Positions 1 through 64,000 of a stretch of 64,000 nt of DNA are shown here, one piece after another. The translations under genes and the position numbers were made by a program. This DNA is from a virus. Lineage: Duplodnaviria > Caudoviricetes. Below the pieces are notes generated by a model. It was not told the DNA's origin. It made no database searches and saw nothing but the letters and a program-made list of their open reading frames with translations. The stretch lies in IMG/VR virus record IMGVR_UViG_3300031414_000007, positions 32,001 to 96,000 of that record; one strand, 5' to 3'. Every line of letters begins with the position of its first letter. The first letter of the stretch is position 1.

Positions 1-2
1 CA

Positions 3-188
3 ACACTCGGTAGTGTTCGTCTGGCAATGCTGATGAACATTCTGGGCTTTGATGATGCTACTCTTAGTGGCGTCTTGAACGACCCTATCCTGACACGCCG
101 CGCGAGCCTTGTTGCTGTGACTGGCTTGAATGAGATGGGTCAGAAAATCCAACAACTGTACGACGAGAAAAACAATGAGCCAACCTAA
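3..188 (+). CDS. 3' end of a hypothetical protein (5'-truncated by window)
   Basis: Open frame from base 3 (TLGSVRLAMLMNILG...EKNNEPT) ending TAA at 186-188, overlapping the next start. Confidence 0.6.
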   Translation, partial: TLGSVRLAMLMNILGFDDATLSGVLNDPILTRRASLVAVTGLNEMGQKIQQLYDEKNNEPT

Positions 189-318
189 CGTAGCAACTCA
201 ATCAGAAGAAATGGATCTGGACGCAATCCCTGGTCTGGACCCAGATGCAGTAGCACCGAACGGTGTTGATGCAGCAGCATCTGATGAAGGTTGTGAAGGC
301 GGCGCCTGCAAAATCTAA
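175..318 (+). CDS. 47-aa acidic peptide ending in an NrdA-like redox tail (DEGCEGGACKI)
   Basis: ATG at 175 after GAG; C-terminus nearly identical to E. coli NrdA tail DDGCESGACKI. Confidence 0.7.
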   Translation: MSQPNVATQSEEMDLDAIPGLDPDAVAPNGVDAAASDEGCEGGACKI

Positions 319-347
319 TTCATGGGGCCTAGTGCCCCATTTTTCGT

Positions 348-890
348 TTGAGGATAAAAACGATGCAAACAGCCTATCGCTGCAAACACTGCAAGTATGT
401 CCACATCGGCAAAGTGTCCAGCTGTGATTGTCAGGGCAGTAAGAAATTCGAATACACGTTGGTGCAAATCATCGACGTGCCTGAGAACGAAGACCAAGTG
501 CCTCCGTTCAAAGATCTCAAACACTCTCGCGCTCAACGCTACGTGAACGTTAAAGACGGCACGTACGGTAATGGCATCTATGAACTACGTGAGAAGCGCG
601 AAGGCCAACGTTACTGGTGGACGCATCTCGGTACTATGCAGAGCGGGTTCGATAGCACTGATATGTCTTACCAGTTCTGCGAAGATAATTGTAAGGCGAA
701 CGTTCTGCTGGCAGCGGCTGGCCCTGTTATGCTCGAAGCACTGTACATGACCTATCAGTATTTCCACCGCAAGCGTCTGGTGCAGGGATCTACGCCTCAG
801 ACAGATATGCGCATCTCGATCATCGCTGATGCTATTCGTCAAGGCACTGACTTGTCTGTGTTCGACACCCTTCAAATACCTAAGGAATGA
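348..890 (+). CDS. hypothetical protein with N-terminal CxxC...CxC zinc-ribbon-like motif
   Basis: 180-aa ORF, CKHC/CDC, GAGGA RBS nearby. Confidence 0.7.
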   Translation: MRIKTMQTAYRCKHCKYVHIGKVSSCDCQGSKKFEYTLVQIIDVPENEDQVPPFKDLKHSRAQRYVNVKDGTYGNGIYELREKREGQRYWWTHLGTMQSGFDSTDMSYQFCEDNCKANVLLAAAGPVMLEALYMTYQYFHRKRLVQGSTPQTDMRISIIADAIRQGTDLSVFDTLQIPKE

Positions 891-1528
891 CCATGTTGAT
901 TGATATGTTGAAAGCAATTCCTGCGATCATACTCTGCTACATAGTGTGGCGCTATTTTCTAAACAAACGTGACCACGATCGTCATCTGGTCAAAGCGCAA
1001 GAGCACTACAATTGCGGGCGTCTTGACAGCGGTAATGTCTGGATTCATTTGAAGTCCGGCCGGCCTTACACCGTGCTTTGTCTTACCAACACGGGTACGT
1101 CTAAGGCGGGCTGGGAAATCAACGTCATCTACACGAATGACTTCAAGCAGATCTATAGCAGACCGTTCAGTGAGTTCTGTCACAAGTTCACGCACGTTAG
1201 TCGCGGCAAAAATGAAGAACACTTCACTACAACGCTCATGGGTTTGCAAATGAAAGCCAACACTCGCATCCTTATCCCTCGTGAAGGTGAGATTTGGTTT
1301 GAGGGTACGGTTCATGCAACACCACCAGAACTGGTGAAGCAGGGTCATGCACCTCAAGTCGTGTCTCAACGTCGTGCGCACATTGATATGGTGCTGGCTC
1401 TAGGTGAGGCGCATCCAGTCGTCGTATTTACTGTAAATGAAAAGCAGACAGCAATGTTGCTTTCGCAATTCATTTTCATCTATCGCAAAGAGGTGTCCTT
1501 CGATGGAACAACCAGCTCTTGTGTTTAA
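887..1528 (+). CDS. membrane-anchored DUF1653-like protein
   Basis: N-terminal TM segment, then WIHLKSGRPYTVL...VIYTND...IYSRPFSEF motif typical of DUF1653. Confidence 0.6.
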   Translation: MTMLIDMLKAIPAIILCYIVWRYFLNKRDHDRHLVKAQEHYNCGRLDSGNVWIHLKSGRPYTVLCLTNTGTSKAGWEINVIYTNDFKQIYSRPFSEFCHKFTHVSRGKNEEHFTTTLMGLQMKANTRILIPREGEIWFEGTVHATPPELVKQGHAPQVVSQRRAHIDMVLALGEAHPVVVFTVNEKQTAMLLSQFIFIYRKEVSFDGTTSSCV

Positions 1529-1850
1529 ATACGTGATGTTCGTCCGTACGCGCACCAAAGAGCGTGACGACGGCGTTTACTTGCCTGTGATATTCCCGAC
1601 GCATATCATGCACTCTGATATGTCAGACGAAATGCGCGGCTACGGTATGTCCAACGGTTTTCGAGAGAATCGCTATCACCAGCGTATCGATCCAATCTCG
1701 GCAGGCTTTATCAATCTGCGAACACTTCAATGCTTCGGTGAGTCTGAATCTCTGGAGCTGAAATCTCGCCCAGAAGACAGCACCATCATCGCAGAGTACA
1801 TGAAGACTCAAGGTAAAGGTGCAGAAGCTCCACCAGAGGATGACGCATGA
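1503..1850 (+). CDS. conserved phage hypothetical protein
   Basis: GAGGTG RBS before ATG 1503; PISAGF...CFGESESLELKSRPEDS motif. Confidence 0.65.
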   Translation: MEQPALVFKYVMFVRTRTKERDDGVYLPVIFPTHIMHSDMSDEMRGYGMSNGFRENRYHQRIDPISAGFINLRTLQCFGESESLELKSRPEDSTIIAEYMKTQGKGAEAPPEDDA

Positions 1851-2338
1851 TGGACCTCCAGCAGAAGTCGAGAGACATTAGGCGCAGCAAGCGTCGAGCT
1901 GTGATCAGCAAACAGCATGAGTTCCGTAATGCCTGCAATGAAATGCAGCCGCGTATTGAGCAGGACCTGATTGATATTCTTGCGGAGTTTGCTCAGGCCG
2001 GCTCCGATAAAGATATGCTGATATTTAGACGCCCTGCCTACCGCATAGGCAAGCACAAGTTCCAGCTACAAGTTACTGTCAGACTCTTTGACACGCGCAA
2101 CACGCAGTTCAACGTCGAGCTTGTATCTAAAGGCTTTACGACTCTGCTGGAGAAAAACGTTCGTCGCCGCATTTGGTTCCTGCCAGACACCGTTCTCGTC
2201 GAGCACAACATCTATCTCAGGGATATGATGTATCGTGCGCAACAGGCGGTGTTCACAGGTAAAGAGTGGGAATTAGAGTATGATCCAAACATAAGTATAG
2301 ACGATTCCGTATTCACTCACATCTATCTCGTGGAGTAG
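1847..2338 (+). CDS. hypothetical protein
   Basis: ORF with ATGA overlap and GAGGA RBS. Confidence 0.7.
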   Translation: MMDLQQKSRDIRRSKRRAVISKQHEFRNACNEMQPRIEQDLIDILAEFAQAGSDKDMLIFRRPAYRIGKHKFQLQVTVRLFDTRNTQFNVELVSKGFTTLLEKNVRRRIWFLPDTVLVEHNIYLRDMMYRAQQAVFTGKEWELEYDPNISIDDSVFTHIYLVE

Positions 2339-2340
2339 TA

Positions 2341-2682
2341 ATGGACATTCTGAGATCAATCTGGGCAAGCCCTTTCTGGGACAGTCCTGCGTCTGCATTT
2401 GTGCCTACGACGCTTATCATTGCATTCTTTATCTATACTGAATGGCGTGAGCGTCGTACTCTGCGTCTGTCTCGTAAGGCATTCGCAGACGGCTGGGATC
2501 CGAAGAAGAATACACTCTTCCGTCACAAGTGGTTTCCATTCATGACGTGTCGTGTGGACTTTTATTCGAATAGCCCGAATGATAAGTTCACGCCGTCAGT
2601 GTTTGTGCAAAGGAATGGTGGGCGTTATGTAGAGATGCCTGCCTATGTGTTACGTTACCGCTATAATGAGATTAAACAATGA
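2341..2682 (+). CDS. hypothetical membrane protein
   Basis: GGAG RBS; one hydrophobic segment. Confidence 0.7.
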   Translation: MDILRSIWASPFWDSPASAFVPTTLIIAFFIYTEWRERRTLRLSRKAFADGWDPKKNTLFRHKWFPFMTCRVDFYSNSPNDKFTPSVFVQRNGGRYVEMPAYVLRYRYNEIKQ

Positions 2683-3020
2683 CACCAGCAATCCGCTTTA
2701 ACGAGCAGACCTGTGAACTGCTGAAAAAGATCTTCGGCAACAACAAGCCCTTCTTTGTTGTGCGCCGCGACACAATCATCGAAAACGATAAGCAGTTCGG
2801 TGAGCGTGTGTATCTGGCCAATGGCACGCATGTCATTACCGTGCCTAACGTACAGGGCCTCGATCTCGGAGATAAGCTCTATCTCGCAGAAGACAATGAG
2901 GTGTACGAGTGGCATCCTCATTTCGACCGCCCCAAATACGAAGCAAGCAACAATCAAAAGGAAGCTCTCGCTTTTGGTCTTCATCCTATCGTCCATCATA
3001 AAGACAGCCGGAACTCTTAA
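2679..3020 (+). CDS. hypothetical protein
   Basis: Translationally coupled ORF. Confidence 0.65.
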   Translation: MTPAIRFNEQTCELLKKIFGNNKPFFVVRRDTIIENDKQFGERVYLANGTHVITVPNVQGLDLGDKLYLAEDNEVYEWHPHFDRPKYEASNNQKEALAFGLHPIVHHKDSRNS

Positions 3021-4123
3021 TGAACAATCAACCTCTCGATCTGCGCGATCCCAATCAGTACGAACTGTATTCTCTGCATTGCGTGGATGAACAGTACATC
3101 AATCTCGGCAATGCAATTCTGATGCACGGTACTGACGAAACAGATCCCGGTCGTACCGAAGACACGTGGCGCACTCTGATCGGTATTGGCTTTCAATTGA
3201 CCAACACGCTGATCGCTTTCCCTGCGTTGCTATCTGCGCGTAAGAACTGGTTCGCAGCCGTTGATGAAATGTGCTGGATGGCTCGCGGTGAAACAAATAT
3301 CGGCAGTCTCAATTCCAAAATCTGGAACGAGTGGGCGGACGAAGATGGCGAGTGCGGTCCTATCTACGGTCTGATGTGGCGCATGTGGCCTGATATCAAA
3401 ACCTTCCCGACTATTGAGTCGATGAAGGAGCGTCAGATTAGCGATGCTGAAATCGAGCGTATCTCCAAAGAGATCAATCGCATGAAGGCCGCTGGTTACA
3501 CTGAAACGGAAATGGCTGACGGCCGTGTGTGCTACGAAGGTACAATCGATCAGTTTGCTGATGCTCTGCGTCAGGTAATGAATCGCAGTCGCTCACGTCG
3601 CATCCGTGTTCAGGCATACAATCCAGCGTATCTCAACATGCAGGGTCTGCCGCCGTGCCACACTGAGTTTGAGTTCAATGTGACTAAGCCTACGCTGTAT
3701 GAAACGGCTCAGATGGAAGCACGTCAGATGGCGCCTGCCGAAGACTCGCTGCACATCACGGTGACCATGCGTTCCAACGACACGCTTCTGGGCAGACCGT
3801 TCAACATCATCGGCTACAGCGCCATGCACCAAATGATCGCGAAGTGGGCAGGCATGAACGTCGGCAGCTTTACGCTGAATACTACCAACACGCATCTGTA
3901 CACTCACCACTTCGAAGCGTTCAAAAAGCAAAGTGAGCAGTGGGCAGTTCTCGCAGACAACATGAAACGCACTGGCGAACCTGTTGTCTATCCTATGCTG
4001 GAAATCAGCGACGACATTCTTGGCCTGACGCCGGAAGAGTTGCTTGATAACGCCAATGCTGAATGGTTCCAGCTTCTCGATTATGCACCAGCACAGGCAG
4101 TCAAAGGACGGGTCACCAAGTGA
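3020..4123 (+). CDS. thyA: thymidylate synthase (ThyA family)
   Basis: IWNEWADEDG-GPIYG-WR, catalytic PPCH, RSND-LLG-PFN, THLY motifs. Confidence 0.9.
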   Translation: MNNQPLDLRDPNQYELYSLHCVDEQYINLGNAILMHGTDETDPGRTEDTWRTLIGIGFQLTNTLIAFPALLSARKNWFAAVDEMCWMARGETNIGSLNSKIWNEWADEDGECGPIYGLMWRMWPDIKTFPTIESMKERQISDAEIERISKEINRMKAAGYTETEMADGRVCYEGTIDQFADALRQVMNRSRSRRIRVQAYNPAYLNMQGLPPCHTEFEFNVTKPTLYETAQMEARQMAPAEDSLHITVTMRSNDTLLGRPFNIIGYSAMHQMIAKWAGMNVGSFTLNTTNTHLYTHHFEAFKKQSEQWAVLADNMKRTGEPVVYPMLEISDDILGLTPEELLDNANAEWFQLLDYAPAQAVKGRVTK

Positions 4124-4773
4124 ACAACAACATTCTTCTGATCAAGCACGTTTCTTCTTACCTGTATGTCGGCTATTGCGAAAATGCAAGTGACATTCCT
4201 CGTCGCGGTATTGAGCTGCTGGACATTGTTGTGCCGAGCCCTGTAAGTGGTGACTCAGACAACATTCTCGATATGAAAGCGCGTTGCATCTATCATTTGC
4301 CACACAACTGTTTCCTGCTGCAACATGTAGATGGTGAGTTCGAGGGCAACGAATACCCGGCGTGGACGAAAAAGCATTGTCGGGATAACATGGAAATCTT
4401 CCAGCGTTCGTCTCATGGCCGTGAGCAGGCAGCGATTGAACTCATGCTGAATGAACTGCGTGATGCGGAAGTTGAGCATCCGGAATGGCCAGAAGAAGCA
4501 ATTCATGCAGGCTCCATTCTCGTAGAAGAAGCGGGTGAGTTACTGCGTGATTGTGTGTCGTTCGATGAAACTGGTGACGACAAGCTGATCGTTAATATGC
4601 AGATCGAAGCAGTGCAGACAGGTGCAATGGCGTTGCGCTTCCTGAAGAACCTGGCCACGTCGCAGAAGCGTACTATCCCGCATAATGCTCTGCGTACTAT
4701 CTTAAACTCAACGATGACGCCAGAAGAACAACTGGCGGAGATGCGTCGTCTTATCGATCACGGAGTACGCTAA
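4120..4773 (+). CDS. protein with C-terminal MazG-like NTP pyrophosphohydrolase domain
   Basis: GTG start overlapping thyA stop; EEAGEL...EAVQTGAMALRFL motif. Confidence 0.6.
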   Translation: MNNNILLIKHVSSYLYVGYCENASDIPRRGIELLDIVVPSPVSGDSDNILDMKARCIYHLPHNCFLLQHVDGEFEGNEYPAWTKKHCRDNMEIFQRSSHGREQAAIELMLNELRDAEVEHPEWPEEAIHAGSILVEEAGELLRDCVSFDETGDDKLIVNMQIEAVQTGAMALRFLKNLATSQKRTIPHNALRTILNSTMTPEEQLAEMRRLIDHGVR

Positions 4774-5705
4774 TGCGTTTACTAAAGTATATCCCAAGTG
4801 CAGGCATCTCACACACGCCACCAGCCGGCGGTGAATATGTGCGTGATATGGTAATCGACTTTGGTGATCATCCGAAGCCTGACGTAGGTCATCATGACGA
4901 ACTCTGTTTGTTTGATTTGCGTCTGACTGATGTAGATGTGTATCACGAACAGGACAGCGTTCACATTTGTCTGCCGGACATGAGCCACATCTACGCCAAC
5001 TTCGATATGGCTATCTGCCAAACGCGCGAGTATCAGTTCTGGATGGGCGACAACGCACCTGCACCCTCCGCGGACGCTATTGTTCACGCGCACATCGTTA
5101 AAGGGCATCTGCCTAATCTGCACAAAGACTTCGACACATTCGTCGAATGGCTGTTTGATCGTATGCGTGAGATTCCTCGTCTTAACATCGATCACATGGT
5201 GCTGAAAGGCAAAGGTCAAATGTACGATGCGAACACTAAAAACTCGTATGACCTTTGGGGCATGTTCCGCTACTGGTTAATGCTGGGGCGTAACCTGACT
5301 ATCGGGTACTCGCTCGACAATCAGATAACGTTCAACGATACACACATCTCGGAGAAAGGTGTGCGCTGGTGGCTGATCGAGCACAACAAACAACTGATGG
5401 AAGTCGCGCGTGAGAACGATCTGCTGGCTGCATTCATCACGTTTGGCTCCGATAGCCCTGGCTCTGAGGACGAGTATGCGTATACGTTCGTTGGCAAAGA
5501 CGGCAACTTCATGCGCAGCCACGTAGACGTTAGCGAGTTCATGCACCTCGCTGTTCACGGCCACTTCCCTGAACTGGTCTGCGATTCGAGCGGCAAGAAC
5601 TTCAACGTGACGTTTAACTTCGCGCAGTATTTCCCGGAAGAATACCACGCGTACCAAAACTATCGCGGCGGTGATTATCATCGCGCTCTGTCTCGCTTCG
5701 TCTGA
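4773..5705 (+). CDS. hypothetical protein
   Basis: 310-aa ORF, TAATG coupling. Confidence 0.75.
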   Translation: MRLLKYIPSAGISHTPPAGGEYVRDMVIDFGDHPKPDVGHHDELCLFDLRLTDVDVYHEQDSVHICLPDMSHIYANFDMAICQTREYQFWMGDNAPAPSADAIVHAHIVKGHLPNLHKDFDTFVEWLFDRMREIPRLNIDHMVLKGKGQMYDANTKNSYDLWGMFRYWLMLGRNLTIGYSLDNQITFNDTHISEKGVRWWLIEHNKQLMEVARENDLLAAFITFGSDSPGSEDEYAYTFVGKDGNFMRSHVDVSEFMHLAVHGHFPELVCDSSGKNFNVTFNFAQYFPEEYHAYQNYRGGDYHRALSRFV

Positions 5706-5755
5706 CGGGCTTCGGCCTCCTGTCAGTAATTTGATTGTCTAACAGGAGAGCCGAC

Positions 5756-6091
5756 ATGAACTACGATCCAAAGAAAGATTTCCACCCGTTTCAATATCTG
5801 GGCGCACCTAAAGTCCCGCACACAGGCTTCTTAGGCAATACAGTGAACTTGGTTGAGAACGACGTAAACATCGGCAGCGATGAATGCACGTTCGAGTTCA
5901 CTGTAGCTCAGATGAACGCGATGGACAGAGGTACTGTTACGTTCAGGGCGAAAGACTCTGGCGGTGGTATCGACATTAAGAAATGCTCAGTCTCAGGTTT
6001 GAAAATGGTAATTAAGCTGGACAGAAGGGTGATCGAGTTCGGCAAAGTTCAAGTCGAATGGCAGACCACTCCTCGCCACTACTATTACTGA
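5756..6091 (+). CDS. hypothetical protein, possibly late/virion
   Basis: AGGAG RBS; preceded by UUCG hairpin and TAATTT motif. Confidence 0.7.
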   Translation: MNYDPKKDFHPFQYLGAPKVPHTGFLGNTVNLVENDVNIGSDECTFEFTVAQMNAMDRGTVTFRAKDSGGGIDIKKCSVSGLKMVIKLDRRVIEFGKVQVEWQTTPRHYYY

Positions 6092-6134
6092 ATCTGTAAA
6101 GACAGAGAAAGAGCAACCGATAAGAGATACGACA

Positions 6135-6845
6135 ATGGCAAAAACTGCTATCAAAACAAAGGACGGAAAGAAGAAAAAGAATGATGGGCTAAAGTTTGAG
6201 TTGAATAAACTCAGCTCCGTCAATCAATTAAAAGGCGCAGCGTATAACCCGCGTTTCATTTCAGACAGTCGCCTGAAAGCACTCGAAGGTTCTTTGGGTA
6301 GCTTCGGCGACTTGTCTGGTATCGTGTTCAACAACAACATCAAATCTGGTGTGTTGATCTCAGGCCACCAGCGCTTGAAGTCAATCGAAGGCTGGAAGAC
6401 TCGTATCGAGGTCCAGAAGTCTGTTGATAAGCACGGCACTATCGGCCTGGGTTATATTCACGCAACGCATCCGAAGAAGTCTGATAAGGTGATCAGCATT
6501 CCTCTGCGTATCGTGAACTGGACCGATAAGAAAGCAGAGTACGCTGCAAACATCGCGGCGAACGCCCACGGCGGTGAGTTCGATAACAAGAAACTCGCCA
6601 AGCTGGTTGAGCAACTCGACCTCAACACAATCAAGCCGCAGTTGCTTGGCCTTGACCCGTTAGAGATTCGCGGTCTGCAAGCCAAGCTGAAAGTTCAGGC
6701 TGTTGTTCAGGACGAGAAACGTGCGGGCAAGACAACTGGCCAGATGAACGGCAGTACCGGTAAGTTCAATGAGTACAACCCTGATGATGTGGGTGAAGCT
6801 CTGAACTGCACCTGCCCGCGTTGTGGATTCAAGTTCGAGGGATAA
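6135..6845 (+). CDS. ParB/Srx-like N-terminal domain protein with C-terminal zinc ribbon
   Basis: YNPR...SL-FG-L-GIVFN...LISGHQRL motif; C-terminal CPRCGFKF. Confidence 0.8.
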   Translation: MAKTAIKTKDGKKKKNDGLKFELNKLSSVNQLKGAAYNPRFISDSRLKALEGSLGSFGDLSGIVFNNNIKSGVLISGHQRLKSIEGWKTRIEVQKSVDKHGTIGLGYIHATHPKKSDKVISIPLRIVNWTDKKAEYAANIAANAHGGEFDNKKLAKLVEQLDLNTIKPQLLGLDPLEIRGLQAKLKVQAVVQDEKRAGKTTGQMNGSTGKFNEYNPDDVGEALNCTCPRCGFKFEG

Positions 6846-6846
6846 T

Positions 6847-8976
6847 ATGATCATCAAGCCGCCTACGATGAAGGAAATCAACAAGCTGGATAAACCCTGG
6901 CGTGGTATGAGTTTCTTCGCAGGTTGCGGTGGGTCTTCGACCGGTCACAAGATGGCCGGTATCGACATTGTGTTGAGCAACGAGTTTGTTGACTCAGCAC
7001 GAGAGTCCTACGAAGCGAACCATCCGACAACTAAAGTGCTGCCTCATGACATTCGCCGCTTAGACCCAGGCAAGCTGTTGCGCTTCGCTGGTCTAAACAA
7101 AGGCGAACTGGATTTACTTGACGGTAGTCCTCCTTGCTTTACCGAAGACACGATCATTCATACAGCAGACGGCATGAAGTTCATTTCGGACATGAACGTC
7201 GGCGATAGAGCAATGACCAGTGTCGGGCAGTATCATCCCGTGTACGACACGATGGTGCGACCTTACGTCGGCACGATGCACAAAATCGAAACACTGATCA
7301 GTAGCAACAAAGCAACGCCTGAGCACCCGTTCTTTATCAGACGTCCACTTGCTGCGGGCGGTTACTCTGAACCATTCTGGTGTGATGCTAAAGACGTGCA
7401 GGAAGGCGATCTGCTCGGTACACCTCGTGTTACGCCTGACCAGACTGCTGATGTGTACCACAATCAGATGAATCAATTGCCGAAGATGATTCGTCAGTGG
7501 GTAAGCATTCCTGAGTTCTGGTGGATGGTAGGTCACTGGTGTGATCGTGGTTCAATCGAAACTATCGGTGGCATTGAAGCAGTTAGCTTCGAATCGCATA
7601 CCAGTATTGAAAACGCGATGATTGAGCAGGCGTTTGACGCGCTTAAACTCAGTAGCCTGAATCGCATCGAAACAATGACAGCGCAACGTAAAACGTTCCG
7701 TACTGTGATTGATGTTGAGCTGGTGCAGTTTCTGCGTCGCTTTATCAGTCACGGCAACAACACGTTCTCTCGTCGTCTGCCTGCCATGTTGTTCCACATC
7801 AACGCGGAACTGAAACAGCAATTCATTCTGGGCTGTGCTGGCATGGATTATGTGACTGCTATGGGCACAGGCATTGCTATCACTTCTGCAAGCAAGCGCT
7901 TCCTGCTTGAACTGAATTACCTGTGCTGCTCTGCATTCAATCGTCCTCTGTTCGACGGACTGACTTGGGGCGACCTGTATTTCGGTAGTTCGTTAACGCC
8001 CCGCGAACGAAACAGTGCGCGTGAGCACATTGGCTACCTGTTCCTGCAGGACGAGCACAACTTCTTCCACGAGTTTAGCAAAGAAGACCCGCATCTCTGG
8101 ACAGAAGTGATTGAGAACCTCGCGTATCAAGCAACCTGTGACGTCTATAACTTCTCTGTTGAAGTGGACGAAACGTATGTGGCGAACGGTGTTGTTGTTC
8201 ACAACTGCAAAGGCTTCTCTACTGCTGGCGTGAAAGAAGAAGGCTGGGGCAAAGAAGTTAAGTACAGCGATAACAAGTATCAGCAGGTTGATGACCTGTT
8301 CGATCAGTACTGCCGTATGCTGAAAGGCATGATGCCGAAAGTGTTCACTGCGGAAAACGTTAGTGGTCTTGTTAAGGGTGCCTCGAAAGGCTACTTCCTT
8401 GAGATCATGCGAACGTTTGACGAGATTGGTTATTACGTTCGAGCGCCGCTGCTTAATGCTGCGTGGCTTGGTGTGCCTCAGTCCCGTGAACGTATCATCT
8501 TTATGGGTGTACGCAAAGACGTAGCACACGCTCTCGGTTATAAGAGCAATCAGGCTGCTGTGCCTGACGTAGTGCCCTGCGATACGATGGCCTTCCTTGC
8601 AGACGCACTGCCTCACATTCAGCGATATAAGTCCACGAAGAAGGATATCATCACGTATCTTCCTGCGATGAACGGACCGATGCCGACAATCACTGCGGCT
8701 GATGCTATCGCGTATGAGACAGCCCGTTTCTCGTCTGCTGGGTTCGTTGAAGACAACAAAGGTCATCGTCGTAAGTTGACCATCGACGAACTAAAAGTTG
8801 TTTCTGGCCTGCCGTCAGACTATAAGCTGAAAGGTAAGTTTGAAGAACAGTGGGAGCGACTCGGTCGTATCTGTGTTCCGGCAATGACACAGGCTGCGTC
8901 GAAAGCTCTTATCGAACACGTCCTGCTGCCTTATGCTAAGAAGCGTAAGAAGAAGCCTGGCGAAATCTTTAAGTAA
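6847..8976 (+). CDS. DNA (cytosine-5)-methyltransferase, intein-containing
   Basis: Motif I FFAGCGG, motif IV DGSPP-C split by intein, motif VI ENV, motif VIII QSRERI, motif X ERLGRICV. Confidence 0.92.
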   Translation: MIIKPPTMKEINKLDKPWRGMSFFAGCGGSSTGHKMAGIDIVLSNEFVDSARESYEANHPTTKVLPHDIRRLDPGKLLRFAGLNKGELDLLDGSPPCFTEDTIIHTADGMKFISDMNVGDRAMTSVGQYHPVYDTMVRPYVGTMHKIETLISSNKATPEHPFFIRRPLAAGGYSEPFWCDAKDVQEGDLLGTPRVTPDQTADVYHNQMNQLPKMIRQWVSIPEFWWMVGHWCDRGSIETIGGIEAVSFESHTSIENAMIEQAFDALKLSSLNRIETMTAQRKTFRTVIDVELVQFLRRFISHGNNTFSRRLPAMLFHINAELKQQFILGCAGMDYVTAMGTGIAITSASKRFLLELNYLCCSAFNRPLFDGLTWGDLYFGSSLTPRERNSAREHIGYLFLQDEHNFFHEFSKEDPHLWTEVIENLAYQATCDVYNFSVEVDETYVANGVVVHNCKGFSTAGVKEEGWGKEVKYSDNKYQQVDDLFDQYCRMLKGMMPKVFTAENVSGLVKGASKGYFLEIMRTFDEIGYYVRAPLLNAAWLGVPQSRERIIFMGVRKDVAHALGYKSNQAAVPDVVPCDTMAFLADALPHIQRYKSTKKDIITYLPAMNGPMPTITAADAIAYETARFSSAGFVEDNKGHRRKLTIDELKVVSGLPSDYKLKGKFEEQWERLGRICVPAMTQAASKALIEHVLLPYAKKRKKKPGEIFK
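7135..8205 (+). mobile_element. intein (357 aa) with degenerate LAGLIDADG homing endonuclease
   Basis: Starts CFTEDT, block B ATPEHP, block F VYNFSVEVDETY, ends VVHN followed by +1 Cys; internal degenerate LAGLIDADG-like blocks. Confidence 0.9.
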
Positions 8977-8984
8977 GGGCGTCT

Positions 8985-9089
8985 ATGTTCTACGTAGTAT
9001 TGGGTTTTGGTATCGTGATTGGGATCATCCTCACGCTATTCTGTCTGTGGTTTTTCTTCCTGAAGGACTTCGCGGTATTCAAGTCGTGA
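8985..9089 (+). CDS. 34-aa single-pass membrane peptide (below ORF-track cutoff)
   Basis: AAGGG RBS; MFYVVLGFGIVIGIILTLFCLWFFFLKDFAVFKS. Confidence 0.6.
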   Translation: MFYVVLGFGIVIGIILTLFCLWFFFLKDFAVFKS

Positions 9090-9122
9090 TCAATTAGGAC
9101 AAGGACGTCCGGGAGAATTGAA

Positions 9123-9689
9123 ATGTCTTATTGTTTAGTTCGTGCAATGATGGTTGCTCATGTACAGGATGGACAACTTGTTTGTTCTAAATACAAGATC
9201 AAACTCAGTGCGAGTAACTCCACGCAACTGCATAACTTCATGCACCGCATCTTCTTTGAGTACAACGGCCGTATTCTGCTAGAAGATGAACAGGACCGCG
9301 ACGTGCTGCCTACACTTAACTACCGCAAGCAAGCCAAAGTGCTTGAAGGTAATGGCAGCGTGTTCAGTCGCATCACCCAACTCGGCCAAAAGCACGGCAT
9401 CACCTGTCATCTGGTGAACACGTTCAAGTCGAACCTTGACGAAATTGCTTACGTGTTCTATCTGGTGCAGCCTACTGGCGTTGCATGTCAGGTACTCGAT
9501 ACTGACAAAGAAGAACTCTGGGGCAAGACGCTGCTAGTGGGCGCTGACTCTGACGTTGACTATGTAGGGCGCAACGTTGTGCCAATCTTCTGCGATGAAA
9601 ACTACAACGTTGACGACGCAGTGCTGGGCAACAACCTGTTCACCCTGCACGACGATACCACCAAACTGATGGTGATGGTCGGCAAGTAA
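9123..9689 (+). CDS. hypothetical protein
   Basis: GGGAG RBS, 188-aa ORF. Confidence 0.75.
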   Translation: MSYCLVRAMMVAHVQDGQLVCSKYKIKLSASNSTQLHNFMHRIFFEYNGRILLEDEQDRDVLPTLNYRKQAKVLEGNGSVFSRITQLGQKHGITCHLVNTFKSNLDEIAYVFYLVQPTGVACQVLDTDKEELWGKTLLVGADSDVDYVGRNVVPIFCDENYNVDDAVLGNNLFTLHDDTTKLMVMVGK

Positions 9690-9690
9690 A

Positions 9691-9873
9691 ATGATACGCT
9701 ACCCGATAATATTCCTCGCTACATGGATTCTGGTAGCGTACTCATTATCGACACTGGATGTTTCATCTGAGTGGTGTGAAAGAATAGGCATGGTATCTGC
9801 CGCTATCATCACTCACATCGAAATCAAATGGCAGCGCTTCATCAAGAAGCATTGTCAATATCCCGCCGAGTAA
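9691..9873 (+). CDS. small membrane protein
   Basis: 60-aa ORF with hydrophobic segments. Confidence 0.5.
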   Translation: MIRYPIIFLATWILVAYSLSTLDVSSEWCERIGMVSAAIITHIEIKWQRFIKKHCQYPAE

Positions 9874-9932
9874 TCGGCATATCGGTGTGCGGCACAGACG
9901 TGACTGCACCCTCTACCTAAAAGGTATGTACT

Positions 9933-10148
9933 ATGTCCAAGAAACACACTTCGTATACCAGCGCGTTCGCAATCGGTGAAATGGCTGTTCTGTCTCTCGA
10001 TAACTTTGCAGACTGCGAACTGCCTTACGGTGTAGTTGAAGGCGTTCTGTTCTACGGGCCTCAAGTGCGCTATCGCTTGTCGCTGTTTGTGAATGATGGT
10101 CCTGCTTCTTCACCTAAAGCATATCGCCATTCAACATTCCTGTTATGA
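9933..10148 (+). CDS. hypothetical protein
   Basis: AAGGT RBS; 71 aa. Confidence 0.55.
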   Translation: MSKKHTSYTSAFAIGEMAVLSLDNFADCELPYGVVEGVLFYGPQVRYRLSLFVNDGPASSPKAYRHSTFLL

Positions 10149-10390
10149 TCACTGGTGTGCGCTACGAAGAAGGCAAAGTGCTGTATGACGTGAGCATTCA
10201 GCGCAAGCACTACGAAGATGGTTCCATTCGTATCGACACTTCGACAACGTATGGCCGTTTGGTGGGTGACTCGCTGCATAGCGTTGACTCAATCTTTCTG
10301 AAACCTGTTGGTGGTTGGCGTAACCCTATTACCTCGGGCCGCTTGGACAGCAACGCAGAAAACAAAAGCAATGTACCTCGTTCTGAATAA
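10145..10390 (+). CDS. hypothetical protein
   Basis: ATGA overlap; 81 aa. Confidence 0.55.
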   Translation: MITGVRYEEGKVLYDVSIQRKHYEDGSIRIDTSTTYGRLVGDSLHSVDSIFLKPVGGWRNPITSGRLDSNAENKSNVPRSE

Positions 10391-10399
10391 CTAACTGAT

Positions 10400-10428
10400 G
10401 GGTAGCTACGGCTGCCCATTTTTGTTTT
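10400..10428 (+). terminator. intrinsic terminator
   Basis: GGGTAGC-TACG-GCTGCCC followed by T-tract. Confidence 0.85.
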
Positions 10429-10474
10429 TATGTGTAATTTTATTGGACATTCCTTCGTTCGAGGTACGACGTCC

Positions 10475-11470
10475 ATGCAATTCGCAATAGCAAATACATT
10501 AGGGCTGCCAGCAGACGTTCTGGCTTCGGCAAAAGCACGGCTGCTGTTATTCGATGCGTCTGTAGACCCAAGGCTCGCAGTAAGAGATTGGACTCAGTAC
10601 GCCGTTCAATGCAGAGGAGTAATAGCAAGTCTTGTTGGCAGTGTGTATACCACAGGACAAGTTCAAGGTGTGCGTGACGGAAAACATTATCCTGCGACTG
10701 GAGGTGTTCTTACACAATCAGCACAAACAACACCTCTGGCCGCAACTAACTATACAACTCTGGTAGATTTTGATACAAGCAATTCCAGTCTTGGCATCAA
10801 GTACGGAAGTCGAATAAGACTGCCGTCCAGTAAAGCCACACCATTCACCTGGGATAGTGATGGTTACGGACTTCCTCAAGATCTGATGCTCATTTCTTCT
10901 AAAACAGGTGAGTTGAAGGCTGAGGTGAGTGCAAGCGTCAGTTGTTATTTCACCAGAACGTTCAAGCCCGATCCGAATCGCACCATAACTCGAACGAACA
11001 CTATAAATAGCTATTCTGTTCTTCGTGGTATCAAGCTAAATAAGACTGCGGTCAACTTGAATTTTCGTATAGCCCCCGCAGTGTGGGCACAGTCTAAAGT
11101 CGCAGATCTGCCTGCAGGGATCTTTCTTGCCAATAGAGCAATTCAGGGAGTCTACTACGAAACTGAGTATTACAAAACAAGCTATGCACCTGTAGATAAA
11201 TTTCAGAATGGTGATGCTGGATATATTCCTCTAGGGACCGTTAGAGAGATTCCAGTTTATCTGGACTCAACAGAAGAGGATGAAACCGTGGTGCCGACTT
11301 GGGCAGCGCTGCAAGTTGACTCAATTAGAGGTGAATCCCTTCTGACATTCACTGTAGGCGAAGATGGAGATTTTATTCCTACGTCCTCGTGTGTCCCAGG
11401 TAAATATCTGACGCTGGTGGAAAATCCAAATAAGATGTTGCGCGTCAGTCAACATCTACAGAACCTATGA
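10475..11470 (+). CDS. hypothetical protein, probably virion-associated
   Basis: GAGGT RBS before ATG 10475; Thr/Ser-rich beta-type composition; flanked by terminators. Confidence 0.75.
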   Translation: MQFAIANTLGLPADVLASAKARLLLFDASVDPRLAVRDWTQYAVQCRGVIASLVGSVYTTGQVQGVRDGKHYPATGGVLTQSAQTTPLAATNYTTLVDFDTSNSSLGIKYGSRIRLPSSKATPFTWDSDGYGLPQDLMLISSKTGELKAEVSASVSCYFTRTFKPDPNRTITRTNTINSYSVLRGIKLNKTAVNLNFRIAPAVWAQSKVADLPAGIFLANRAIQGVYYETEYYKTSYAPVDKFQNGDAGYIPLGTVREIPVYLDSTEEDETVVPTWAALQVDSIRGESLLTFTVGEDGDFIPTSSCVPGKYLTLVENPNKMLRVSQHLQNL

Positions 11471-11476
11471 AAATAA

Positions 11477-11501
11477 GGGTGGCTTCGGCCGCCCATTTTT
11501 G
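11477..11501 (+). terminator. intrinsic terminator
   Basis: GGGTGGC-TTCG-GCCGCCC plus T-tract. Confidence 0.85.
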
Positions 11502-11508
11502 TATCTAT

Positions 11509-11520
11509 AATCTGTAAATA
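11509..11520 (+). promoter_or_regulatory. AATCTGTAAATA phage promoter-like motif, copy 1
   Basis: Exact 12-mer found 4 times at gene boundaries. Confidence 0.7.
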
Positions 11521-11537
11521 TCAGACAGGAGGATAGC

Positions 11538-11885
11538 ATGAAAGATGATATGTACGAAATTCGGAATTTCATCAAGGGCCGCCTCGATGAAGAAACGAAG
11601 GATATCGTTATGAGTGATGAAATGGTACTTAGCCGTACTCGTGACATTGCTGGTGGCGTTATCCGAGCTATCACGCGCAATATGCGTAGTGATGGATTTA
11701 GTATCGTGTGCGACAGCACTATCAACACACAAGCGCTGATTGACAACAATGTTCTGGCAGTTGACATTGTGATCAGTGACTCGCGTTTGGCCAATCAAAT
11801 ACTTAGAGGGAACGACAATGCTAAAACGTCTATTAGCTTTGTTCTGGCGGAAGAAGAAAACACCACCGGTCAAAAAGAGCTTTGA
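11538..11885 (+). CDS. hypothetical protein
   Basis: AGGAGG RBS. Confidence 0.75.
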   Translation: MKDDMYEIRNFIKGRLDEETKDIVMSDEMVLSRTRDIAGGVIRAITRNMRSDGFSIVCDSTINTQALIDNNVLAVDIVISDSRLANQILRGNDNAKTSISFVLAEEENTTGQKEL

Positions 11886-12303
11886 AGAAAAGCTGGATGA
11901 CCTAAGTGACCAGATTCGTCGAGATGACGAACATCTGCGCCGCGTATTGCACACTGGTCATCAGCCTGTGCGTAAGAAAGAGCGCGTCACGGTTACCGTA
12001 GAGCCGCCGAAGAAACGCTATCAGACTAAGCCGACGCCTATGCCTGAACGCAAGAACTTCAACGGTCAACCTCGTCGCGGTATGACAGTGAATCATGCTT
12101 CTTCTAGTCGCGCTCAGACAGACGATTTAATGCTGGCTGTGATGATGCAGCAGACCTACGTTGCACCCACACCAAGTCGTTCGCACGATGATAACTGTCG
12201 CGTAGATCATACGCCGAGCTATCGACATAGCGACCCTGACCCAAGCCCCTCATACGAGGGCGGTTCTGATTCTGGTTACAGCGGAGGTGGTTCCTGTGAT
12301 TAA
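11818..12303 (+). CDS. hypothetical protein with Ser/Gly/Asp-rich tail
   Basis: GAGGG RBS before ATG 11818; ends SYEGGSDSGYSGGGSCD. Confidence 0.65.
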   Translation: MLKRLLALFWRKKKTPPVKKSFEEKLDDLSDQIRRDDEHLRRVLHTGHQPVRKKERVTVTVEPPKKRYQTKPTPMPERKNFNGQPRRGMTVNHASSSRAQTDDLMLAVMMQQTYVAPTPSRSHDDNCRVDHTPSYRHSDPDPSPSYEGGSDSGYSGGGSCD

Positions 12304-12637
12304 ACGTCTAATGAACTGGATAGGCTTGATGCTTATCTCTGAATCAAACAAGCGTAAACTCCGTCAGCACGAAGCAATGATGCGCGCCTGTACTGACGTT
12401 TACGATTGGTGCGGTGCTGACTTGCCTCAGACGGCCGAAGCTGTCGAGTACGTTCGCACACGCGCATTAGGCTATGAGAACCGATTGAACGTCCACAACG
12501 GTAAAATCATGACGCCATACGAAGCGCACACAGGCATTAGCAACTGGCGTGATGCGATGCGCAGTAAGTATCTGCATAGCGAAGTGGACTTTGACGGCAA
12601 GGCGTTCGCAGCACCAAAGGCAGATTCTGTAAACTAA
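12296..12637 (+). CDS. hypothetical protein
   Basis: GGAGG RBS, GTG start. Confidence 0.65.
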   Translation: MIKRLMNWIGLMLISESNKRKLRQHEAMMRACTDVYDWCGADLPQTAEAVEYVRTRALGYENRLNVHNGKIMTPYEAHTGISNWRDAMRSKYLHSEVDFDGKAFAAPKADSVN

Positions 12638-12666
12638 GAACACGAACAACATATACCGAGAAAAAT

Positions 12667-13131
12667 ATGGAACGTAACTCAAACGAAAAGATTGTGGTGC
12701 TGGATGTAGATATGTACCGCACTCTCGTACAATACGCAGAGTGCGGTGAACGCGACTGCGGGCCTAACTTCTTTGGAAAATCCGTGAAAGAACTCGAAAA
12801 ACATGCACGGCACTTTAATCCACATCTACGCGCACCGTTTGAGCAGATGTTGACTAACGAGCGTTTGGGTAAAGCCGAACGTCGTCGGCTGGTGAAGAAA
12901 GCACGTCGCCTTAGTTCCCAGCGCGAGCCTGTACGCTTCCTCGTTGACCACCAGCACAAGGTAATCTATCCGATTATCATCACTGGTGTGTCGTCTGACA
13001 ATCAACTGCGTTTGAAGTATCACGCACTGTCTGACGGCTGGGATTCGGCTGCTATGGTTGATCGCATCTTCGAAACACCAGAAGAGTTGCCTCAGTCCTA
13101 TCGTATGCTCAAGGAAGGGGAGAACGTCTGA
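12667..13131 (+). CDS. hypothetical protein
   Basis: 154-aa ORF. Confidence 0.7.
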   Translation: MERNSNEKIVVLDVDMYRTLVQYAECGERDCGPNFFGKSVKELEKHARHFNPHLRAPFEQMLTNERLGKAERRRLVKKARRLSSQREPVRFLVDHQHKVIYPIIITGVSSDNQLRLKYHALSDGWDSAAMVDRIFETPEELPQSYRMLKEGENV

Positions 13132-13532
13132 TGAAAGCACTGTCTATTCGTCAACCTTGGGCTTGGCTGATTACCAAAGGTCACAAGAAGATTGAGAACC
13201 GTACGTGGGACACAAAGAAACGCGGACGCTTTCTCATTCATGCAAGTTCGAAACGTCCTAGTGACGACGACATGCGTGTGGCCAAAGAGATCTGCGACGG
13301 CCTGAACATCAAGCTGCCTGAGAAGCATGAGTTCGAGCTGGGAGCTATCGTGGGCTATGCTACTCTGTGCGGTACGACAACGCAATCTGACGACCCGTTC
13401 TTCTTCGGGCCTGTTGGTCTGCAACTGAAAGACTGTCGTGCTACCGAGCCTGTTCGTTGCAAAGGCGCTCTCAGTTTCTTTAACACACCGTACTGTGTCG
13501 TAGGCGGTAATGTGATCTTGTCTCCACGATGA
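13131..13532 (+). CDS. ASCH domain protein
   Basis: MKALSIRQPWAWLI-G-K-IENRTW...GRFLIHAS signature. Confidence 0.88.
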   Translation: MKALSIRQPWAWLITKGHKKIENRTWDTKKRGRFLIHASSKRPSDDDMRVAKEICDGLNIKLPEKHEFELGAIVGYATLCGTTTQSDDPFFFGPVGLQLKDCRATEPVRCKGALSFFNTPYCVVGGNVILSPR

Positions 13533-13744
13533 GGCCCATACTGGTTGTTCATGGAGGCAAAGTTCTGCCCGCTCAACTGGTAAATGAAGATCGTAAAGAC
13601 GTGTACTTTGTTCGGCACATGACGATCAGAGGACAAAACGTGTACGTCGCAGGATTGGCACCAGTTGCTACTGTTGTGTTTCTCTATGGATACTCGCCTA
13701 CTGTTGATGACTATGAAGTTGTAAAACAGATGCGAGGCAAGTAA
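13529..13744 (+). CDS. hypothetical protein
   Basis: ATGA overlap, 71 aa. Confidence 0.55.
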   Translation: MRPILVVHGGKVLPAQLVNEDRKDVYFVRHMTIRGQNVYVAGLAPVATVVFLYGYSPTVDDYEVVKQMRGK

Positions 13745-13747
13745 ATC

Positions 13748-13773
13748 AAGGGTGGCCTGACGGCTGCCCTTTT
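13748..13773 (+). terminator. intrinsic terminator
   Basis: AAGGGTGGCC-TGAC-GGCTGCCCTTTT. Confidence 0.8.
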
Positions 13774-13790
13774 CGCGTTTAAGGAGCGTT

Positions 13791-14195
13791 ATGTTACCGT
13801 TTGCACCTAAGACCCGCGTAGTCAGTATGCGTAACGGCAATAAGGACTATGATGTTCGTATTGACCGGGAAACGAAGTGGGGCAACAAGTTCTATATGAC
13901 CAAAGAGACTGTGGCCGAACGTGACCGTGTGTGCGATGGACATGAGATAGATCTGTGGTTAAAAATCTACAGTGGTGAGATACGCATAGGTCATTTGCTT
14001 GAACTCTATGGTAAACGTCTTGGCTGTTGGTGTAGTCCCAAACGCTGTCACGGAGATGCGTTAGCTAGAGCGGCTGAGTGGGCGTACAATGCAAACTGTA
14101 AATGGGAGCGTATAAAAGCCACTTACAGGAAGCGCCGACGTGCAGCAAACAAAGCCAATAGCAAGAAAGGTAGGAAGAAAGTTTCTCGGAAGTAG
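13791..14195 (+). CDS. DUF4326 domain protein
   Basis: RIDR-TKWGN-F...L-GKRLGCWCSPKRCHGD-L motif. Confidence 0.85.
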   Translation: MLPFAPKTRVVSMRNGNKDYDVRIDRETKWGNKFYMTKETVAERDRVCDGHEIDLWLKIYSGEIRIGHLLELYGKRLGCWCSPKRCHGDALARAAEWAYNANCKWERIKATYRKRRRAANKANSKKGRKKVSRK

Positions 14196-14202
14196 CCCGT
14201 CG

Positions 14203-14694
14203 ATGAAGGCTATGAATTGGGAAGTGTATATCAGTGCATTCAGCGGCAGAGCTTACGGCCAGTTCGCTGTTGCATGGGGCGCTTCTCACATGGTGATTCA
14301 TACACTCGATGTTACCGAGTGTGTGCGCAATAACTGCGACCAGTTATACATCGACAAACTGGACAAGATCATTGAGTGTCTAAATGCGTTCAATGGTCTG
14401 CTTGGTACGACCAACATAGGTCATTGTCGTGAGTGGCTGAATCCTATTGAGACAGGCGCTACAGGCAGTGTGGCGTTCTGCCACTACGTCACTGACAAAG
14501 AAGCCAACATCTATTTCGAGCTGGCATCCTGTACTGAGAAGGTTCGCTTCTATCCCGCACCAGCAGGCAGGCACAAACTGCGTAACCTGAAAACCAGCCT
14601 TGTTCGTTTAGAGCAGGAGCTGATCAAACACAGGCAGGCAATGCTTGATACCATGAGTGTGGTCAACGAAACACGCGCTATGCTAAATCTGTAA
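14203..14694 (+). CDS. hypothetical protein
   Basis: ORF ending within promoter-like motif (AAT CTG TAA). Confidence 0.65.
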   Translation: MKAMNWEVYISAFSGRAYGQFAVAWGASHMVIHTLDVTECVRNNCDQLYIDKLDKIIECLNAFNGLLGTTNIGHCREWLNPIETGATGSVAFCHYVTDKEANIYFELASCTEKVRFYPAPAGRHKLRNLKTSLVRLEQELIKHRQAMLDTMSVVNETRAMLNL

Positions 14695-14697
14695 ATA
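14686..14697 (+). promoter_or_regulatory. AATCTGTAAATA motif, copy 2
   Basis: Exact match overlapping stop codon, upstream of 14736. Confidence 0.7.
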
Positions 14698-14735
14698 TAG
14701 CGTATACCACATATACCTAGAATAAGGAACTTGGC

Positions 14736-15068
14736 ATGGCCATGACTCAAACGCAGTACGCTCTTTCTAAGGTGGCAGAAGAAGCTACCGAGATCGCAAA
14801 AGAGTGCCACAAGATCATGCACTTCGGGTTTAACTCATTTGACCCGAATGACCCAAAGCGCGTTAAGAACATTGACCGCCTGATTGCTGAACTGCATGAT
14901 CTCGAAGGCGCCCTCCTGTTTCTGCGTGATAACTCAGGCGGTGAGTTCGAGTTTATCCCCGATACCTGCACTGCGTTGGCTAAGTACGATAAGATTGCAC
15001 GGCACATGGGCTACGCGATTGAGTCTGGTAATGTTGAACCTTTCGATTTAGAAGACGAGGATGAATAA
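14736..15068 (+). CDS. MazG-like nucleotide pyrophosphohydrolase
   Basis: KVAEEATEIAKECHKIMHFG...ELHDL all-alpha NTP-PPase pattern. Confidence 0.65.
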   Translation: MAMTQTQYALSKVAEEATEIAKECHKIMHFGFNSFDPNDPKRVKNIDRLIAELHDLEGALLFLRDNSGGEFEFIPDTCTALAKYDKIARHMGYAIESGNVEPFDLEDEDE

Positions 15069-15583
15069 TGAGTTACTCTTTCGTTGTTGAGTGGAACATC
15101 CGCTTAAAGGCCGATACGCCTAAAGAAGTTATGAGCATGTTGAAAGCGTGGCACAAGCATCCGCACCGCTTCGACGCGTTTTTGAATCTCGGTGTTGACG
15201 TTAGTGCTGCGTTGGGTTGTGGTCTGGATTCAATCGCAGGTATTTACTACGAGAGTAACTTCATTCACGGCTCCGGCGTCGTGCCGTATATCCGCACCTG
15301 CGCCAACTTCACGCGACGTAGCTCAGGCACGGATCGTCTGGTAGGTTTCATCAACTGGTTGGAGCCGTATATCGATCATCGTGATGAAGTCATCGGCATC
15401 GTTCGTGGCGAAGATGATCTCTACTGCTATGACGATACGCGTGGTTATGGCTTCGGTCTTATTCCTGAGCCGCCTCCAAGCAAAACGTTCTACGAAATTC
15501 GTATCATCAACAACTGCGCACAAATCGAATATAAGCGTGGTGATCTTCATAACCTTTATCCGTGGGTATCTTATGCTTACTAA
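15068..15583 (+). CDS. hypothetical protein
   Basis: TAATG coupling. Confidence 0.7.
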   Translation: MSYSFVVEWNIRLKADTPKEVMSMLKAWHKHPHRFDAFLNLGVDVSAALGCGLDSIAGIYYESNFIHGSGVVPYIRTCANFTRRSSGTDRLVGFINWLEPYIDHRDEVIGIVRGEDDLYCYDDTRGYGFGLIPEPPPSKTFYEIRIINNCAQIEYKRGDLHNLYPWVSYAY

Positions 15584-16247
15584 CATTGCTCGTCTCGTTG
15601 CTACACAGGCACACTCTGGTCAGGTACGCAAGTACAATAACGAACCGTACATCAATCACCCACTGCGTGTTGCACAGTGGCTGTCTCAGTTTAACGTTGG
15701 TGAGCTGATCGAAGCAGGCGCAATCTGTCACGATGTTCTCGAAGATACCGACGTCGGCTATAGCGCTTTGGAACTCACTGTCGGTACACCTGTTGCTGAC
15801 CTCGTTCGGGAAGTTACTAACGGCGTCTATCCGGCAGGCACTTCTCGCGTTCAGAAGTACTGGGGTAATATCTCCAAGCTACTGACCTCCAGTCATCAGG
15901 CGCAAACGCTCAAGTGCGGTGACGTGTATGACAACTGCAAAGACGTGTACGATCTGGACCCGTCGTATGCAGCGCGTTACATCGCCGAGAAGTTCTTCCT
16001 CGTGCGTCTGTTCACTCGCGCTCAGTCTGACGTGCGCAACGCAACGTTGAACCTACTGTCGTCTGTATACAACGGCATGTCTGACGGGCACCGCATCTAC
16101 TGTCTGGATTACATGCAGCAACTCGAACGTGAGTGTCCGGAAGAACTGTTGATTCACTTCCACAACGCGCTGGTAGAAGCCAACGAACACAATGGCTGTA
16201 CTCTGCGTATCGGAGATGCGTATGGAACTGAAACTGCCGCCGTTTAA
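15573..16247 (+). CDS. HD-domain hydrolase, Mesh1/SpoT-like ((p)ppGpp hydrolase family)
   Basis: AH-GQ-RK...EPYINHP-RV, CHDVLEDT, V-EVT, LK-GD-YDN motifs. Confidence 0.85.
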   Translation: MLTNIARLVATQAHSGQVRKYNNEPYINHPLRVAQWLSQFNVGELIEAGAICHDVLEDTDVGYSALELTVGTPVADLVREVTNGVYPAGTSRVQKYWGNISKLLTSSHQAQTLKCGDVYDNCKDVYDLDPSYAARYIAEKFFLVRLFTRAQSDVRNATLNLLSSVYNGMSDGHRIYCLDYMQQLERECPEELLIHFHNALVEANEHNGCTLRIGDAYGTETAAV

Positions 16248-16596
16248 AACTCGCAGCGTACTGGTAGAGAACATGGAAGTTCGAAACAAACACGCCACAG
16301 CCGTTGTTGCCGTCAGTGAAACAAGCTGGTGGGGTTATCGCAAACGTAACCTGCGCGTTGCAATGAAGTGCGACAAGATCACTCGTAAGGAGATCGAGTG
16401 GTCAGCGCTGGTCAAATGGGATGATGGCTATATTGTTGCTCCCATCTGCGAAGACAGCGACGTCCTTACAGCCGCAAACAACACACTCCGCGATATGCGC
16501 AACATGAACTTGCAGCGTTACGAGCAACTGCTTGCGCATCGCCTGACCATTCACATGAGGAAACATCATGGCCGCACATGCAGTTTATCTGTTTGA
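16222..16596 (+). CDS. hypothetical protein
   Basis: GGAG RBS. Confidence 0.6.
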   Translation: MELKLPPFKTRSVLVENMEVRNKHATAVVAVSETSWWGYRKRNLRVAMKCDKITRKEIEWSALVKWDDGYIVAPICEDSDVLTAANNTLRDMRNMNLQRYEQLLAHRLTIHMRKHHGRTCSLSV

Positions 16597-16951
16597 GAAC
16601 GTGGAAGATGAAGTTGCTTTCACCGAACGCCGCTTTCATAAAAGCATTCTTTTCATGAAGGGCATCAATAAAAACTTGCCTATGGTGGAAGAAAGCAAAG
16701 AAGTAACGTTCGCCGTATACGAAGTGGGTGACACCAAAACGTATGCTGCAACTGTCGGTCAGCCTCTTCCTGAAAATCTGCGTCTGGCACTGAACCTCGA
16801 ACCGGTTCGTGTGTGGCGTCTGATTCGCCGTAAAGACGATGTGTTCTTTGTCGGTGAAAACTCAGAAGCTATCGTTGCAGATAGCGTGGTGCCTATGGAG
16901 ATTCGTGTTGAAGGAGCACAGGATGCAGAACGTTGCTGGTCACGCGCTTGA
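16568..16951 (+). CDS. hypothetical protein
   Basis: GAGGA RBS. Confidence 0.65.
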   Translation: MAAHAVYLFENVEDEVAFTERRFHKSILFMKGINKNLPMVEESKEVTFAVYEVGDTKTYAATVGQPLPENLRLALNLEPVRVWRLIRRKDDVFFVGENSEAIVADSVVPMEIRVEGAQDAERCWSRA

Positions 16952-17579
16952 ACTAACAGCGAAGGACGTTGAGGCTTATTGGCGGGGACGTGCGTATATT
17001 GAAGCGGCTCGTATTGCGCACAACCATCAGGAAGACCCGACTGCGTACACTCTGACCTTTCAGCTCATTGAGCCGTATCTTCCTCAAGGCTGGGAAGTCA
17101 TCAACCCAATACGTGAGCAGCACGAAGGTGAATTGCCTGATGCCGTGTTTGAGCCTGGTGAAACCCTTGAGCCGCGATTCGTCGTCATGCTTGCGTTGAT
17201 GATCGATAGCGATAAAACTCAGGTGGGCGGCAAAACAATTAAATCTATGGCGCATCTGTCTTCTGTTGCGCGTGACAAACGAATCGTGTTGGTGCTTAAC
17301 GGTCACGACACAGCACTTGCGCGGCATCTTGCGCTTGAAGCTGGGTACGAAGTGAGTGAAGCAGGTCTGATTGATATGGCCAAAGCTATTGGCGATAAAG
17401 CTATGCGCCGTGCTGAACACACTGGCTTCTTTGAACTTGATACTCCACGCGAGCGCAAAGAGCGTGACCCGAATCTCGACGCTGTACGACACAAGCATAA
17501 TCGTGTGGGTCGTCATTCAGGCAATCAACGATTTAATGCCAAGTCGCAGCGTCAGAATTTCAAAGGCCGCGGCCGATGA
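16923..17579 (+). CDS. hypothetical protein with basic RG-rich tail
   Basis: AGGAG RBS before ATG 16923. Confidence 0.7.
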   Translation: MQNVAGHALELTAKDVEAYWRGRAYIEAARIAHNHQEDPTAYTLTFQLIEPYLPQGWEVINPIREQHEGELPDAVFEPGETLEPRFVVMLALMIDSDKTQVGGKTIKSMAHLSSVARDKRIVLVLNGHDTALARHLALEAGYEVSEAGLIDMAKAIGDKAMRRAEHTGFFELDTPRERKERDPNLDAVRHKHNRVGRHSGNQRFNAKSQRQNFKGRGR

Positions 17580-17917
17580 AAAACGAAACATATGCGATTG
17601 AGTATGTGGACAACGTACCACTGCGCGTCCATGTCTTTCGGCCAGAGGCAAGCCCTGAGCAGAGTGATTATCAGGCTCTGGTAAGCATTGACGCGTTCGA
17701 TAAGCGTATGTGCCTTGCCTGCAAGAAAGACCCAGCAGTTCGTCGCTTCTGGCTTCAACGTAAGCACGAATGGGAACATCTCGTGGAGTCTGATCGACGC
17801 ATGATGCGTTTGAGAATGTCTCCTACATTCATCAATCTTCCAAAGCAGATACACGAAGACCTCTGGACGTTCTACCGTGAAGTCGGCTGGGACTATAAAA
17901 GCAAACGATTCATTTGA
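17576..17917 (+). CDS. hypothetical protein
   Basis: ATGA overlap. Confidence 0.65.
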   Translation: MKNETYAIEYVDNVPLRVHVFRPEASPEQSDYQALVSIDAFDKRMCLACKKDPAVRRFWLQRKHEWEHLVESDRRMMRLRMSPTFINLPKQIHEDLWTFYREVGWDYKSKRFI

Positions 17918-18073
17918 CCAAAAATCCACTATCTCTGCCGCTGTCTGCTGTTTGCATTCTTGCGGTATCGACGCGCACGGGAGTCTTTCTCGATGTGCTT
18001 AATAATGAAAAGACACCAGCAGGCCAATGTATCAGTCGTGTTGTAGATGCTGTCCTTGCTGAGGGGAGTTCTT

Positions 18074-18421
18074 ATGGACTTGAAAGACTGGTTGATCACA
18101 ACGGAGACAATCGTCCACAAGATGGTTGTTGACCCCGTTGAAGGTACGGCTGCTGGGCTAGTCGAAACTGTTTACTACGGACCGAAACGTCTTGGTCGTC
18201 GTCGCATTCAGGGCATTAGTCGTTCGTGCATCTGCCACGATATTTATCGTCGTCAGGCAGTTTGGATGGACGTCAACGGCATGGACGAACTACTGCCAAA
18301 GCACAACACGGCCAAGTCATTGTGTCGTAGACTACGCACAGAAATCAATAAACTCGTAGCAGAGGGTAAAGTAAATGGTGAGTCCATTAGCAAAAATCAA
18401 CATCGGCAGCCCATTGCCTGA
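18074..18421 (+). CDS. hypothetical protein
   Basis: GAGGGGAG RBS. Confidence 0.65.
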   Translation: MDLKDWLITTETIVHKMVVDPVEGTAAGLVETVYYGPKRLGRRRIQGISRSCICHDIYRRQAVWMDVNGMDELLPKHNTAKSLCRRLRTEINKLVAEGKVNGESISKNQHRQPIA

Positions 18422-19100
18422 TAGCGGCGATCTGATCTACAAACAGATTCTTGATGGTAGTATTGAGATTCTGGACAGCACACTCGATCTGCATCGGCAG
18501 AGCAATGTGGTGCTGCGTAACACCAAAGAGCTGGGTATTGATATACTCAATGGAGTCTGGACTTATACTCCTAAGTACACGTATGAAAACAGACACCCTC
18601 TGGCGTATACGTTCGGTCAAATGATGGCTGATCCAAACAGCACGTATCAGGACCTGGCGAAGGAGCTTACAACCAAAGCGGAGCAAGATATGTTCTACGC
18701 GCCGCTGCGCAAGCTCCGTGCGTTCATAATCAACCATGATACAGTTACGGGTAAAACTGATTTGCGTATGCCGGACGCGTGGATCGTAAACATCGACGCT
18801 GCGCTGACAATGCGTGACTTCATGGGCGTAGTTGAAGGCTACGTTCAATCTAAGCAGCGTCAGGAAGTTGCGGATGTTGTCTTTGAGAAGTATTACGCCA
18901 CAGGCGAAAGCACAAAGAACTCCAAGGCACGTCTGTTGTTCAGTGGTGGTACGGTAGTTATGGTCGACCCGGATCGCCATACAGCTGGGACCGCCAATAT
19001 GTTCGATATGACGCCAATCTTCAAGTTCGTGTCGCGTCCGTGGAATCACGGCCTGACGCAGAATCATCTCCGTACCTATCGCAAGTTAGTAAATCTGTAA
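18375..19100 (+). CDS. hypothetical protein
   Basis: 241-aa ORF ending within promoter-like motif. Confidence 0.7.
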   Translation: MVSPLAKINIGSPLPDSGDLIYKQILDGSIEILDSTLDLHRQSNVVLRNTKELGIDILNGVWTYTPKYTYENRHPLAYTFGQMMADPNSTYQDLAKELTTKAEQDMFYAPLRKLRAFIINHDTVTGKTDLRMPDAWIVNIDAALTMRDFMGVVEGYVQSKQRQEVADVVFEKYYATGESTKNSKARLLFSGGTVVMVDPDRHTAGTANMFDMTPIFKFVSRPWNHGLTQNHLRTYRKLVNL

Positions 19101-19103
19101 ATA
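19092..19103 (+). promoter_or_regulatory. AATCTGTAAATA motif, copy 3
   Basis: Exact match overlapping stop codon, upstream of 19166. Confidence 0.7.
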
Positions 19104-19165
19104 CTAACTGCTAAAGTTACTCTATCTTATTCAGACTATCTTTCAACTAACATAAGGAAACAAGC

Positions 19166-19873
19166 ATGGCTTCTAAAGAACGTGCGGGCGTTGTGGACAA
19201 TTCTGCTAAGTCCGCTAAATCTGGCGGCAGCGCGGGTAGACGTGTTACTGCTCCGATCTACAACGGCACCCAAACTTCTGCGCATGTCGCATCCGCTGCA
19301 TCTACCTCTGTGCTGCCTGTCTCTGGCGTGTCTCTCGCTGCGCAAATCTACAGCCGCGCGGACAGCCTGCGTTACGCCACTTCTGAGTTATCTGAAACGT
19401 TGCAGCGCCTGGGCCTGTACGAACCGGCTCCTTCGAAAGGCGAAGATCTGGCGAGCGCTGCCCACGATAACGTGCTGCGTGTTATCAACGAAGAACTCAA
19501 CGGCGCGATGCGTTTCGCTAACAACGTTCTGTTCTCGTCCGTTCACGGCGACGACGAAGAAGAAATCGGCGAAGATTGTGACACTGAAAAAGAAACCCAG
19601 GGCGCTATTCATAAAACGCAGTTCGGCCGCAGTATTTACGGTGACGCACAGGCAGCCATCTCGCGTCTGCTGAGTATTCAGAGCCTGGCCAATCGTGTCA
19701 ATCTGTCTCTGGTTGGCGTTGAAGGTCCTGCTGACTGCCGTGCTGCTCAGGTGAACGATAGCGTTCACGGCTGCCTGTGCAATCTGGCCGATCACATCGA
19801 CGACACCGTCACTACTCTGCATCGCGTTAATGCAGACCTGATGACCAACCTGTTGGGAGTTAACGGGCAATGA
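19166..19873 (+). CDS. hypothetical alpha-helical protein
   Basis: AAGGA RBS; strong codon bias. Confidence 0.75.
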   Translation: MASKERAGVVDNSAKSAKSGGSAGRRVTAPIYNGTQTSAHVASAASTSVLPVSGVSLAAQIYSRADSLRYATSELSETLQRLGLYEPAPSKGEDLASAAHDNVLRVINEELNGAMRFANNVLFSSVHGDDEEEIGEDCDTEKETQGAIHKTQFGRSIYGDAQAAISRLLSIQSLANRVNLSLVGVEGPADCRAAQVNDSVHGCLCNLADHIDDTVTTLHRVNADLMTNLLGVNGQ

Positions 19874-20865
19874 TCGACTTCAAATCTGTTAAGTTTGACG
19901 AAGACCGTAAGCCGTACATCGTTGAACGCGGCGCTAAGGGTAAGTTCCAGCGTCGTTATCTGACTGACGCAGAACAGCAGGAGCACAAAGAGTGGGACGC
20001 CAAGCGTGTTAGCAAACTGAACGCAGCCGCTGTTCGTCCGGCTCGTGGCCAGACTGAATCTTTCCAGCACGTCGATACTGTCGGTACTGATCGTGCCTCA
20101 GCACGTAACTCTACTCTGCGTACTGGCTACGGTTTAGCTGACGGTCCTACCGGTCCTGTTGGTCCGGGACCATGTCCTGTCGGCGCTGACCCTCTGATTC
20201 CGTATTCTCTGGAAAGCGGCTCAGAGCAGGACGTCCCGGTCGGCCAGCGCGTAGCTCGTCGTTCTGTTAACCTGATGGACAGCCTTGCGCATCTGACGCT
20301 GGCTTTGTATGAGTTCGGCGCTATCGACAATGCGTGTGTTGCTGATGTTCGTTCGCGCGTCATGGACCTTGCAGAAGGTCTTCATGAAGACGAAGACTGT
20401 ATGCGCATTCAGGCAGAAGACGAGCTGGTGGAGCCTTACTACTACGTTAAGTCTATGGCTGCGCTGCTGCACGGTTCGTATACTCAGTCGCGTACTCAGG
20501 CTCCGTTGAAAGTTGTTGGCTACCACGCCGCACCGGTTATTACTCTGACACAGTACCTGATGGGTCTTGTCTTCCCCGAAGGCGATATGGCACGTCGTGC
20601 TCAGACCGGTAACCTGCTGCGTCGCGGTGACGAATCCGTGCGTGATCTGGCGCTGGACATTATGACCGTGTACAACAACATTCAGGCTGACATTAGCGAA
20701 GCTGGTATTCGTCTGCTGGGTGAGATGCCGGAAGAAATCGGCGGGTTGAATGTAGGTCTGGGTGAGCTGGCGTCTCTGGACGTCGTTCGCGCCGTTGACG
20801 AAATGCTGGAGTATCTGGTGATTCGTATCGACGGCCTGACGCAGATGCTGCGCGACCAACTGTAA
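19870..20865 (+). CDS. hypothetical alpha-helical protein
   Basis: GGGAG RBS; strong codon bias. Confidence 0.78.
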   Translation: MIDFKSVKFDEDRKPYIVERGAKGKFQRRYLTDAEQQEHKEWDAKRVSKLNAAAVRPARGQTESFQHVDTVGTDRASARNSTLRTGYGLADGPTGPVGPGPCPVGADPLIPYSLESGSEQDVPVGQRVARRSVNLMDSLAHLTLALYEFGAIDNACVADVRSRVMDLAEGLHEDEDCMRIQAEDELVEPYYYVKSMAALLHGSYTQSRTQAPLKVVGYHAAPVITLTQYLMGLVFPEGDMARRAQTGNLLRRGDESVRDLALDIMTVYNNIQADISEAGIRLLGEMPEEIGGLNVGLGELASLDVVRAVDEMLEYLVIRIDGLTQMLRDQL

Positions 20866-20880
20866 TCTGCTGTAGAAAGC

Positions 20881-20918
20881 AAAAAGGGCGGCCCTCGTGA
20901 TTGAGAGTCGCCCTTTTT
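20881..20918. terminator. bidirectional terminator between convergent gene blocks
   Basis: AAAAAGGGCG...CGCCCTTTTT inverted repeat with A/T tracts on both sides. Confidence 0.85.
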
Positions 20919-20920
20919 CG

Positions 20921-21385
20921 TTATAGCGCTAAACCTATGCCGATAGCTGCTGCAATGCGTGTCAACCACAATTGAAAATCCGCAGACTTCTGATCTTCAA
21001 TACGTGCCTTACGCTCTGCTGCCAAATCATCGGATAGTCCATTCGCTCTCACCTCTTCGGCTTGAGCCAAACGCAATAGCTTGTTGCGTTCATCAATGGT
21101 CAGATTGAGCACATCGAGTAACTTGTTTCGTTCCTCGGTGCGGTCTTTCCCTGCCTGATACAGATTAATCAAATCAACCATTCCCTTGTTATCAAGCACT
21201 GCAACCTTCTTGTCTTCTACCACTTTGATAGTGACAGTAGGCTTGGCAGGAACGGCTTCCTTTTCCCACTCAACTTTGTTGATCTGCTGAATATCTTGCA
21301 TGGTTGTTTTCTTGGTTGCATCAATCCCAGATAACGAACTGCAACCAGTCACTAGCAAGCACAGGAGTAACGTGATTATTTTCAT
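20921..21385 (-). CDS. lipoprotein spanin (o-spanin-like, with hydrophobic C-terminus)
   Basis: Lipobox LVTG-C with Ser at +2; coiled-coil; C-terminal LWLTRIAAAIGIGLAL. Confidence 0.7.
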   Translation of the reverse strand: MKIITLLLCLLVTGCSSLSGIDATKKTTMQDIQQINKVEWEKEAVPAKPTVTIKVVEDKKVAVLDNKGMVDLINLYQAGKDRTEERNKLLDVLNLTIDERNKLLRLAQAEEVRANGLSDDLAAERKARIEDQKSADFQLWLTRIAAAIGIGLAL

Positions 21386-21678
21386 AGCTTATTGTACCTG
21401 TCCACCAGCTCGTCCATGCTGTCATCTTTACTTGGAGGCTTAACGTCAGTCTCAGGCTTCCGCGTATTCAGATCTTTCACCGCATCGTTAACAGTCTTGC
21501 TGTCTTGAACTTGGTTCTCGATTGCTGCCTCACGCGTATTGTCAGCGGCTTTCTGCTCACCTGTAGTAGTCGATGGGCTTGCCTTTGGGCGACGGAACAA
21601 CAGCGCCGTTACGACGAGCACAACAACAGATGCGAAAACCTTCCAGTATTTCATAAACACTTCAATAGCCTTAGACAT
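21382..21678 (-). CDS. i-spanin-like inner-membrane protein
   Basis: N-terminal TM VFASVVVLVVTALLF, polar helical remainder; coupled to the lipoprotein gene. Confidence 0.6.
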   Translation of the reverse strand: MSKAIEVFMKYWKVFASVVVLVVTALLFRRPKASPSTTTGEQKAADNTREAAIENQVQDSKTVNDAVKDLNTRKPETDVKPPSKDDSMDELVDRYNKL

Positions 21679-21692
21679 AATCACGCTCTCCA

Positions 21693-21998
21693 CTATTCTT
21701 TATCTGTCTCCTGCTTCTCTGCTTTAGTCGTCTGCATGTTGACAAGGTTCTCAACAGTAAACGCAAGGGAGAAGTAGGTAAGATGGTCGGTCTGACCATT
21801 CATCAGCAAGCCAATGAACATACCGGTAGACACGAACACTGCGGCGACGGAGGAGATTGGATTCAGCGTCCAGTACTCCTTCCAGTTTAAGCCTTCTCGC
21901 TTAGTCTTGACCACGTAGTTCATCAAGACACCGCCGACGTATGAAAGAAAGAAGGCTACGATTTGGATTGTCGGCATTTGTGATATTACATCACCCAT
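21693..21998 (-). CDS. putative holin
   Basis: 101 aa, 2-3 TM segments, charged C-tail, second Met at codon 8; upstream of spanin-like genes. Confidence 0.6.
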   Translation of the reverse strand: MGDVISQMPTIQIVAFFLSYVGGVLMNYVVKTKREGLNWKEYWTLNPISSVAAVFVSTGMFIGLLMNGQTDHLTYFSLAFTVENLVNMQTTKAEKQETDKE

Positions 21999-22020
21999 GT
22001 TGCAATACTCCCTATTTGAC

Positions 22021-22052
22021 AAAAGAAAGGGAGAGCCGAAGCCCTCCCTATA
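22021..22052 (-). terminator. intrinsic terminator
   Basis: GGGAGGGC-TTCG-GCTCTCCC-TTTCTTTT on - strand. Confidence 0.85.
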
Positions 22053-22054
22053 GA

Positions 22055-22294
22055 TCAAAGATGGTCAGAGGTAATCTGACCATCTTGATACAGTTCGCGC
22101 TTACGCGCTTTCCACGTTGAAGAAAGTTCAGAGAAGAACTCTCTCGCACGATCATCGTCAAGCTCAAACGGTTGCTGTACGCCATACTTAGCGCACAGGC
22201 CATTGAACGTTGCATTGTACTCGGTCTGCAAAAGCGATTTGTCCGCGCTCTCGCTGATATACTGCTTGGCCGACATTGCTACTGTTAGTTGCAT
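22055..22294 (-). CDS. hypothetical protein
   Basis: GAGGA RBS; TAATTT motif upstream. Confidence 0.7.
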   Translation of the reverse strand: MQLTVAMSAKQYISESADKSLLQTEYNATFNGLCAKYGVQQPFELDDDRAREFFSELSSTWKARKRELYQDGQITSDHL

Positions 22295-22329
22295 GATACC
22301 ATCCTCTTATTATCTACTCGCATAAATTA

Positions 22330-22929
22330 TCATGCGAATTTCAAAACGAGGTCGTTCACGATAACAGCCTTGGACTGGTCAGTAGGCGTGGTGTTGTTTG
22401 CATACACTTTACCCCCAACCAGGCGTAAGTCTGCATTCGACACCTCGCTGCCAACACTACACACAGCAAGAAATGCAGCGCCTGCATCGTTGTTGCCTGT
22501 CTGCAAGTTGATCGTGTTTGAGTACGCACCGACAACAATACACCAAGTAGGCGTAGCGTCTTTCAGGAAATAACTCGAACGGTTATCGCTGTACGAGACA
22601 GCAAGGCGCATGTTCATCGCAGACGCAAGCAGCACAGGCACGTTATTGGCAAGCAGTGATATAGCAGCCTTGTTGCCTGTAACACCACCAACATAGTCAG
22701 CAACGCGGGCATTCAACAGAGGCCCGATGCGCGTGTACACTGCGCTGTTGCCTGCCAACTGAGTGGCCTCTGCAAGCATTGCTTGCACTTCTGCTTTAGT
22801 AGGCATCGTGCCAGTATAAAACAGAATTGAGTTGGTAGTTGTGGTGAACGAGGTAGGTACCGAAGTTCCAACAAGACCGTTGTATGCACTGCGCATCATC
22901 GCATTCGCTGTAGCAGGAAGCATTCTCAT
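22330..22929 (-). CDS. virion fibre-family paralog (short type)
   Basis: ILFYTG-MP, ATPTW, VG....ADLRL motifs shared across the array. Confidence 0.75.
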   Translation of the reverse strand: MRMLPATANAMMRSAYNGLVGTSVPTSFTTTTNSILFYTGTMPTKAEVQAMLAEATQLAGNSAVYTRIGPLLNARVADYVGGVTGNKAAISLLANNVPVLLASAMNMRLAVSYSDNRSSYFLKDATPTWCIVVGAYSNTINLQTGNNDAGAAFLAVCSVGSEVSNADLRLVGGKVYANNTTPTDQSKAVIVNDLVLKFA

Positions 22930-23840
22930 TACGCACCCTCCACAAAGTTGTCAGCTATACGAATGGTAAGATCAGAAACAGCCATCATGCCATACTCGCC
23001 AATAGAAGTCGTACCCAGTGTAATATCGGTACCTACATCCAGCACCATGCCGAAGTAGTCCTCAGTTGTAGAGCCTAGGTAGGCTTGAGTTGTACTCGGC
23101 ACACTTCCCGTCAGTGGTACAAGCACAACGTGCGTCAGAGCAGCAACAACAAAGTCACTGCCTTTCTCGACATACGGAGTGAATGACAACTGGTTCGTAG
23201 TAGACGTACCGTTCATGCTCAAGCGTAACTTACGCGCCAGAATATTCAGACCATCATTCATGCCTGTAGTGACAGTGATACGCGTCCAGGCCAGAGTTGT
23301 CGGGTCTTGATACTCAAGGCGAATGTTACCAGCATTGATTACGTTCGCATTTGGAATAAAGAACGAACGGAAGCGTAGAGTACGGCCGTAGTCGTATTCC
23401 ACTGTGTCGTTCGCATCCCACGCAGGAGCAATACCAACAGTTACGTCAGAACAAGCAGCAACGTTGGCCAGCACCTGCTGCGGTGTCTTACTCCATCCTG
23501 CGCTTGGAGTATAGCGAGAGTATTCTGGGAACACCGCATACGTCTGGATAGGCTGTTTGGTAGTCGGGTCAATTGTAACACGACCCTGACCGTAGCCGCC
23601 AATCGGCATAAGACTGCGTGCCTTGCTGTACTGACGGCATAAGATACCGTTAGCATCGGCGACCTGAGTCTGGTACTTGATCTCCACGGCAGCACGAGAC
23701 GAAGCGACAAGGTCAACCAACGTCTTAGGAACGTTGTTGCTACTACCGTTTCGAAAGAACGCTGCCCAGCCACTTGCGTTTGTAGAAGTGCCTACAGTTT
23801 GCAGTAGCTGGTAGAGCGCTTGTTTTTCAGAGACTAACAT
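22929..23840 (-). CDS. virion fibre-family paralog (long type, jelly-roll insert)
   Basis: EYDYG...ARKLRL insert; LTHVVLV...LDVGTDITL C-module. Confidence 0.7.
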   Translation of the reverse strand: MLVSEKQALYQLLQTVGTSTNASGWAAFFRNGSSNNVPKTLVDLVASSRAAVEIKYQTQVADANGILCRQYSKARSLMPIGGYGQGRVTIDPTTKQPIQTYAVFPEYSRYTPSAGWSKTPQQVLANVAACSDVTVGIAPAWDANDTVEYDYGRTLRFRSFFIPNANVINAGNIRLEYQDPTTLAWTRITVTTGMNDGLNILARKLRLSMNGTSTTNQLSFTPYVEKGSDFVVAALTHVVLVPLTGSVPSTTQAYLGSTTEDYFGMVLDVGTDITLGTTSIGEYGMMAVSDLTIRIADNFVEGA

Positions 23841-23849
23841 AATGCCTCC

Positions 23850-24383
23850 TTAGAGTTTGATACGCATATCAGCAACACGCAGAGGCTGACCAGCAACAAC
23901 AGCACCGCCCAGGATTTTCATATCAGCAGTAGAGTTCTCGTCACCAACAGTACCGACGATGCAGTTATACAGGTTAGTGCCTGTAGTAAAGCCTGACCAC
24001 GTATCAATGGTCGTACCAGCAGAACACTGACGCAGCATGAACCACGTAGGCGTACCAGAAGCAGCGATGTTGAAAACGTTAGGCTGGCTGCTCAGTGGCA
24101 GATTCAGTACGTTGTTATCGTAGTCCATGGTAGGAGTGAACGTACCAAGAGATACGTTGCCTAAGAAGTTTGCTGTGGTTGCGAATGCAGAAATGGCAGC
24201 GGCCGACCACGTAGTTTGAGTGCTCGCAGTCGTCAACAGAGCCTGTAGTTGTTCATCAGTTGGCGGAGTACCTGAGAACAAAGCAAGGTGAGTCAAGTTG
24301 CCGCCAACAGATGCACCCGGCAGCATACGAGTGCAGATAGCAATCTGAGACTGTAGTGTGTTGTAGGCTTTAGAAACGCGCAT
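23850..24383 (-). CDS. virion fibre-family paralog (short type)
   Basis: LALFSGTPP, SGTPTWF, GTVG...ADMKILGG. Confidence 0.78.
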   Translation of the reverse strand: MRVSKAYNTLQSQIAICTRMLPGASVGGNLTHLALFSGTPPTDEQLQALLTTASTQTTWSAAAISAFATTANFLGNVSLGTFTPTMDYDNNVLNLPLSSQPNVFNIAASGTPTWFMLRQCSAGTTIDTWSGFTTGTNLYNCIVGTVGDENSTADMKILGGAVVAGQPLRVADMRIKL

Positions 24384-24384
24384 G

Positions 24385-25449
24385 TTAGTATACCTCAGTT
24401 GCGACAGGTTTATAAGTTACAGTGAACGAGCTAATAGCCTGTTCCTGCGCAGGGTAAACAGTGGCGTCGTTAATAACGAGGTCGTAGTTCGCTGCCTGTT
24501 TCAGATCGTCAGTGATAGATACGCCATAGTGCGCAAAGTAACGACCAAATGATATAGCCGCCAGATTGACGGAGAAGGATGGTGTTGTCCACACAGCTCC
24601 GTAGGCGAAAGGTACCATGACGGCGTGCTGAATCTTGCCCAAAACACGCGGCGAAGTACCAGAAGCATAATCACCGTAGAAGTGCAGAGCGAATACACCG
24701 ACGCCGTTAGGGAATGGGTTTGCCGCAGCTTTCGATACGATGCGGAAGCGACGGGCCTGAACAGTAGCTGGAAGCTGGAAGAACTTCTCTGAGTTCAGGG
24801 CAGTAGCAGGCAGATTAACAGACAGGTTAGTGACGTCTACCCACGAACTGCCTTGCTGCATCTGTAAGAACAATGCAGTGGCTGCGCTGTTGATAAACAG
24901 GTTATTCGAGCTGTCTGTTTGCGTAAATCCAGCGAGAGAGTTGATAACCACTTCGGCGCCAAAGTCATACTCAGCAAACGTCCAGGAACCATCAGCATTG
25001 GCCTGCTTCACTGCCGGAATAGAAGCGGTCTTAGCCAGTGCAGCACAAGAGGTCAGCGTTGCGTTTTGAGTAGACGCACAGCGATGGGCCATGATAGTGG
25101 CAAAGATAACATCCAGCTGGGAACCGAACTGAGACAGGTTACCTACTAGATCTTGGTAGACCGTGCTGTATGTGGCGAACGTCACTTTTGGCAGTACGCG
25201 CTTGCCGCGATAGCCCTGAACTGTAGTCCACGCAGGAGCAGGAGATACCTGATAGTTGGAGACAGTTGTTGGAAGGGCCTGATGTTGGGAGTTACCCAGT
25301 TGAGTCTGCAAGAACGCACGGCTGCTTACCATGTTGTTCAGAACGGTTTGCAGATCGTAGTTCAACGTGGCGGGAAGATTCCCTTCCATAAATGCGCCGA
25401 ACACTACTAGAGGAGTGTTCTGATAAATCGGTAGAATTTTCATATTCAT
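24385..25449 (-). CDS. virion fibre-family paralog (long type, discoidin/F5-8C-like insert)
   Basis: AEYDFGAE...LPATVQARRFRI...FYG. Confidence 0.75.
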   Translation of the reverse strand: MNMKILPIYQNTPLVVFGAFMEGNLPATLNYDLQTVLNNMVSSRAFLQTQLGNSQHQALPTTVSNYQVSPAPAWTTVQGYRGKRVLPKVTFATYSTVYQDLVGNLSQFGSQLDVIFATIMAHRCASTQNATLTSCAALAKTASIPAVKQANADGSWTFAEYDFGAEVVINSLAGFTQTDSSNNLFINSAATALFLQMQQGSSWVDVTNLSVNLPATALNSEKFFQLPATVQARRFRIVSKAAANPFPNGVGVFALHFYGDYASGTSPRVLGKIQHAVMVPFAYGAVWTTPSFSVNLAAISFGRYFAHYGVSITDDLKQAANYDLVINDATVYPAQEQAISSFTVTYKPVATEVY

Positions 25450-25509
25450 GCCCTTGGTTTAAAGACAGTTCAAATTAATGACGTGGCAGCCGAAGCCACC
25501 ACGTAAGTA

Positions 25510-26034
25510 TTACAGTTGAATGGTAAGATCAAGGAAGCGATAAGCCTGACCCGTCTTAATCGTACCACCAATGAACTGTAGTTCCGCATCAGACCCTTGA
25601 TCGCCGACAGTGCCTATCCAGAAAGGACCAGCTATCGCAGTATTGTATGCAAAGCCAGCCCACGAGGCCACAGTGTTCGAAGTAATGCTACGCGCAACAT
25701 AGAACGTAGGCGTGCCGTCAGCCTCTCCGGTCAATGTCGAAGATAAACCCCCAAACGGCAAAGTCACGGTACGAGCAACCGCATTAACTATGGGCGTCAT
25801 TGGAGGGCAGGCCATATCTCCGAGATAGTTTGTCTGGAGCAGACCGAGATTTGATACAACGCTTGCCCAGTTGAGCACACTACCTACACCACCATGAGGC
25901 ATCAAGTCCAGCGCTTTGCTGATCTTAGGTGCAGTGCCTTTGAATAACGCTATGTGCAAAAGCCCGTTGGAGATCTGAACCGCAGGAAACGCAGCATTCA
26001 TCTGAGCAAGCGAAAGACCTTTATTGCTAATCAT
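25510..26034 (-). CDS. virion fibre-family paralog (short type)
   Basis: IALFKGTAP, DGTPTF, GTVG...AELQFIGG. Confidence 0.78.
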   Translation of the reverse strand: MISNKGLSLAQMNAAFPAVQISNGLLHIALFKGTAPKISKALDLMPHGGVGSVLNWASVVSNLGLLQTNYLGDMACPPMTPIVNAVARTVTLPFGGLSSTLTGEADGTPTFYVARSITSNTVASWAGFAYNTAIAGPFWIGTVGDQGSDAELQFIGGTIKTGQAYRFLDLTIQL

Positions 26035-27107
26035 ACGCCCCTCCCAACGAGTGCATCTTGCTTAATACGGAACGTCGGCACAGGTGCTTCACCGAACGTT
26101 ATGCTGTAGCTTGTGTCCGGCATAACGATATCCGTACTGGCACCTAACTTGAGATCGTCAGTGACAGTAAGGTGTGTCATTCCAAAGTAACGACCGGCAA
26201 CAGTCGCAGCAACCGCAGGAAGATTGAAGTTCCACGGCGTACTGTTTGCGTAGCTCGCATTCGCCATCAGGTTCAGTATAGACATATGCTTGTACTTACC
26301 TAATGTGCGTGGCTTCGTTCCTGTATAGTTGCCGTAGAACTGCAAGCTAAACGGATAGTGCCCTGTAGTAGACCATGGCCATGCTACTGTTTTGTTGATC
26401 AGACGCCACTTCTGCGCTTTAATTGTCGCAGGTAGGCTGTAGGCAACAGGCGAGTAGTTGCTGTTGGTACGAACGTTTGCGTAAATATCTACAGCATCAG
26501 TCCAGACATCTCCGATAAGAGCTTGCAGCACAGTGCCTTGAGTACCGAGAGGCATAAGTGAAGCAACACCGGCACCTATGTTCACACCAACAAGTCCTTT
26601 AAGTTCCATCTCAGCGCCGAAGTCATACTCGGCCATCAGCCAGTTACCTGCCTCGGTAAGACTGTATTGAGGACTCAGATAGTTGCCTGTGTTTACTGAG
26701 AACTGCGTCTGCGTCGTGCCCATCTTGTGCGCGAGAATGGTAACAGCCACGCTCTCATTGTACGCATTGACGGTAGTGGCGAAACGCGCATCAAGCGCAG
26801 GCAGTCGTACCTTAGGCACGATTCGCATCAACGCATTAATAGCGGCACCGTAGCCCAAAGAGCCGCTAAACTCTACCCACGCAGGATAGAAGTTCGTGCT
26901 GAGAAACGTCGATGCAGTTACTGGGTTGAACTGCCAACGAAACGGCGCAGTGCTTGCAGGCTGCTTTTGAAACAAGCGAATGGCAATAGCATCGTTGAAG
27001 GTGCTATGAATACCACGCTCACCATTTGCAGGCACATCGGTGTCATACAACAGACCCAGCGAGAACACCGAAGCAATGTTCGCCGCTTGGTACGGGAAAA
27101 GTTCCAT
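26031..27107 (-). CDS. virion fibre-family paralog (long type, discoidin/F5-8C-like insert)
   Basis: AEYDFGAE...LPATIKAQKWRL...FYG; clear paralog of 24385-25449. Confidence 0.75.
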   Translation of the reverse strand: MELFPYQAANIASVFSLGLLYDTDVPANGERGIHSTFNDAIAIRLFQKQPASTAPFRWQFNPVTASTFLSTNFYPAWVEFSGSLGYGAAINALMRIVPKVRLPALDARFATTVNAYNESVAVTILAHKMGTTQTQFSVNTGNYLSPQYSLTEAGNWLMAEYDFGAEMELKGLVGVNIGAGVASLMPLGTQGTVLQALIGDVWTDAVDIYANVRTNSNYSPVAYSLPATIKAQKWRLINKTVAWPWSTTGHYPFSLQFYGNYTGTKPRTLGKYKHMSILNLMANASYANSTPWNFNLPAVAATVAGRYFGMTHLTVTDDLKLGASTDIVMPDTSYSITFGEAPVPTFRIKQDALVGRGV

Positions 27108-27116
27108 AGCGCGTCC

Positions 27117-27698
27117 TTAGCTGAATGTGATGTTGTTAAGAATGATAGTGCCATTCAGATTGAACGTACCATCGTTATTGTCCGTGAGAGACGCACCCAT
27201 AGCAATCAGATCCTGAGCTGTGAACTCAACAACCGTAGCAACTCCAACAGTTGCAGGAGCGAGTGTAGTGGTGGTCTGACTAATGAACAGATACATGCGA
27301 TTGAAAGGCTTCGCATAGGAGAAGCGACCAAGCAGACTATTCAGGTCAAACATGCGCTTACCATTGCCTGCGTTGACAACACGCAAAGTACCTGTCGAGG
27401 CATAAGCAGTGTCCATCACGCATCCTGGAACGTTAGCTGCCAGATAAGTACGCAGAGAGTTCAGGCTAAACAGAGCTTGCGCTTGGTTAGTCCAGGTGTT
27501 ATCAGGCACCGCATCTCCTGAGGAGAACACAATCGCGGCAGCAGGCTCAGCAGAGACATGCGTACCACCAGCTTGCATCGCATTTGCCGCATTGTATGCA
27601 GTGACTGAGCTAGGCAGCCACGGAGCTTCAACAACAGCAGCCGCAGATGAACCCAAAACATCGCCACGCATATTGAGCATCGCTTTAGAGATATACAT
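27117..27698 (-). CDS. virion fibre-family paralog (short type, divergent)
   Basis: IVFSSGDAVP; similar size and position. Confidence 0.6.
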   Translation of the reverse strand: MYISKAMLNMRGDVLGSSAAAVVEAPWLPSSVTAYNAANAMQAGGTHVSAEPAAAIVFSSGDAVPDNTWTNQAQALFSLNSLRTYLAANVPGCVMDTAYASTGTLRVVNAGNGKRMFDLNSLLGRFSYAKPFNRMYLFISQTTTTLAPATVGVATVVEFTAQDLIAMGASLTDNNDGTFNLNGTIILNNITFS

Positions 27699-28600
27699 CA
27701 GCTACTCCTTTGAGTGAAGCGAAGTTTGGGGCAGTACATCATGTTCTTCTGATTAGGATAAACCTGATCAGTCAACTTGAATGGACCCTGCGTACCGACA
27801 GCACCGGCAGTAAACATGATGTTGTCAGAGTAATCAGTATCGCCATGCGTGAACGTATTACAGTGTGCAAGAGCCGCCCACGAAGGAGAGGTCACGGCGC
27901 TGGCTGGTGGCGTGTCTACAGAACTAAGCAGAATACGCATAGCAGTAACAGAGGTCGCAGTAGAACTTTTATAGCGGTAGCGCTTAGACGCAACAGGTGC
28001 AGATAAAGCCAGACACGTAGAGTCACCAGCAATAGCAGCCGCGTTGCCCAACGATACTTCCTGCCCCTGATCATCAACAGCAACAAGGGAGAAGATAGAG
28101 TTAGGAGTTGTGTTGTACTTAACGTGCGTCACAGTCACCGGAGTGTCGAACTCAAAGTCAATATCAACTCCACCCATACGAGCAGCAGGAACGGTGCCGC
28201 TACCTGATCCCATAATCAACGTGACGTCGCGATCAGTAATGCCTGAACGAGTGATACGGTGAGGCATAAGCTGAGATACCACAGTAGCAGCAGTACCAAC
28301 GGTCCCATAGTACGATACCCCTTTGGGGATGTACTGAGATTGGAGAGCAAGTGCAATCACGTTGCCATTCTCAATTCCAGTAATAGGGTTTCGCACAAAG
28401 CCGATTGCCTGATTGTACATATCGGCAAGTGACTTATTGTTGAAGGCTGCATCAAAGCCTTCTTTTGACGTAGGCAGCTTACCACTAAACGCAAACAGAT
28501 TCCAGCCCGCCCCTGCATTAGGGTCATTGAGCATGGTTGCGTTATTCGCGTTTGTGCCAACGACTGACTGCGCCATGATGCGTGTGTTAATGATCTTCAT
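27698..28600 (-). CDS. virion fibre-family paralog (long type)
   Basis: LFAFSGKLP, FEFDTPV...SKRYRY, SPSWA...GAVG. Confidence 0.72.
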   Translation of the reverse strand: MKIINTRIMAQSVVGTNANNATMLNDPNAGAGWNLFAFSGKLPTSKEGFDAAFNNKSLADMYNQAIGFVRNPITGIENGNVIALALQSQYIPKGVSYYGTVGTAATVVSQLMPHRITRSGITDRDVTLIMGSGSGTVPAARMGGVDIDFEFDTPVTVTHVKYNTTPNSIFSLVAVDDQGQEVSLGNAAAIAGDSTCLALSAPVASKRYRYKSSTATSVTAMRILLSSVDTPPASAVTSPSWAALAHCNTFTHGDTDYSDNIMFTAGAVGTQGPFKLTDQVYPNQKNMMYCPKLRFTQRSS

Positions 28601-29055
28601 TAGCTCACCACCGGTGCAACAGATTTATTATTCGCTTTCGTGTCAGACAGATCGAGCGTAGGAACAGACACACGGAACACAATGTTGTCGTACAGAGGTT
28701 CAATCGTCTGATCTGTTACGAACGCACCACTGACAAGAGGGGCATCCACACGAGGTGCTGCTGGGTTCGACACGAAAGTACGTGGCGTAAACTTCGACTG
28801 TACCTGAGTAGCAGCAGGACCGTTGAGAACAATCTGGTCTGCGTCAGATACGCGCTGGTTAAGAATCTGCGTCCACGTATAGATAGGCAGGTAAGCAGAC
28901 AGAGAAGACGTAACACGTTCCTGAGAGAATGCGGAAACTTTCTCGTTGGTCGTCGGCTTCACAGGCTGAGATGCAGTGCTTATCTCAAGCTGAGACATAA
29001 CGAACACGTAGTCAGCAAAGAGATCTGGGTCATACGCAATAACTGGTACGAACAT
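28600..29055 (-). CDS. hypothetical virion protein
   Basis: AGGAG RBS, TAATG coupling. Confidence 0.7.
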   Translation of the reverse strand: MFVPVIAYDPDLFADYVFVMSQLEISTASQPVKPTTNEKVSAFSQERVTSSLSAYLPIYTWTQILNQRVSDADQIVLNGPAATQVQSKFTPRTFVSNPAAPRVDAPLVSGAFVTDQTIEPLYDNIVFRVSVPTLDLSDTKANNKSVAPVVS

Positions 29056-30140
29056 TAGTAGACTCCTTGACGAATGCTGTAGTGATCGATGATGGCCGTG
29101 CATGAGGCCGACGCACCAGAACCGTAACCACCAGTAACAGTGAACGCAGCGCTGTTGGACATTTTCATCACGTACACAAAGGTATCAACCTGAGTGCCGT
29201 CAATGTAGATAGTGTGCGTACCAGTAACTGCATCATACACGTACTTGAAGCGGACAGGCACGGTAGTTTTTAACGCAGCATACGGAGCCATGTCACGCAC
29301 GACTTTCGTTGTACCGCTATCGCCAACGTTGTTTCGCACTACAAAGGCTTTCTCTGTGGTGCGGTCAAACGCTAAGATGCTGCGGTTGGTCAGAGTCGCA
29401 TAGTAACGCAAAGGCTGCCATTCAGCAAAGTCCGTGTCCGACGTTTGAGCATAGTCACACTCAATGGTGAATGACTTGCTTACGTCAACGATGTTGCTGT
29501 TATTGTATTGCAGCACACCGGTGGTGCCCATGTTGATGCCATTAGCCACAGGCTTAACGTCACCAGACATGCCATATTGGTTGCCGATGTAATCAAAGAA
29601 CGAACCAGTATTGAACGCGTTGGCATCGAACGCAGTTACTTCATTTCCCGGCAGCCACGTAGCGAGCGAGTTCTCAACCCACATGTTAGCAAGAGGAATG
29701 TTAAACGACAGGATAGAAATCTGCGTCTTATATCCGTTCGGGTCGTACTTAACGTTCAGGTCAGGATAGAGCAGAGTCACATCCGTTCCTACGGTCAAGC
29801 ACACAGGCAGAATGCCACCGAGAATTAGATGCGTAGGTACACCCTCAGCCGTAGCAGTAAGAGCACAGTCAGACACTGTAATCTTCTTACGGTCGATTGT
29901 GCGGACGCAGTTTGTGCCTTTAGCGATCACAGTGCAGATGCCAGTAGAAGCAGCAAGCGCCGCGTCAAACATATAACCTGCACCAGTCTGAGGCTGGAAG
30001 TTCAGGCACTTGTTTAAGTCTGCTTCGACGTAACCTGCATTCAGCTTAACCAAGTAGCAAGACTTATCGTCCGCAGTTGATTGAGCAAACAGACGCGCTA
30101 ACTGAGGCACAGCAGAAGTACCAAAGAGCTTGTAATCCAT
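29055..30140 (-). CDS. fibre-family module fused to ConA/LamG-like domain
   Basis: EGVPTHL...TVGTDVTL N-module; C-terminal FTIEC...YVYD...IYIDG...IDHYSI. Confidence 0.7.
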   Translation of the reverse strand: MDYKLFGTSAVPQLARLFAQSTADDKSCYLVKLNAGYVEADLNKCLNFQPQTGAGYMFDAALAASTGICTVIAKGTNCVRTIDRKKITVSDCALTATAEGVPTHLILGGILPVCLTVGTDVTLLYPDLNVKYDPNGYKTQISILSFNIPLANMWVENSLATWLPGNEVTAFDANAFNTGSFFDYIGNQYGMSGDVKPVANGINMGTTGVLQYNNSNIVDVSKSFTIECDYAQTSDTDFAEWQPLRYYATLTNRSILAFDRTTEKAFVVRNNVGDSGTTKVVRDMAPYAALKTTVPVRFKYVYDAVTGTHTIYIDGTQVDTFVYVMKMSNSAAFTVTGGYGSGASASCTAIIDHYSIRQGVY

Positions 30141-30141
30141 G

Positions 30142-31098
30142 TTATACCTCGGTAGACAGACGAAGCTGGGCAACCGCAGCGAACTCACCTGGGCCGAGAG
30201 ATGTGGTCATCAACTCGATAGGCTTGCCGCTACCTATAGCACCAACTTCACAGGCAAAGTAAGTAGGAATGTAGTTACCGTTAGCAAGAGCACCGTAGTT
30301 AGTGTCCTGAATAAGAACCATAGCCCACTTAATTGATTTGTATGCAGCGTTACGGCCAACATCAGAAGCAGTAACAGGCAGCACACGACGAGTACCAGAG
30401 GTCTGAATGAAACGGTAGCGCTTAGACTGCGGAATAGCGGTAGCAATCACGTTACCTTCTTGGTTCGCAGCAATTGACCACGAAACAGCAGTGCCTAAGA
30501 TACCCAGCTCGTCGATAGGTGCAATCGTACCAGCACATGCAGAGCTAACGTCACCAACGTCAGACAACACGCCGTCAATAGTAATAGCGAAGTCATACGT
30601 CAGGTCAGTAGATGACAGATGGATTCCCGGCATAAGTGCATCATGCGGAACACCTGCGTAATCCCATGGACGATAGCCAGCAGGACCGATACCCCACAGT
30701 GCTTTGTTGCCTGCGTCGTTACTCGTAAGGTATGCAGTGTTAATCTGCACAGCAGACGCACCGTTATACCCGACAGGACGCGCCTTTGATGGGTAGTGAA
30801 TGGTTGCACCGTTCTTGATCTCGTATACATGACCAGAACGCGCTTTCCAACCTTCCTGTTGATCTAAGAGAGGCAACAGACCTTCAGTTGTAGGACGGAG
30901 CACAAGACGCGTAGCAGCAACTGCGTTATCGAACAGGTTGCGCATGTCATACAGGTGCTGCGAGAAGTTACCCTGAGCGGCCAAGTCAGTATCGAAGAAG
31001 AACACGTTAACGGTCTGCCCGTTAGACAGGTTCGACGCCCAACCTGAACCCAAGTTGAGCACACTGAACGGCAGTAAGTTGTGTCCTAAGATGCGCAT
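30142..31098 (-). CDS. virion fibre-family paralog (long type)
   Basis: YDFAI...SKRYRF insert; IKWAMV...EVGAIGSGKPIEL. Confidence 0.72.
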   Translation of the reverse strand: MRILGHNLLPFSVLNLGSGWASNLSNGQTVNVFFFDTDLAAQGNFSQHLYDMRNLFDNAVAATRLVLRPTTEGLLPLLDQQEGWKARSGHVYEIKNGATIHYPSKARPVGYNGASAVQINTAYLTSNDAGNKALWGIGPAGYRPWDYAGVPHDALMPGIHLSSTDLTYDFAITIDGVLSDVGDVSSACAGTIAPIDELGILGTAVSWSIAANQEGNVIATAIPQSKRYRFIQTSGTRRVLPVTASDVGRNAAYKSIKWAMVLIQDTNYGALANGNYIPTYFACEVGAIGSGKPIELMTTSLGPGEFAAVAQLRLSTEV

Positions 31099-31595
31099 TA
31101 GAACTCCTTAGAGTCTTTAATAACGGTGGCGAGGAACTTACCGTTACGCAGGTTAGATGACGACAGAATCAAGTCGGCGCCTGAACCCGCACCACCGATA
31201 GTCAGAATCAGGAAGCCACCATAAGGCGTGCTTGCAATATCTTTGTTGAAGACAATCACGTTGTACGTGTTCAACAAGTCGGCGATAGAGCCAGCAAATG
31301 TGCCTTGCAGTGTAGCGCTCAGACGGAACTTATATTTGTTATCAGAGCCATGAATCCAGCGCACAGGGTTAACGGTAACAGAAGTCAGATCAAGCACCGC
31401 AGTTGCACCGATAGCTGTCTGCACTGTAGTGCCATCGGCAACAACAATGTTTGCAGGGTCTGGTACTTTAGCGAGGCAGATTGTCTTCTGCATATTTGAC
31501 AGGCCGTACTTCAACGGAGGATCAGTAGCTGGACGTTTGCCTGCATCTGGAATCACAATACCGTTGGCGACCAAAGGGAACGAAACTATTTCCAT
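31098..31595 (-). CDS. virion fibre-family paralog (short type)
   Basis: LTIGGAGSGADLILSS C-module; TAATTT upstream. Confidence 0.7.
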   Translation of the reverse strand: MEIVSFPLVANGIVIPDAGKRPATDPPLKYGLSNMQKTICLAKVPDPANIVVADGTTVQTAIGATAVLDLTSVTVNPVRWIHGSDNKYKFRLSATLQGTFAGSIADLLNTYNVIVFNKDIASTPYGGFLILTIGGAGSGADLILSSSNLRNGKFLATVIKDSKEF

Positions 31596-31663
31596 TTTGT
31601 ATCTCCAGTTAACTCGCTATAAATTACTGACAAGTCGAATCGCATAGGAAGTCAAAACTTGTC

Positions 31664-32716
31664 TTACATCAAAAACCGTCGCTTTATCACCACAGCGTCG
31701 TAGGCATTCAATGTTGCAGCAGGCACTTCATTGGGATTTATGTCTGAGGCCGCATTGAAATCAACACCCGCTTTGGATAGAACAACGTACACTGGAGCGT
31801 CACGCTCGAATGCTATCGGCATCGCTCCCCACTTTAGTGCATAGGCAGGAGTATCGTCATGGGTGCCTTGTCCGAAGTATGCCCCGTCAGGCTCTGAGGC
31901 AGAACTGCCGAGAGAACCCGCTGAATACGACGTGGTGTAAGACCAGCCCCCACCGGAGAAGTAGTACGAGCCATAAGTTGATGAACTGAATGGTTGAAAC
32001 AGTCTCGGGAAGATCGTATCAGGGAAGGTACTCTGATTGTACGGAGAACCCGCATACAACGAACTCAGAGTCTGCACGTTAATCGTTACGGTGGCTATAT
32101 CGGCAGTTACATTCAACGCAGTGATTCCCACGTTTTGCAGATAAGAAGATCCTGTCCGTGTCCATCGCCCTATGCCACTACCCCCGCCTCCAGTGATAGT
32201 ACCTCCATCACTTGAAGTCACACTGGCAGATGTTTTAGGGACAGAGTAAAGAGACTTCGTAAACGCTGAGCCGTCGAATGCAGGCAGAACCATATCAGAA
32301 TAAGCGGGTACGCTAGGACTTCCGTTACCGTACGAATCCAGCAGACTGCCTGTACCTTCCTGAGCTGTACCGATGCCAGAGTCTAACGTACCTATAGCAT
32401 AGTAACGACGGAACATGTCAATAGCGCTGACAACGCGATTACCACCAGTCTGAGAAAACCCAGACTTACGGACAGAAGGCACGTAGTTATAGAATAGGCG
32501 ATTACCTTTCCAGCCAGCACCACGAACGCATTGCATTTCATTCTGAGCATTAACAAGAGCGCAGAAGGAGCGAGACTTATTGATCTTGTCAATCATCTCA
32601 GGATAAGACGACTTACTCGTTGGAGGCTCAACATCATCAGAGAAAAGGAACATGCGACGACGAGCCGTCTCAATCTTCTTCTCTAAGATTTGCGCTCCGT
32701 TTGAAATGAAAAGCAT
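31664..32716 (-). CDS. virion fibre-family paralog (long, divergent)
   Basis: MFLFSD..PP; LKWGAMPI...AGVDF. Confidence 0.6.
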   Translation of the reverse strand: MLFISNGAQILEKKIETARRRMFLFSDDVEPPTSKSSYPEMIDKINKSRSFCALVNAQNEMQCVRGAGWKGNRLFYNYVPSVRKSGFSQTGGNRVVSAIDMFRRYYAIGTLDSGIGTAQEGTGSLLDSYGNGSPSVPAYSDMVLPAFDGSAFTKSLYSVPKTSASVTSSDGGTITGGGGSGIGRWTRTGSSYLQNVGITALNVTADIATVTINVQTLSSLYAGSPYNQSTFPDTIFPRLFQPFSSSTYGSYYFSGGGWSYTTSYSAGSLGSSASEPDGAYFGQGTHDDTPAYALKWGAMPIAFERDAPVYVVLSKAGVDFNAASDINPNEVPAATLNAYDAVVIKRRFLM

Positions 32717-32745
32717 AACCACTCCTTAGCAAAACTTTATTCGGT

Positions 32746-33786
32746 TCACATAAGATAAAGTGTCTTGGAACCGAAAGGGTTTTCAGCTTCGATGCTCAAT
32801 ACTGCAACATCACCAGTGTCCGCGGGTGCGGTCTGTATAATGTCTTGGCCAACCTTGGCACGAAGCATATACCCTTGACCATTGCACTTGAACATCATCA
32901 TGCAAGAAGTCAGAGTTACGGCAGGCGTGTTTGTCTTGCCAGTAACCGCAGTGCGCATAGAAAATGCGTCTGCACCACGAGTGTAACCACTAACACCATT
33001 TGAGGTGGTCGGGGCTTCCCACGCAGTGAACTGATTTAGCCCACTGTAGCTGTAGCGTTTGCCTACAGGTCGAATGAACGTAATGTGAGGAGCATTCGCA
33101 TCTCGATAGATAGAAGGAATGATCTGCACAGGAGAGGAGGTAGTTTGGATGTATGAGTAAGATTGAGCGCCGGTCTCTGCTCTTGTTGAGAGGTCAAGAG
33201 AAGCATTCATAAACCCAGCATCATAACCACTGTACGTTCCCCAAAAGCTGTCAACATTTCGAGCGTACTGATTGCCTGCCTTAGAACTGTATGATTCAAT
33301 CTGAGCGGACTGTCTCATATTCTCAGGAAAGACAAGCATACACGAAGATGGCCAATAGTACCCTGTCTCACATGTGTCTCGACTCACACCGTTCCAGCCG
33401 TTAAACACGGGGTTGCCGTTAGACCACTGCTGGCCATTGCCCTCCGCCGTGTCGTATACACATAAGTAACGCTCGGCAACAGCTTTATACGTCTGCACTG
33501 CCGTATAGCTATTGTGAGGCGCAGCGTTGCCTGAGATAAGATTGGCGCTACGTGCTGGGTAGAAGTAGTTGTCCTTAACACCACTCATAGGACTCAAGGT
33601 AATCTGGTCGCCCCGTGTGTCTGAGCTATTACCCCAAGCACGAACAGACTGCACCTTTGAGATGTAGTGTTCTTCGTCCAAATGAGCGTCAGATATATCC
33701 GTCTGATCGTCAAAGTAAAGCGCACGATGTACTGCCAGCTTGGCTATCGTGTTCGCCTTGTTATTGTGGTACGTTGCGTATAGCAT
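32746..33786 (-). CDS. virion fibre-family paralog (long, divergent)
   Basis: ALYFDD; LTSCMMM...KVGQDI. Confidence 0.6.
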   Translation of the reverse strand: MLYATYHNNKANTIAKLAVHRALYFDDQTDISDAHLDEEHYISKVQSVRAWGNSSDTRGDQITLSPMSGVKDNYFYPARSANLISGNAAPHNSYTAVQTYKAVAERYLCVYDTAEGNGQQWSNGNPVFNGWNGVSRDTCETGYYWPSSCMLVFPENMRQSAQIESYSSKAGNQYARNVDSFWGTYSGYDAGFMNASLDLSTRAETGAQSYSYIQTTSSPVQIIPSIYRDANAPHITFIRPVGKRYSYSGLNQFTAWEAPTTSNGVSGYTRGADAFSMRTAVTGKTNTPAVTLTSCMMMFKCNGQGYMLRAKVGQDIIQTAPADTGDVAVLSIEAENPFGSKTLYLM

Positions 33787-33865
33787 AAACTGTCCTTAAG
33801 CCCTAATGTGTGGCTTGCTAAAAACACCGCCTGATGCGGTCACGCCCATGAGGATTATTGTTCGC

Positions 33866-34795
33866 TTACACGCTTATCACTTCTTCAAATGGCAACTCTA
33901 TCCGTGACATGCTAATCGTCGGAGTATTCCCAGCCTGCTGCGTCGAAGCCGTGTAATCTTTCGATTGCTCCGGCTTGAACAGCTTAACTTCATTTCCCCA
34001 CAGCATTGGGATAACACAGTACGACAGATCGACACCTGACTCAGGAACACCGATAGCCGCAGTTGGAACCGTCGGCAGTACAGTGCCAGATTTGTAGGGC
34101 AACTGAAATCTACTGTTACCTGAGATAACCACATGTCCACACCATAACAGTAACACCGAGCCAGTATCAGCATTGATGTTGTTGTAGACAGGACGGGTTG
34201 TAGGGCTAGAGTCAGATTCGTGTTGAGATACTGTCGGGCTGACAAACACGTCCGTTGTTGTGCGCAACAGAGCTATACCTTGCGTCATGATTCCGCTGTA
34301 CGAAGTGGACTGCCCTCGTGCAATATCTGAATACATTTGAGGCAGTACCCAGTTAGCGTTAGGTATAGGTGAATTACCAACACGACTAGGAATCAGACTC
34401 GCAATGGTTCCGTTTGTAATCCACGGCTTACCCGCAGTGGACATGGTAAACGGAGTAACACTGTCATTGCCTACAAGCCCTTCGTTCTGACCGTTGCATC
34501 GACCACTAGCATTGAAGCCAGTAGGTATAGGCAACATAGTCTGAGCGAATGCGGCCTCAGATTTGAAGTCAGGGATAGCGCCTAAGTTTGATATGCGTGT
34601 GAGTTTTAATTGACTGCTTGTACCTACCATTACAGGCGTCAGCTTCACCTGATTGTTGTCAACGATGGTCTCCACGTGAGTTCGTGCGTTACGCATATAG
34701 TCCATGATGCCTGCAACAGTCATCGTAGAAAATGGACGCTCGGAAAACATCGCATAGAGTCTAATATCTTTCCTCTTTGGTATGACGAGTTGCAT
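33866..34795 (-). CDS. virion fibre-family paralog (long, divergent)
   Basis: LYAMFS..P; LSYCVIP C-module. Confidence 0.55.
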   Translation of the reverse strand: MQLVIPKRKDIRLYAMFSERPFSTMTVAGIMDYMRNARTHVETIVDNNQVKLTPVMVGTSSQLKLTRISNLGAIPDFKSEAAFAQTMLPIPTGFNASGRCNGQNEGLVGNDSVTPFTMSTAGKPWITNGTIASLIPSRVGNSPIPNANWVLPQMYSDIARGQSTSYSGIMTQGIALLRTTTDVFVSPTVSQHESDSSPTTRPVYNNINADTGSVLLLWCGHVVISGNSRFQLPYKSGTVLPTVPTAAIGVPESGVDLSYCVIPMLWGNEVKLFKPEQSKDYTASTQQAGNTPTISMSRIELPFEEVISV

Positions 34796-34866
34796 ACAAT
34801 ATCCTTGATAAAGAACTTGTCTTTGCGGACATATGCAAAAACAGAGCGAAAACTCTGATATAAGGT

Positions 34867-34896
34867 AAAAGGGCCCGTACCATTACGATACAGGCC
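34867..34896 (-). terminator. intrinsic terminator
   Basis: GGCCTGTAT...GTACGGGCC-CTTTT on - strand. Confidence 0.7.
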
Positions 34897-34903
34897 ATTT
34901 CAG

Positions 34904-35485
34904 TTACACCAGCAGACGACCTGCGATAGTGATTGCTACACCATTGAGAGTGGTGTCAGCAGTGTCCGGTGCAACAACACGAAGCTGATCTCCAGCAACC
35001 AGAATGATCTCTTGGTCCAGATAGGCAGCAAGAGGAGCAAACACACCAGTCTTAGAGCCAGCGCCAAACGTAACAGTACCGAGCTGAATAACAGCTTGGG
35101 TGGCACTGTCATAAGCACTTACTTTGAATACAGCCTGAGCCGTAGCAGCAACATCAGCAACAGCCATAGAGCCGACAAAGTTTTTGATGATTGCAGTAGT
35201 ACGCACAGATAGGTAACGAGCGATCTCTTGTCCACCAGCGTAGCGCTTGAGAACACTCATACCCACGTCATATGGATTTACAGACTGTAACTGGTTAACC
35301 CACTTGGTGCGCACGGCAGAATATACATACAGACCTGGCTGATTAGAGCCAGATACAGCAGTCAAGTTCCATACACGACCGTTAGTTGGGTTAGCTGGAA
35401 AGGTTGGGCCAGATGAATTAGGGTCACCTGGTGCGCGTGTAATCTGAGACTGTGCGCCTGCGAGCTGAATACCAAAAGCGTACAT
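34904..35485 (-). CDS. virion structural/fibre protein
   Basis: AGGAG RBS; FPANPTNGRVW motif. Confidence 0.72.
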   Translation of the reverse strand: MYAFGIQLAGAQSQITRAPGDPNSSGPTFPANPTNGRVWNLTAVSGSNQPGLYVYSAVRTKWVNQLQSVNPYDVGMSVLKRYAGGQEIARYLSVRTTAIIKNFVGSMAVADVAATAQAVFKVSAYDSATQAVIQLGTVTFGAGSKTGVFAPLAAYLDQEIILVAGDQLRVVAPDTADTTLNGVAITIAGRLLV

Positions 35486-35495
35486 ATTTTTCTCC

Positions 35496-35717
35496 TTAGG
35501 CGATTCGCACATGACCCGTAACAGCGTACGGGAATGTTACTTTGACCGTGTTCTTGTCAACAATGATAACGTCGAGCGGCAGCACTTGATGGAGTTTACC
35601 ATCAGGCATGTTCACGCAAGTAGTCACTGCGACTTCACGGCCGAAGTTGTGCGTAATCGCCCATTCAGCGGCAGCCTCTTCCTGTAGGAAGGTGCGCCCC
35701 ATTGAATAGTTGATCAT
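35496..35717 (-). CDS. stand-alone W-x-I-x-H-N domain protein (73 aa)
   Basis: WAITHNFG...V.P..V...D.N...V.F; GAGGT RBS. Confidence 0.72.
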   Translation of the reverse strand: MINYSMGRTFLQEEAAAEWAITHNFGREVAVTTCVNMPDGKLHQVLPLDVIIVDKNTVKVTFPYAVTGHVRIA

Positions 35718-35730
35718 AGAGACCTCGTTA

Positions 35731-36663
35731 TTACAGATTATAGAGTGCCGCGGGTCTGCGAACTAGAGAAACGGTGTCTGCGAAACTGCCTTGATAGACA
35801 TTTCCTGGAACCATGTCGCTGGGAACTGTGAAGTCGTTTGCATCCAATAGATACATCAGAAGATCGTTTGTACCTGTAGAGACAACAACAGCAGCCCAAG
35901 ACAGATTCACAGATTCATCGGTTGAAGCAGTGATCGGCAGACTTGCAGTACGTTTGTCCGTAGGTCCACTTGTGACATTCGGGTAGCTTGTCGTTCTAGT
36001 CGCATTGTTAAACGTAATGCCCCGCAGAGTTTTTGTGCTTACTGTAACACCTGCATTTATGCTATAGTATTGATACCTACCGCTAAAGTTTTCGTAGGTT
36101 TGCCCAAAAGCAGCAGGCTGTGCGTTTGATGCGTCAAAGTGGCTGACTGCATTCATGGCCATAGTGGTGTATGTAGGATAAGAGCTTGCATAGAAGAAGG
36201 ATGTTACTCCCACTGTGGGTATCGAGACACGAACACTTATATCCAAAGCGCGAACGGCATCAGGAACTAGATAGATCGCGCTTGGTGTATTAGCACCGAA
36301 AGTAACTCCATAACCACCAGCCCAAGAGGGTCCAATGTCAGTCAAGAATGCACTGGACCCTCTGCGCGTGGACTCCTTCTTACCGCCCTCCATTGGAATA
36401 GCGGTTAGAGAGAACAGATCGTTTGAACTGAAATCCACATCACCTGACATGTATGACATTTTAGTTAGGTAGTACGTGCTACCCAATCGACCTCTGATTG
36501 GGTTAAGCCGAAATGTTCTCCCTGACATATCGTACACTGTAGTGCGGGCCTCTCCTTGCTTCGCTCTCCAGTCAGCAAGAGACCTAATGTCCTTTGTCGT
36601 TGTTTCATCGAAAAACGATGCGTATCGCAGAACATTATCAGTAGACAGGAGTGCCATCTGCAT
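35731..36663 (-). CDS. virion fibre-family paralog (long, divergent)
   Basis: YASFFD; LSWAAVVV C-module. Confidence 0.55.
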   Translation of the reverse strand: MQMALLSTDNVLRYASFFDETTTKDIRSLADWRAKQGEARTTVYDMSGRTFRLNPIRGRLGSTYYLTKMSYMSGDVDFSSNDLFSLTAIPMEGGKKESTRRGSSAFLTDIGPSWAGGYGVTFGANTPSAIYLVPDAVRALDISVRVSIPTVGVTSFFYASSYPTYTTMAMNAVSHFDASNAQPAAFGQTYENFSGRYQYYSINAGVTVSTKTLRGITFNNATRTTSYPNVTSGPTDKRTASLPITASTDESVNLSWAAVVVSTGTNDLLMYLLDANDFTVPSDMVPGNVYQGSFADTVSLVRRPAALYNL

Positions 36664-36675
36664 ATGCCACCTACC

Positions 36676-37272
36676 TTAGTACAGGATGACCGTACCAGAT
36701 TGCGGCGTATCGAACGTGATAGTGAGCTGGCTGGTGCTGTCGTGTACGATAGACTTCGGCTGTACTTCTTTGCTGCCCTGATAGATACGAACAGCAGGGT
36801 TATAGCCTAGGTTATGTACAACAACCCACTGCGCTTCATCGGTGAAGGTAGCGGTGAATGCGACGGTAGGAGTAGGCAGACCGTTTTCAACACCAGACAG
36901 CAACACGGCAGTACCGGCAACTGGCTCAGGGAACAGAACCACCGTAGTGTTCGCATCCTGAGAGTGAATGGAGGAAGGCTGAACAACGTCACCATTTTCA
37001 TCGTAGCATTGTACGATTGGCGTAGCGGTGTTCATGTTGTGCGTAATCTCCCAGCGAGAAGACGCGGAAGGTTTCGAGTAACGGTACATCGTCATCTGTT
37101 GAGTCAGAGGTACCCAAACAGGCACATCGCCAAGTTCGACGCACAGCATCAAACGCTTATCCATAAGAATGGCCATGCCTGGCTTAGGGTCAGCAGGCCA
37201 GTCGGTAGCAACGTCGAACACGAAGTTCTTAATTGAGCCGAACGTTAAGTCGAGCGTCCCGAGGACTTTCAT
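36676..37272 (-). CDS. virion protein with two W-x-I-x-H-N domains
   Basis: WEITHNMN and WVVVHNLG repeats; N-terminus paralogous to 37340-38962. Confidence 0.78.
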   Translation of the reverse strand: MKVLGTLDLTFGSIKNFVFDVATDWPADPKPGMAILMDKRLMLCVELGDVPVWVPLTQQMTMYRYSKPSASSRWEITHNMNTATPIVQCYDENGDVVQPSSIHSQDANTTVVLFPEPVAGTAVLLSGVENGLPTPTVAFTATFTDEAQWVVVHNLGYNPAVRIYQGSKEVQPKSIVHDSTSQLTITFDTPQSGTVILY

Positions 37273-37290
37273 AAATCTTCTCCTGAAAGG

Positions 37291-37320
37291 TAAAAAGGGC
37301 AGGCAGATGCCCACCCTTTC
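37291..37320 (-). terminator. intrinsic terminator
   Basis: AAAGGGTGGGCA-TC-TGCCTGCCC-TTTTT on - strand. Confidence 0.75.
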
Positions 37321-37339
37321 ATTATGCTACTGAATCGAA

Positions 37340-38962
37340 TTACGCTTCTGGTTCAACGTAGGCGTTAGTACCAGTTACGAATGCGATTGCGACTTTCTTC
37401 GCAGTAGTCAGCTCGACGCGCAGGCTGTTTGCGTCAATGAACACGACTTCATCAGGGATGATTTGATAGCCGGTATCATCAACAACGGTAACAGTACCGT
37501 ACTTCACACCAGCGTTGTGCGTGAAGGTGTGCGCAGTTGCAGCAGCGTCGCCGCCAGCAGTTTTATCGTACTGGTACAGTTTAGCAGCAGCGCCGCCAGC
37601 AGAGCTGGAGATAGCATCGTCAACATATTTCTTGTTGACAGCAGACTCGTCGGTCAGCGGGTCGGTGCCAGTGATGGTCAGCGCAGCAACTTCACCACCA
37701 GTAGCGTCGATGAAGCCGCCAGCAGTTTTAACCGCAGCAACGTCAACGATGATTTTGCTGTTGGTAGTGTCCTGTTTCAGGCCGTTACCCAGGGCAGCAG
37801 CAGCGATCTGCTCGTAACCCACACCGCCGTCAGCAACTGCGATACCGTCTACAGTGCGAGACAGAGTAGTGCCATCCAGTTTAACGCGAGTAGAACCAGC
37901 GTTATCTTCCAGACCACCAGCAGCATCCAGCTTCGCAGTAACAGCGTTAGAACTGATCTGAATACCAGCACCAACTTTAACGTTAACGACGTTGCCAGAT
38001 TTTTCCAGACCATCACCAGCGTTGAACTCAGAAGCACCGCCGAAGGTAGTCCACACAGTACCGTCAAAGCGACGATACTCTTTGATCGCTTTAACCCAGG
38101 TCACTGCACCGCCAGCTTCGCTGTCAGTCGGGTCGAATACGATTACGAACTTGGTGCCGTCGTAACGCACGATCATGTTATCAACCAAATCGGTGATAGA
38201 ACCAAAGTTCGGGTTGATCTGGTCAGCAGCCAGAATGATGTACTGCTTGCCAGCTACCAGCTCTGGGTCGAGAGTACCATCTTCCTGAATCGCGTCGGAG
38301 TCGTGCAGCCAGTCGATACCAGCAACGGCGTTGTCAATATCGATCTTACGAGCAGCGTCGTTCGGGTTAGCAGGAGCGGCCAGGTTAGCAACGGTATGAC
38401 CGTTAGCGTCGAGGTCACCAGAGAGCTGGCCGTTAGCTGAGTCCAGCTTGCCTGTCAGACCAGTTTCAACAGTACCGACTTTACCGTCCAGTGCAGTGAT
38501 CTGAGACTGAATGTTAGAAGTCGCGCCAGACACATAGCCCAGCTCGGTAGCAGTTACGTTGCTGGTGGCCAGTTCGTTATCAGCACCAGCGATAACAACA
38601 CCGTTTTCAGTCAGGCCAGTGATTTTGTCTTGCTTGGTAGCAGCAACGGTTTCGACGTGTTTCTTAGAAACAGCAGCGTTGTCGCCAGAAGCAGACTGGT
38701 CAGGACCAGACAGCAGAAGGTCAGCAGTCATCGGCACAGAGCCGTCAGCCAGAACAGCACCTTCTAAGGAGCCGCCACCGCCGCCGAAATCTTTGATTTC
38801 AGTACCGTCGAAGTATTTGTACTTCGCATCAGTGCTGTTATACCAGATACGCGCAGTTTGCGCAGCAACCAGATCGCCTACAGCCGGGTCGGCGGTCAAA
38901 ACTTCTGGACGGAAGTTCTTAATCTGACCGCTAAGCATCAGTTCAATATTACCAGTACGCAT
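37340..38962 (-). CDS. abundant fibre protein (coiled coil plus beta-repeat shaft)
   Basis: LAAPANPNDAARK-D, AGDGL/GAGI shaft repeats, DESAVNKKYVD, C-terminal HN domain; strong codon bias. Confidence 0.82.
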   Translation of the reverse strand: MRTGNIELMLSGQIKNFRPEVLTADPAVGDLVAAQTARIWYNSTDAKYKYFDGTEIKDFGGGGGSLEGAVLADGSVPMTADLLLSGPDQSASGDNAAVSKKHVETVAATKQDKITGLTENGVVIAGADNELATSNVTATELGYVSGATSNIQSQITALDGKVGTVETGLTGKLDSANGQLSGDLDANGHTVANLAAPANPNDAARKIDIDNAVAGIDWLHDSDAIQEDGTLDPELVAGKQYIILAADQINPNFGSITDLVDNMIVRYDGTKFVIVFDPTDSEAGGAVTWVKAIKEYRRFDGTVWTTFGGASEFNAGDGLEKSGNVVNVKVGAGIQISSNAVTAKLDAAGGLEDNAGSTRVKLDGTTLSRTVDGIAVADGGVGYEQIAAAALGNGLKQDTTNSKIIVDVAAVKTAGGFIDATGGEVAALTITGTDPLTDESAVNKKYVDDAISSSAGGAAAKLYQYDKTAGGDAAATAHTFTHNAGVKYGTVTVVDDTGYQIIPDEVVFIDANSLRVELTTAKKVAIAFVTGTNAYVEPEA

Positions 38963-38986
38963 TATCTTTCTCCTGAGTGCGTGGGA

Positions 38987-39730
38987 TTAGAAGAAGTTAC
39001 TCTCGCAGTCATCAAGGCTACAACGCAGCGCTTGGTATGCAGAGATTCTTTCTTCCGTTAAATTGATATATTTATCATCAATATTGTACTTCACTCGAAT
39101 AGGCACATCGTACCCATCAAGCAAGCCGTGACGTTGGTAGACTTCAAGGCGAAGTACGGGTGAGCTGACCTGAGCACGTTCCATAATGTTCAGGTCAATC
39201 TTGTCGGCGTAGATGAACGGGCGTTCTCTCTTACACAAGATGTAATCTATCTCATGCAAATTAAAGAGTGTGAAATTCATATAGCCAATAATAAACTCGG
39301 CAATGAGTTTAAATGACTCGCTCATGTCCGACCGAAACTGTTGTGTGAGAATCTGATCGACGTGTGGCTTGACTGCCGTACGCATCTCATACCAGCTCTC
39401 ACAAAACAGTGCGGGGAAATCCTCAGGGTGGTGGGCCATAAGACCCAACACGTCTTTTTCCGTATCTGCGAAAGAGTTTAAAATGTCAGTGGCATCAATA
39501 TCCGTCTCGACGCCACGGCCAGTTGAAATGAATCGACGCTCAATGTCTCTCAACCAAGACTCTGATGCAGATAGGTATTGAAGCAGTGTTTCTCGTGCGG
39601 CAGCCGTGAACTCATGCCTGTTAGAGTCTAAGACTTCCCCAAGCATAAAGGCTTTCGCTTTGTAGAAATCACTATAGCGTTCGGCAGTGAATCGTCTGAA
39701 CCCTATGTTATTCTTCAAATAGCCCATCAT
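38987..39730 (-). CDS. hypothetical alpha-helical cytoplasmic protein
   Basis: 247-aa ORF coupled to upstream membrane gene. Confidence 0.72.
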   Translation of the reverse strand: MMGYLKNNIGFRRFTAERYSDFYKAKAFMLGEVLDSNRHEFTAAARETLLQYLSASESWLRDIERRFISTGRGVETDIDATDILNSFADTEKDVLGLMAHHPEDFPALFCESWYEMRTAVKPHVDQILTQQFRSDMSESFKLIAEFIIGYMNFTLFNLHEIDYILCKRERPFIYADKIDLNIMERAQVSSPVLRLEVYQRHGLLDGYDVPIRVKYNIDDKYINLTEERISAYQALRCSLDDCESNFF

Positions 39731-40245
39731 CGCAATGCCCTCAAATCATTCAACTCCGAGTTGCCTTGAGCATTCGGAGTTGTATAAAGAGAACTGGATA
39801 TGCTCTGCAAACGCAGACCGAGCTTCTCAAGTTCCTGTTGGCTCCCACCTAACTTCTCAAGCACTTCGCGCATAAGCTCGACGGAAACTTGATGGTCCTG
39901 GGATTGTTGAGAGATGATTCGTTCGAAGCGCTGCATAGCACGGAGAACGGAATTCAATCCCTCTTTCATATCCAAATTATCCACTGGCGCAGAGTCAGAG
40001 ATTGATTGAAGCATCCTCATCATCTGCGCCAGGTCAGCTTGCAGTACGTCGCTGTCGGGGTTGACAACGGTGGCAGCCGCTTCCAGTTCTGCGTTCCGCT
40101 CCTTCAATTGTTCCAGTTCTTCAAGCTGGGGCAGTATCTTCCACCAAACATAGGCACCGCCTAGGATTAGTAGAACAACAGAGAAGACAGTCGCATAGTT
40201 GGACGCAAGCAACTTGTATAAAATATCCGCCCACATTATATTCAA
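39727..40245 (-). CDS. single-pass membrane coiled-coil protein
   Basis: TM VFSVVLLILGGAYVWW followed by heptad-rich helices. Confidence 0.75.
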   Translation of the reverse strand: MNIMWADILYKLLASNYATVFSVVLLILGGAYVWWKILPQLEELEQLKERNAELEAAATVVNPDSDVLQADLAQMMRMLQSISDSAPVDNLDMKEGLNSVLRAMQRFERIISQQSQDHQVSVELMREVLEKLGGSQQELEKLGLRLQSISSSLYTTPNAQGNSELNDLRALR

Positions 40246-40526
40246 CCCTTACAGGTGTTATCGTTCAGATCAACAATAATCCTCTCGGCACCTGGTTCGT
40301 TTACGTCAGTGGTTTTGTACGTGTGCGCCATCCGAGGCTTGAACTCTAAGCAACTCTGTCCATAACGTCCATCGACAACACAAATGGCAGACAAGCAGCT
40401 CACATCTTCCTTGAGTATCAAGTTTTCAGGAGATTCGTTGGCACTCCTAACAGCAGTGATCACGAAACCAACCACAGCGAGGGAAATGGCAACAGTAATC
40501 GCAATCCTAAGTCGCTTGGCTTGCAT
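40242..40526 (-). CDS. membrane-anchored small protein with four Cys
   Basis: N-terminal TM/signal, CLSAIC...C...C; TAATTT upstream. Confidence 0.72.
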   Translation of the reverse strand: MQAKRLRIAITVAISLAVVGFVITAVRSANESPENLILKEDVSCLSAICVVDGRYGQSCLEFKPRMAHTYKTTDVNEPGAERIIVDLNDNTCKG

Positions 40527-40590
40527 TTCGGGTTATACCTCATGATCCTTTTATCTGCTTGAAATTAGCGAACCACTCGCATCTAGGAGG

Positions 40591-41616
40591 TTATTCCTCC
40601 AAGACACCACTAATTTCCGCAAACATGTTCTTGTAGACCAAAGAACCATCCAGCTTGTCTAGGCGTTCAGGAAGAACGTATAGCTTAGGTGAAGTACGCA
40701 TGTTCACCCAAGTTTTCTCATTACGATCAAGTCCACCAAGTATCGGAACAATGACCATACTGAGGTTTCTATTCGCTCTAACAAAGCCAATGTCAATATG
40801 CTTCCTGTTAATGCTTATGAACAGCTTGTTGATTGCGTCCAAACCAACAGGCCTATTGAATTCCGTATCGCTAACTGTATTGACCAAGCTAATGAGAATA
40901 CCCCTGTCTCTGCTTTCTATATCAAACAAATCAGACTTCAAATCAGCAACGGTCGATGCGGAGAAGTAGGAGACGTCATGCCCATAGTCTTTGAGACAAG
41001 CACCAAGCGCACGGGCTGATTCAATATGTGCTATGTTGTCGTCTCGCAGAATGTAAACTGGAGCGTCGGCCTGATACGTTCTCTGAGTCATTAGGTTGAT
41101 AAGATCGCAAGAGGGCTTGCCAACAGCGGCCAAGCCCTTATTCGCAATGTAAAACTTGTCGCGGTACACATCGTACACGTTTGGTGGCATGTACTTCATG
41201 TAATCGTCGTCCAGACTAAGTATCATGCGAGGCTTAGTGAGCTGGACGACAAGTTGCATACTACGAAGCGATGCTCTATATTCCGTGTCAGACAGCACAC
41301 GACTTATCGGAAGATATTGCACAACTACGAATCGGTCATCAATGGAATCGACAACCGACCGTATTAACGTACTGCCTAGCGTTGGCCCAGCAGAGAATTG
41401 GGTAACGATCATTAAGCCATTTTCAACTAAGCCTTTCGACTCAGATAGCGTCATGCCGTTACCCGTCTGCTTTACCGCGCGCTCCCACGTTATTGAGGGT
41501 TCGTCTCGCTGATCGGCATGTACATTAACTGCGCCACCCCAGAGACAGGCTCCAAGAAGGTAAGCAGCAATACGTTGTCTGGATCGGCTTCTGCTGGATT
41601 GACCGTGTCCGGCCAT
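40591..41616 (-). CDS. secreted periplasmic-binding-protein-like (ABC substrate-binding type I fold) protein
   Basis: AGAGGAG RBS; Sec-type signal ending VHA; KPRMILSLDDD and LYVLPERLDKL resemble ABC substrate-binding family motifs. Confidence 0.55.
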   Translation of the reverse strand: MAGHGQSSRSRSRQRIAAYLLGACLWGGAVNVHADQRDEPSITWERAVKQTGNGMTLSESKGLVENGLMIVTQFSAGPTLGSTLIRSVVDSIDDRFVVVQYLPISRVLSDTEYRASLRSMQLVVQLTKPRMILSLDDDYMKYMPPNVYDVYRDKFYIANKGLAAVGKPSCDLINLMTQRTYQADAPVYILRDDNIAHIESARALGACLKDYGHDVSYFSASTVADLKSDLFDIESRDRGILISLVNTVSDTEFNRPVGLDAINKLFISINRKHIDIGFVRANRNLSMVIVPILGGLDRNEKTWVNMRTSPKLYVLPERLDKLDGSLVYKNMFAEISGVLEE

Positions 41617-42314
41617 AGCACTTCTCCTCTCTCGTCAGTGACGTAAGGAATGCCGGAGCCCTTGCCCAATCCATGACGCAAAGCCCATACGGTGTCGGCA
41701 TTCTCCTGCACGAACACTAACCCTTTAACTGTTGCTTCATCTGTAGCCTGTTCCAGAATCTCAACACGCGCACTAAGAAGCTGAGTGTCAGACTGGATGG
41801 TACGAATCGCAGCAAGGTTAGAGTTAACGCGCTGGTTCATGTTGTTAAACATGGTGAAGAACGAGTTGTTCATCGAAGTGCGAACGCCGTCCGTATAGGA
41901 CTTAGGAATCAGTTCATCGTTGTCGTAGACGGTGACGCCTGAGCGCACGAGAACTTTACCGGTAAGACGTCCACCACTTGCGCTGATAATCTGAGGCGCA
42001 GGCAAATCAGCTTCGTCCCAGACTTGAACAGTGGTCATCACCGTATTGTAGTCAGTCTCTTCCTGCCACGTATTTTTGTATGGAGCAGTAGCAGTTTTGG
42101 ACTTACGGCGCATCACTTTTTTATAGTTAGCGCTCGTTCCGTCCGCGATGATCCAGAGACCGTTTAGTGGAAAGACGTGAGTAGTAGGCTCAGCAAACGC
42201 GAGAATAATCGTAACGTCTGCACCAACCTTATACACAATGTTGTTCGACGCTGACAGACCTTGCTGCTGGGCAAGACTAATCAACGTGTCCACGTAGTTA
42301 GTCAACTGACTCAT
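41490..42314 (-). CDS. fibre protein with coiled coil and C-terminal HN-type domain
   Basis: GGRLTG...DELIPKSYTD, heptads, WALRHGLG. Confidence 0.75.
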   Translation of the reverse strand: MSQLTNYVDTLISLAQQQGLSASNNIVYKVGADVTIILAFAEPTTHVFPLNGLWIIADGTSANYKKVMRRKSKTATAPYKNTWQEETDYNTVMTTVQVWDEADLPAPQIISASGGRLTGKVLVRSGVTVYDNDELIPKSYTDGVRTSMNNSFFTMFNNMNQRVNSNLAAIRTIQSDTQLLSARVEILEQATDEATVKGLVFVQENADTVWALRHGLGKGSGIPYVTDERGEVLWPDTVNPAEADPDNVLLLTFLEPVSGVAQLMYMPISETNPQ

Positions 42315-42774
42315 CCGAGACTCCTAACGATTGAAGAATTGTAGAACTTACATCGGAGAAGGCTTTAGCGATCAGTTTGGCCGCAGCCTTATCGACGACG
42401 AGTGTGCTGATTTTCCCTTTGGTGTTACACACAATAGTTTGTGGTGCGTATTGTGCGAGAGCCAAAGCGAATAGCAGATGGTTGCCGAGATCACCAGTGA
42501 TACTTACCTCTACGTCAAGTTCAGGCACGTAGATGTTCTGATTGATTCCGGCAACAAACTGCGCCAGCGCAACAGGGTCGAAGACAGGAGGCGCTGTGTC
42601 GTAATCCTCAGCAAGATCAATTTGACCCGTCTCAGGATAGAAGCGAAAGGCCGCAGGGTCACTGATGATTCTGCCAAACAGTTCATCACTGACTTCAATG
42701 CAATCGTTGCCTGTCACCTCACGAACACGACCAACAATAGCGTTGGTCGTTAGGTTGATTCGAATTATCGGCAT
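42298..42774 (-). CDS. putative tail fibre assembly/chaperone protein
   Basis: Follows collagen fibre gene; AGGTG RBS. Confidence 0.5.
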   Translation of the reverse strand: MPIIRINLTTNAIVGRVREVTGNDCIEVSDELFGRIISDPAAFRFYPETGQIDLAEDYDTAPPVFDPVALAQFVAGINQNIYVPELDVEVSITGDLGNHLLFALALAQYAPQTIVCNTKGKISTLVVDKAAAKLIAKAFSDVSSTILQSLGVSDESVD

Positions 42775-42775
42775 A

Positions 42776-43597
42776 TTAATCACCTACCGCAGTATACCAG
42801 AAGTCCCAACCAGCAGTGTTCGTGCCAGTAGACTTGATGGTGAAACCGCCTAACAAGGCGTTCTCATTCATCGCGCTCGTACCGTCCAGATTGTAGAGCT
42901 GGTAGGTCTTCGCTTGGTTGAGTGCAGCGTTCACGAAGGTAATCTGAATGCTGATACAACGGTTGATGAATGCCGTGTTAAACACAACGTGGATTGTATC
43001 AGTAGTTGACGCGTTCACGACTCGACCCATGTTCTGAGTAAAGCCAGTGTTCATATCGCGGTTACTACCAATCCATGCGTTCGGTATTACAGCGCCGGTC
43101 ACAGGGTTAAGAGCTTGTGCTGTACGATATTCGTCGATAGCAGCATCTCGACCAGGACTACCGGTAGGTCCTGTGGGTCCAGTAGGACCCACAGAGCCAG
43201 TATTACCAGTAGCGCCGACAGGCCCAGTGTTACCTGTCGGTCCATTACGACCCCGCGGACCACGAGGGCCCGGGCAGCCATCTTCACCGTCACGCCCATC
43301 ACGACCGTTAGCACCAGGAAGGCCACGCAGACCTTCTTTACCCTGTTTACCTTCGCGTCCTGACTTGAGCTGGTCGGCAGTAGGCAGTCCGATAACACTA
43401 GACTGACTACCATCTGGCCAAATGACTGTTAGAGTACCTGTAGTTGTGTCGAACTCCACACCCTGAGAGCCGGGAATCTTCGCAGCTTCTGTAGGGTCAA
43501 TAAACTCTACAGATGTGCTAGTCTTCTTACCTAACACTTTACCGATAGGGTAGGCACCGCCGTCGATAAGTGAAGGATTAATCTTTGTAAGAGACAT
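42776..43597 (-). CDS. collagen-like fibre protein
   Basis: 24 G-X-Y triplets; C-terminal V.FNTAF...CISIQIT fibre-tip-like domain. Confidence 0.88.
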   Translation of the reverse strand: MSLTKINPSLIDGGAYPIGKVLGKKTSTSVEFIDPTEAAKIPGSQGVEFDTTTGTLTVIWPDGSQSSVIGLPTADQLKSGREGKQGKEGLRGLPGANGRDGRDGEDGCPGPRGPRGRNGPTGNTGPVGATGNTGSVGPTGPTGPTGSPGRDAAIDEYRTAQALNPVTGAVIPNAWIGSNRDMNTGFTQNMGRVVNASTTDTIHVVFNTAFINRCISIQITFVNAALNQAKTYQLYNLDGTSAMNENALLGGFTIKSTGTNTAGWDFWYTAVGD

Positions 43598-43608
43598 GGG
43601 CTAAACTC

Positions 43609-43812
43609 CTAACCAGTCAGTGTTGTCCAATCAGGTTGGCCCGCCTGTCCGGTTTCTGGATTCTTGACTTTCGTGTTATTGACTGTCATACGAATCCAAC
43701 GCACACTTCCGTCTGCATCTTGAAACCGAACCTTCGTTCCACCGTAAGCTAAATTAGCTACCCATCTGTCTCTGCTCGGGTCTTTGAATGCTAATCGTGC
43801 ATAAGCAGGCAT
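43609..43812 (-). CDS. small virion-associated protein (67 aa)
   Basis: AAGGAG RBS; resembles N-terminus of 46742-48751. Confidence 0.68.
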   Translation of the reverse strand: MPAYARLAFKDPSRDRWVANLAYGGTKVRFQDADGSVRWIRMTVNNTKVKNPETGQAGQPDWTTLTG

Positions 43813-43822
43813 ATGAATCTCC

Positions 43823-46726
43823 TTAGTGCAGAATCTCGTCAGGTTCCCAGCACAGGATAGGTCTGCGCCATACTTGGAATACACCGATTGGCGCTGAACG
43901 TGCGTCATCAATGAATGGGTCGAAAGTACGACCGCCACTGTTGCCACTTTTCATCAACGTCCGCAAGTCCTCATACCAAGAAGCACGACCACCTGAGTCA
44001 GCCTCGAACAGTCCTTCCCAGACCATATCGAAAGCTCCATTCCATGCGTTGAAGTGGTGTGAGGAGTATGCACCGTCGCCAACAGTACACAGCACCATGT
44101 ATTGATAATCTTTGACGCAAGGAATCATATAGTTGTTTCCACGCGGCACAGTGGTGCTGTTATTGTTGAATATACATTCCCAACCGGTACGGTCAGCAGA
44201 ACCTGTAGTGAGATACAGAGGTCTACGAATAATCATCATGATACCGTTTTCACCGCCGTGATCTTTAGACGTCTCACAGTACGCATTGCAACGCAGCGAG
44301 CGGTCAACGGTGAACGTGGTAGAGTTCGAGAAGTCGCGGGTGTAGTAGTTCGATCCCCACTTCGGCAGATACTCTGCTGGTGGAACAAAGAAGTGTCGCT
44401 CCGCCAATTCAATGCCGCCGTAGCGGTCATACGCAAATACAATGTATTCGTGACCTGCTTCAATCTGAATGTTGTGACCCTGAGATCCAGGACCTGTCCA
44501 CTTCCAAACTACTTGCCAGTCATTCGAATCACGCGCAGGGATGCCTGTAATTAGATTGTACTTGCGCTCATAGATATGCCACACTTTACCTTCTTCCGTC
44601 GTTTGAATGTACAACGAGTTCGGGTCATTGATGTTACCGTTTTCAGTACCACAGTAAATCTTGTGTGACGCACCAGACGAGTTATAGATTGTGCCTGAGC
44701 CAATACCGCCAAACATGTCCCAGTTCATCATCAGGTGAGAGGTACACATTTCGTTCTGGCCACTACCATCGGAGGTTGTGATCAGATACTCATTCAAGTC
44801 TTTGAACGGGTACTTAACGTAGCGGTTGTTCGCACGATTGACGACATGTACCCAATCGTGAGACTGAACCAGAGGCTTCGGCGCGCATGGGTTTTCGACA
44901 GAGATAACGAACGTCTTTGTCTCATACATCGGCAGCTTCTTGAATCGGTTGTCACGGAACGTTGACGTGTATTTGGCGCCAAAGAATTTGCTCATGTCAG
45001 GCACGTCAAGAGTCTTACCGTAGCGAATGCGCATACCACGTCCGTTCTCAAGTGCAGCTTGGTTAATCTGCGTCTGAGGAGTGATAGCATTCGTGCCTGT
45101 CACATACGGCCAACCATTACCGTCGAAGTCAAACCCTACATCGAACGTAGCATTAGGGTCATTATCCTTTTCGCCCTTGAGCATCTCAACTATGGCGTTA
45201 CCTTCTCCGAGTCCAGGACTGCCGAAGCAGCAATAAGCAGCACGATAGTAGAAGTTCGGACCGTCAAAGATACGGCGTGAGGCACCGATGCGATACATAG
45301 CAGCTTCAAGGCCACTAGCTTTGCGGTTGTAAGACGCTTCATCGAACATCGTGATCAGCACCCAATAGGCACTGCTAATCGAGTTCAAGTATGCAGCCAT
45401 CTGACCGGCATTAACCAGACCACTTCCCTGGCCTTCACCACCATCACCATGCACATCAAACTGGCGACGCTCAACAACCTGCAATGACACTTTATCAATC
45501 TTGTAGACTGAATAGCTTCGCGCTTCTGCGTAGCGAGTACCGTTGATGATCGTATAGCCTGGGTTGGTCTGAGGCGTATAGTTGGAGCCTGAGCCGGGCA
45601 CACCGTAGCCTACAGCGTGGAAGAAGATACGACCACGATTGACGAGCGACTGATCGGTGTTGTTATACCACGAGATACTATGCGTCTTATTTGCAAGGCC
45701 AGCAGCCCAGTTATCAGGCTTGGACGGGAACGTGTACGCATCGAAGTTGGCTTCGTATCGCGTCCCTGGGTCTACGCAGCATACGTCACTAAAGAACGGA
45801 GGCGTATATGCCTGAGTGTCATCGTTAATATCGACAGTACCACACCAGAACGGAATCCATGTGCCTGGCTGCCCCGACATTGAAGTCTGACGAGCACCAC
45901 CTGTATCGGTGAAGCGATAGCCCTGAGCACTACGGAAACCCTGCGTAAGATGAAGCTGACCTACTTGGTTCCACGCAATATGATCACCGTACTGAGAGAC
46001 TTGACGGTTACGCGCGGTCTTGGTGGCAACAATGCTTGTGGTCTTCTGCGTACTAATGCCAATCTGAGAGAAGATGGCGTTAAAGTTAGCAGCACCTTCA
46101 CCAGGACCTTTTTGAAGCACAACAAACGAGATACCCTCTTTGATGGCATTAGCAATCGCGTTGCACATCTGCGCAGGCATCGTCTGAGAAGTCGCCGATA
46201 AACAGAAAATGGTGAGAGCAAACTGTTTAAAGTATTGCTTATCACCATTGTAGCCGAATGCACCGGCCTGTATTTCTGCGAGTGTGTGACTGTAGACGTT
46301 GTAACGCTCACGCTCAAGATAGCGAGCGAATTGGCCCCAGTTGTTATAGGCTTTCGTCTCAGTCACAGAAGCACCGTCGGACATGAGTAGAATATCGTAC
46401 CCATGAGTGAAGTTGCAGTTCATATCCATCATCAGGCGGATATGGCGCAGCGCACCAACAGCTTGGTTGAACTGAGTGTTGTTGAAGTTACCAATCCAGC
46501 CGTAACCCTCAACGATGTTAAACGAATATGGCGTAACGAAATCGCCGTTCATGAATGCACTACCGAAGCCACAGATGTAGCCTGATGCGTGTCCATCAAC
46601 TGCGATACTCGTTAGCGTTGAGAAATCTGGGCTCATGCCTGCGTCAGCGGAGCCAGGGTTATTCGAGGCTGACCCCGAATAACCGCTGGTGATTCCACGC
46701 AGATATAGACAGCTTTGTTTCAGCAT
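43823..46726 (-). CDS. large tail-fibre/adhesin with ILEI (FAM3/PANDER-type lectin) domain
   Basis: FDVHG...MAAYLNSI...VLITMFDEAS...IGA...YRAAYCCFG ILEI pattern. Confidence 0.78.
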   Translation of the reverse strand: MLKQSCLYLRGITSGYSGSASNNPGSADAGMSPDFSTLTSIAVDGHASGYICGFGSAFMNGDFVTPYSFNIVEGYGWIGNFNNTQFNQAVGALRHIRLMMDMNCNFTHGYDILLMSDGASVTETKAYNNWGQFARYLERERYNVYSHTLAEIQAGAFGYNGDKQYFKQFALTIFCLSATSQTMPAQMCNAIANAIKEGISFVVLQKGPGEGAANFNAIFSQIGISTQKTTSIVATKTARNRQVSQYGDHIAWNQVGQLHLTQGFRSAQGYRFTDTGGARQTSMSGQPGTWIPFWCGTVDINDDTQAYTPPFFSDVCCVDPGTRYEANFDAYTFPSKPDNWAAGLANKTHSISWYNNTDQSLVNRGRIFFHAVGYGVPGSGSNYTPQTNPGYTIINGTRYAEARSYSVYKIDKVSLQVVERRQFDVHGDGGEGQGSGLVNAGQMAAYLNSISSAYWVLITMFDEASYNRKASGLEAAMYRIGASRRIFDGPNFYYRAAYCCFGSPGLGEGNAIVEMLKGEKDNDPNATFDVGFDFDGNGWPYVTGTNAITPQTQINQAALENGRGMRIRYGKTLDVPDMSKFFGAKYTSTFRDNRFKKLPMYETKTFVISVENPCAPKPLVQSHDWVHVVNRANNRYVKYPFKDLNEYLITTSDGSGQNEMCTSHLMMNWDMFGGIGSGTIYNSSGASHKIYCGTENGNINDPNSLYIQTTEEGKVWHIYERKYNLITGIPARDSNDWQVVWKWTGPGSQGHNIQIEAGHEYIVFAYDRYGGIELAERHFFVPPAEYLPKWGSNYYTRDFSNSTTFTVDRSLRCNAYCETSKDHGGENGIMMIIRRPLYLTTGSADRTGWECIFNNNSTTVPRGNNYMIPCVKDYQYMVLCTVGDGAYSSHHFNAWNGAFDMVWEGLFEADSGGRASWYEDLRTLMKSGNSGGRTFDPFIDDARSAPIGVFQVWRRPILCWEPDEILH

Positions 46727-46741
46727 ATCTTCTGCATCCTG

Positions 46742-48751
46742 TTATTGATATACGACCTCAACGTTGATACGAAGGTCGATGTACTGCTCGCCGCTTTCTG
46801 GCGTGTACACAGTCACGATGCCAATCCAACCGTTAGCCGCTGTTGGTACTTGCACAAGCTCAGTCTGATATACGGAACCAGTCCAAGTGTACGAAGTCTT
46901 AGCGCTTACGATTGTACGATCACCAATGCTAGTGCCCCACGGCTCATACTCAAGCGTACCCCACAAGTCGCCGTGTTTCGTTTCGTTCGTCTTCTGGAAG
47001 TAACCACCAGTTGCTGCAACACGAGGCGTAACGTCACGGCCGTAGCCAGAAGTAACGATACGAATACCATCGTCGGTGCAGATACGGAAGTTGAAGTTAA
47101 CGGTGTGGTCAACGTTACCGTAGTAGCGCAGAACACCTTTGCTCAACGTCCAACTGCTGGAAACATCATCAACGGACAGACAGCGATATGGAACAAGATA
47201 GTCAACCACGTCAAACTTAGGCGGTTGAATCGGGCAGTATACAAAGTAAGACCAATCACATCCGATAGGCGCTGTCGCTCTGACTGTTATGTTAGAGCGT
47301 AACGTGTGCTCTGGGTACTTCCAGAACTCAAGAGTACCTGTCTTACCTGCCGCTACATATTCAGTATCAAGCAGGTTCATGTCTTGGTCGAACACCTCAA
47401 ACTTGGTGTCAAAGGAGTTCGCTACGCAGACAACAAGGACAGCGCGTTGATCAGTTTGTGTTCCTAACGCAAAATTATCTTCTGTCGTTGGGTGGCCGGC
47501 AGAGTAGACGCTGTAACTTTCACAAGGGTGCATGTATTCACGCGCACCACGTTCACCAGGACAATACAGGCTGTAGAAGCAACTCGCAAGTGACGCAGCG
47601 TTACCGAAGTCTTTGCTGACTACGCGCACCATAATGTCACAGGCAACTCCCTGTGGGTCAAAGTAGAAGTACAGATAACCTTCACCCGTCTTCGCGTCAA
47701 GCGTTGTTGCGATACGACGCCCTGCCTGATACACCTCGATGAAGTCAAACGTTTCCCACGAGGTGTAGTCGAGATACATCCAGCCTGCTGTCCAGCCAAT
47801 GAAGTGATAGTATTCAAAGGCGTTAGCGTTCTGAATACGTTCAGCGATAGGCCAAACAGTAGCGTGACACGGAGCAGGGAAGATAGGGCTGCCGATGTAG
47901 TCAGGATGAATAACGTCAGGGAAGTTGATAACGTCATATGATGCCTGACTGTCGAGCGCTAACCCACCACGATCAGACGGTGCTGCAAGACGAGGCGGAT
48001 AGACTTCGAGACTCCAGCCATACCCCTGAGTTGTACGCACACGCACCATGATACGCATATCAGCAGCATCAGGGTCAAACTGAAATTTGATACGAGAGCG
48101 TCCAATCAGTTTACCACACGTTGAAGCAACACGCTCCCCCATGTGATACACGTCAACGCTTGCTCCAGCAGGCGCATACGAGGCAATCATCAGCTCAACG
48201 TAGCCCTCAATAGCAGGCATCGCGTATACTGTCTCAGTAATCGTTGCGCCACGTCCATGAACAGACGCATACGGCACGTTAGGGTTAGCATAGGTGCCTA
48301 GCCCTGCGCGAGAAGCAACACCAGAAGGGTCGTATGATTCGATGGTCTTGATGCCGGGTCGGTTAATAGATCGACCAGTAGGAGGAGCAAAAGAGTTGAC
48401 GAGACCGAAGCCAGTGCGACCAGCATCAGGTAAGTCGAACCCTGCAGGATAGCCTTTGAGTATATCGTATTTCTCACGACCTCCACTCCCTATCCCGTTA
48501 CCAGAACCCTTGGTTGTTGATGTAGGACCGCCTCCACACGCGCCCGTGTCAAGATTAGAGCACGGGTCATCGTATGTAGGGTCGAACGAGTCATCAATAA
48601 GATGCCAACGCTGACCCCATTGGTTACGCACACTAAACTTCTCTGGAGTTAAAGGCGTCCAGTCTCCCTCTCGTGTGCGTATGAACATGGGCGTGTCCAC
48701 ACAGTCATGCCAACCGTTATTCGCAGCGTTACGAACGCGAAAACGAGCCAT
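46742..48751 (-). CDS. virion protein with three tandem beta-sandwich repeats
   Basis: Repeats G-V-L...EVY-G-R-A-T...F-DP...IMVRV...W/FY-CP. Confidence 0.78.
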   Translation of the reverse strand: MARFRVRNAANNGWHDCVDTPMFIRTREGDWTPLTPEKFSVRNQWGQRWHLIDDSFDPTYDDPCSNLDTGACGGGPTSTTKGSGNGIGSGGREKYDILKGYPAGFDLPDAGRTGFGLVNSFAPPTGRSINRPGIKTIESYDPSGVASRAGLGTYANPNVPYASVHGRGATITETVYAMPAIEGYVELMIASYAPAGASVDVYHMGERVASTCGKLIGRSRIKFQFDPDAADMRIMVRVRTTQGYGWSLEVYPPRLAAPSDRGGLALDSQASYDVINFPDVIHPDYIGSPIFPAPCHATVWPIAERIQNANAFEYYHFIGWTAGWMYLDYTSWETFDFIEVYQAGRRIATTLDAKTGEGYLYFYFDPQGVACDIMVRVVSKDFGNAASLASCFYSLYCPGERGAREYMHPCESYSVYSAGHPTTEDNFALGTQTDQRAVLVVCVANSFDTKFEVFDQDMNLLDTEYVAAGKTGTLEFWKYPEHTLRSNITVRATAPIGCDWSYFVYCPIQPPKFDVVDYLVPYRCLSVDDVSSSWTLSKGVLRYYGNVDHTVNFNFRICTDDGIRIVTSGYGRDVTPRVAATGGYFQKTNETKHGDLWGTLEYEPWGTSIGDRTIVSAKTSYTWTGSVYQTELVQVPTAANGWIGIVTVYTPESGEQYIDLRINVEVVYQ

Positions 48752-48760
48752 GATTTCTCC

Positions 48761-49252
48761 TTATGGACGTACCCAAATTGCGCCGGGTTCGATCTCTTGA
48801 TCCATTGACGGGTCGGTGTCTTGAATGAAGATTTGCAGTACACCAGGATTACCCGGAGCACCAGTAGGACCCGTAGGGCCTGTAGGACCAGCAGGGCCTC
48901 TGTTACCTACCCAGCCTTGCTTGCCTTGCAGACCATCATTACCACGAGGGCCAGGACAGCCGTCAGTACCACGACGACCATCGTTACCCATGAGACCGTC
49001 AATACCGTCACGACCAGATGGACCTACGCCACCAGCAGGACCGTAACCGATACTATGAATCGTAGGCAGCCCAGAAATTTGCAGCTTGCCAATATTGGGG
49101 ATGTTGATTGCTAACAGACCGGTAAGCTGATCAAAAGAACCGGTAAGCTGGCTGTCGTTTTCTGACGTATCAACGTTAATCCCACCTTGAGTCGCAACAA
49201 CAGGACCAGATGCGTTGGCCTTGATAAGCGATATATCAACCTTCTCTACCAT
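48761..49252 (-). CDS. collagen-like fibre protein
   Basis: 22 G-X-Y triplets; C-terminal PGAIWV motif. Confidence 0.88.
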   Translation of the reverse strand: MVEKVDISLIKANASGPVVATQGGINVDTSENDSQLTGSFDQLTGLLAINIPNIGKLQISGLPTIHSIGYGPAGGVGPSGRDGIDGLMGNDGRRGTDGCPGPRGNDGLQGKQGWVGNRGPAGPTGPTGPTGAPGNPGVLQIFIQDTDPSMDQEIEPGAIWVRP

Positions 49253-49262
49253 AACAACTCCC

Positions 49263-49895
49263 TTATGGCCAAGTTATATTCTGATCTTTGGTCGGGTCTA
49301 CCCAGATGGTGCCAGCAGCAACGTTCCCTGGGTTCGTAGCACTTACGATGATAGACAGACGACCGGCAGGACCCGCAGGGCCAGTTGGTCCGGTAGGGCC
49401 TGTAGCACCTGTTGCGCCAGTAGGACCCGTACCGCCACGAGGGCCAGTAGGGCCTGTAGGACCCATTGGGCCAGTACGACCGTCAGGGCCAGTAGGGCCA
49501 ACAGGACCCGGTAGACCATCACGACCATCTGGTCCGGGAAGACCCTGCTCACCGTCAGGTCCGATATTACCGTCACAGCCTTGTTCGCCCGGACTACCAT
49601 CACGTCCATCACGACCATCTTTACCATCAGCGCCCGTTTCACCTCTGCCACCCTGTCGTCCTTCAGGTATATCAGCAGCGGTCGGGAACCCACCTACTTT
49701 AATCGACTGCCCGTTAGCGAACTTGAGAGTAAGAATACCAGAAGTCGCATCAAACGAGGAGTCAGCAGTTACCTCTGAGGGCACATCGGCATCGTTTGGG
49801 TCTATCGAAAGAACTCCAGACTGAGCGCGAATTGCAGCAGGCGTAGACGAAGAACCAGCCTGAATGAGACCGGTCTTAACTTTAATCAGACTCAT
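49263..49895 (-). CDS. collagen-like fibre protein
   Basis: 33 G-X-Y triplets; C-terminal AGTIWV motif. Confidence 0.9.
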
Positions 49896-51337
49896 TACTT
49901 TTTCTCCGCTTTCGCAACAATATCCGTGTTGTGTGCGAGTACATCACCAACGAAGTAGCAGTCAAATGGATCGACGTCAATATCAACAGTCTGCACCAAA
50001 TCGTCTACACGTCTGAACTCGTAAACAGACACTGGGCCTTTACGACCAAGCACTGTATGTCCTGGCTCTACTTCTCGTGCAGGAACGTAACGCCACACGG
50101 ATTGATCATATATCAACACTGGATGCTCATGCGTGAACTTCTGTCCGTTGATAATGAAGTAGTGGTCTTCCTGTCCGTACTTGAGCGCAGTCACGGTAGC
50201 GTTTACCAGATTGCCTTTCAAGCTCTTAGAAGACCAAGCACGGAACTCTTTTGGCTGATTAGAGAAGCTACGCAGGCTATCACCTACACGCAAGTTCTCG
50301 ACAGCTTTAGGTCCAGTAATCGTTTCTACCTCAGAACCAAACACGATACAGCCAGATGTTGAAGTGTTGACAGGGTTACGTGCAACAACGGTCAACGCAG
50401 AACTCACGGTAACAGTTGGGCGCGACGTTTGACCCATATCAGTTACTACGCAGCGGATAGTGCCTTTGATTGTACGATCAGCACCAAGTCCGAGACGCAG
50501 ATAGAAGTTAACAATACACGTTGAGGTAGTAGTCGCATCGAGCGTTACGCCCTCTGTGGTTGTGATAGACCATTGATACTTATATGGACCCACACCTCCA
50601 CGCGCATTGACAGGAAGATATGCGAGCGAGGTAAATACATCAGACCCTTGCACTGCACGTTGACCTACCATGTACAGGCTCGATACTGACGCAGCAAGAG
50701 GTGTTATCGTAGGCAGAGGCGGGGCAGGTGTAACGTTAGCTGTTGGATAGAGCCACACGAATACACGCCCGTCTGTAGGCTGCGCGTTAGACAGAACAGC
50801 AGTAGTGATAGGCGCAGGGCCCGTTGGGCCAGTAGCACCAGCTATACAGCTTGCACCAGTAGCACCACGAGGACCGAGAACGCCCGGAGGCCCATCAGGA
50901 CCGTCGGGACCAGTAGGGCCTGTAGGACCCTCTCGTCCAGTATCACCCGTCTGACCATCAGGACCATCACGTCCCGGTTCACCTACAGGGCCTGTCTTGC
51001 CTCTATTGCCAACAGGGCCAGGACAACCCGGTCTGCCTGTTTCTCCATCACGACCATCACGCCCGTCTCGGCCAGGAGCACCGGGAGCGCCTCGACGCCC
51101 CGGTTTCCCTTCGCCAAACATTGCTACAGTCGGAAGACCAGGAACATTAACTACTTGCCCGTTCTTCTTGATGAAAACTAACACACCTGTCTTGCTGTTA
51201 AACCTTACGCTGGCAATCTGAGTATCTGTCGCCAAGTCACTCGACTCGAACCCGACACTACCATCAACACCAACCAGCGATTTACCTTCATCGTTAGCCG
51301 TTGTTTCGATTTGCGAAAGTTTTAACTGTGTTGTCAT
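49895..51337 (-). CDS. collagen-like fibre with Ig/PKD-like domain and C-terminal Hint domain
   Basis: 29+3 G-X-Y triplets; [11 protein letters not shown] Ig-like motif; CIVFG...FTHEHP...AHN-T. Confidence 0.88.
49928..50350 (-). other. Hint / mini-intein-like autoprocessing domain (141 aa)
   Basis: C1, block B T-x-x-H, block F D, terminal HN with +1 Thr; no endonuclease domain. Confidence 0.82.
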
Positions 51338-53673
51338 TTCGGTTCAACCTTAATGCACAAGTTACCAGACAGTTTCGAACCATAGCTAGTGATCTGCGCA
51401 TTGGTGATACGCACCTTAGCTATAATGTCGATGAAGCCCTGAGGCTGGTTCTCTTTCAACACGGTGAACATCTGCGTCAGGCTAACGTTTGAGTAAGCAA
51501 TCACCTCTGTGAGACTTGCATCAGAAGTAACAACGTTAAAGCCAGCGCTGCCCGTGCCTTTAAGACCACGACCATATTCAGCTTCTGAGGTGCCCGGCGT
51601 TTTGAACGACAGGACATACTCGATATGCTCTTTACCGCTGGTGGCCGCAAAGCCTGGGCCCAGTTGACACTGGAAGTCAGCGATACAAGTAAGCATCACA
51701 CCCTTTGTGAACTCGATTCGTTGAACGATGGTCAGTTCTTCGGAATCGCCAACAGTCTGCTGGATGTTATACATGTTCTTCGGGTCAGCTTCTTCGGCGA
51801 GAGCCTGAGTGTTACTGATCGTAATCTCTGGCCACGTGCCTTTAATCTGAATACCTTCGCCTTGAATGATAGCAGGAGTAGCGATAGGCACGTCGATGGG
51901 AGGCAGACCTTGACGCTTGAACATGTAGCCTGTCGGTGTTGGGATAGCATCAATAATGACACCATCCACCGAGCTGTCTTTCGAACCCACAGCCATAACG
52001 TTCTCAAAGATTGTGATCTCAATGAGTGTATCGGCAGGGATAGGAGTCAGCGTTTTCAGCGCATTACCAGCAACGGTAAACTCTTGCGTGTGTACTGTCA
52101 GGCCACTCATTGCCATAACGCAGTGCGCTTTATTCAACGGAGTAGTAGGCAGAACAAATGTATCAGCATCATAAGGCAGGCGATACTGAGCAACACGAAT
52201 ACGAGTAGACCAGTTGGCGCGTTCTTCATAGCGAGCTACATAGAAAGTGTATTTCTGACCAGATGGGATTGCTTCTGTAAGCGTGACGCTATTACCATTC
52301 GTGAGTTTATACACGGTGGTAGGCTGCCACGTACTGCCGACAACGCAGAAGATCATATCGACGCTTTCAATCGGCTTGCTGCCAAGTTTAAACAAAGCAG
52401 TCTGGCCGTCACCGACACCTTCATACGTTTCAAACAGGACAACGTGACCCTGCGACGGCTCGATACGGAACTGACGCATATCAAGCTGCATACGTTGCTC
52501 AGGGTAGGACGAAAGCAGAAGCTGATCGTCTACTACGCTATATGCCGTGCGCGGCTGGAGAACACCAGACGTACCAAGCAGTAAGTCAGTTGAGCTATCG
52601 AGAATCTCGGACAGCGTGTAACGTAACTTATCAGGCGTTGCAGTAGTCACAACAGAACTGAACAACATCTTACCAGGAGGTACAAACAGCGTACCGGTAG
52701 TCTGACGAGCACCACCAGCAACAGGTCCCCAATATGGCTGCAAGTCTTTACCGCGATACAACGCCCATGCTTCTGGTACATCGTTGTTGAGCGGCCACGG
52801 TATTCCAGCAGTCGGAGTTGTTGGGTTAGTGATACGACGCCAAACAGCAATCGTTGTCTGAGCACTCACGAAAGGAATCGGGTCGTCCATGTTAACGAAC
52901 TGACCTTTCGTGTATTTAAAGTGACGACACGCACCAGAGCCTGTGCCTGAGATTGTTTGAATCAGAACAACCTCACCCTCTTTCACGCTGGTGATACTTG
53001 CGATCTTGAAGGTGTTTGCGTTGATGAATCCAGAGGCAGTAATCTGTCCGCTGAATACACGGTCATGTTCGCTGAATGCCCAGTAGAATGAGCCAGCACC
53101 GTAACGATAGGCAATACCCGGAGAGCGAGTGCCGTCAGAATTAACGTGCATATCAAGAACCGACACGGCGTTGAACACGTTATCGTTCAAGCTCGGCAGA
53201 TTCTGGAGTGTGGCGGCACTTGGAATTGAAGTGTAATCCGCCATCTTTACAGCAAGAATCTTTTGAATGTCCTGCTGAATGTGTACGAGAAGGCTAACGC
53301 GGCTGATAGAGTTTGGTACTGCGATGATTGGCTCTTCCAGAACAACGTGACCAAAAGGTCGGTTGTCTTTGAGCATAATCAATAGCTCACCAACACGTTT
53401 CAGCGACTCACCTGCAACGTAGTTGACTTTAATATCGAAGACAAAGCGGGCACTGTTCTCGGTAAGAACCTGAACATACGACAAAGCGCCCGACGCAAGC
53501 TCGTTGCCAAGTAACTGCTCTGGAACCACAGACGGGTTAGAGCCTACAAAGTCACCTGCTTTAAACGACACTGGCTGAACTGCAAGTCCACCAGAGTTAG
53601 CGTTCGCAACGGCCTGTTCTCCCTGAGGCGTTAGACGCAATGCGTCAACGTAGATAGATTCAGTGGCCATCAA
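51334..53673 (-). CDS. tail collar/fibre-anchoring baseplate protein
   Basis: N-terminal [12 protein letters not shown]...FKAGD tail-collar-fibre-like domain; GDGQT-F-L...G-Q...Y repeats. Confidence 0.72.
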
Positions 53674-53714
53674 AGAACTCCTTGGGTTTTAACTGTTCTA
53701 AATTAGCGTAAAAC

Positions 53715-53753
53715 AAAAAGGGAGCCAGGAACATAGCGCTCCGGACTCCCTTT
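53715..53753 (-). terminator. intrinsic terminator
   Basis: AAAGGGAG...CTCCCTTTT on - strand. Confidence 0.75.
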
Positions 53754-53756
53754 ATT

Positions 53757-56700
53757 TTACTGATAGCGCACTGTGATAACTGAGGAGCCAAATGCACGAG
53801 CGTTGGTGCGATAAATCAAGACGTTTTCTGTCAGGTTATCATACACCACTTTCCCTACAATCGGACCCTTCTTGCCGTTATCTCCAGTTACAGGCCACTG
53901 AGCACCGTCGAAACCCTGCCACCCTTTGTTTACTGTTCCAGTACCGTCTGCGGCTGCTGAGAATACAGCGGTACCGTATGACTGTCTGACAACAAAGTAA
54001 CCGTACTCGTCTTGTTTGGTAGACAACACGAACTGGCCACCAGTCTTAGAACGTAAACGCGTTGGCAACTGAGCAAGTGCAATACTCACGCCAGTAATGC
54101 CGAAAGGCGCAACACCGAAGCGTGGATAAGATGACATGGCTTTCATGAAGTGCGTCTGCGTAAGCGTCTGCTGTCCTTCGATATAGATAGCTTTAACACC
54201 AAAGTCGGTATCGTTAAGCAAAGAGGCTATGGTCAGTCGCCCAGTTTGAGCATTGATAGTGATGCCTTGAACATCAACCACATCGCCCTTACTGTTGGTG
54301 ATCTGCCACAGACACTTGGCACTAACATCATCCTTAACGAACGTACCGGTACGGCCGAGTAATGCGTTCATCTGCATTGAACTGTCGTCTCGCACATTCG
54401 TATATCCGCCTACTGTCAGGTCTTGTGGGAAGCCAATGCCTGGGCAAGTGATTTCCTGAACGAGACTGATTTCAGTACGCTGCTCGGTGATGATACACTC
54501 CACTTTAACCTTCTGCGGGTCTTTCGATGCAGGGAAGCGGAAGGTACCGTCTTGAGCCAAAGTAAAGCCACTGACAGACTCAATGATGTTCCACTTGAAC
54601 TTCACGCTGTTTGCATCAGGCAGACGACTTGAGCCGGTAGCACCAGAGCGGCGCGTATAGAACGCAGTGAAACGATAGTCAATGTTCGGACTGATATTGC
54701 CAGCAGGGTTCTCGATGTAGCCGTTGAGAATCGTGTTCTGCGTTTGAAGCTCAATGGTGCGCGTACCGATAATGGTTTCATCAGCAAGTGACATTGGGTT
54801 CTGCTTGGTAAACACAGCGCGTAGATTAATAACACCGTCCGACAACTGCGACTGACCAATGAACAGATGACCGTTCAGTGGATCGATTGATACGCCGTCA
54901 ACGTTTGTCTCGTCACCAATAGACCAGATAGCGTCAGTGGTTGTGAGTTCGTCATCAGGCTCGATGATAACACGCAGGCTGTAAGGAACGTACCAGCGCC
55001 CGTTTTCATATCCGATAGTTGGGTTACGATCAGACACGTCCCACACAACATCAGGTCCGACGATGCCAATTTGACGGAGATAAGTGTTAGCCTGCACAAG
55101 GAACACAAGCAACGTCTTCTCAATCTGATACTGGTCGCACGTAAAGCGAGCGCGAAGAAGCACGGCACCATTAACGTTCTGGCTCGGTGTGAGTGAACCA
55201 TCGGCATCAATCTCTGCAATACTGTCTGTTGTTGGGATAAGCACAGGCGTATTGTTTGGTCCATCTTGCGTGTAGTAGCTCTGCACGACTGCCCATTCAG
55301 AATCGACTTCTAGGTCAAACGTCTTTGGTGTTTCCTCAGCGTAAGAGCCATCAAGAGTGCGCATTACGCCACCAGTCTTATACGTGTTGACCAGAGTGTA
55401 TGACTCGGACAGCACATCAGCACTGATTTGCGTTGCACCTTCAATACGGCTGTTGACGATATTGTTGATACTCTGCTTAGGTGCAGGAGAAACGACCAGG
55501 TCAATCTTGTTGCTCACTCGGAAGAATGAGGCAATAACCTGAGTGTAGGTGTCGTACTCATATTGCAGCTTGCCCGTTTGCAGAATAGCACCGTCGTAAT
55601 ACGCTTTATTCAGGTCAGCAATGCTACCAATCGCGTTGAACATCGGCAGTTTGCTAACGTCCATTGCACGGAAGTCTTTGTAGTCGCTTGGTGTGCGGCC
55701 TTCGATGATCTCAACGATAGCCATACCACTATAGCGACCGGGCGAGAACTGTAAGAACTTATACTCGTCCGTGTCTTTGTCCGGCCAGTTGCCTACCCAC
55801 TCAGCAGCAGTCACATACTCCTGACTACCATCAGCATAAGTCGCAAGCAAACGCACAAAGGTACGCGTCTTCTCATACATCACGTCAGGGCATTCGATGG
55901 TAATGCTGTCCACCAGCGCTCGCGTTGGAATGAGTTGCAGGTCACGGTAGTTTGAGAGTTTCGTTCCGTCGTACTCATACTCCATGCTAATACGCGCAGA
56001 ACCATGCAGGTCTCCCTGATAGTAAAGCACATACTCTTTCACGCTTCTGCCCATGATTGGGTCATACACCGTGTTGTTGCTCAGGCTGACGTTCAGCGTT
56101 ACCCAGCGAGCATAGTCAGGATGATCAGGGTCGAACTGACTTGGGTCTTGCCCTTGCTCTACTGCCTGTTGTTGCAGCCTGATTGTGCGCTGTCTCGCTT
56201 CCTCAATAGCAGAGTCCGATGGGATGTACTCGACTTTCACAGCAGCCGCAGCAGCATACGACAAGCCGTTATTCCACAGACACACAGTAGGCAACATCAA
56301 CGTTGCGCCACTACTGATAGTAGGTGACGAGCGCAGGTCAATCGACTTCGGAATCATGATCGTATCGTTAACGAGAATGATTCGGTTAAACGTGACAGTA
56401 GAGTTACCGTCAATGAACGTGAAGTTCAGGGCGTACTTAACAGCATCACCACTGACCAGAGGCGCTTCGAACTCACCGGTTTGCGTATTAACAAAAGGTA
56501 TAGCGTTGACCGATGTTGCTTTGTCTTCGCTACTGAACCAGATGCCAAACACTTCGGTATAAGCAACCACGATCGATGGGTCACGCGCATCAATCTCTGC
56601 CTGAGTAGCAGAAGCAAGAACATAGAGAGCCATTGCTTTTGGTCGAACAATATCACGCTCAACAACAGTCGCAGGAACAACGAGGTCAATCGTAGCCAGT

Positions 56701-58292
56701 TTAATCTCTGGCGCCCTCATCGTTACTTGCTTTACAGCCTCAACAGGAGTAACTTCACCAAAGACAGCGTAGATAGACGTCAGGTAGTCGCCACGCATAA
56801 TCTTGGACTTGAGAACGTTCTCAACTATCTCCGTATGCTCGCTGGTGGTACGAGCCTGAGCGGTACCCAGCTTGGAAGTACCGTCATTGTACGTGATTGC
56901 ATACTTGAGTTCTACTTCTTCGCCTTGAGGCACTTCATCATCCACGATGATACGCAACTCGGTTGGCACCAAATCTTTAACACTGCGATTGACGTCGAAC
57001 TCCTGAGTCTTGGACATATCGAACTGTCCTTGATAGGAGACGCTTATATCAATCTTGGAATCTGCTTCGACACTAGGCAGAGACAGCGTTGTGCCGTTAA
57101 AGATGCCCAGCGTAGAACTGAGAGCGATCATACCACTGTCAGTTAATTCTTTGGTTGCGCCGGTAGAGAGATACTTACCGTATACACGAACCTTAGCGCT
57201 TGCGTTACCGTATAGCGTTGGGCACTCAATAGAAAGCTCGTCAGGATCAGGCTCAACCCCCATAGGGTAGATGCGAGACTCAAGCGCCTGCTGAGTACCA
57301 TTGTAGGTAAGAGTGAGGTTGATAACAGAGATGGCCAGAGGCTCATTGAAACGAACAGCATTACCGTCACGCTCTGCAATCCAAGTAGAGTCTTCTACCC
57401 ACACCTCAACTGTCTGCTCGGTGCCGTCGCTGTATTTGACGATAGCGCCAAACGTAGTCCACTCACCGCCGCGAATAAACTCAGGCTGAATGAACGATAT
57501 GGACTTCTGCAAAGGACGGCCGACGTTGAAACGCTTAACAGGCTCAACAACAACGTGAGCGCCAAGATACAACTTAGCACCCAAGTTAATAGCAGCGTAC
57601 ACACCTTCGAGAACTTCTTCGATAGGCGCCCATTGATAAAACAGGTCTGCGATTCGGCGGTAGAACATTGCGCTACGTGCGGTGTACTGCTCAACGTCGT
57701 TGTTCACAGGCTCAAAGCCAATGTGATTGTTGAACCAGTCTTCCGCTTCCTGTTGCGTCATGCCTACTTCTTGCAGTGCGTTAACAACGTCTTTCTCTGC
57801 ATCTTTGGTGATAGTTAGATCGAGGCCGCCGTCAATCAAATGTGCATCTACTTCGAGATTGACCTTGTTCGACTTATACCACGTACCGCCGTCTTGAATC
57901 AGAGTACCAAGAGGAGTAGGCACAAAGGTCTGATAGTCAGCGGTATACAGGCGAGAAGAATCGAACTGACCGCCGAGTAACATACCCACGAACTTAGGCC
58001 ACTGAGTTGTACCAGAGACTTGCTGCCAGTCAGGCAAGCAGTCGATAACACGTTTCAACGAAGGTAAACGATACTGCATCAGGTCACGCGTGATATTGAT
58101 GCCGAGCTGGCGAATACTTGCTTCGGCCAACTCGTCGTTTGTGTCACCGCTGATGCGACGAATATTCAACAGTTGCTCAATGGTCTTGAGGTTCTGCTCG
58201 TCGTTGTGTGCATCGAGAATCTCGAACAACTCTGCCCAGGCTTCGTTAGCTTCAAGGAAGTCAATGTTAAAGGCTAGAGTGTTTGATTTCAC
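53757..58292 (-). CDS. large baseplate wedge protein with Ig-like repeats
   Basis: 1511 aa downstream of gp6-like gene; repeated A-Y-DG...V-A-W Ig-like modules. Confidence 0.72.
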   Translation of the reverse strand: MKSNTLAFNIDFLEANEAWAELFEILDAHNDEQNLKTIEQLLNIRRISGDTNDELAEASIRQLGINITRDLMQYRLPSLKRVIDCLPDWQQVSGTTQWPKFVGMLLGGQFDSSRLYTADYQTFVPTPLGTLIQDGGTWYKSNKVNLEVDAHLIDGGLDLTITKDAEKDVVNALQEVGMTQQEAEDWFNNHIGFEPVNNDVEQYTARSAMFYRRIADLFYQWAPIEEVLEGVYAAINLGAKLYLGAHVVVEPVKRFNVGRPLQKSISFIQPEFIRGGEWTTFGAIVKYSDGTEQTVEVWVEDSTWIAERDGNAVRFNEPLAISVINLTLTYNGTQQALESRIYPMGVEPDPDELSIECPTLYGNASAKVRVYGKYLSTGATKELTDSGMIALSSTLGIFNGTTLSLPSVEADSKIDISVSYQGQFDMSKTQEFDVNRSVKDLVPTELRIIVDDEVPQGEEVELKYAITYNDGTSKLGTAQARTTSEHTEIVENVLKSKIMRGDYLTSIYAVFGEVTPVEAVKQVTMRAPEIKLATIDLVVPATVVERDIVRPKAMALYVLASATQAEIDARDPSIVVAYTEVFGIWFSSEDKATSVNAIPFVNTQTGEFEAPLVSGDAVKYALNFTFIDGNSTVTFNRIILVNDTIMIPKSIDLRSSPTISSGATLMLPTVCLWNNGLSYAAAAAVKVEYIPSDSAIEEARQRTIRLQQQAVEQGQDPSQFDPDHPDYARWVTLNVSLSNNTVYDPIMGRSVKEYVLYYQGDLHGSARISMEYEYDGTKLSNYRDLQLIPTRALVDSITIECPDVMYEKTRTFVRLLATYADGSQEYVTAAEWVGNWPDKDTDEYKFLQFSPGRYSGMAIVEIIEGRTPSDYKDFRAMDVSKLPMFNAIGSIADLNKAYYDGAILQTGKLQYEYDTYTQVIASFFRVSNKIDLVVSPAPKQSINNIVNSRIEGATQISADVLSESYTLVNTYKTGGVMRTLDGSYAEETPKTFDLEVDSEWAVVQSYYTQDGPNNTPVLIPTTDSIAEIDADGSLTPSQNVNGAVLLRARFTCDQYQIEKTLLVFLVQANTYLRQIGIVGPDVVWDVSDRNPTIGYENGRWYVPYSLRVIIEPDDELTTTDAIWSIGDETNVDGVSIDPLNGHLFIGQSQLSDGVINLRAVFTKQNPMSLADETIIGTRTIELQTQNTILNGYIENPAGNISPNIDYRFTAFYTRRSGATGSSRLPDANSVKFKWNIIESVSGFTLAQDGTFRFPASKDPQKVKVECIITEQRTEISLVQEITCPGIGFPQDLTVGGYTNVRDDSSMQMNALLGRTGTFVKDDVSAKCLWQITNSKGDVVDVQGITINAQTGRLTIASLLNDTDFGVKAIYIEGQQTLTQTHFMKAMSSYPRFGVAPFGITGVSIALAQLPTRLRSKTGGQFVLSTKQDEYGYFVVRQSYGTAVFSAAADGTGTVNKGWQGFDGAQWPVTGDNGKKGPIVGKVVYDNLTENVLIYRTNARAFGSSVITVRYQ

Positions 58293-59752
58293 TGGTTCAT
58301 CTTCCTTTCGCTATAGGTGATATTGATGCGAAGGTTACGCAGCGCAACATATTCCAGCACGGTGTTAGGGATGATATCCTGAACAGGGCTTTCAATGTTG
58401 CAGTAATCGACTTCTGGTCGACGCGCAGGACGGTCTGGGTCAGTCCAGTCATACAGAACACGGTCTGTTATGTCAGACATTGCGAGACGTTTACCCAGCA
58501 GACCTGGACGACGTTCAAACAGTTTAAGCACCGATTGCTCAAGAACGGCCTGATTAGACTCACGCGTACCAGGAGCATCGGCATAAAGAGCCACATTCAG
58601 AATGCAGTCGATTTGCAGCTTATCTGGATTCCATGCCTGCACATCAAGAGGGCTATTGAATTGAGCCAGCCAGTTCAGGAATTTATTCCATTGCGCAGAG
58701 CTTGGGTTAGGATTGATGCCCCCCCAGGTGCTTGTGTTACGAGGCAGAACAGCGACGCGCACAACACCTTGCCACTCTTTATCGTTTGGTGCAATCTCTG
58801 CCTGACCCTGAACGACCACATCTGCAACGTCTGGATAGAGTGCGATAGCAGCTTTCCATTCATCACGACGAATCAGCTTCTTGCGACTGCGGCCAACGAT
58901 AGGTGCGTAGTTGCGGTAGTAGTCGACAGGCGTTTCATCAGAGCCTCCTAAGATAGCGCTTACTGTTTTACCCTGCAACTGAGAGTTAGACAGGCACTGT
59001 ACCTTCAGGCCGATACTGTCTGTGTTACCACTAGCGCCAAGCGACTTGATACCCTGCACCTTCATCGTGTAGCCTGCTGGTGGCTGTGCGCCCCACTGCT
59101 CACCACCAAACTGAATCTCAACGTCACCTTCATCGGTTGTTACATCGAGAAAGATTTGCTGTTCTGCGTATGCTTCGAACAGGCATTTGTTGAAACGCTG
59201 ATACTCAATCTTAGTGCCAGTCGGATGCTCAAACCAAACACGTAAGTCATCAGTCAGTTGGAAGTTCTCAGTGCCTAGCTTAATCGACATATAATCAATT
59301 GGCTGAGGAACAATCTGGCTGAACGTAAACACTTCACCAATGATGAAGTCCACGTTCTTTATTTCGCCTGGTTCCCACTGCGTTACTTCTGCCAGCAGTG
59401 CATTGAAGTTACCGATAGTGAACGGTGTGTTTTTATCGTATGACTGTTTCACTGAACTCAGGTTAACAACAGCCGCAGTTACCGTAGACACAGACTTGCG
59501 ACCAATATCCACACCAAGATAACGAGCGTTAGCAAGGATAGAGGTGTTGCGTCGAGCCAAACGACTAAATGCTTCACGCGCAGCAATCAGGGAAGCATAG
59601 GCATTCGTTACACCAAGGTCACCCAGTGCGTCGGCAAGTAACGCAGTCAGTGAGCTTACCTGACTGTCCGTCCAATAGCTGGACTTATTGATACGACTCA
59701 GGAAGTCTTTCGCAAACTCCTCATGAGTCGTGTATGTGTTAAGCATGGACAT
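58289..59752 (-). CDS. baseplate wedge subunit (T4 gp6 / baseplate J-like)
   Basis: SILANARYLG, IQFGG-QWG-QPP-G, GGSDETP-D-YR-YAP, LIRRDEW motifs. Confidence 0.85.
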   Translation of the reverse strand: MSMLNTYTTHEEFAKDFLSRINKSSYWTDSQVSSLTALLADALGDLGVTNAYASLIAAREAFSRLARRNTSILANARYLGVDIGRKSVSTVTAAVVNLSSVKQSYDKNTPFTIGNFNALLAEVTQWEPGEIKNVDFIIGEVFTFSQIVPQPIDYMSIKLGTENFQLTDDLRVWFEHPTGTKIEYQRFNKCLFEAYAEQQIFLDVTTDEGDVEIQFGGEQWGAQPPAGYTMKVQGIKSLGASGNTDSIGLKVQCLSNSQLQGKTVSAILGGSDETPVDYYRNYAPIVGRSRKKLIRRDEWKAAIALYPDVADVVVQGQAEIAPNDKEWQGVVRVAVLPRNTSTWGGINPNPSSAQWNKFLNWLAQFNSPLDVQAWNPDKLQIDCILNVALYADAPGTRESNQAVLEQSVLKLFERRPGLLGKRLAMSDITDRVLYDWTDPDRPARRPEVDYCNIESPVQDIIPNTVLEYVALRNLRINITYSERKMNQ

Positions 59753-59753
59753 G

Positions 59754-60176
59754 TTACTGTGCCCTCATTGCAAACGTAATTGATTGTTTGTCTTCGAGCT
59801 TAGGACAACGCCATGTGATTACACACACGTAGGTCTGCTCGTATTGATCGCTCATGGTGCAGGCTGTCTTGACGCTGGTTACGTCCTGCGTGAGACCGTT
59901 GTATGGGTCTTCTAGGGCAAGACGCATGTACGTTGCAATCCAGTCAGCCGTTGTTTGATCGAACGGCTCAAACAGATACTGATATACATCGGCACCGAAG
60001 TTCTCACGCCATTTGCGAGACTTCTTACGCGTACCGATTACCATCAGTATCTTCTGGACGATGCTGTCCATGTTCTGCACGTTATCGCGCGGTTCAAGTT
60101 GAATCCACGCATTAATATCACAATAGATGCGCTCGCTAATCGGCACATCTATCAGACGAACTCCGATTCCAGCCAT
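59754..60176 (-). CDS. baseplate wedge subunit, gp25-like
   Basis: SIVQKILMVIGT-K-SR-WR-NFG-DV-QYLFEP-D. Confidence 0.88.
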   Translation of the reverse strand: MAGIGVRLIDVPISERIYCDINAWIQLEPRDNVQNMDSIVQKILMVIGTRKKSRKWRENFGADVYQYLFEPFDQTTADWIATYMRLALEDPYNGLTQDVTSVKTACTMSDQYEQTYVCVITWRCPKLEDKQSITFAMRAQ

Positions 60177-60466
60177 TAGCCAAATCTCACATTAGAACTA
60201 CCACTCGAAGCTGTGTCGCCGCAACTGTTAGCGTCACCAGCACGTTGCGCAGGCTTACCGTTGACACGCACACTAGAACTTGAAGTAGCTTTCCCGACAT
60301 GAGGAGGCTTCTTTGGTTTCCAGTGAGGACGATAACTATCGCCTTGACGAACACTCCCTTTTCCATTCACAAGCACGTTAGAAGATGCCTGAGCAGGGAC
60401 AACAGGAAAATAACCATTGTGTCCAGTAGACAGATCTGTGCCTAAACGAATAGCTTTCTGACCCAT
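60176..60466 (-). CDS. PAAR-repeat tail spike tip protein
   Basis: LSTGH...ASSNVLVNG...RQGD...H...VNGKPAQRAGD...CG...GSSNV. Confidence 0.9.
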   Translation of the reverse strand: MGQKAIRLGTDLSTGHNGYFPVVPAQASSNVLVNGKGSVRQGDSYRPHWKPKKPPHVGKATSSSSVRVNGKPAQRAGDANSCGDTASSGSSNVRFG

Positions 60467-60489
60467 GTTAATTCTCCTCTGTTAGGCAC

Positions 60490-60495
60490 AAATTA
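60490..60495 (-). promoter_or_regulatory. TAATTT late-promoter-like motif upstream of PAAR
   Basis: Same hexamer starts 28-41 nt upstream of several structural gene starts, usually just after a hairpin. Confidence 0.55.
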
Positions 60496-60511
60496 GCTTG
60501 TTATGCAGTAG

Positions 60512-60546
60512 AAACGAAAACGGGCAACCCGAAGGCCGCCCGTTTT
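60512..60546 (-). terminator. intrinsic terminator closing the large RNA
   Basis: GGGCGGCC-TTCG-GGTTGCCC-GTTTTCGTTT; G-U pairs valid only on - strand. Confidence 0.85.
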
Positions 60547-60576
60547 CTTTGCTTGGATTTGTGTCGCTTAACTCCC

Positions 60577-60735
60577 TCACACCCGAAGCGAGTGCTCGGT
60601 AGCCGAAGCCACTAAGCCGGAGTTAATGGCCGAGAGTGAAGCCGCACGGCGCGGCAACAGCATGTGACTCTCGGGACCAGATAGCAAGCGACCAAGCATC
60701 GCAATTGCTATCAACGACACGAAGAACAAAATCAT
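60577..60735 (-). CDS. 52-aa sORF with hydrophobic N-terminus inside the structured RNA
   Basis: AGGAG-caaac-ATG; MILFFVSLIAIAMLGRLLSGPESH...HSLRV. Confidence 0.45.
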   Translation of the reverse strand: MILFFVSLIAIAMLGRLLSGPESHMLLPRRAASLSAINSGLVASATEHSLRV

Positions 60736-61791
60736 GTTTGCTCCTGTGTCTCTACTGTAAGGTAAAACATTTGCAAATGTCGATCAAGTTACTTCAAGTT
60801 GCCCTTCGCCCAACTTCACTAGGGTTTCAACTCTCTTTCTCTCGTTACCGCCTGGGTTGCGGAGACCGCGCACAAGAACAACGCTTCAACGATACGTGGG
60901 CAGGAAGACACGTACCGTATTCACATCGCTCAAGCGAAGGAGGTTACCCATCGGTGATCTGCGGTGGTTAATACACTCTTTAACAATCGCTCTTGTTGTG
61001 CATTAGATCGTGGTAGGAACGCGATTGACCGCTAACAAGTCCTATACGATATTTCACTACCCGAGAATGGGTATCAGCTATGGCAGCACGTCAACAGCAG
61101 CGGGGCAGCGGACACACTCCATTAAGCATTGTTAAGGGCAATGCTCAACAGGCTGTGAACAGCTTTGACCAAATGCAGAGTCGCTCGTCGCCCGACTTCA
61201 CTTGAGTATCTCGTCTGCACTCTTTTACTCCCTGAATACCGTACAAGGAAGACGGCACCCATGAGGGTCTGCGGATGTTTATCACATTAAGACTCTAGCC
61301 AACTTAATCCCGTACGCAGTGTGTTGAGTCGTCCGCTGGATGACACACTACATACCCCCTCACGTTCGTGCATAAGTGGGATATAGCTGGTGGAAGGTTG
61401 TCATGAAGATTGCATCGCCTGGAGGCCTGCCGTTCTTCCCAATGCACACACGGTGAAAGGCATATGTGCATCAGGCAGCGTAGCTGCAAACTGCTATCCC
61501 GATAAGAGGGGCCACAACGTTGAGAGTACGTTCCGCCTGTCTTACGCGCCTAGAGGCAACTGCCGTGCCATGTCTGAAAAGAATGAAAAACGCTGGGCCT
61601 TGTGAGCGTCAGCAGCAGAGCAGCAGTCTATCGCGTGGGTGCTGGGGTTAATCCTCACGATTACAGAGCATCACACTCTAACCAGCTGGAGGCTTGCCTA
61701 CTGTGGAACGCAGCGACAAGTTTACAGTCAAACAACGTCCGCTAAGTACGCCATCTGACTGGGACAAGTTGATATTACTATCTGCAATTTT

Positions 61792-61803
61792 TATTTACAG
61801 ATT
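61792..61803 (-). promoter_or_regulatory. AATCTGTAAATA motif, copy 4 (putative promoter of the large RNA)
   Basis: Exact reverse-complement match directly after the stop codon of 61804-63567. Confidence 0.7.
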
Positions 61804-63567
61804 TTAGAACGCCTTACGCTCAATATTTGAATAAAGAGTATCGTAAGGTTCTGAGTACAGTTCAGGTCCGCGTTGTGCGCGAATCGTCACGTAGCCTGTG
61901 TGACGGTTGAACGCTGTGATTTCGACAGTCGGCTGTTTAGGCTTGATAGTCGCATAAATCGGAGCATTCAACGTTGGCTCGTCTGTCTGAATCTTATTTA
62001 CAGATTGCAGTGCAGCGCCAGAGATAGCAGGCAGATTAAAACGCAGTTCAGCACGTTTCTGGCCGAATGCCGCGCGAATCATACCGTTCTCCAACTCTAC
62101 ACCGTTCTGCTTGAGATATGCAGCGATGCGACGTCCGATACCAGTAAGCTGATCGCGAGTGCGCGGGTCAAACGTGCCTTCGAAGCTGATTGCTTCTGCT
62201 GGCTGACGTACAGACAAGTGCAGGCCCGTGTTGAAATAGCCTTCGGTAAGCAGACGCAGGATTTCTTTCACGACCTCTTTGGTGTTCGTCTTGATAGCAG
62301 CGATACGCAGCTCAGGAACGTCCACTTTAATCGGGTCACGAAGCTCGGTCTGGTTGTCCATATAGCCGAGTGAGATATGCTTCGCATTGGCATACGTGTG
62401 TTGCAGCACACCAGTCGCGCGAATCAATACAGAGCCACCTTTTGCGAGGTCATAAAGTTCATCGCTGGTGGTTGTGCTGAACAGGTAATAGTCCGTAGGT
62501 ACGGCCATGCGATTAACAGCTTCAATCGCTTTGGTCTGAGCTTCTTTGACAGTTGAGCCAAAGACTACGCGACTACGATTCGGCTGGGCAGCAGATACAG
62601 GGAAAAACGCACCATAGACAACGCTAACGTTTTTCTTAATCGGACGCTCAGACTGAATCTTCTTACCGCCAGGCAGAGACGGTAGCTTAACGCCCACCAG
62701 CTTACCTTTGACGATAGCTTTGTTCTCTTTTACCGGCTTGAGGCTGTCAATGAGTTTCGCCAGATCAGCACCGCTAAGAATCTTCTCCAGCGGAACAGCG
62801 AGGTTCTGCGGCAGATAGTGTTTCTTGCGGAACATATAGATAACGGTGTCTTTCTTGATCTGCACTGGCGTAGCCATGTTGCGACCAACAACACCGACCG
62901 GCTGGAACGTGTTTGCTTTGTCATCACCGATAGAGCCGAACTGCTTAGTGAACTCAGTCTGGCCGATGATGTTAGCAGCACGTAAATGGCCACGAATGAT
63001 GAACACGATTTTCGGGTCATCTTTCATGCGCAACTCGTAGCGGTCACGGTTCAGATAAACCATGCTGTACTTGTCGCCTTTCTCCAGCTCCAGATCGTAC
63101 TCGTCGTTAGCGTCATCAACAACGACTTTCTTACCTACGTAGGTACCGTAAGTGCGCGGGCCAGCAGACTCAGAAGCAATCTGCAATGCTTTGCCACTGT
63201 TAGACAGAGAGGCAGCGAAGTCCATAACAGCGGGCATCAGGTCTAAAGACGATGCTACAGCGTATGGCTTGCGCTTCTCACCAAGATGCAAATGAACAGC
63301 GCTACTGCTGGACATGAATACGGTTGTGCCTACATCTTCGTGTGTACCAGCGAAGTGCATACCGCTAATACGTTCGATGATGTTTGCGTTGAGCGATTGG
63401 AAGTTTACTTCGCTGCCTGCGGTGAAGTCATAAATTTCACCGTTACGCCACGCATAGGCAACGTTGTTTGAGCTTAGACCCACGAACGCATCACCCAACT
63501 GACGCACGGTCAATGGCATGATGCTCAGGTCACGAATAATCGAGGACTGCTTTTGAATGAGGTTCAT
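61804..63567 (-). CDS. hypothetical protein, likely virion-associated
   Basis: 587-aa ORF, AGGGA RBS, in structural block. Confidence 0.78.
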   Translation of the reverse strand: MNLIQKQSSIIRDLSIMPLTVRQLGDAFVGLSSNNVAYAWRNGEIYDFTAGSEVNFQSLNANIIERISGMHFAGTHEDVGTTVFMSSSSAVHLHLGEKRKPYAVASSLDLMPAVMDFAASLSNSGKALQIASESAGPRTYGTYVGKKVVVDDANDEYDLELEKGDKYSMVYLNRDRYELRMKDDPKIVFIIRGHLRAANIIGQTEFTKQFGSIGDDKANTFQPVGVVGRNMATPVQIKKDTVIYMFRKKHYLPQNLAVPLEKILSGADLAKLIDSLKPVKENKAIVKGKLVGVKLPSLPGGKKIQSERPIKKNVSVVYGAFFPVSAAQPNRSRVVFGSTVKEAQTKAIEAVNRMAVPTDYYLFSTTTSDELYDLAKGGSVLIRATGVLQHTYANAKHISLGYMDNQTELRDPIKVDVPELRIAAIKTNTKEVVKEILRLLTEGYFNTGLHLSVRQPAEAISFEGTFDPRTRDQLTGIGRRIAAYLKQNGVELENGMIRAAFGQKRAELRFNLPAISGAALQSVNKIQTDEPTLNAPIYATIKPKQPTVEITAFNRHTGYVTIRAQRGPELYSEPYDTLYSNIERKAF

Positions 63568-63575
63568 ATAAATCC

Positions 63576-63986
63576 CTAATACGAAACAATGCGGAAGGCG
63601 TTCTGCTTGAGCAGGTTGAGATTACCCAGCATCAGGCTATACGCAAGAGTACCGTGCTGTTCAATCAGACTGTCAGGTACAATTGACCCGAAGTAAAGAG
63701 CTTTGTCTGGCCGAACATTAATCTCTTCGCCTGTAGACTTCATTGCGTCAGGGACAACGAAGCACCACGGTTCAGCAACGTACTTACCTTTGACGTACTG
63801 AATCCTATAACCAACAGCCATGTGCTGGTCTTTGGTAGGACGGTACGCGAAAACATCCGTGTTCTGCTTACGCGATTTGCGGACCGAGAACAGAGCCATA
63901 GTGAGGAAGCGCTGTTCGAACTGCGGTATAAACGCGTTGTCTTCGCAAATCTTTTTTAGTACCGCCTCTTGTCGTGCGCGAGGCAT
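63576..63986 (-). CDS. hypothetical protein
   Basis: 136-aa ORF co-oriented with structural genes. Confidence 0.68.
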   Translation of the reverse strand: MPRARQEAVLKKICEDNAFIPQFEQRFLTMALFSVRKSRKQNTDVFAYRPTKDQHMAVGYRIQYVKGKYVAEPWCFVVPDAMKSTGEEINVRPDKALYFGSIVPDSLIEQHGTLAYSLMLGNLNLLKQNAFRIVSY

Positions 63987-64000
63987 CGACGCGTAGAGGT

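Follow-up and report, generated by a model that had tools for sequence, protein, structure and literature searches.

A gene array of long and short garland-like proteins, with a putative role in a lectin-bearing tail structure, in a jumbo Erwinia phage

The twelve genes g06 to g17 (22330-31595) of a jumbo, Alexandravirus-like Erwinia phage are best read as six long and short pairs of garland protein homologues that form a multivalent lectin array on the tail or baseplate, a reading to which we assign a probability of roughly 0.6. A short protein (~165-200 aa) would be a bare garland module, and each long protein would pair with the short protein translated beside it. The N-terminal arm of each partner would dock onto the conserved "VG..ADL" strand of the other, leaving the lectin domain free. 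Such dimers may chain on the baseplate periphery or on distal tail fibres, as in Milano, 7-7-1 and the baseplate arms of A511 and phi812, and the multivalent lectin array would bind host surface polysaccharide reversibly, ahead of irreversible adsorption.

The window, by which we mean the whole stretch of 64,000 nucleotides that was analysed, is 92.6% identical in nucleotide sequence to pEa_SNUABM_30. Seventeen ORFs and a further one of 73 aa, every one on the minus strand, fill positions 22330-36663; the minus-strand block to which they belong also contains a phrog_16122 "virion structural protein". Annotated tail-fibre genes lie upstream of the array in Y3, Yoloswag, JA11 and pEa_SNUABM_5, and the array itself sits in a block of late genes for tail and fibre proteins. 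The preliminary description had taken this region for a single family of about 15 paralogues. Judged by BLASTP and profile-profile tests, it consists instead of three families, S (short), L (long) and V (variable), and unlinked genes; the all-against-all profile alignment (hhalign) proposed there as a check gave the same three families and unlinked genes rather than a single family. The S family comprises g06, g11, g13, g15 and g17. The L family comprises g07, g10, g12, g14 and g16, with g08 as a variant. In the V family (g01, g03, g04 and g05) the common part is limited to the N-terminal ~100 aa, and g02, g09 and the 73-aa ORF found no placement in S, L or V.

35731-36663, minus strand: g01, 310 aa, V family; N-terminal ~100 aa common, C-terminus divergent
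35496-35717, minus strand: 73-aa ORF between g01 and g02, conserved
34904-35485, minus strand: g02, 193 aa, highly conserved
33866-34795, minus strand: g03, 309 aa, V family
32746-33786, minus strand: g04, 346 aa, V family
31664-32716, minus strand: g05, 350 aa, V family
31098-31595, minus strand: g06, 165 aa, S-type garland module
30142-31098, minus strand: g07, 318 aa, L-type; jelly-roll insert splits the garland module
29055-30140, minus strand: g08, 361 aa, L variant with an S-like N-terminal part and a putative C-terminal ConA-like (Laminin_G_3-like) domain
28600-29055, minus strand: g09, 151 aa, at the short-partner position of g08; 1-nt overlap
27698-28600, minus strand: g10, 300 aa, L-type
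27117-27698, minus strand: g11, 193 aa, divergent S-type
26031-27107, minus strand: g12, 358 aa, L-type, paralogue of g14; phrog_22190
25510-26034, minus strand: g13, 174 aa, S-type; phrog_17152
24385-25449, minus strand: g14, 354 aa, L-type; residues 1-77 and 266-354 garland-like, 78-265 jelly roll
23850-24383, minus strand: g15, 177 aa, S-type garland module
22929-23840, minus strand: g16, 303 aa, L-type
22330-22929, minus strand: g17, 199 aa, S-type; phrog_17152

The layout had been described as a fourfold, translationally coupled alternation of long and short genes running from 28600 to 22330, and the alternation held. The lengths (300/193/358/174/354/177/303/199 aa) alternate exactly four times, and six pairs result if g06/g07 and g08/g09 are counted in. 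The junctions from g06 to g13 and from g14 to g17 are spaced by -4 to +9 nt, consistent with coupling; g13 and g14 are separated by a 60-nt gap containing a hairpin.

In both sequence and fold, the S proteins are homologous to garland-forming tail proteins of Agrobacterium phages, gp125/gp127 of Milano and gp012/gp014 of 7-7-1. A deep S profile matched a garland profile, made from these four proteins and two Rhizobium phage homologues (6 sequences), at 96.3% over 120 columns (hhalign, E 1.6e-9). Both profiles contain the motifs YSGxxP and GTxTWF...G(S/T)V.D...DLKL, and A1 against 7-7-1 gp012 alone gave 38.8% (E 3.2e-4). The AF2 model of g15 (pLDDT 87) aligned with 9rkv_A over 132 of 139 residues (Z 9.3, rmsd 4.2 Å; next-best match Z 5.5), and Foldseek returned the match of the S module to the same chain at E 5.6e-5. 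This chain is 7-7-1 gp014, the gene of which codes for 141 aa and adjoins tail fibre gp015 (PMC12796354). The split N- and C-terminal motif that the preliminary description singled out is the signature of garland-forming tail proteins; it is real in 10-11 genes, whereas profile tests found no significant S-type module in g01 to g05 or g09. Within the family, g15 and g17 are linked at 99.5% (hhalign), g13 and g15 at E 4e-20 (BLASTP), and g06 matched the deep S profile at 94.5% (E 8.3e-8, 124 columns). The divergent g11 matched this profile over its full length at 24.8% (E 7.9e-4), and in BFVD the S model matched the g11 orthologues of Yoloswag (E 2.5e-4) and JA13. No profile link of g09 to any array family emerged from hhalign or the deep S profile, which leaves the sixth pair incomplete. 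Homologues of the S family include annotated virion proteins.

The L proteins are garland modules interrupted by a discoidin/CBM32-like jelly roll. This split architecture is observed in g07 and g10. With residues 90-205 cut out, g10 matched the S profile end to end at 94% (E 1.5e-7), and g07 cut at residues 75-223 did so at 91.5% (E 8.5e-7); controls in these excision tests reached at most 0.6%. After excision, g16 scored 21 (7%) against S, and g12 and g14 gave no significant S match (0.1% and 5.6%). The latter three are joined by L-family profile links of 100/95/93% (hhalign), with the g14-g16 link (95%) spanning the jelly-roll core; g07 and g10 are linked at 93% by hhalign, and g12 and g14 at E 4e-30 by BLASTP. 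We assign a garland module to g12 and g14 because of these family links and, for g14, also because of the strand order and the predicted interface. The order of secondary-structure elements in the AF2 model (pLDDT 89) supports a garland-like module in g14 alone.

Residues 78-265 of the g14 model form a discoidin/CBM32/F-lectin-like jelly roll. Fucolectin 3cqo (VIA) aligned with model range 81-264 over 137 residues (Z 9.9, rmsd 2.9 Å), and nearly all of the 32 chains with Z of at least 8 over about 78-265 are discoidin, CBM32 or F-lectin domains. Foldseek gave 29 matches to the insert at E ≤1e-3, among them the CASPR2 discoidin (E 1.2e-5). A Pfam search of the window's g14 and g12 gave no match at E up to 1, and a match to F5_F8_type_C (PF00754) at E ≤0.1 came from only 4 of 34 relatives, the best at E 3.6e-5. 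To judge from their fold, the L jelly rolls may bind sugars. The putative ConA-like domain of g08 is appended at the C-terminus rather than inserted. The S model matched the whole-protein g08 orthologues of Yoloswag and JA13 in BFVD (prob 0.96-0.99), and 4 of 10 g08 orthologues gave a Laminin_G_3 (PF13385) match, the best at E 7.7e-5; the window's own g08 scored E 0.025 and 15.2 bits, below the cut-off of 27.6. In JA11, a g07-like protein carries the C-terminal domain of g08 as a fusion.

Where might such proteins sit? Milano garland proteins form homo- and/or heterodimers in a bead-like chain (PMC10811340), and the garland dimers of Milano and 7-7-1 chain around the tail-fibre tips (PMC10811340, PMC12796354). 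Homology suggests that the array genes are virion genes, and we infer that the products of g06-g17 are present in the virion, form chains and take up a comparable location; what the array encodes is probably a sticky, multivalent structure of the tail or baseplate. The whisker coat envisaged in the preliminary description found no support, as the solved relatives are located at the baseplate and fibre tips and not on the sheath. A related proposal is that L-S dimers polymerise into the tail-sheath hairs of Y3/AD1-type "hairy" myoviruses instead of a garland at the baseplate or fibre tips. We consider this unlikely, even though the window's clade has been described as hairy (Y3, AD1, JA phages) and the hair proteins of hairy myoviruses are stated to be unknown (PMC6143709, PMC13282480). 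Garland-fold dimers can make beads-on-a-string filaments (PMC10811340), a set of six different dimers could fix the length of a filament, and the array does lie among late tail and fibre genes. On the other hand, every solved relative is placed at the baseplate or fibre tips, and the S profile had no match in the hairy phages Lu11, PaBG, CBB and Atu_ph07, an absence that is not proof; it had 10 matches in NCTB, a phage whose morphology is not known. Should the doubtful equation of six dimers in fixed order with a hetero-polymeric lectin filament of defined length, and of this filament with the Y3/AD1-type hairs, be true, it would define a new kind of phage appendage with garland modules in place of trimeric fibres.

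The pairing of L with S was addressed by complex prediction for one pair, g14+g15, with three controls other than non-cognate L/S pairs. The pair scored an ipSAE of 0.91 versus 0.47 for the best control (difference 0.44). Among solved complexes 58 of 80 attained this mark, and among mismatched pairs 2 of 110 did. At least 89% of contacts recurred between runs, with partner pLDDT of at least 90. The predicted interface is pseudo-symmetric and involves residues 1-13, 25-31, 50-54, 296-311 and 345-354 of the L protein; inside the lectin-domain range 78-265 it includes only 97-99 and 102. Hence, g14 and g15 are predicted to form a heterodimer with the interface in the garland module and the lectin domain free. 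The value of 0.91 may reflect likeness to the solved garland and gp105 dimers rather than pair specificity. The earlier idea that heterodimers are the building blocks of a fibre system agrees with both the S-garland homology and this predicted dimer, as far as the adjacent pair is concerned.

An explanation that we rate slightly below the hair proposal is that L and S are not partners: each would homodimerise like 7-7-1 gp014, and the alternation would be the footprint of duplication of a two-gene unit. The 7-7-1 garland proteins were indeed modelled as homodimers (PMC12796354), and homo- and heterodimer models fitted the Milano map equally well (PMC10811340). A control in which an unrelated protein replaced g14 still scored 0.47, which implies that S tends to dock in silico. 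The L and S trees are not mirror images, because the single-copy L of Yoloswag and S5 joins g14 while their S joins g13. Against homodimers stand the 0.44 lead of g14+g15 over the best control, the equal number of long and short copies (6+6) with tight translational coupling, and the observation that the unit duplicated or lost between lineages is the pair and never a single member.

The array is conserved. Long/short pairs also occur in Y3, Yoloswag, JA11, pEa_SNUABM_5, a Yersinia phage, NCTB and a metagenomic contig, and two lineages doubled the pair independently of each other. One metagenomic protein combines an S module with two discoidin domains in a single chain, and another S module has PTR tail-fibre genes and a tail assembly chaperone gene as neighbours. 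Fibre chaperones are usually encoded by a small gene that directly follows a larger adhesin-like gene and is coupled to it. The array resembles this arrangement, and a chaperone gene lies near that distant S-module gene, but it is highly improbable that S proteins are assembly chaperones or scaffolds for L that are missing from the mature virion, like tail-fibre assembly proteins, given that S is homologous to annotated virion proteins, that the cryo-EM model of 7-7-1 includes gp014 (PMC12796354), and that Milano gp125/gp127 were fitted into garland density (PMC10811340).

The V proteins g01 and g03-g05 would most simply be exchangeable host-recognition subunits with a common anchor. This reading draws on the shared N-terminal ~100 aa, on C-termini that have diverged and on copy-number variation among relatives. 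In the N-terminal 100 aa, g01 and g03 match by BLASTP at E 4e-4 (95% by hhalign), and g04 and g05 are linked over their full length at 91% (hhalign). A phmmer-linked family of 38 members includes g01, with g03, g04 and g05 in the same V grouping; the ESM Atlas model of g05 is of poor quality. At the position of the 73-aa ORF, a gene of 219-225 nt is annotated in most relatives examined. For g02 there are weak leads to a tail fibre or tailspike C-terminal domain and to gp126/gp013: phrog_7049 'tail fiber protein' (E 7e-5), residues 473-551 of Milano tailspike gp124 in a profile search of the PDB (E 0.056), and 7-7-1 gp013/Milano gp126 by hhalign (8.8%, score 24.9; controls 10-17).

The internal TAATTT elements noted earlier exist as three array copies, all intergenic and on the coding strand, but the window shows no enrichment of the hexamer (13 versus 21.8 expected).

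31621-31626, minus strand: TAATTT at the core of a conserved motif resembling a promoter (CAGTAATTTA), upstream of g06 by ~30 nt
25472-25504, minus strand: hairpin (25481-25504) followed by TAATTT (25472-25477), between g13 and g14
22324-22329, minus strand: TAATTT directly past the stop of g17 and ahead of the next gene

Upstream of the g06 orthologues, all 12 genomes compared retain the motif between diverging flanks, in the Yersinia phage as TATAATTTA. Most of the related genera compared retain the copies before g06 and after g17, and only the lineage with the g12/g13 doubling retains the one before g14. The hairpin and TAATTT between g13 and g14, which relatives with the g12/g13 pair conserve, likely mark a terminator/promoter boundary.

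The S module resembles the Milano and 7-7-1 garland proteins in sequence signature and fold, and also in the presence of at least two paralogues per genome in a tail-fibre gene block. Dimer formation is described for those proteins and predicted here for g14+g15. Milano and 7-7-1 have two garland genes each, whereas the array has 12 genes as long and short pairs, half of them with a lectin-type domain, either inserted or appended, that has no counterpart in the garland proteins of the Agrobacterium phages. The S proteins are ~30-60 aa longer and carry an N-terminal helix. Milano and 7-7-1 are of a 69-kb type; the array phage is a 260-kb jumbo. The garland fold and dimer are also ascribed to the BW3TFN connectors (T4 gp8, gp105 of Listeria phage A511, arm segment of Staphylococcus phage phi812), which are described as linking fibres to the baseplate through bead-like chains (PMC10811340). 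We found no sequence signal between these connectors and S, and the g15 model matched them weakly (6hhk_B: Z 4.7, rmsd 4.3 Å, 128 aligned; 1n7z_A: Z 4.4, rmsd 5.4 Å, 136 aligned), the matches as a group (Z 4.4-4.7, rmsd 4.2-5.4 Å, 123-136 residues) being tied with unrelated PRMT beta-barrels. Residues 78-265 of g14 share the fold of discoidin, F5/8 type C, CBM32 and F-type lectin domains (Z 9.9-8, rmsd ~3 Å, 125-140 aligned), and the strand motifs "..DLG....V" and "RY.R." typical of such domains are visible in g07, g10, g12, g14 and g16. In the L proteins this domain is not appended but inserted within another one, and the g14 jelly roll has an extra helix pair at residues 98-123.

The array (22330-36663, minus strand) comprises 17 ORFs, numbered g01 to g17 in transcription order, and one additional small ORF. 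Its ends and the additional ORF are located as follows:

35731-36663, minus strand, g01
35496-35717, minus strand, conserved 73-aa ORF between g01 and g02, a 219-225-nt gene in most relatives examined
22330-22929, minus strand, g17

The interval is 92.6% identical in nucleotides to Erwinia phage pEa_SNUABM_30, and other Alexandravirus genomes (AD1, Alexandra and many pEa_SNUABM isolates) match it at 75-79%. A gene block with the same order is annotated in five more lineages, Y3 (Sasquatchvirus), Yoloswag, JA11 (Salmondvirus), pEa_SNUABM_5 (Rivsvirus) and the Yersinia phage fHe-Yen9-02, where nearly all of the genes are labeled "hypothetical protein". Pfam returned no match at threshold for the 17 proteins and three upstream neighbors. 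The preliminary description had proposed four strict alternations of long and short genes, and the ORF lengths from g10 to g17 (300, 193, 358, 174, 354, 177, 303 and 199 aa) agree with this exactly. Upstream, the alternation continues with the pairs g08 (361 aa)/g09 (151 aa) and g06 (165 aa)/g07 (318 aa), which brings the totals to six long and six short genes. Junction spacing is -4 to +9 nt inside g06 to g13 and inside g14 to g17; the boundary between g13 and g14 is a 60-nt spacer containing a hairpin.

About 15 of these genes had been described as paralogs. Kinship within groups was confirmed by BLASTP and all-versus-all hhalign, but a single family was not. Judged by sequence comparison, the array resolves into a short family (S: g06, g11, g13, g15, g17), a long family (L: g07, g10, g12, g14, g16, with g08 as a variant) and a variable family (V: g01, g03, g04, g05), with g02, g09 and the 73-aa ORF falling outside. 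BLASTP links are confined to g12-g14 (E 4e-30), g13-g15 (E 4e-20), g15-g17 (E 1e-4) and the N-termini of g01 and g03. PHROGs assigns g13, g15 and g17 to phrog_17152, and g12 and g14 to phrog_22190. For hhalign we used orthologue alignments from 12 related genomes.

Probabilities from all-versus-all hhalign
g12-g14: 100%
g13-g15: 100%
g15-g17: 99.5%
g14-g16: 95%
g01-g03: 95%
g07-g10: 93%
g04-g05: 91%
Seven flanking genes versus array: at most 4% (flanking genes f37340 and f36676 with each other: 76%)

The two mutually related flanking genes lie upstream of the array and encode proteins of 198 aa (36676-37272, minus strand) and 540 aa (37340-38962, minus strand). Their common domain weakly matches the galactose-binding domain model PF23623 (E 9e-4), and the 540-aa protein corresponds to phrog_16122, "virion structural protein".

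The S proteins proved to be related to a known structural protein. The AlphaFold model of g15 (pLDDT 87) has one outstanding match among solved structures, chain A of 9RKV (Foldseek E 5.6e-5; VIA Z 9.3, rmsd 4.2 Å, 132 of 139 residues aligned; next match Z 5.5). The entry describes a tail-fibre complex from Agrobacterium phage 7-7-1, and its 139-residue chain A can be assigned to gp014, a protein of 141 aa annotated as "virion structural protein", whose gene adjoins that of tail fibre gp015. In 7-7-1, gp014 is the "garland protein", 36 homodimers of which ring both the long and the short tail fibres at their distal parts (PMC12796354). Proteins of this type were first recognized in 2024-2025 in two small Agrobacterium phages (PMC10811340, PMC12796354). 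Comparison of an S profile of 168 sequences with a garland profile (7-7-1 gp012/gp014, Milano gp125/gp127 and two Rhizobium phage homologues) by hhalign gave a probability of 96.3% (E 1.6e-9) over 120 columns. Two blocks are conserved: a hydrophobic strand followed by (F/Y)SGxxP, and GTxTW(F) followed by G(T/S)V.D....(A/G)DLK(I/L). These aligned blocks are exactly the two motifs that the preliminary description had picked out. Sequence-profile searches of the PDB with the S, L and g08 alignments returned no meaningful match. By homology to the virion proteins of 7-7-1 and Milano, the products of the array would also be virion proteins. The proteome paper on phage PaBG, consulted as well, does not deal with these genes.

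In the phage database, the S family is represented by 56 records, all in this phage clade, and a narrow S profile found only the three close S copies in the phage's own genome record (79% complete). A search of 1.8 billion cluster representatives with the S profile yielded 151 clusters (50% identity) at E ≤1e-3; among the matches listed, most are stand-alone proteins of 160-215 aa. Rhizobium phage RHph_N46 (192 kb) carries three consecutive garland-like genes of 161, 141 and 142 aa (comparison locus L020, 3244-4609) next to genes for a DUF1565 protein and WD40/YVTN-repeat proteins; the 161-aa protein matches the S profile at 38%. The metagenomic protein P0199 combines an Ig-like domain with an S module. 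Its gene neighbors encode PTR-repeat tail-fibre proteins, a tail assembly chaperone (PF16778) and a 914-aa PKD-domain protein, which suggests that the S module travels with tail-fibre loci. This phage also encodes a ribonucleotide reductase, and its gene content is unlike that of the clade studied here.

The L proteins appear to contain the same module, split by an insert. The model of g14 (pLDDT 89) places a galactose-binding-like jelly roll at residues ~78-265. Foldseek returned 29 matches of the discoidin/CBM32/neuropilin-b1 type at E ≤1e-3 (best: CASPR2 discoidin, 1.2e-5), and an exhaustive VIA search found 32 chains at Z ≥8, with a fucolectin in first place (Z 9.9, rmsd 2.9 Å, 137 aligned) and a CBM32 also at the top (Z 9.4). 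The Pfam family F5_F8_type_C is matched by 4 of 34 relatives (best E 3.6e-5); g14 of the window itself matches no Pfam model, even with E allowed up to 1. According to the models, the remaining 77 N-terminal and 89 C-terminal residues have the size of an S protein and the same order of secondary-structure elements. We cut the central part from each L alignment (12 cuts each) and compared the remainder with the deep S profile.

Matches of L alignments to the S profile after excision
g10, residues 90-205 removed: 94%, E 1.5e-7, end-to-end alignment
g07, residues 75-223 removed: 91.5%, E 8.5e-7
g16: ~7%
g14: ~6%
g12: no match
Controls of similar length (V-family and flanking genes): at most 0.6%

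Without excision, g06 (94.5%, E 8.3e-8) and g11 (25%) match the S profile, as do the C-terminal portion of g07 (59%) and the N-terminal portion of g10 (51%). The link between S and L was not detected with the shallow profiles from 12 relatives; it becomes visible only with the 168-sequence profile and after excision. The g15 model also matches BFVD predicted structures of g11 and g08 orthologues. Taken from profile matches, excision and models, the idea of a split module thus holds for g06 to g17, with the exception of g09 and, in part, of g08. Going by the model of g14, the insert of the L proteins is a lectin-type cassette. Unlike the other L proteins, g08 carries its extra domain at the C-terminus, and this domain appears ConA-like rather than discoidin-like (4 of 10 orthologues match Laminin_G_3, the best at E 7.7e-5). 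Column entropy in g14 and g15, compared by domain and between interface and remainder, showed no clear difference.

Related arrangements occur elsewhere. JA11_080 of Dickeya phage JA11 (524 aa; comparison locus L004, 8680-10254) joins a g07-like protein to the C-terminal ConA-like domain of g08 (residues ~157-361 of g08 are matched at 32-39% identity), a case of domain shuffling within the array. The metagenomic protein P0217, encoded on a 75-kb contig within another run of alternating ~300-aa and ~175-aa genes, has an S module ahead of two discoidin-like domains in one chain. In NCTB (LT598654, 141-154 kb; comparison locus L026), ten S-profile matches lie within one 13-kb block, five as stand-alone S genes and five at one end, N- or C-terminal, of long open frames (311-381 aa). 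This block suggests that the array is older than the enterobacterial phage clade.

Long and short proteins are probably paired. For the one adjacent pair modeled as a complex, g14 with g15, each partner was supplied with its own alignment, and the prediction of a dimer anticipated in the preliminary description was obtained with an ipSAE of 0.91 (runs 0.88, 0.91 and 0.91; best control 0.47). Among solved complexes, 58 of 80 reach the mark passed by this pair, compared with 2 of 110 mismatched pairs. At least 89% of contacts recur between runs, with partner pLDDT of at least 90. The score calls for some caution: one control still reached 0.47, and since dimers of garland proteins and of gp105 are solved, part of the result may come from likeness to them. 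Confident contacts of g14 involve residues 1-13, 25-31, 50-54, 296-311 and 345-354; within the lectin-domain range, only 97-99 and 102 take part. In the predicted complex, the N-terminal arm of g14 (residues 4-8) packs on strand 138-145 of g15, and the N-terminal helix of g15 (residues 2-10) packs on the equivalent strand of g14 (residues 304-309). These reciprocal contacts would make the interface pseudo-two-fold, as expected for a homodimer turned heterodimer. The equal number of long and short genes agrees with pairing. The doubling that yields g12/g13 beside g14/g15 occurs only in Alexandravirus, Y3 and the pEa_SNUABM_46 group, and the Yersinia phage has its own extra pair, the long copies of which are sisters (97/97). 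The L and S trees contain lineage-specific doublings; they are not mirror images and therefore do not prove co-evolution. We consider pseudo-symmetric L+S heterodimers the probable building blocks.

As to their place in the virion, we favor a lectin-bearing garland of L+S dimers at the baseplate or fibre tips, and assign the general model a probability of roughly 60%. A rather unlikely alternative is that the array encodes the sheath hairs. The phage and its relatives belong to the group described as "hairy Myoviridae", whose hair-forming proteins are unknown according to Day et al. (PMC6143709); a 2026 review merely describes the hairs (PMC13282480). However, the solved relatives are located at the baseplate rim or fibre tips, and a search with the S profile returned nothing from the hairy phages Lu11, PaBG, CBB and Atu_ph07, although relatives may have escaped it through divergence. 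The location of the solved relatives together with this null result ranks the garland above the hairs.

The V genes differ in number from phage to phage (the Yersinia phage has none, JA11 one, the phage studied here four and Yoloswag five) and keep only the N-terminal ~100 residues. Among 43 variable-zone proteins pooled from 13 genomes, 38 form one phmmer-linked family that includes g01, g03, g04 and g05, with the weak links falling mostly within the first ~100 residues. A common anchor with exchangeable tips is the usual pattern of adhesins, and the V proteins may well be of this kind. Comparison of V with S or L gave probabilities below 10%, and we claim no homology; V versus L scores are raised and in register (24-28 versus 9-12 for controls) at these probabilities. 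Structural matches from an ESM Atlas look-up of g05 were discarded as meaningless because of the model pLDDT of 0.25. Conservation is high in g02 (83% mean column identity), which was left unassigned.

Enrichment of TAATTT was rejected, with 13 copies in the window against 21.8 expected; 10 of the 13 are on the minus strand. All three copies of the array lie between genes, on the coding strand:

31621-31626, minus strand, before g06
25472-25477, minus strand, before g14
22324-22329, minus strand, after g17

A conserved (A/T)TAATTTA motif precedes the start codons of g06, g14 and the gene that follows g17 by ~25-35 nt. The g06 copy, CAGTAATTTA, sits ~30 nt 5' of the start and is kept in all genera compared; the similar copy after g17, ATAATTTA, is kept in most. 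The flanks of both copies diverge across genera, and the g14 copy is limited to the lineage that has the g12/g13 doubling. The motif behaves like a promoter motif and is probably a late promoter of this phage clade.

The garland module, the discoidin fold and the occurrence of discoidin domains in jumbo phages (PMC7824862) are already known. What is new is the recognition of an unannotated array as a 12-gene expansion of garland homologues, half of which are predicted to be garland modules with a lectin domain spliced in, and their probable organization as pseudo-symmetric heterodimers. These proteins are named candidates for tail and baseplate appendages in this clade, and for a role in its first contact with host exopolysaccharide, which bears on the host range of phages for biocontrol of fire blight and soft rot. 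The authors of the Milano study noted that the garland fold and dimer resemble T4 gp8 and A511 gp105, baseplate connectors that form beads-on-a-string chains (PMC10811340). In structure, g15 resembles A511 gp105, phi812 arm proteins and T4 gp8 only weakly (Z 4.4-4.7), on a par with unrelated barrels; we therefore do not claim membership in this wider group. With 151 matching clusters, the garland family extends far beyond two Agrobacterium phages. In a clade of jumbo phages infecting plant pathogens (Erwinia, Dickeya), it appears to have grown into paired subunits, one with a lectin domain, and would provide a natural example of how duplication and domain insertion turn a homodimer into a family of pseudo-symmetric heterodimers.

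What the first reader, a model, noticed from the sequence alone, without database searches (positions are those of the whole stretch)
49895..50350. Splicing-competent Hint domain at the extreme C-terminus of a collagen fibre
Seen: ...TSTSG|CIVFG...FTHEHP...[12 protein letters not shown]...AHN|[10 protein letters not shown]. All catalytic positions are present, there is no endonuclease, and the C-extein is only 10 aa. Known: Hint domains perform splicing, cleavage, or Hedgehog-style transfer of the N-fragment to an outside nucleophile. Inference: a domesticated self-removing folding chaperone, or a device that covalently ligates the fibre tip to another virion protein or small molecule.
Basis: partly seen in the sequence, partly recalled or inferred. 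Interest (0 to 1): 0.7.

Follow-up and report, generated by a model that had tools for sequence, protein, structure and literature searches.

The report
Intein-like self-processing cap on phage fibre
A collagen-like baseplate fibre of an Erwinia jumbo phage ends in a real, fixed (non-mobile) intein-like domain that almost certainly cuts itself out of the fibre tip, one example of a large, unstudied family of such fibre end-caps that carry a tiny lysine-bearing tail.

Summary
Residues 330-470 of the 480-aa ORF at 49895..51337 (-) form a Hint domain with Cys1, T-x-x-H, terminal His-Asn and Thr+1, followed by a 10-residue tail. By sequence and predicted fold it is closest to A-type bacterial intein-like (BIL) domains (PDB 2LWY), then to the lysine-ligating BIL2 of Tetrahymena.

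It is not a mobile intein:
- All 54 phage records and 22 protein clusters of this fibre keep it.
- It diverges in step with the rest of the protein (r = 0.90).
- The only Hint-free orthologs (Dickeya JA phages plus 7 metagenomic proteins) lack the tail too and end ...NPK.

About 110 of the 150 nearest relatives in 1.84 billion proteins share the architecture "Gly-run|Cys...His-Asn|1-19 residues". Of these tails, 107 hold lysine, against 42.5 expected from a gene-end control.

One caution is new here. In this clade the conserved tail codons GCG-GAG-AAA are also the Shine-Dalgarno site of the next gene.

The most likely function is self-excision through a thioester, with the tail re-joined. This is inferred and not shown: no open proteomic data were found.

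Earlier reports of this scan described the same family on other genomes.

The parts
49895..51337 (-). Whole gene: 480-aa collagen-like fibre protein with a C-terminal Hint cap (P0001); stop codon at 49895..49897
   Evidence: ORF list and translation. End-to-end match to phrog_38766 'virion structural protein', E 2.3e-250.
51110..51337 (-). N-terminal domain (aa 1-76), shared with the two downstream collagen paralogs; presumed virion-attachment end
   Evidence: The 210-aa and 163-aa neighbours match phrog_38766 positions ~14-199. Alignment A1.
50813..51109 (-). Collagen-like region (aa 77-175): 29 G-X-Y triplets, a one-triplet break (CIA), then 4 more; Cys105 in triplet 10 is invariant
   Evidence: Pfam Collagen E 1.4e-14; triplet count; invariant columns.
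50375..50812 (-). Post-collagen segment and all-beta Ig-like domain (aa 176-321); last structural domain of the fibre, ending ...VARNP
   Evidence: AF2 model: strands only, pLDDT about 90 from model residue 40 to 145. Weak SprB-repeat hit. Hint-free orthologs end right after this domain.
50351..50374 (-). Variable linker (aa 322-329, PVNTSTSG) ending in invariant Gly329 at position -1
   Evidence: Least conserved segment, mean pairwise identity 0.51; Gly329 invariant. Low pLDDT at model residues 150-153. Replaced by GGGGG in most of the wider family.
49928..50350 (-). Hint / BIL-type domain (aa 330-470): Cys330 (50348..50350), Thr402 (50132..50134), His405 (50123..50125), His469 (49931..49933), Asn470 (49928..49930)
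   Evidence: 2LWY by sequence, E 3.3e-6, and by fold, E 1.1e-8, TM 0.81. All five residues invariant in 22 homologs.
49898..49927 (-). 10-residue tail [10 protein letters not shown] (aa 471-480): Thr471 at +1 (49925..49927), invariant Asp472, Glu478 and Lys479 (49901..49903)
   Evidence: Alignment A1. Most conserved segment, 0.78. pLDDT below 50 in the model.
49904..49907 (-). GGAG Shine-Dalgarno of the next gene, lying inside tail codons Ala477-Glu478; that gene's ATG (49893..49895) overlaps the stop as TAATG
   Evidence: GCG GAG AA[AG] is identical at synonymous sites in 9 phages, while neighbouring codons vary.
49263..49895 (-). Paralogous collagen-like protein, 210 aa, no Hint; part of the conserved cassette
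   Evidence: Pfam Collagen E 4.8e-15. The same gene follows the Hint fibre in Y3, fHe-Yen9-02, JA11 and Afa-NA1.
48761..49252 (-). Paralogous collagen-like protein, 163 aa, no Hint; part of the conserved cassette
   Evidence: Pfam Collagen E 2.1e-9; the same synteny calls as above.

Best explanation
The last 151 residues are a fixed, non-mobile A-type-BIL-like Hint domain plus a short tail. Together they act as a self-processing end-cap on a baseplate-associated collagen-like fibre.

Proposed mechanism. Every chemical step below is inferred from conserved residues and from the known chemistry of Hint domains; none was shown here.
1. Thr402/His405 activate the Gly329-Cys330 peptide bond, and an N-to-S acyl shift puts the whole fibre (aa 1-329) on a Cys330 thioester.
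2. His469-assisted cyclisation of Asn470 cuts the Hint-tail bond.
3. The acyl group passes to the tail. This could run through the Thr471 side chain, as in a class-1 intein. In relatives without a +1 nucleophile it could run through an amine of the freed tail, as reported for A-type BILs.
4. The 141-residue Hint domain leaves, and the mature fibre ends ...[19 protein letters not shown].

My odds: some form of thioester-driven self-removal of the Hint domain, about 0.75. Given self-removal, the tail is re-joined (splicing or ligation) rather than lost, about 0.55.
For: The fold and closest relatives are autoprocessing BIL domains.

Cys330, Thr402, His405, His469 and Asn470 are invariant in 22 homologs down to 46% overall identity. 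They are also kept in the 35%-identical Hint of Afa-NA1.

The invariant His-Asn is needed only for cleavage at the C-terminal junction. Its retention, here and in 150 of 152 family members examined, argues that both junctions react.

The domain is not mobile:
- It is present in all 54 phage records and all 22 protein clusters.
- A search with the mid domain found no Hint-free protein of similar length among close relatives.
- Hint and fibre identities co-vary, r = 0.90.
- The fibre sits at the same place in the baseplate module in distant metagenomic jumbo phages, where the upstream 779-aa protein is 30-34% identical over its full length.

Evidence that the tail matters:
- 107 of 110 short tails in the family hold Lys, against 42.5 +/- 4.9 expected from 304 control gene ends. 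All 5 one-residue tails are Lys.
- All 8 Hint-free orthologs end in Lys straight after the same domain.

Published precedent: A-type BILs cleave at either end and can splice without a +1 nucleophile (review PMC5874633).
Against: - No protein-level data were found. The Y3 virion-proteomics paper is not held in the library and no open mass-spectrometry data turned up.
- In this clade much of the tail's conservation can be explained at the DNA level. GCG-GAG-AAA carries the next gene's Shine-Dalgarno site and shows no synonymous change in Ala477 or Glu478 across 9 phages.
- The +1 residue varies (Thr, Ala, Val, Ser, Met), so canonical splicing is not a conserved requirement.
- JA-type phages make the same fibre without any Hint, so the cap is dispensable for building the fibre itself.
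- The tail is unplaced in the AF2 model (pLDDT below 50).
Confidence: 0.6

Rival explanations
1. Cleave and discard. The Hint domain acts only as a self-removing C-terminal pro-domain, a functional analogue of the peptidase-S74 intramolecular chaperone of tailspikes or of the procollagen C-propeptide. The thioester is hydrolysed, Hint plus tail are lost, and the mature fibre ends at Gly329.
For: - The +1 nucleophile is unconserved.
- Tails can be a single residue.
- Hint-free orthologs show the fibre needs nothing beyond ...NP.
- The tail's local conservation is confounded by the overlapping Shine-Dalgarno site.
- Self-cleavage is a reported activity of BIL domains (PMC5874633).
Against: - N-terminal cleavage alone needs neither His469-Asn470 nor a tail, yet His-Asn is invariant.
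- Lys in the tail is far above the gene-end baseline family-wide, z = 13.
- Nothing here shows that the Hint domain helps folding or trimerisation.
Confidence: 0.22
2. Lysine-directed ligation, as in Tetrahymena BUBL BIL2. The Cys330 thioester is resolved by a lysine epsilon-amine and forms an isopeptide at the fibre tip. The lysine could be Lys479/476/480 of the protein's own tail, of a neighbouring chain's tail, or of another virion or host-surface protein.
For: - The second-best structural match is BIL2 of BUBL1 (E 8.5e-7). Its depositors state that it forms a K(epsilon-NH2)-C-terminus isopeptide and conjugates its N-extein to other proteins (PMC8616854 section 2.4).
- Lys is present in 107 of 110 tails. 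It is the last or next-to-last residue in 63 of them.
- Lys is the +1 residue in 22 of 36 internal Hints of the same family.
- Lys479 is invariant here, and one synonymous AAA-to-AAG change keeps it.
Against: - There is no chemical evidence.
- The lysine's distance from Asn470 varies from 1 to 10 residues, which is unusual for a fixed catalytic geometry.
- Part of the Lys excess near stop codons comes from A-rich translation-start regions of the next gene.
- No candidate acceptor protein was identified.
Confidence: 0.13
3. An ordinary selfish mini-intein that happened to insert near the 3' end of the fibre gene.
For: Full set of splicing residues including Thr+1; no endonuclease, as in mini-inteins.
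Against: - There is no sporadic distribution and no intein-less allele that retains the C-extein.
- The insertion point is a variable linker after the last domain, not a conserved functional site.
- The closest relatives are BIL domains, not inteins.
- The same end-cap architecture recurs on about 110 unrelated N-terminal regions.
Confidence: 0.02
4. The Hint domain is retained on the virion as the distal knob of the fibre (for example a binding domain), and its catalytic residues are relics or serve another role.
For: RefSeq and PHROG call the protein a virion structural protein. No data show removal.
Against: Five catalytic residues are invariant over deep divergence while surface positions vary. 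No non-catalytic role for the C1/TxxH/HN set came up in the papers read or the structures matched here.
Confidence: 0.03

Closest known systems
A-type bacterial intein-like (BIL) domains, e.g. Clostridium thermocellum BIL (PDB 2LWY); Amitai et al. 2003 and Dassa et al. 2004, as cited in PMC5874633
   Same: - Best sequence match (E 3.3e-6, aligned Cys1 to His-Asn) and best fold match (TM 0.81, 26% identity).
- About 140 residues, no endonuclease, N-terminal Cys, T-x-x-H, C-terminal His-Asn.
- The C'-flanking nucleophile is often absent in relatives.
- Sits in a variable region of a surface or extracellular-type protein rather than in a conserved enzyme site.
   Different: - Here it is the very end of a phage virion fibre, with only 10 residues behind it.
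- It belongs to a family whose tails are 1-19 residues long and nearly always contain Lys, usually after a Gly-run linker.
- I found no paper describing this terminal-cap architecture.
BIL2 of the Tetrahymena thermophila BUBL1 polyubiquitin-like locus (PDB 6Y75 / 6TMM; Chiarini et al. 2021, as described in PMC8616854)
   Same: Second-best structural neighbour (E 8.5e-7, TM 0.73). The N-extein ends in Gly. It is reported to resolve its thioester on a lysine epsilon-amine, which would fit the Lys-bearing tails.
   Different: Only 18% identity. It is eukaryotic and flanked by ubiquitin-like domains. It is reported to be zinc-activated. No ubiquitin-like domain is present here.
Pfam PF07591 PT-HINT (pretoxin Hint of polymorphic toxins)
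   Same: Best Pfam Hint model, matched over 132 of 137 positions. The precomputed Pfam annotation lists it for several homologs.
   Different: The score of 25.0 bits is below the gathering score of 27.7. PT-HINT releases a C-terminal toxin domain, and here nothing but a 10-residue tail follows.
Hedgehog Hog autoprocessing domain (PDB 1AT0)
   Same: Hint fold (Foldseek E 6.9e-5); Gly|Cys junction; the N-terminal product leaves through a thioester.
   Different: There is no sterol-recognition region, since only 10 residues follow. The invariant His-Asn end is characteristic of inteins and BILs, not of Hog.
Peptidase S74 intramolecular chaperone auto-processing domain of tailspikes and tail fibres (K1F endosialidase, T5 pb1); from my own knowledge
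   Same: Works alike in outline: a C-terminal domain of a phage fibre that removes itself after assembly.
   Different: Unrelated fold and chemistry (Ser-Lys dyad proteolysis). There is no Pfam hit to it here. A chaperone role for the Hint cap is not shown.

Membership tests
Hint superfamily | Hint fold (horseshoe beta structure) with motif blocks A, B, F and G | tested here: met
   AF2 model matches more than 45 solved Hint structures at Foldseek E below 1e-3, best TM 0.81. Motifs C-I-V-F-G, T-H-E-H-P, D-I-D-V-x-P-x-D-x-Y-F and L-[AV]-H-N are present.
A-type BIL domain | Closest sequence similarity is to BIL domains rather than to inteins or Hog | tested here: met
   phmmer against PDB: 2LWY at E 3.3e-6, versus the best intein at 5e-3. 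Foldseek ranks 2LWY first, then BIL2.
A-type BIL domain | N-terminal Cys and C-terminal His-Asn; C'-flanking nucleophile frequently absent | tested here: met
   Cys330, His469 and Asn470 are invariant. The +1 residue is Thr here, Ala/Val/Ser/Met in relatives, and Ser/Thr/Cys in only 13 of 110 family tails.
A-type BIL domain | Located in non-conserved regions of variable proteins; not sporadic like inteins | tested here: met
   It follows the least conserved segment of the protein (linker identity 0.51) and is fixed in all relatives.
A-type BIL domain | Autocleavage or splicing activity | not testable with these tools
   Needs expression or mass spectrometry. No open data were found.
Pfam PT-HINT (PF07591) | Score at or above the curated gathering threshold | tested here: not met
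   25.0 bits against a cut-off of 27.7.
Pfam PT-HINT (PF07591) | A C-terminal toxin module that is released | tested here: not met
   Only 10 residues follow Asn470.
Intein (mobile protein-splicing element) | Catalytic set: Cys/Ser1, T-x-x-H, His-Asn, and a Cys/Ser/Thr at +1 | tested here: met
   Cys330, Thr402, His405, His469, Asn470 and Thr471.
Intein (mobile protein-splicing element) | Interrupts a conserved site of a host protein; sporadic distribution with precise intein-less alleles | tested here: not met
   It is terminal and preceded by a variable linker. All 54 phage records and 22 clusters carry it. The one Hint-free clade lacks the C-extein too.
Hedgehog Hog domain | Hint module followed by a sterol/adduct-recognition region | tested here: not met
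   10-residue tail only.
Peptidase S74 intramolecular chaperone | Sequence or fold of the S74 domain | tested here: not met
   No Pfam hit at E 0.01 or below. The fold is Hint.

The most novel reading that the evidence does not exclude
The Gly-run | Hint | Lys-tail end-cap is a dedicated isopeptide-forming device. The fibre's C-terminal carboxyl is moved from the Cys thioester onto a lysine epsilon-amine, either of the tail or of a partner protein on the virion or host surface. This would give phage fibres an ATP-free, ubiquitin-like covalent tip chemistry that has not been described.
Probability: 0.15. Interest if true: 0.85.

Novelty: new variant of a known kind. Interest (0 to 1): 0.55.

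Why it matters
Hint and BIL domains are well known, but their biological purpose outside inteins and Hedgehog is largely open.

This example gives a tractable case. The phages are culturable (Y3, Alexandra, AD1 and the pEa_SNUABM series). The domain is fixed at a defined virion position. Nature has also supplied a Hint-free control, the JA phages.

If the cap only cuts itself off, it is a second, chemically different route to the self-removing C-terminal domains already known for tailspikes. If it ligates through lysine, it would be a new covalent chemistry for virion assembly or adhesion and a ready-made protein-engineering tool.

The family holds at least 148 clusters at E 1e-10 or better, and 1522 at E 1e-3 or better, among 1.84 billion representative proteins. 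I found no paper on it.

Tried and rejected
- **Complex prediction.** Three copies of residues 176-480 gave no verdict (score 0.00). It says nothing either way about trimerisation of the tip.
- **Literature.** The searches covered vB_EamM_Y3 with mass spectrometry, vB_DsoM_AD1, Alexandravirus, fHe-Yen9-02, 'Hint domain' with tail fiber, and 'bacterial intein-like' with phage and tail. They found no proteomic or biochemical data on this protein. The Y3 paper (Res Microbiol 2018) is not held. The phage papers that mention Hint concern terminase or RNR inteins, not fibres.
- **Ordinary intein.** Rejected on distribution and position (see the rival explanations).
- **Tail conservation as evidence of function.** I first read the high conservation of TDIVAKAEK (0.78) as strong evidence that the tail is functional. 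That weight is withdrawn for Ala477-Glu478, because the codons are the next gene's GGAG site.
- **Lys excess as a gene-end artefact.** I tested whether the family-wide lysine excess comes from A-rich translation-start regions. It does not. Control gene ends have Lys in the last 7 residues in 39% of cases (45% when a gene follows within 12 nt), against 97% of the Hint tails.
- **Other Hint domains in this phage.** The own 210-kb record holds only this one.
- **Geometry of the tail.** The tail's position relative to the active site could not be examined.
- **Heterotrimer of the three collagen paralogs.** Considered but not claimed. Their uninterrupted triplet runs differ (29, 34 and 23), which fits three separate homotrimers better.
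Full report
**1. What is there**

The finding lies in the ORF at window 49895..51337 on the minus strand, which encodes 480 aa (P0001). Its parts, from the N-terminus:
- An N-terminal domain, aa 1-76.
- A collagen-like region, aa 77-175: 29 unbroken G-X-Y triplets, one break, then 4 more (Pfam Collagen E 1.4e-14).
- A post-collagen segment and an all-beta Ig-like domain, aa 176-321 (AF2 pLDDT about 90).
- A variable linker, PVNTSTSG.

Every quoted string is present:
- Cys330 follows Gly329. Its codon is 50348..50350, so the finding's end coordinate is exactly the first base of Cys1.
- Thr402-x-x-His405 lies in FTHEHP.
- Block F reads [12 protein letters not shown].
- His469-Asn470 is followed by Thr471 and the tail [10 protein letters not shown], then the stop at 49895..49897.

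**2. It is a real Hint domain of the BIL type**

- Pfam gives PT-HINT (E 2.4e-5, 25.0 bits, below the 27.7-bit cut-off) and Hint_2 (E 5.5e-4).
- A sequence search of all PDB chains finds the Clostridium thermocellum bacterial intein-like domain 2LWY as best hit (E 3.3e-6), aligned from Cys1 to the terminal His-Asn.
- I predicted residues 176-480 with an alignment of 22 homologs (mean pLDDT 83).
- Foldseek against the PDB gives 2LWY first (E 1.1e-8, TM 0.81, 26% identity). Next comes BIL2 of the Tetrahymena BUBL1 locus (E 8.5e-7), then many mini-inteins and the Hedgehog Hog domain.
- The domain is 141 residues, so there is no room for a homing endonuclease.

**3. Where the window comes from and what the protein is**

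The window is from an Erwinia amylovora jumbo phage. The closest record is pEa_SNUABM_30, at 94% nucleotide identity over this region. Relatives are Alexandra, AD1, Y3, Yoloswag, pEa_SNUABM_5 and Yersinia fHe-Yen9-02. The phage's own record is 210 kb and holds no other Hint domain of this kind.

The gene sits in the baseplate module. The gene order, all on the minus strand, is:
- A baseplate wedge protein (487 aa, phrog_219).
- A 1511-aa tail protein.
- A 779-aa protein.
- This fibre.
- Two shorter collagen-like paralogs (210 and 163 aa).
- A 669-aa protein.
- A 967-aa ILEI-domain protein.

The same order, beginning PAAR - gp25 - wedge - ~1500 aa - ~790 aa - Hint-capped collagen fibre, is found on two metagenomic contigs, one from a TARA ocean sample. 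There the protein upstream of the fibre is 34% and 30% identical to the window's 779-aa protein over its full length.

Y3 and AD1 are described as 'hairy Myoviridae', and the proteins forming the hairs are unknown (PMC6143709).

The bare presence of the domain is therefore on record; its role is not.

**4. Not a mobile intein**

- tblastn with the Hint region finds it in 54 phage records. All enterobacterial jumbo-phage relatives of the fibre have it.
- A search of 5.8 billion proteins gives 22 clusters of 476-490 aa, all with the domain.
- A search with the Ig-like mid domain alone found no shorter, Hint-free protein among them.
- In the alignment, Cys330, Thr402, His405, His469 and Asn470 are invariant, and so is Gly329 at position -1.
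- Pairwise identity in the Hint domain tracks that of the mid domain (r = 0.90) and of the N-terminal domain (r = 0.90). Mean identity is the same (0.66 against 0.67). The domain has therefore been inherited with the fibre.
- The junction lies after the least conserved segment of the protein (linker 0.51), not in a conserved functional site.

**5. Hint-free orthologs exist, and how they end**

tblastn with the mid domain also hits the Dickeya JA phages (Salmondvirus, 43% identity), which gave no Hint hit.

JA11 gp096 lies at the same syntenic position and is followed by the same 210-aa and 164-aa collagen paralogs. It is 324 aa long and ends ...TARNPK-stop. That is where P0001 continues ...[12 protein letters not shown]|Cys.

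Seven further metagenomic proteins of this type (63-99% identical to JA11 in that region) all end A[RK]NPK.

Three things follow:
- The fibre can be built without the cap.
- The Hint-free form lacks Hint and tail together, so it is not a precise intein-less allele.
- Much more distant syntenic fibres carry the cap: the Alcaligenes phage Afa-NA1 and the two metagenomic jumbo phages. Loss in the JA lineage is therefore the simpler reading. That is an inference from parsimony, not a tested tree.

The invariant terminal Lys of the Hint-free clade is suggestive, because the Hint-bearing forms would also end near a Lys if the tail is re-joined. It is, however, a single evolutionary event.

**6. The wider family**

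A profile of the Hint region was searched against 1.84 billion representative proteins. It gave 1522 hits at E 1e-3 or better and 148 at E 1e-10 or better.

Among the best 150, outside the query's own clade, 110 have the Hint domain at the very end, with 1-19 residues (median 7) after His-Asn. Their total lengths run from about 120 to 1600 aa. Most have a run of glycines directly before Cys1 (GGGGG|C), and about fifteen carry long collagen runs.

The +1 residue is Ser, Thr or Cys in only 13 of the 110 (Ala 23, Lys 18, Val 13, and so on). Within the query's own wider clade it is Thr, Ala, Val, Ser or Met. The Thr471 that makes this copy look 'splicing-competent' is therefore not a conserved requirement.

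**7. The lysine in the tail, with a control**

107 of the 110 tails contain Lys, and it is the last or next-to-last residue in 63.

The stop codon of these genes is usually within a few bases of the next start codon, so I checked whether this is a by-product of A-rich translation-start regions. In the contigs examined, tail codons do overlap the next gene's ribosome-binding region.

As a control I used 304 other gene ends, called by a simple greedy ORF picker in the phage's own 210-kb record and in eight related loci. Most of these come from the phage's own record. Results:
- Lys occurs in the last 7 residues of 39% of control genes (45% when another gene follows within 12 nt).
- Lys occurs in the last two residues of 17% (23% when tightly followed).
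- Matched for tail length, the control predicts 42.5 +/- 4.9 tails with Lys, against 107 observed (z = 13).
- All five one-residue tails are Lys, against an 8% control frequency.
- Among 36 family members in which the Hint is internal, the +1 residue is Lys in 22.

The lysine is a real feature of the family.

**8. A caution specific to this window**

The tail is the most conserved segment of the protein (mean pairwise identity 0.78).

In nine phages spanning 54-99% protein identity, the codons for Ala477-Glu478-Lys479 read GCG GAG AA[AG]. There is no synonymous change in the first two, while the neighbouring Ala475, His469, Asn470, Asp472 and Ile473 codons vary freely.

GCGGAG contains the GGAG Shine-Dalgarno site, 8-9 nt before the ATG of the next gene. 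That ATG overlaps or abuts the stop (TAATG).

The invariance of Ala-Glu in this clade therefore cannot be counted as evidence for a protein-level role. Lys479 (one AAA-to-AAG change keeps it), Asp472 and Thr471 lie outside the core site.

**9. How it most likely works**

Shown:
- A complete, conserved, vertically inherited BIL-type Hint domain caps the fibre.
- Both the N-junction set (Cys1, T-x-x-H) and the C-junction set (His-Asn) are invariant.

Inferred from established Hint chemistry (review PMC5874633):
- An N-to-S acyl shift puts the fibre on a Cys330 thioester.
- Asn470 cyclisation cuts the tail off the Hint domain.

His-Asn is useless for N-terminal cleavage alone. Its invariance therefore argues that both junctions react, which means either double cleavage or splicing.

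With Thr471, class-1 splicing is chemically possible here. In relatives without a +1 nucleophile, the alternative route reported for A-type BILs would be needed.

I put 0.6 on self-excision with the tail most likely re-joined, 0.22 on cleave-and-discard, 0.13 on lysine-directed ligation, and 0.05 on a plain intein or a retained knob together.

The lysine route has a published precedent in the second-closest structure. [quoted passage not shown]

**10. Comparison, novelty and limits**

It works like, and by the tests possible here belongs with, A-type BIL domains.
- It fails the Pfam PT-HINT cut-off and has no toxin module.
- It lacks the Hedgehog sterol-recognition region.
- It fails the distribution and position criteria of inteins.
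- It resembles the peptidase-S74 intramolecular chaperone of tailspikes only in outline.

The terminal-cap architecture with a Gly run and a Lys tail was not found in any paper searched. I rate it a new variant of a known kind.

Earlier reports of this scan described the same family on other genomes, including another Erwinia jumbo phage. I had reached the same reading independently before consulting them.

This report adds:
- The Hint-free ortholog clade and its ...NPK end.
- The gene-end control for lysine.
- The Shine-Dalgarno confound.
- The co-divergence measure.
- The baseplate synteny.

Limits:
- No protein-level data were found.
- Only the 150 best family hits were examined.
- The control is dominated by one genome.
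- The tail is unplaced in the model.
- The one complex prediction gave no verdict.

Noticed in passing
window 48761..51337 (-): Three adjacent paralogous collagen-like genes (480, 210 and 163 aa) share the N-terminal domain, and each has a single Cys in the 10th G-X-Y triplet. Their uninterrupted runs are 29, 34 and 23 triplets. The cassette lengths are almost identical in very distant phages (Afa-NA1 476/209/164; JA11 324/210/164). Whether they form three homotrimers or a mixed fibre is open.
   Followed up: partly
window 49893..49907 (-): The fibre gene's stop overlaps the start of the next gene (TAATG). That gene's GGAG ribosome-binding site lies inside the fibre's last codons, which fits translational coupling of the collagen paralogs.
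   Followed up: yes
window 46742..48751 (-): A 669-aa protein with no Pfam family is part of the same conserved cassette. It is 55% identical to a 408-aa protein of Alcaligenes phage Afa-NA1 that is annotated 'putative large intein domain protein', although nothing Hint-like was found in it here. A second BLAST segment suggests an internal duplication (aa ~165-315 resemble aa ~307-479).
   Followed up: partly
window 43823..46726 (-): A 967-aa protein with an ILEI (interleukin-like EMT inducer / FAM3-type) domain at aa 405-502 (Pfam E 1.9e-6, just above the cut-off). It is conserved downstream of the fibre cassette in Y3 and JA11.
   Followed up: no
L002 (Alcaligenes phage Afa-NA1, PV550095.1) and Salmonella phage Sen-NF (PV359490.1): Two records of 78 kb and 108 kb, from unrelated hosts, give identical scores for the Hint fibre (34.7% identity, same E-value). 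They carry the jumbo-phage fibre cassette. This could be shared or mis-assigned sequence, or a cassette that moves between very different phages.
   Followed up: no
P0030, P0035, P0045, P0053, P0168 and others: Family members with internal or tandem Hint domains often read ...HN-K-G-C..., with Lys at +1 (22 of 36). Several end in a hydrophobic, transmembrane-like tail (for example ...IIGACIIGSIVWGVNKF...). This is a different architecture from the fibre caps.
   Followed up: no
L003 (Ruminococcus phage NatCom_3870), 4251..5804: A 517-aa hypothetical protein has a related Hint domain in mid-protein (27% identity), with about 117 residues after it. The record holds a second match as well.
   Followed up: no

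Follow-up and report, generated by a model that had tools for sequence, protein, structure and literature searches.

A heavily folded RNA built of three tandem modules between two genes of an Erwinia jumbo phage

We report that the minus strand of an Erwinia jumbo phage carries, at positions 60510-61803 of the window (the whole stretch of 64,000 nucleotides that was analysed), a heavily folded RNA that has not been described before. About 1.05 kb of this RNA consists of three tandem homologous modules of ~300-370 nt each, and the whole inferred transcript (~1.28 kb, 60510-61786, minus strand) comprises, in this order, a 5' hairpin, modules I to III, a small open reading frame (sORF) of 52 aa, and a terminator. 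The region is almost certainly a genuine structured RNA family and, as far as sequence comparison indicates, a new one among the large phage RNAs, as the initial annotation had suggested: cmscan against Rfam returned 0 matches over the whole window at gathering scores; no family matched the RNA region at E<=10, where three chance-level small-RNA matches alone appeared; and a literature search found no paper describing this RNA.

The RNA occupies a gap of 1337 nt between its upstream neighbour, a gene of 587 aa (61804-63567, minus strand), and its downstream neighbour, the PAAR gene (60176-60466, minus strand), and both the gap size and the synteny are kept in 45 phage records. Homologs were collected upstream of PAAR and 16 phage loci were aligned, from Alexandravirus, Sasquatchvirus, and the SNUABM_14-group; in all these phages the RNA is kept in size and position, with 54-99% identity and a structure that changes by compensation. 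The region falls little short of the flanking gene in conservation (71% vs 78% identity in the alignment), and its conserved blocks alternate with compensating helices. Its GC content is that of the flanks (0.50), and neither direct repeat arrays nor an AT-rich unwinding region was found in it. These ~1.3 kb had been described as devoid of any credible long ORF, and this is borne out: the ORF comparison across homologs revealed no positionally conserved ORF in 60510-61803 except the 52-aa sORF, which leaves ~1.05 kb without any, and the variable sites are spread evenly over the codon phases (0.73/0.74/0.72, vs 0.90/0.46/0.34 in the upstream gene), i.e., there is no codon periodicity. Coding by a long or alternative ORF is thereby ruled out, and the short "hypothetical protein" CDSs that some depositors have annotated inside the RNA, whose place and strand vary among genomes, represent spurious annotation in several deposited genomes. 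The 587-aa neighbour was considered as a functional clue and set aside (AlphaFold2 pLDDT 72, no PDB fold match, KMPT-N as its only Pfam domain). A reading as host mimicry was dropped, since the RNA region shows no similarity to any E. coli genome.

The unit starts with a promoter-like motif, AATCTGTAAATA (61792-61803, minus strand), already pointed out by the initial annotation and present here as an exact match. Five exact copies lie in the window, vs 0.2 expected, and 13 in the 210-kb genome, mostly 17-62 nt upstream of ORF starts; among 17 near-matches in the genome, 11 have an ORF start 17-109 nt downstream. The motif is unchanged in 16/16 homologs, and in distant genera it also follows the 587-aa gene. 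These motif statistics, together with a resemblance to the T4 late promoter TATAAATA, suggest that AATCTGTAAATA acts as a promoter, and the 5' end of the RNA would then lie ~6-10 nt downstream of it (~61786). At the other end, the UUCG terminator noticed earlier was found again on the minus strand as a predicted intrinsic terminator (about 60547-60510) with a 14-bp stem, a UUCG loop, and a U tract. It is the only strong terminator within 58000-64000, and it is kept among homologs, with compensatory changes in the stem as well as changes in the loop. In JA11 and JA29 its homolog immediately precedes PAAR (E 1e-9), the terminator alone being recovered in distant genera by a full-length profile search with nhmmer. 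Another promoter-like motif, GCTAATTT (60490-60497, minus strand), is located outside the RNA, 23 nt ahead of the start codon of PAAR, and marks the next transcription unit; out of its 14 genome copies, 11 are 6-42 nt upstream of ORF starts and two come directly after terminators. No strong promoter or terminator was detected on the strand opposite the RNA and its sORF. We consider it quite probable that the RNA forms its own transcription unit. The RNA is covered by contigs of four RNA libraries with 99-100% identity to the window, at low depth, in runs chosen by this stretch and with DNA carry-over possible; in two of the four, nothing else in 20 kb is covered besides the RNA (again low-depth contigs from runs chosen by this sequence).

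The fold itself is supported by several measures. The alignment fold energy is -562, vs -267 to -301 (-285+/-10) for column shuffles, and the alignment contains 81 clean compensatory pairs, where shuffles give 8-21 and a coding control 17. In an all-against-all G-test, the predicted pairs are enriched 112-fold in the top 0.1% of scores; with ~10 effectively independent sequences, high scores also fall to many column pairs that are not structural, the extreme top reflects mostly phylogenetic co-variation, and the enrichment alone is informative. The minus strand, which had been proposed as the structured one, indeed folds better than its reverse complement, both in the alignment (-562 vs -469) and as a single sequence (MFE -464, z -3.6, vs -411, z -0.5), and many invariant G-U pairs favour it as the RNA strand. 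The four long helices of the initial annotation were all recovered on this strand, with slightly shifted ends, and all of them covary: 61474-61461/61451-61439 (H7 of module I, 13 bp, 6 compensatory pairs), 61354-61345/61322-61313 (H1 of module II, 10 bp, 9 compensatory pairs), 61151-61139/61131-61119 (H7 of module II, 13 bp, 9 compensatory pairs), and 60927-60917/60899-60889 (10 bp, 5 compensatory pairs). Compensatory changes likewise confirmed the GUGGC-UUCG-GCUAC hairpin and a multibranch 3' domain. On the contrary, the supposed GG-GUAA-CC GNRA hairpin (60949-60942) is not conserved, and its bases belong to the 5' strand of the covarying long-range helix 60955-60947/60856-60847. Upstream of the modules, a 5' hairpin (61725-61762, minus strand), whose loop carries UAGCGGAC, has a stem that changes by compensation among phages. 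A candidate long-range pairing would join positions 61742-61737 of this hairpin to GUCCGC at 61113-61108 (87% paired, nearly invariant); like the loop-loop complementarities noticed between modules' conserved loops, whose sequences hardly vary either, it stands as a candidate contact.

The three modules share one architecture. In each, the loop AGCNGG of a hairpin, H1, forms a pseudoknot with AAC-NN-CCNGCAG further downstream, the strands being ordered H1 5', pseudoknot 5', H1 3', pseudoknot 3'. Next is a three-way junction, to which the variable arm H4 belongs; one arm, H5, ends in a conserved loop of 15-17 nt (AGUGAWGUYGGGCGA), and a hairpin H7 follows. The pseudoknot shows 3-4 compensatory variants per module. 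Module II (61104-61358, minus strand, as are all helices below), defined by covariation and by a covariance model, has an H1 in which 9/10 pairs are compensatory, a covarying pseudoknot GCGGA/UCCGC (61336-61332/61275-61271), and a closing helix GACC/GGUC (61269-61266/61170-61167) that is 100% paired, with 3/4 pairs changed on both sides. Its three-way junction, which includes arm H4 (61265-61253/61241-61228) and arm H5 (61222-61204/61186-61171, with the conserved loop AAGUGAAGUCGGGCGAC at 61203-61187), has 85% of its cells paired, vs 26-43% when the partners are slid, and its H7 carries the loop GCCCUUAAC. Module III (60679-61061), identified by covariation and nhmmer, has covarying H1 (61050-61040/61018-61007) and H2 (61003-60998/60976-60971) helices and a pseudoknot GCGGU/ACCGC (61032-61028/60965-60961) that is 100% paired and displays three pair types at one position; together, H1, pseudoknot, and H2 are 95.3% paired, vs 29-51% in slid controls. 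The alignment further gives it a closing helix GAUC/GAUC (60959-60956/60785-60782), an arm H5 with loop AGUGAAGUUGGGCGA (60833-60796), and an H7-like hairpin located inside the sORF (60713-60698/60692-60679), and the long-range helix mentioned above (60955-60947/60856-60847) forms its long branched arm H4. Module I (61384-61692) is a divergent copy devoid of H2, which is not matched by the covariance models and whose homology is drawn from motif and architecture. Its pseudoknot (61686-61682/61646-61642) exists in three Watson-Crick variants, GCUGG/CCAGC as in this phage, GCCGG/CCGGC, and GCAGG/CCUGC, and the alignment places a junction-closing helix at 61639-61637/61500-61498, arm H4 at 61636-61615/61568-61544, and arm H5 at 61542-61529/61519-61505.

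Homology between modules III and II was found by nhmmer (E 1e-6 to 2e-8), and the covariance model agrees; its iterated version, R3, matches module II at 61264-61359 (E 3.4e-5). For H1, a contiguous-stem test on single sequences proved too crude, as bulged stems fail in it (32% reach p<=0.05), and it was replaced by a covariance-model alignment, in which 10/10 pairs are changed on both sides over 31 modules. The first model, R1, for which 31 modules were aligned with MAFFT, contains no base pairs and describes sequence only; it was used just in the search for extra genome copies, and this genome-wide search found no module beyond those at the locus. All the R3 matches in 200 kb (32/32) fall at module positions. 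At this locus, Yoloswagvirus, Rivsvirus, Salmondvirus, a Yersinia phage, and metagenomic relatives carry 1-3 copies of the module, which was found there in six lineages, the Yoloswag and SNUABM_5 modules being detected by pattern only. A 15-mer scan of IMG/VR with CCGCAGATCACCGAT gave 112 matches, mostly due to chance; its sole use was to link a pair of contigs belonging to one metagenomic relative. Within this clade of jumbo phages, the module is a unit both old and mobile. The picture of a giant non-coding RNA of ~1.27 kb must be revised in this light. What stands is a conserved, strand-specific structured RNA with promoter-like and terminator signals; it is not monolithic, being made of three modules, and its giant size is no trait of the class, as relatives carry only one or two module copies. 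Its non-coding nature holds for the ~1.05 kb of modules and not for the last ~250 nt, which are the mRNA of a hydrophobic peptide of 52 aa.

This terminal part of the RNA holds an sORF kept across genera, followed by the terminator. The sORF (MILFFVSLIAIAMLGRLL..., 60577-60735, minus strand), which has an N-terminal hydrophobic helix and a conserved reading frame, is open in 15/15 homologs with a length of 47-53 aa, and 15-nt indels preserve the frame. Its dN/dS is ~0.5 in the N-terminal part and ~0.9 in the C-terminal part, the last 30 residues evolving nearly neutrally, and its 3' half overlaps covarying hairpins (60674-60570). The 3' domain of the initial annotation overlaps this conserved sORF, which had been missed there. 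The Shine-Dalgarno sequence (AGGAG) and the start codon are buried in a hairpin (60716-60750, minus strand; 10 pairs, 94% paired, many G-U) that is also present in the single-sequence MFE fold. The sORF has no match in Pfam or PHROG; it is homologous to Yoloswag gp109 and SNUABM_5_00115, small genes with separate promoters, and its homologs adjoin PAAR in all genera. This family of 47-53-aa sORFs is mostly unannotated in the genomes. With its small size, its hydrophobic nature, and its masked ribosome-binding site, the 52-aa peptide resembles the products of type I toxin mRNAs (hok, tisB), which share with it the N-terminal membrane helix, the sequestration of the Shine-Dalgarno sequence and start codon in a hairpin, and a structured mRNA. 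It differs from them by its phage late-gene context and its nearly neutral C-terminal 30 residues, and no antisense RNA gene, as a type I toxin-antitoxin reading would require, was identified at the locus.

As for function, our proposal, which we believe and doubt in about equal measure, is that a stand-alone late transcription unit would produce a ~1.28-kb RNA acting chiefly as a folded RNA. This RNA would be made late, together with the virion genes, and would work in trans as a multivalent platform on which the conserved loops of each module are presented alike. These loops may bind copies of one protein partner or dock on one another, the module copy number would set the valency, and the outcome could be a scaffold, a decoy, or a self-assembling RNA; at the 3' end, the 52-aa sORF would stay translationally masked ahead of the strong terminator. 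That the RNA is a scaffold or decoy acting in trans, and not a cis leader, has in our opinion an even chance of being correct; it is favoured by the variation of the downstream gene among genera and by the module-free homologs considered below. Rather improbable is a more specific version in which the modules would be protomers of a self-assembling RNA, docking by conserved loops (GUUGGGC of H5 with GCCCUUAAC of H7, and similar). If it were true, the three linked copies of Alexandravirus, or separate transcripts in single-copy phages, would build a pseudo-symmetric late particle or ring, which could aid virion (baseplate or tail) assembly or be packaged.

The modules could alternatively form a cis-acting 5' leader (riboswitch-like, protein-operator-like, or made of stability elements) controlling translation or decay of the adjacent ORF, i.e., the sORF here and the gp112/gp111 homologs elsewhere, with tandem copies sharpening the response; we regard this as possible but unlikely. 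The last module is followed by an ORF start within ~60 nt, or overlapped by that ORF, in all lineages, the Shine-Dalgarno sequence and AUG of the sORF lie inside a conserved hairpin, and tandem aptamers have precedents in glycine riboswitches and T-boxes. However, the regulated gene would vary among genera, the gp111 homolog of this phage is 67 kb distant with no module alongside, and in Yoloswag-like phages the sORF homolog has its own promoter and no module. Moreover, a leader of ~1 kb is disproportionate to a 52-aa peptide, and the alignment shows no expression platform alternating with the module helices.

That the modules are ribozymes or self-processing units, for instance cutting the array into monomers, or a degenerate intron-like element, seems to us very unlikely. 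Folds of ~300 nt with a pseudoknot and a junction are typical of large ribozymes, the modules are tandem and equal in size, and the AGCGG/CCGCAG pairing (GCGG/CCGCAG in a pseudoknotted ~300-nt fold) resembles the P/Q (P4) pairing of group I introns. Against this, no Intron_gpI, RNase P, or small-ribozyme model matches at E<=10, the helix order is unlike the P3-P7 pseudoknot topology, and the RNA-library contigs present no clean joints at identical sequence. A group I intron was rejected: P7/G-binding elements and a homing endonuclease are absent, and the flanking genes are complete and separate, so that there are no exons restoring a gene. An antitermination or attenuation leader of the ~40-kb virion operon, which would modify the polymerase to read through the terminator into PAAR and the baseplate genes as do the HK022 put and EAR element RNAs, is highly doubtful as well. 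A strong terminator does separate the RNA from PAAR, and no further AATCTGTAAATA occurs on the minus strand in the 39.5 kb of downstream virion genes, but this idea is weakened because GCTAATTT lies between terminator and PAAR; that motif also precedes other genes of the block, in two cases immediately behind a terminator, and other genera have several ORFs and another promoter motif between module and PAAR. Finally, the absence of any RNA function (the region being a spacer, the remains of a gene, or a DNA element, e.g., an origin of replication or a site for packaging) is largely refuted and hardly credible: the hypothetical CDSs annotated by some depositors speak for it, against the inconstancy of these CDSs, the lack of codon periodicity, a conservation near that of the flanking gene in blocks alternating with compensating helices, a G-U strand asymmetry senseless for double-stranded DNA, and a base composition like that of the flanks, with no repeat arrays or unwinding region.

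To our knowledge, very few natural RNAs longer than 1 kb with a dense covariation-supported tertiary architecture exist outside rRNA and introns. The present one is tractable, being found in lytic phages that are in culture, infect Erwinia amylovora or Dickeya solani, and are under development for biocontrol, and its copy number of 1-3 among related phages provides natural domain-deletion and duplication variants, hence a handle on function. With tandem riboswitches and T-box leaders, it shares repeated structured domains upstream of an ORF with a maskable ribosome-binding site; its modules are 2-3 times the usual aptamer size, its downstream genes are not conserved, and the modules are not coupled to any alternative terminator/antiterminator pairing. 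No Rfam model of known riboswitches, tmRNA, RNase P, 6S, or pRNA matched it (gathering scores; E<=10). The phi29 pRNA (~120-174 nt) is transcribed early and multimerises in trans into a ring held by loop-loop pairing. Both are phage-encoded structured RNAs with a repeated unit and a plausible virion-assembly context, whereas here the copies are covalently linked and larger (~300-370 nt each).

A further likeness is to GOLLD and ROOL, large ornate RNAs often found in phages and prophages and not known to have a function. This class is descriptive and not a homology family, and our RNA falls into it by its length above ~500 nt, its lack of coding capacity, and its covarying helices and pseudoknots. 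Like GOLLD and ROOL, it is longer than 500 nt, phage-borne, intricately folded, free of long ORFs, and supported by covariation; their Rfam covariance models do not match it (window at gathering scores, region at E<=10). A preprint describes ROOL and GOLLD as building multimeric RNA-only assemblies (bioRxiv 10.1101/2024.12.08.627333). Unlike them, the RNA described here is made of internal tandem repeats of one module in variable copy number, lies amid virion genes behind a late-type promoter motif rather than beside tRNA arrays, carries a conserved sORF, and belongs to jumbo phages of Enterobacterales. Should its modules self-assemble, it would be a covalently concatenated counterpart of the ROOL/GOLLD cages or of the pRNA ring.

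The RNA (60510-61786, minus strand) occupies a 1337-nt gap between a 587-aa gene upstream (61804-63567, minus strand) and the gene of a 96-aa PAAR protein downstream (60176-60466, minus strand), and the GC content of this gap (0.50) is the same as that of its flanks. PHROGs confirms PAAR and identifies gp25-like and gp6-like baseplate wedge genes among the downstream genes. The 587-aa protein, which always precedes the RNA in the loci compared, has a KMPT-N domain (residues 141-201) as its sole Pfam match, and its AlphaFold2 model (pLDDT 72) had no match in a PDB fold search. By blastn against 50,697 phage records, the RNA region was matched in 45, all Erwinia or Dickeya jumbo phages: pEa_SNUABM_30 is 99.3% identical to the window, the remaining Alexandravirus members are 70-86% identical across the full length, and Sasquatchvirus (Y3) and the SNUABM_14 group match partially. 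The same two genes flank a gap of 1267-1357 nt in all 15 loci compared, whose alignment gives pairwise identities of 54-99%. Four more lineages were gained by scanning IMG/VR and metagenomes with the 587-aa protein. Two IMG/VR contigs from metagenome 3300013825, L031 (by its end) and L039 (by its start), overlap over 105 nt, 103 of them identical; joined, they carry a full RNA copy of a phage with a 63% identical 587-aa protein, and the break in the assembly seems to fall within the RNA.

The initial annotation saw no credible long ORF in this gap. Indeed, no ORF above 60 aa is kept in position or strand across the compared loci, and variable columns are spread evenly over the codon phases (0.73/0.74/0.72), versus 0.90/0.46/0.34 for a length-matched segment of the upstream gene from those phages. 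Hypothetical-protein CDSs have been deposited within the RNA region (L009:2428-2992, L003:2887-3036, L011:2989-3150, and L004:2468-2611). The strand and position of the CDSs deposited in the gap (e.g., pEaSNUABM18_00119 and 00118) vary from genome to genome, and those inside the RNA region are very likely annotation artefacts. The exception is a 52-aa small ORF near the 3' end of the RNA (sORF, 60735-60577, minus strand), open in 15/15 sequences (47-53 aa, with a 15-nt indel that keeps the frame) and preceded by an AGGAG Shine-Dalgarno in 12 of them. Its N-terminus is hydrophobic (M(I/L)LF.VSLIAIAMLG), and over the first ~20 codons the second positions are conserved as they would be in a membrane helix (dN/dS ~0.5); the rest, which overlaps covarying hairpins, has a dN/dS of ~0.9 and no phase pattern, i.e., near-neutral protein evolution. 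Yoloswag (gp109), SNUABM_5 (00115), and two metagenomic phages have homologous small genes, some annotated and some not, immediately before PAAR; there, each is preceded by an AATCTGTAAA motif of its own and by no RNA module. We lean towards a real small gene sharing the transcript of the RNA. Another ORF, basic and of ~40 aa (MCR.TDW...PK.P), separates the RNA terminator from PAAR in AD1, 2910A, SNUABM_33, and SNUABM_3 (L005:3833-3956, L006:3826-3954, L008:3823-3945, and L017:7589-7714); SNUABM_5_00114 is homologous to it, and the window's phage does not have it.

The region carries a conserved, strand-specific, pseudoknotted modular RNA fold, present in one to three copies. For the minus strand of the 15 sequences, the RNAalifold energy is -562, versus -267 to -301 for eight column shuffles and -469 for the reverse complement; a coding alignment of the same phages and length gives -391 (its shuffles, -326 to -343). 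In these homologs, collected upstream of PAAR in related jumbo phages as the initial annotation had proposed, both sides have changed in 81 pairs that no more than one sequence breaks; shuffles give 8-21 such pairs and the coding control 17. The top 0.1% of G-test/APC scores include 11.2% of predicted pairs versus 0.1% of other column pairs, for ~10 effectively independent sequences and with very top ranks still mostly due to phylogenetic co-variation. The single-sequence MFE is -464 kcal/mol (z -3.6) on the minus strand, versus -411 (z -0.5) on the opposite strand and a z of -1.8 for the coding control. Many helices contain invariant G-U pairs, for which the opposite strand would have C-A, and the sORF and the terminator U tract point to the same direction; energy, MFE z, and G-U pairs thus agree with the strand read at the outset. 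The four long helices noticed then were all recovered, with 5-9 compensatory pairs each, as were the UUCG-capped GUGGC/GCUAC hairpin, with covariation, and the UUCG terminator. On the contrary, the supposed GNRA hairpin (60949-60942) is not conserved: its loop is GCCA, GUCA, or GGGA in other phages, and the bases flanking it form the 5' strand of a long-range helix (60955-60947/60856-60847) that is 100% paired and changes from GGG/CCC to ACG/CGU between phages.

The alignment reveals the same set of elements three times in tandem, in modules I (61384-61692), II (61104-61358), and III (60679-61061). The proposal of a single ~1.27-kb RNA of a new class stands for its structure and its lack of an Rfam match, but the RNA is built as three tandem modules and includes the sORF. 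In each copy, AGCNGG in the loop of helix H1 pairs with a downstream CCNGC, within the block GUG-N3-4-AAC-NN-CCNGC-AG. The central pairs of this pseudoknot co-change independently in the three copies (GCUGG/CCAGC, GCCGG/CCGGC, and GCAGG/CCUGC in module I; GCGGA/UCCGC and GCGGG/CCCGC in module II; GCGGU/ACCGC, GCGGG/CCCGC, GCAGGG/CCCUGC, and GCUGGU/ACCAGC in module III). H1, pseudoknot, and helix H2 of module III have 95.3% of cells paired (100% for the pseudoknot) and a covariation score of 0.339, versus 29-51% and at most 0.093 when helix partners are shifted (slid control). Directly 3' of the pseudoknot, a three-way junction is closed by a short helix (CCC/GGG in I, GACC/GGUC in II, and GAUC/GAUC in III); that of module II is 100% paired, with 3/4 pairs changed on both sides, and its entire junction is 85% paired versus 26-43% when slid. 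Arm H4 varies in length (~30 nt in II; ~100 nt and branched in III), and arm H5 is a stem closing a conserved 15-17-nt loop, AGUGAWGUYGGGCGA. Read by eye, the H5 stem shows free covariation across phages, its variants being CCCU/AGGG, CCAU/AUGG, CUCU/AGGG, CUCA/UGAG, CCUA/UAGG, and ACUC/GAGC; in module I the stem covaries and the loop departs from the conserved one. A small hairpin follows 3' of the junction, then a long hairpin, H7, with the loop GCCUUUCACC in module I and GCCCUUAAC in module II; the H7-like hairpin of module III is located within the sORF. The nhmmer profiles of modules II and III give reciprocal colinear matches (E-values of 2e-8 to 1e-6 for H5 and about 0.01 for the 5' block), and a covariance model trained on module III alone detects module II of Y3 and of a metagenomic relative (E ~0.01). 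Module I is more divergent and has no H2. This is evidence for the homology of the three modules, with module I recognised by motif and architecture only.

More distant modules were sought with the signature AAC-N1-3-CNGC-[A/T]G and a complementary AGCNG at most 140 nt upstream, which has a background of 7 false matches in 128 kb of strand (64-kb window). These modules share the strand of the 587-aa homolog and occupy the non-coding sequence that immediately follows it, preceded by an AATCTGTAAA motif; the synteny of the module, with the 587-aa gene and then a promoter-like motif ahead of it, is fixed. Pattern scans and covariance-model matches combined give one copy in Yoloswag, SNUABM_5, IMG/VR contig L162, and Yersinia phage fHe-Yen9-02 (at the record end), one or two in IMG/VR contig L164 (= L169) and JA11, two in JA29, and three in IMG/VR contig L165. 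After one iteration, the covariance model of the module (R3) had 32 matches in 200 kb (both strands), 32/32 at module positions. Those outside its training set were module II of the window (E 3.4e-5), two further L165 modules (0.0045 and 0.059), JA11 (0.19), JA29 (0.5 and 0.8), L162 (0.8), and the second L164 module (0.89). R3 found no match in Yoloswag and SNUABM_5, whose modules rest on the pattern and shared H5/H7 elements. In the model-fitted alignment of 31 distinct modules, 10/10 H1 pairs change on both sides (4-6 types each), with 92.6% of cells paired and a covariation score of 0.651 versus at most 0.138 when slid. H5 and H7 are recognisable in distant modules (e.g., AGACCUG-UUUCAGUGGGGAGA-CGGG; H7 loop GCCCUUAAC or GCUUUCACC). 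No further copy was found in the phage's own genome (210.5 kb sequence, 79% complete). As judged from sequence, the module predates its triplication. A hairpin with GUAUUCGAAUC, tRNA T-loop-like, is inserted in the modules of JA11, JA29, and an IMG/VR relative (L018:5700-5760, L019:5975-6035, and L165:6725-6790); Alexandravirus modules do not have it.

The motif AATCTGTAAATA is found in 13 exact copies in the genome versus 0.03 expected. Including near-matches, 14/17 sites are outside long ORFs and 11/17 have a same-strand ORF start 17-109 nt downstream; one site directly follows a terminator. Its window sites are at 6091, 11509, 14686, and 19092 (plus strand) and at 61803 and 62006 (minus strand), and short inverted repeats often overlap such sites (e.g., ATCTG...CAGAT, AATCT...AGATT); the copy at 62006-61995, which precedes that of the RNA itself by 200 nt, is within the 587-aa gene, at its 3' end. 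AATCTGTAAATA resembles the T4 late promoter, TATAAATA. The copy statistics, this likeness, and sigma-70-like factors in relatives suggest a phage-specific promoter. Such phage-encoded factors were reported in PaBG and relatives, and Y3, AD1, and Alexandra were discussed in that context (PMC7412058). The intrinsic terminator that ends the RNA unit is the only strong one in the surrounding 6 kb. Between this terminator and PAAR lies an invariant AAGCTAATTTGTG; GCTAATTT (60490-60497, minus strand), a second promoter-like motif, has 14 genome copies, 11 of them placed 6-42 nt before ORF starts and two directly after terminators, including one at the next operon boundary. GCTAATTT probably marks a promoter class other than AATCTGTAAATA and, since GCTAATTT/AAGCTAATTTGTG lies after the RNA terminator, transcription of PAAR and the baseplate genes appears to start separately. 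With its promoter-like motif, its strong terminator, and a separate motif for PAAR, the RNA looks like the self-contained unit initially described.

Among the public runs containing the sequence, six are RNA libraries. In X15 and X16, all contigs that match the window at 99-100% identity map within the RNA (60901-61057, 61192-61357, and 61010-61221), and 20 kb of virion genes are otherwise uncovered. In two runs with a ~93% relative, 3/8 and 2/7 contigs fall in the RNA, which is 6.5% of the stretch compared. These contigs, of low depth, from runs chosen by this sequence, and with DNA carry-over possible, are weak evidence compatible with an abundant or stable RNA. The 99-100% identical sequence of X15 and X16 comes from an insect metatranscriptome and an oligo-dT marine transcriptome.

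We propose that the RNA is transcribed late in infection and would act as RNA. Its modules may be autonomous folding units displaying identical loops and, because copy number varies in a unit with invariant loops, they may bind a protein multivalently or dock onto one another, possibly as a scaffold for assembly or as a decoy or sponge for a host factor. The main rival, a cis-regulatory leader, would explain why an ORF start is always close to the last module and why the sORF Shine-Dalgarno is masked; we nevertheless hold it to be rather unlikely, as the downstream gene differs between genera (the sORF here, gp112/gp111 homologs elsewhere). The sORF also occurs module-free, and the gp111 homolog of the window's phage lies 67 kb from the RNA with no module beside it, while elsewhere gp111 follows the module. 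That homolog is 67% identical to gp111 of Yoloswag and is located outside the window (G000:C1:25811-25993, plus strand, in the phage's own genome), inside a 147-aa ORF. The variable following gene and these module-free copies make a trans-acting role, in our view, likelier than a dedicated cis leader. A ribozyme is improbable, and an antitermination leader slightly more so, PAAR and the baseplate genes appearing to have their own start; that this covarying fold has no RNA function is scarcely credible.

The Rfam comparison suggested at the start gave, with Rfam 15, no match at gathering scores in the entire window and just three chance-level small-RNA matches at E<=10 in the RNA region; hence, the RNA matches none of GOLLD, ROOL, pRNA, group I introns, RNase P, tmRNA, and the Rfam riboswitches. 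No similarity to it was found in E. coli genomes, and no publication on it in a literature search. Descriptively, it can be grouped with the large ornate phage RNAs. In contrast to these, it is built from tandem modules whose copy number varies, is found in a late virion-gene context, and has a linked sORF.
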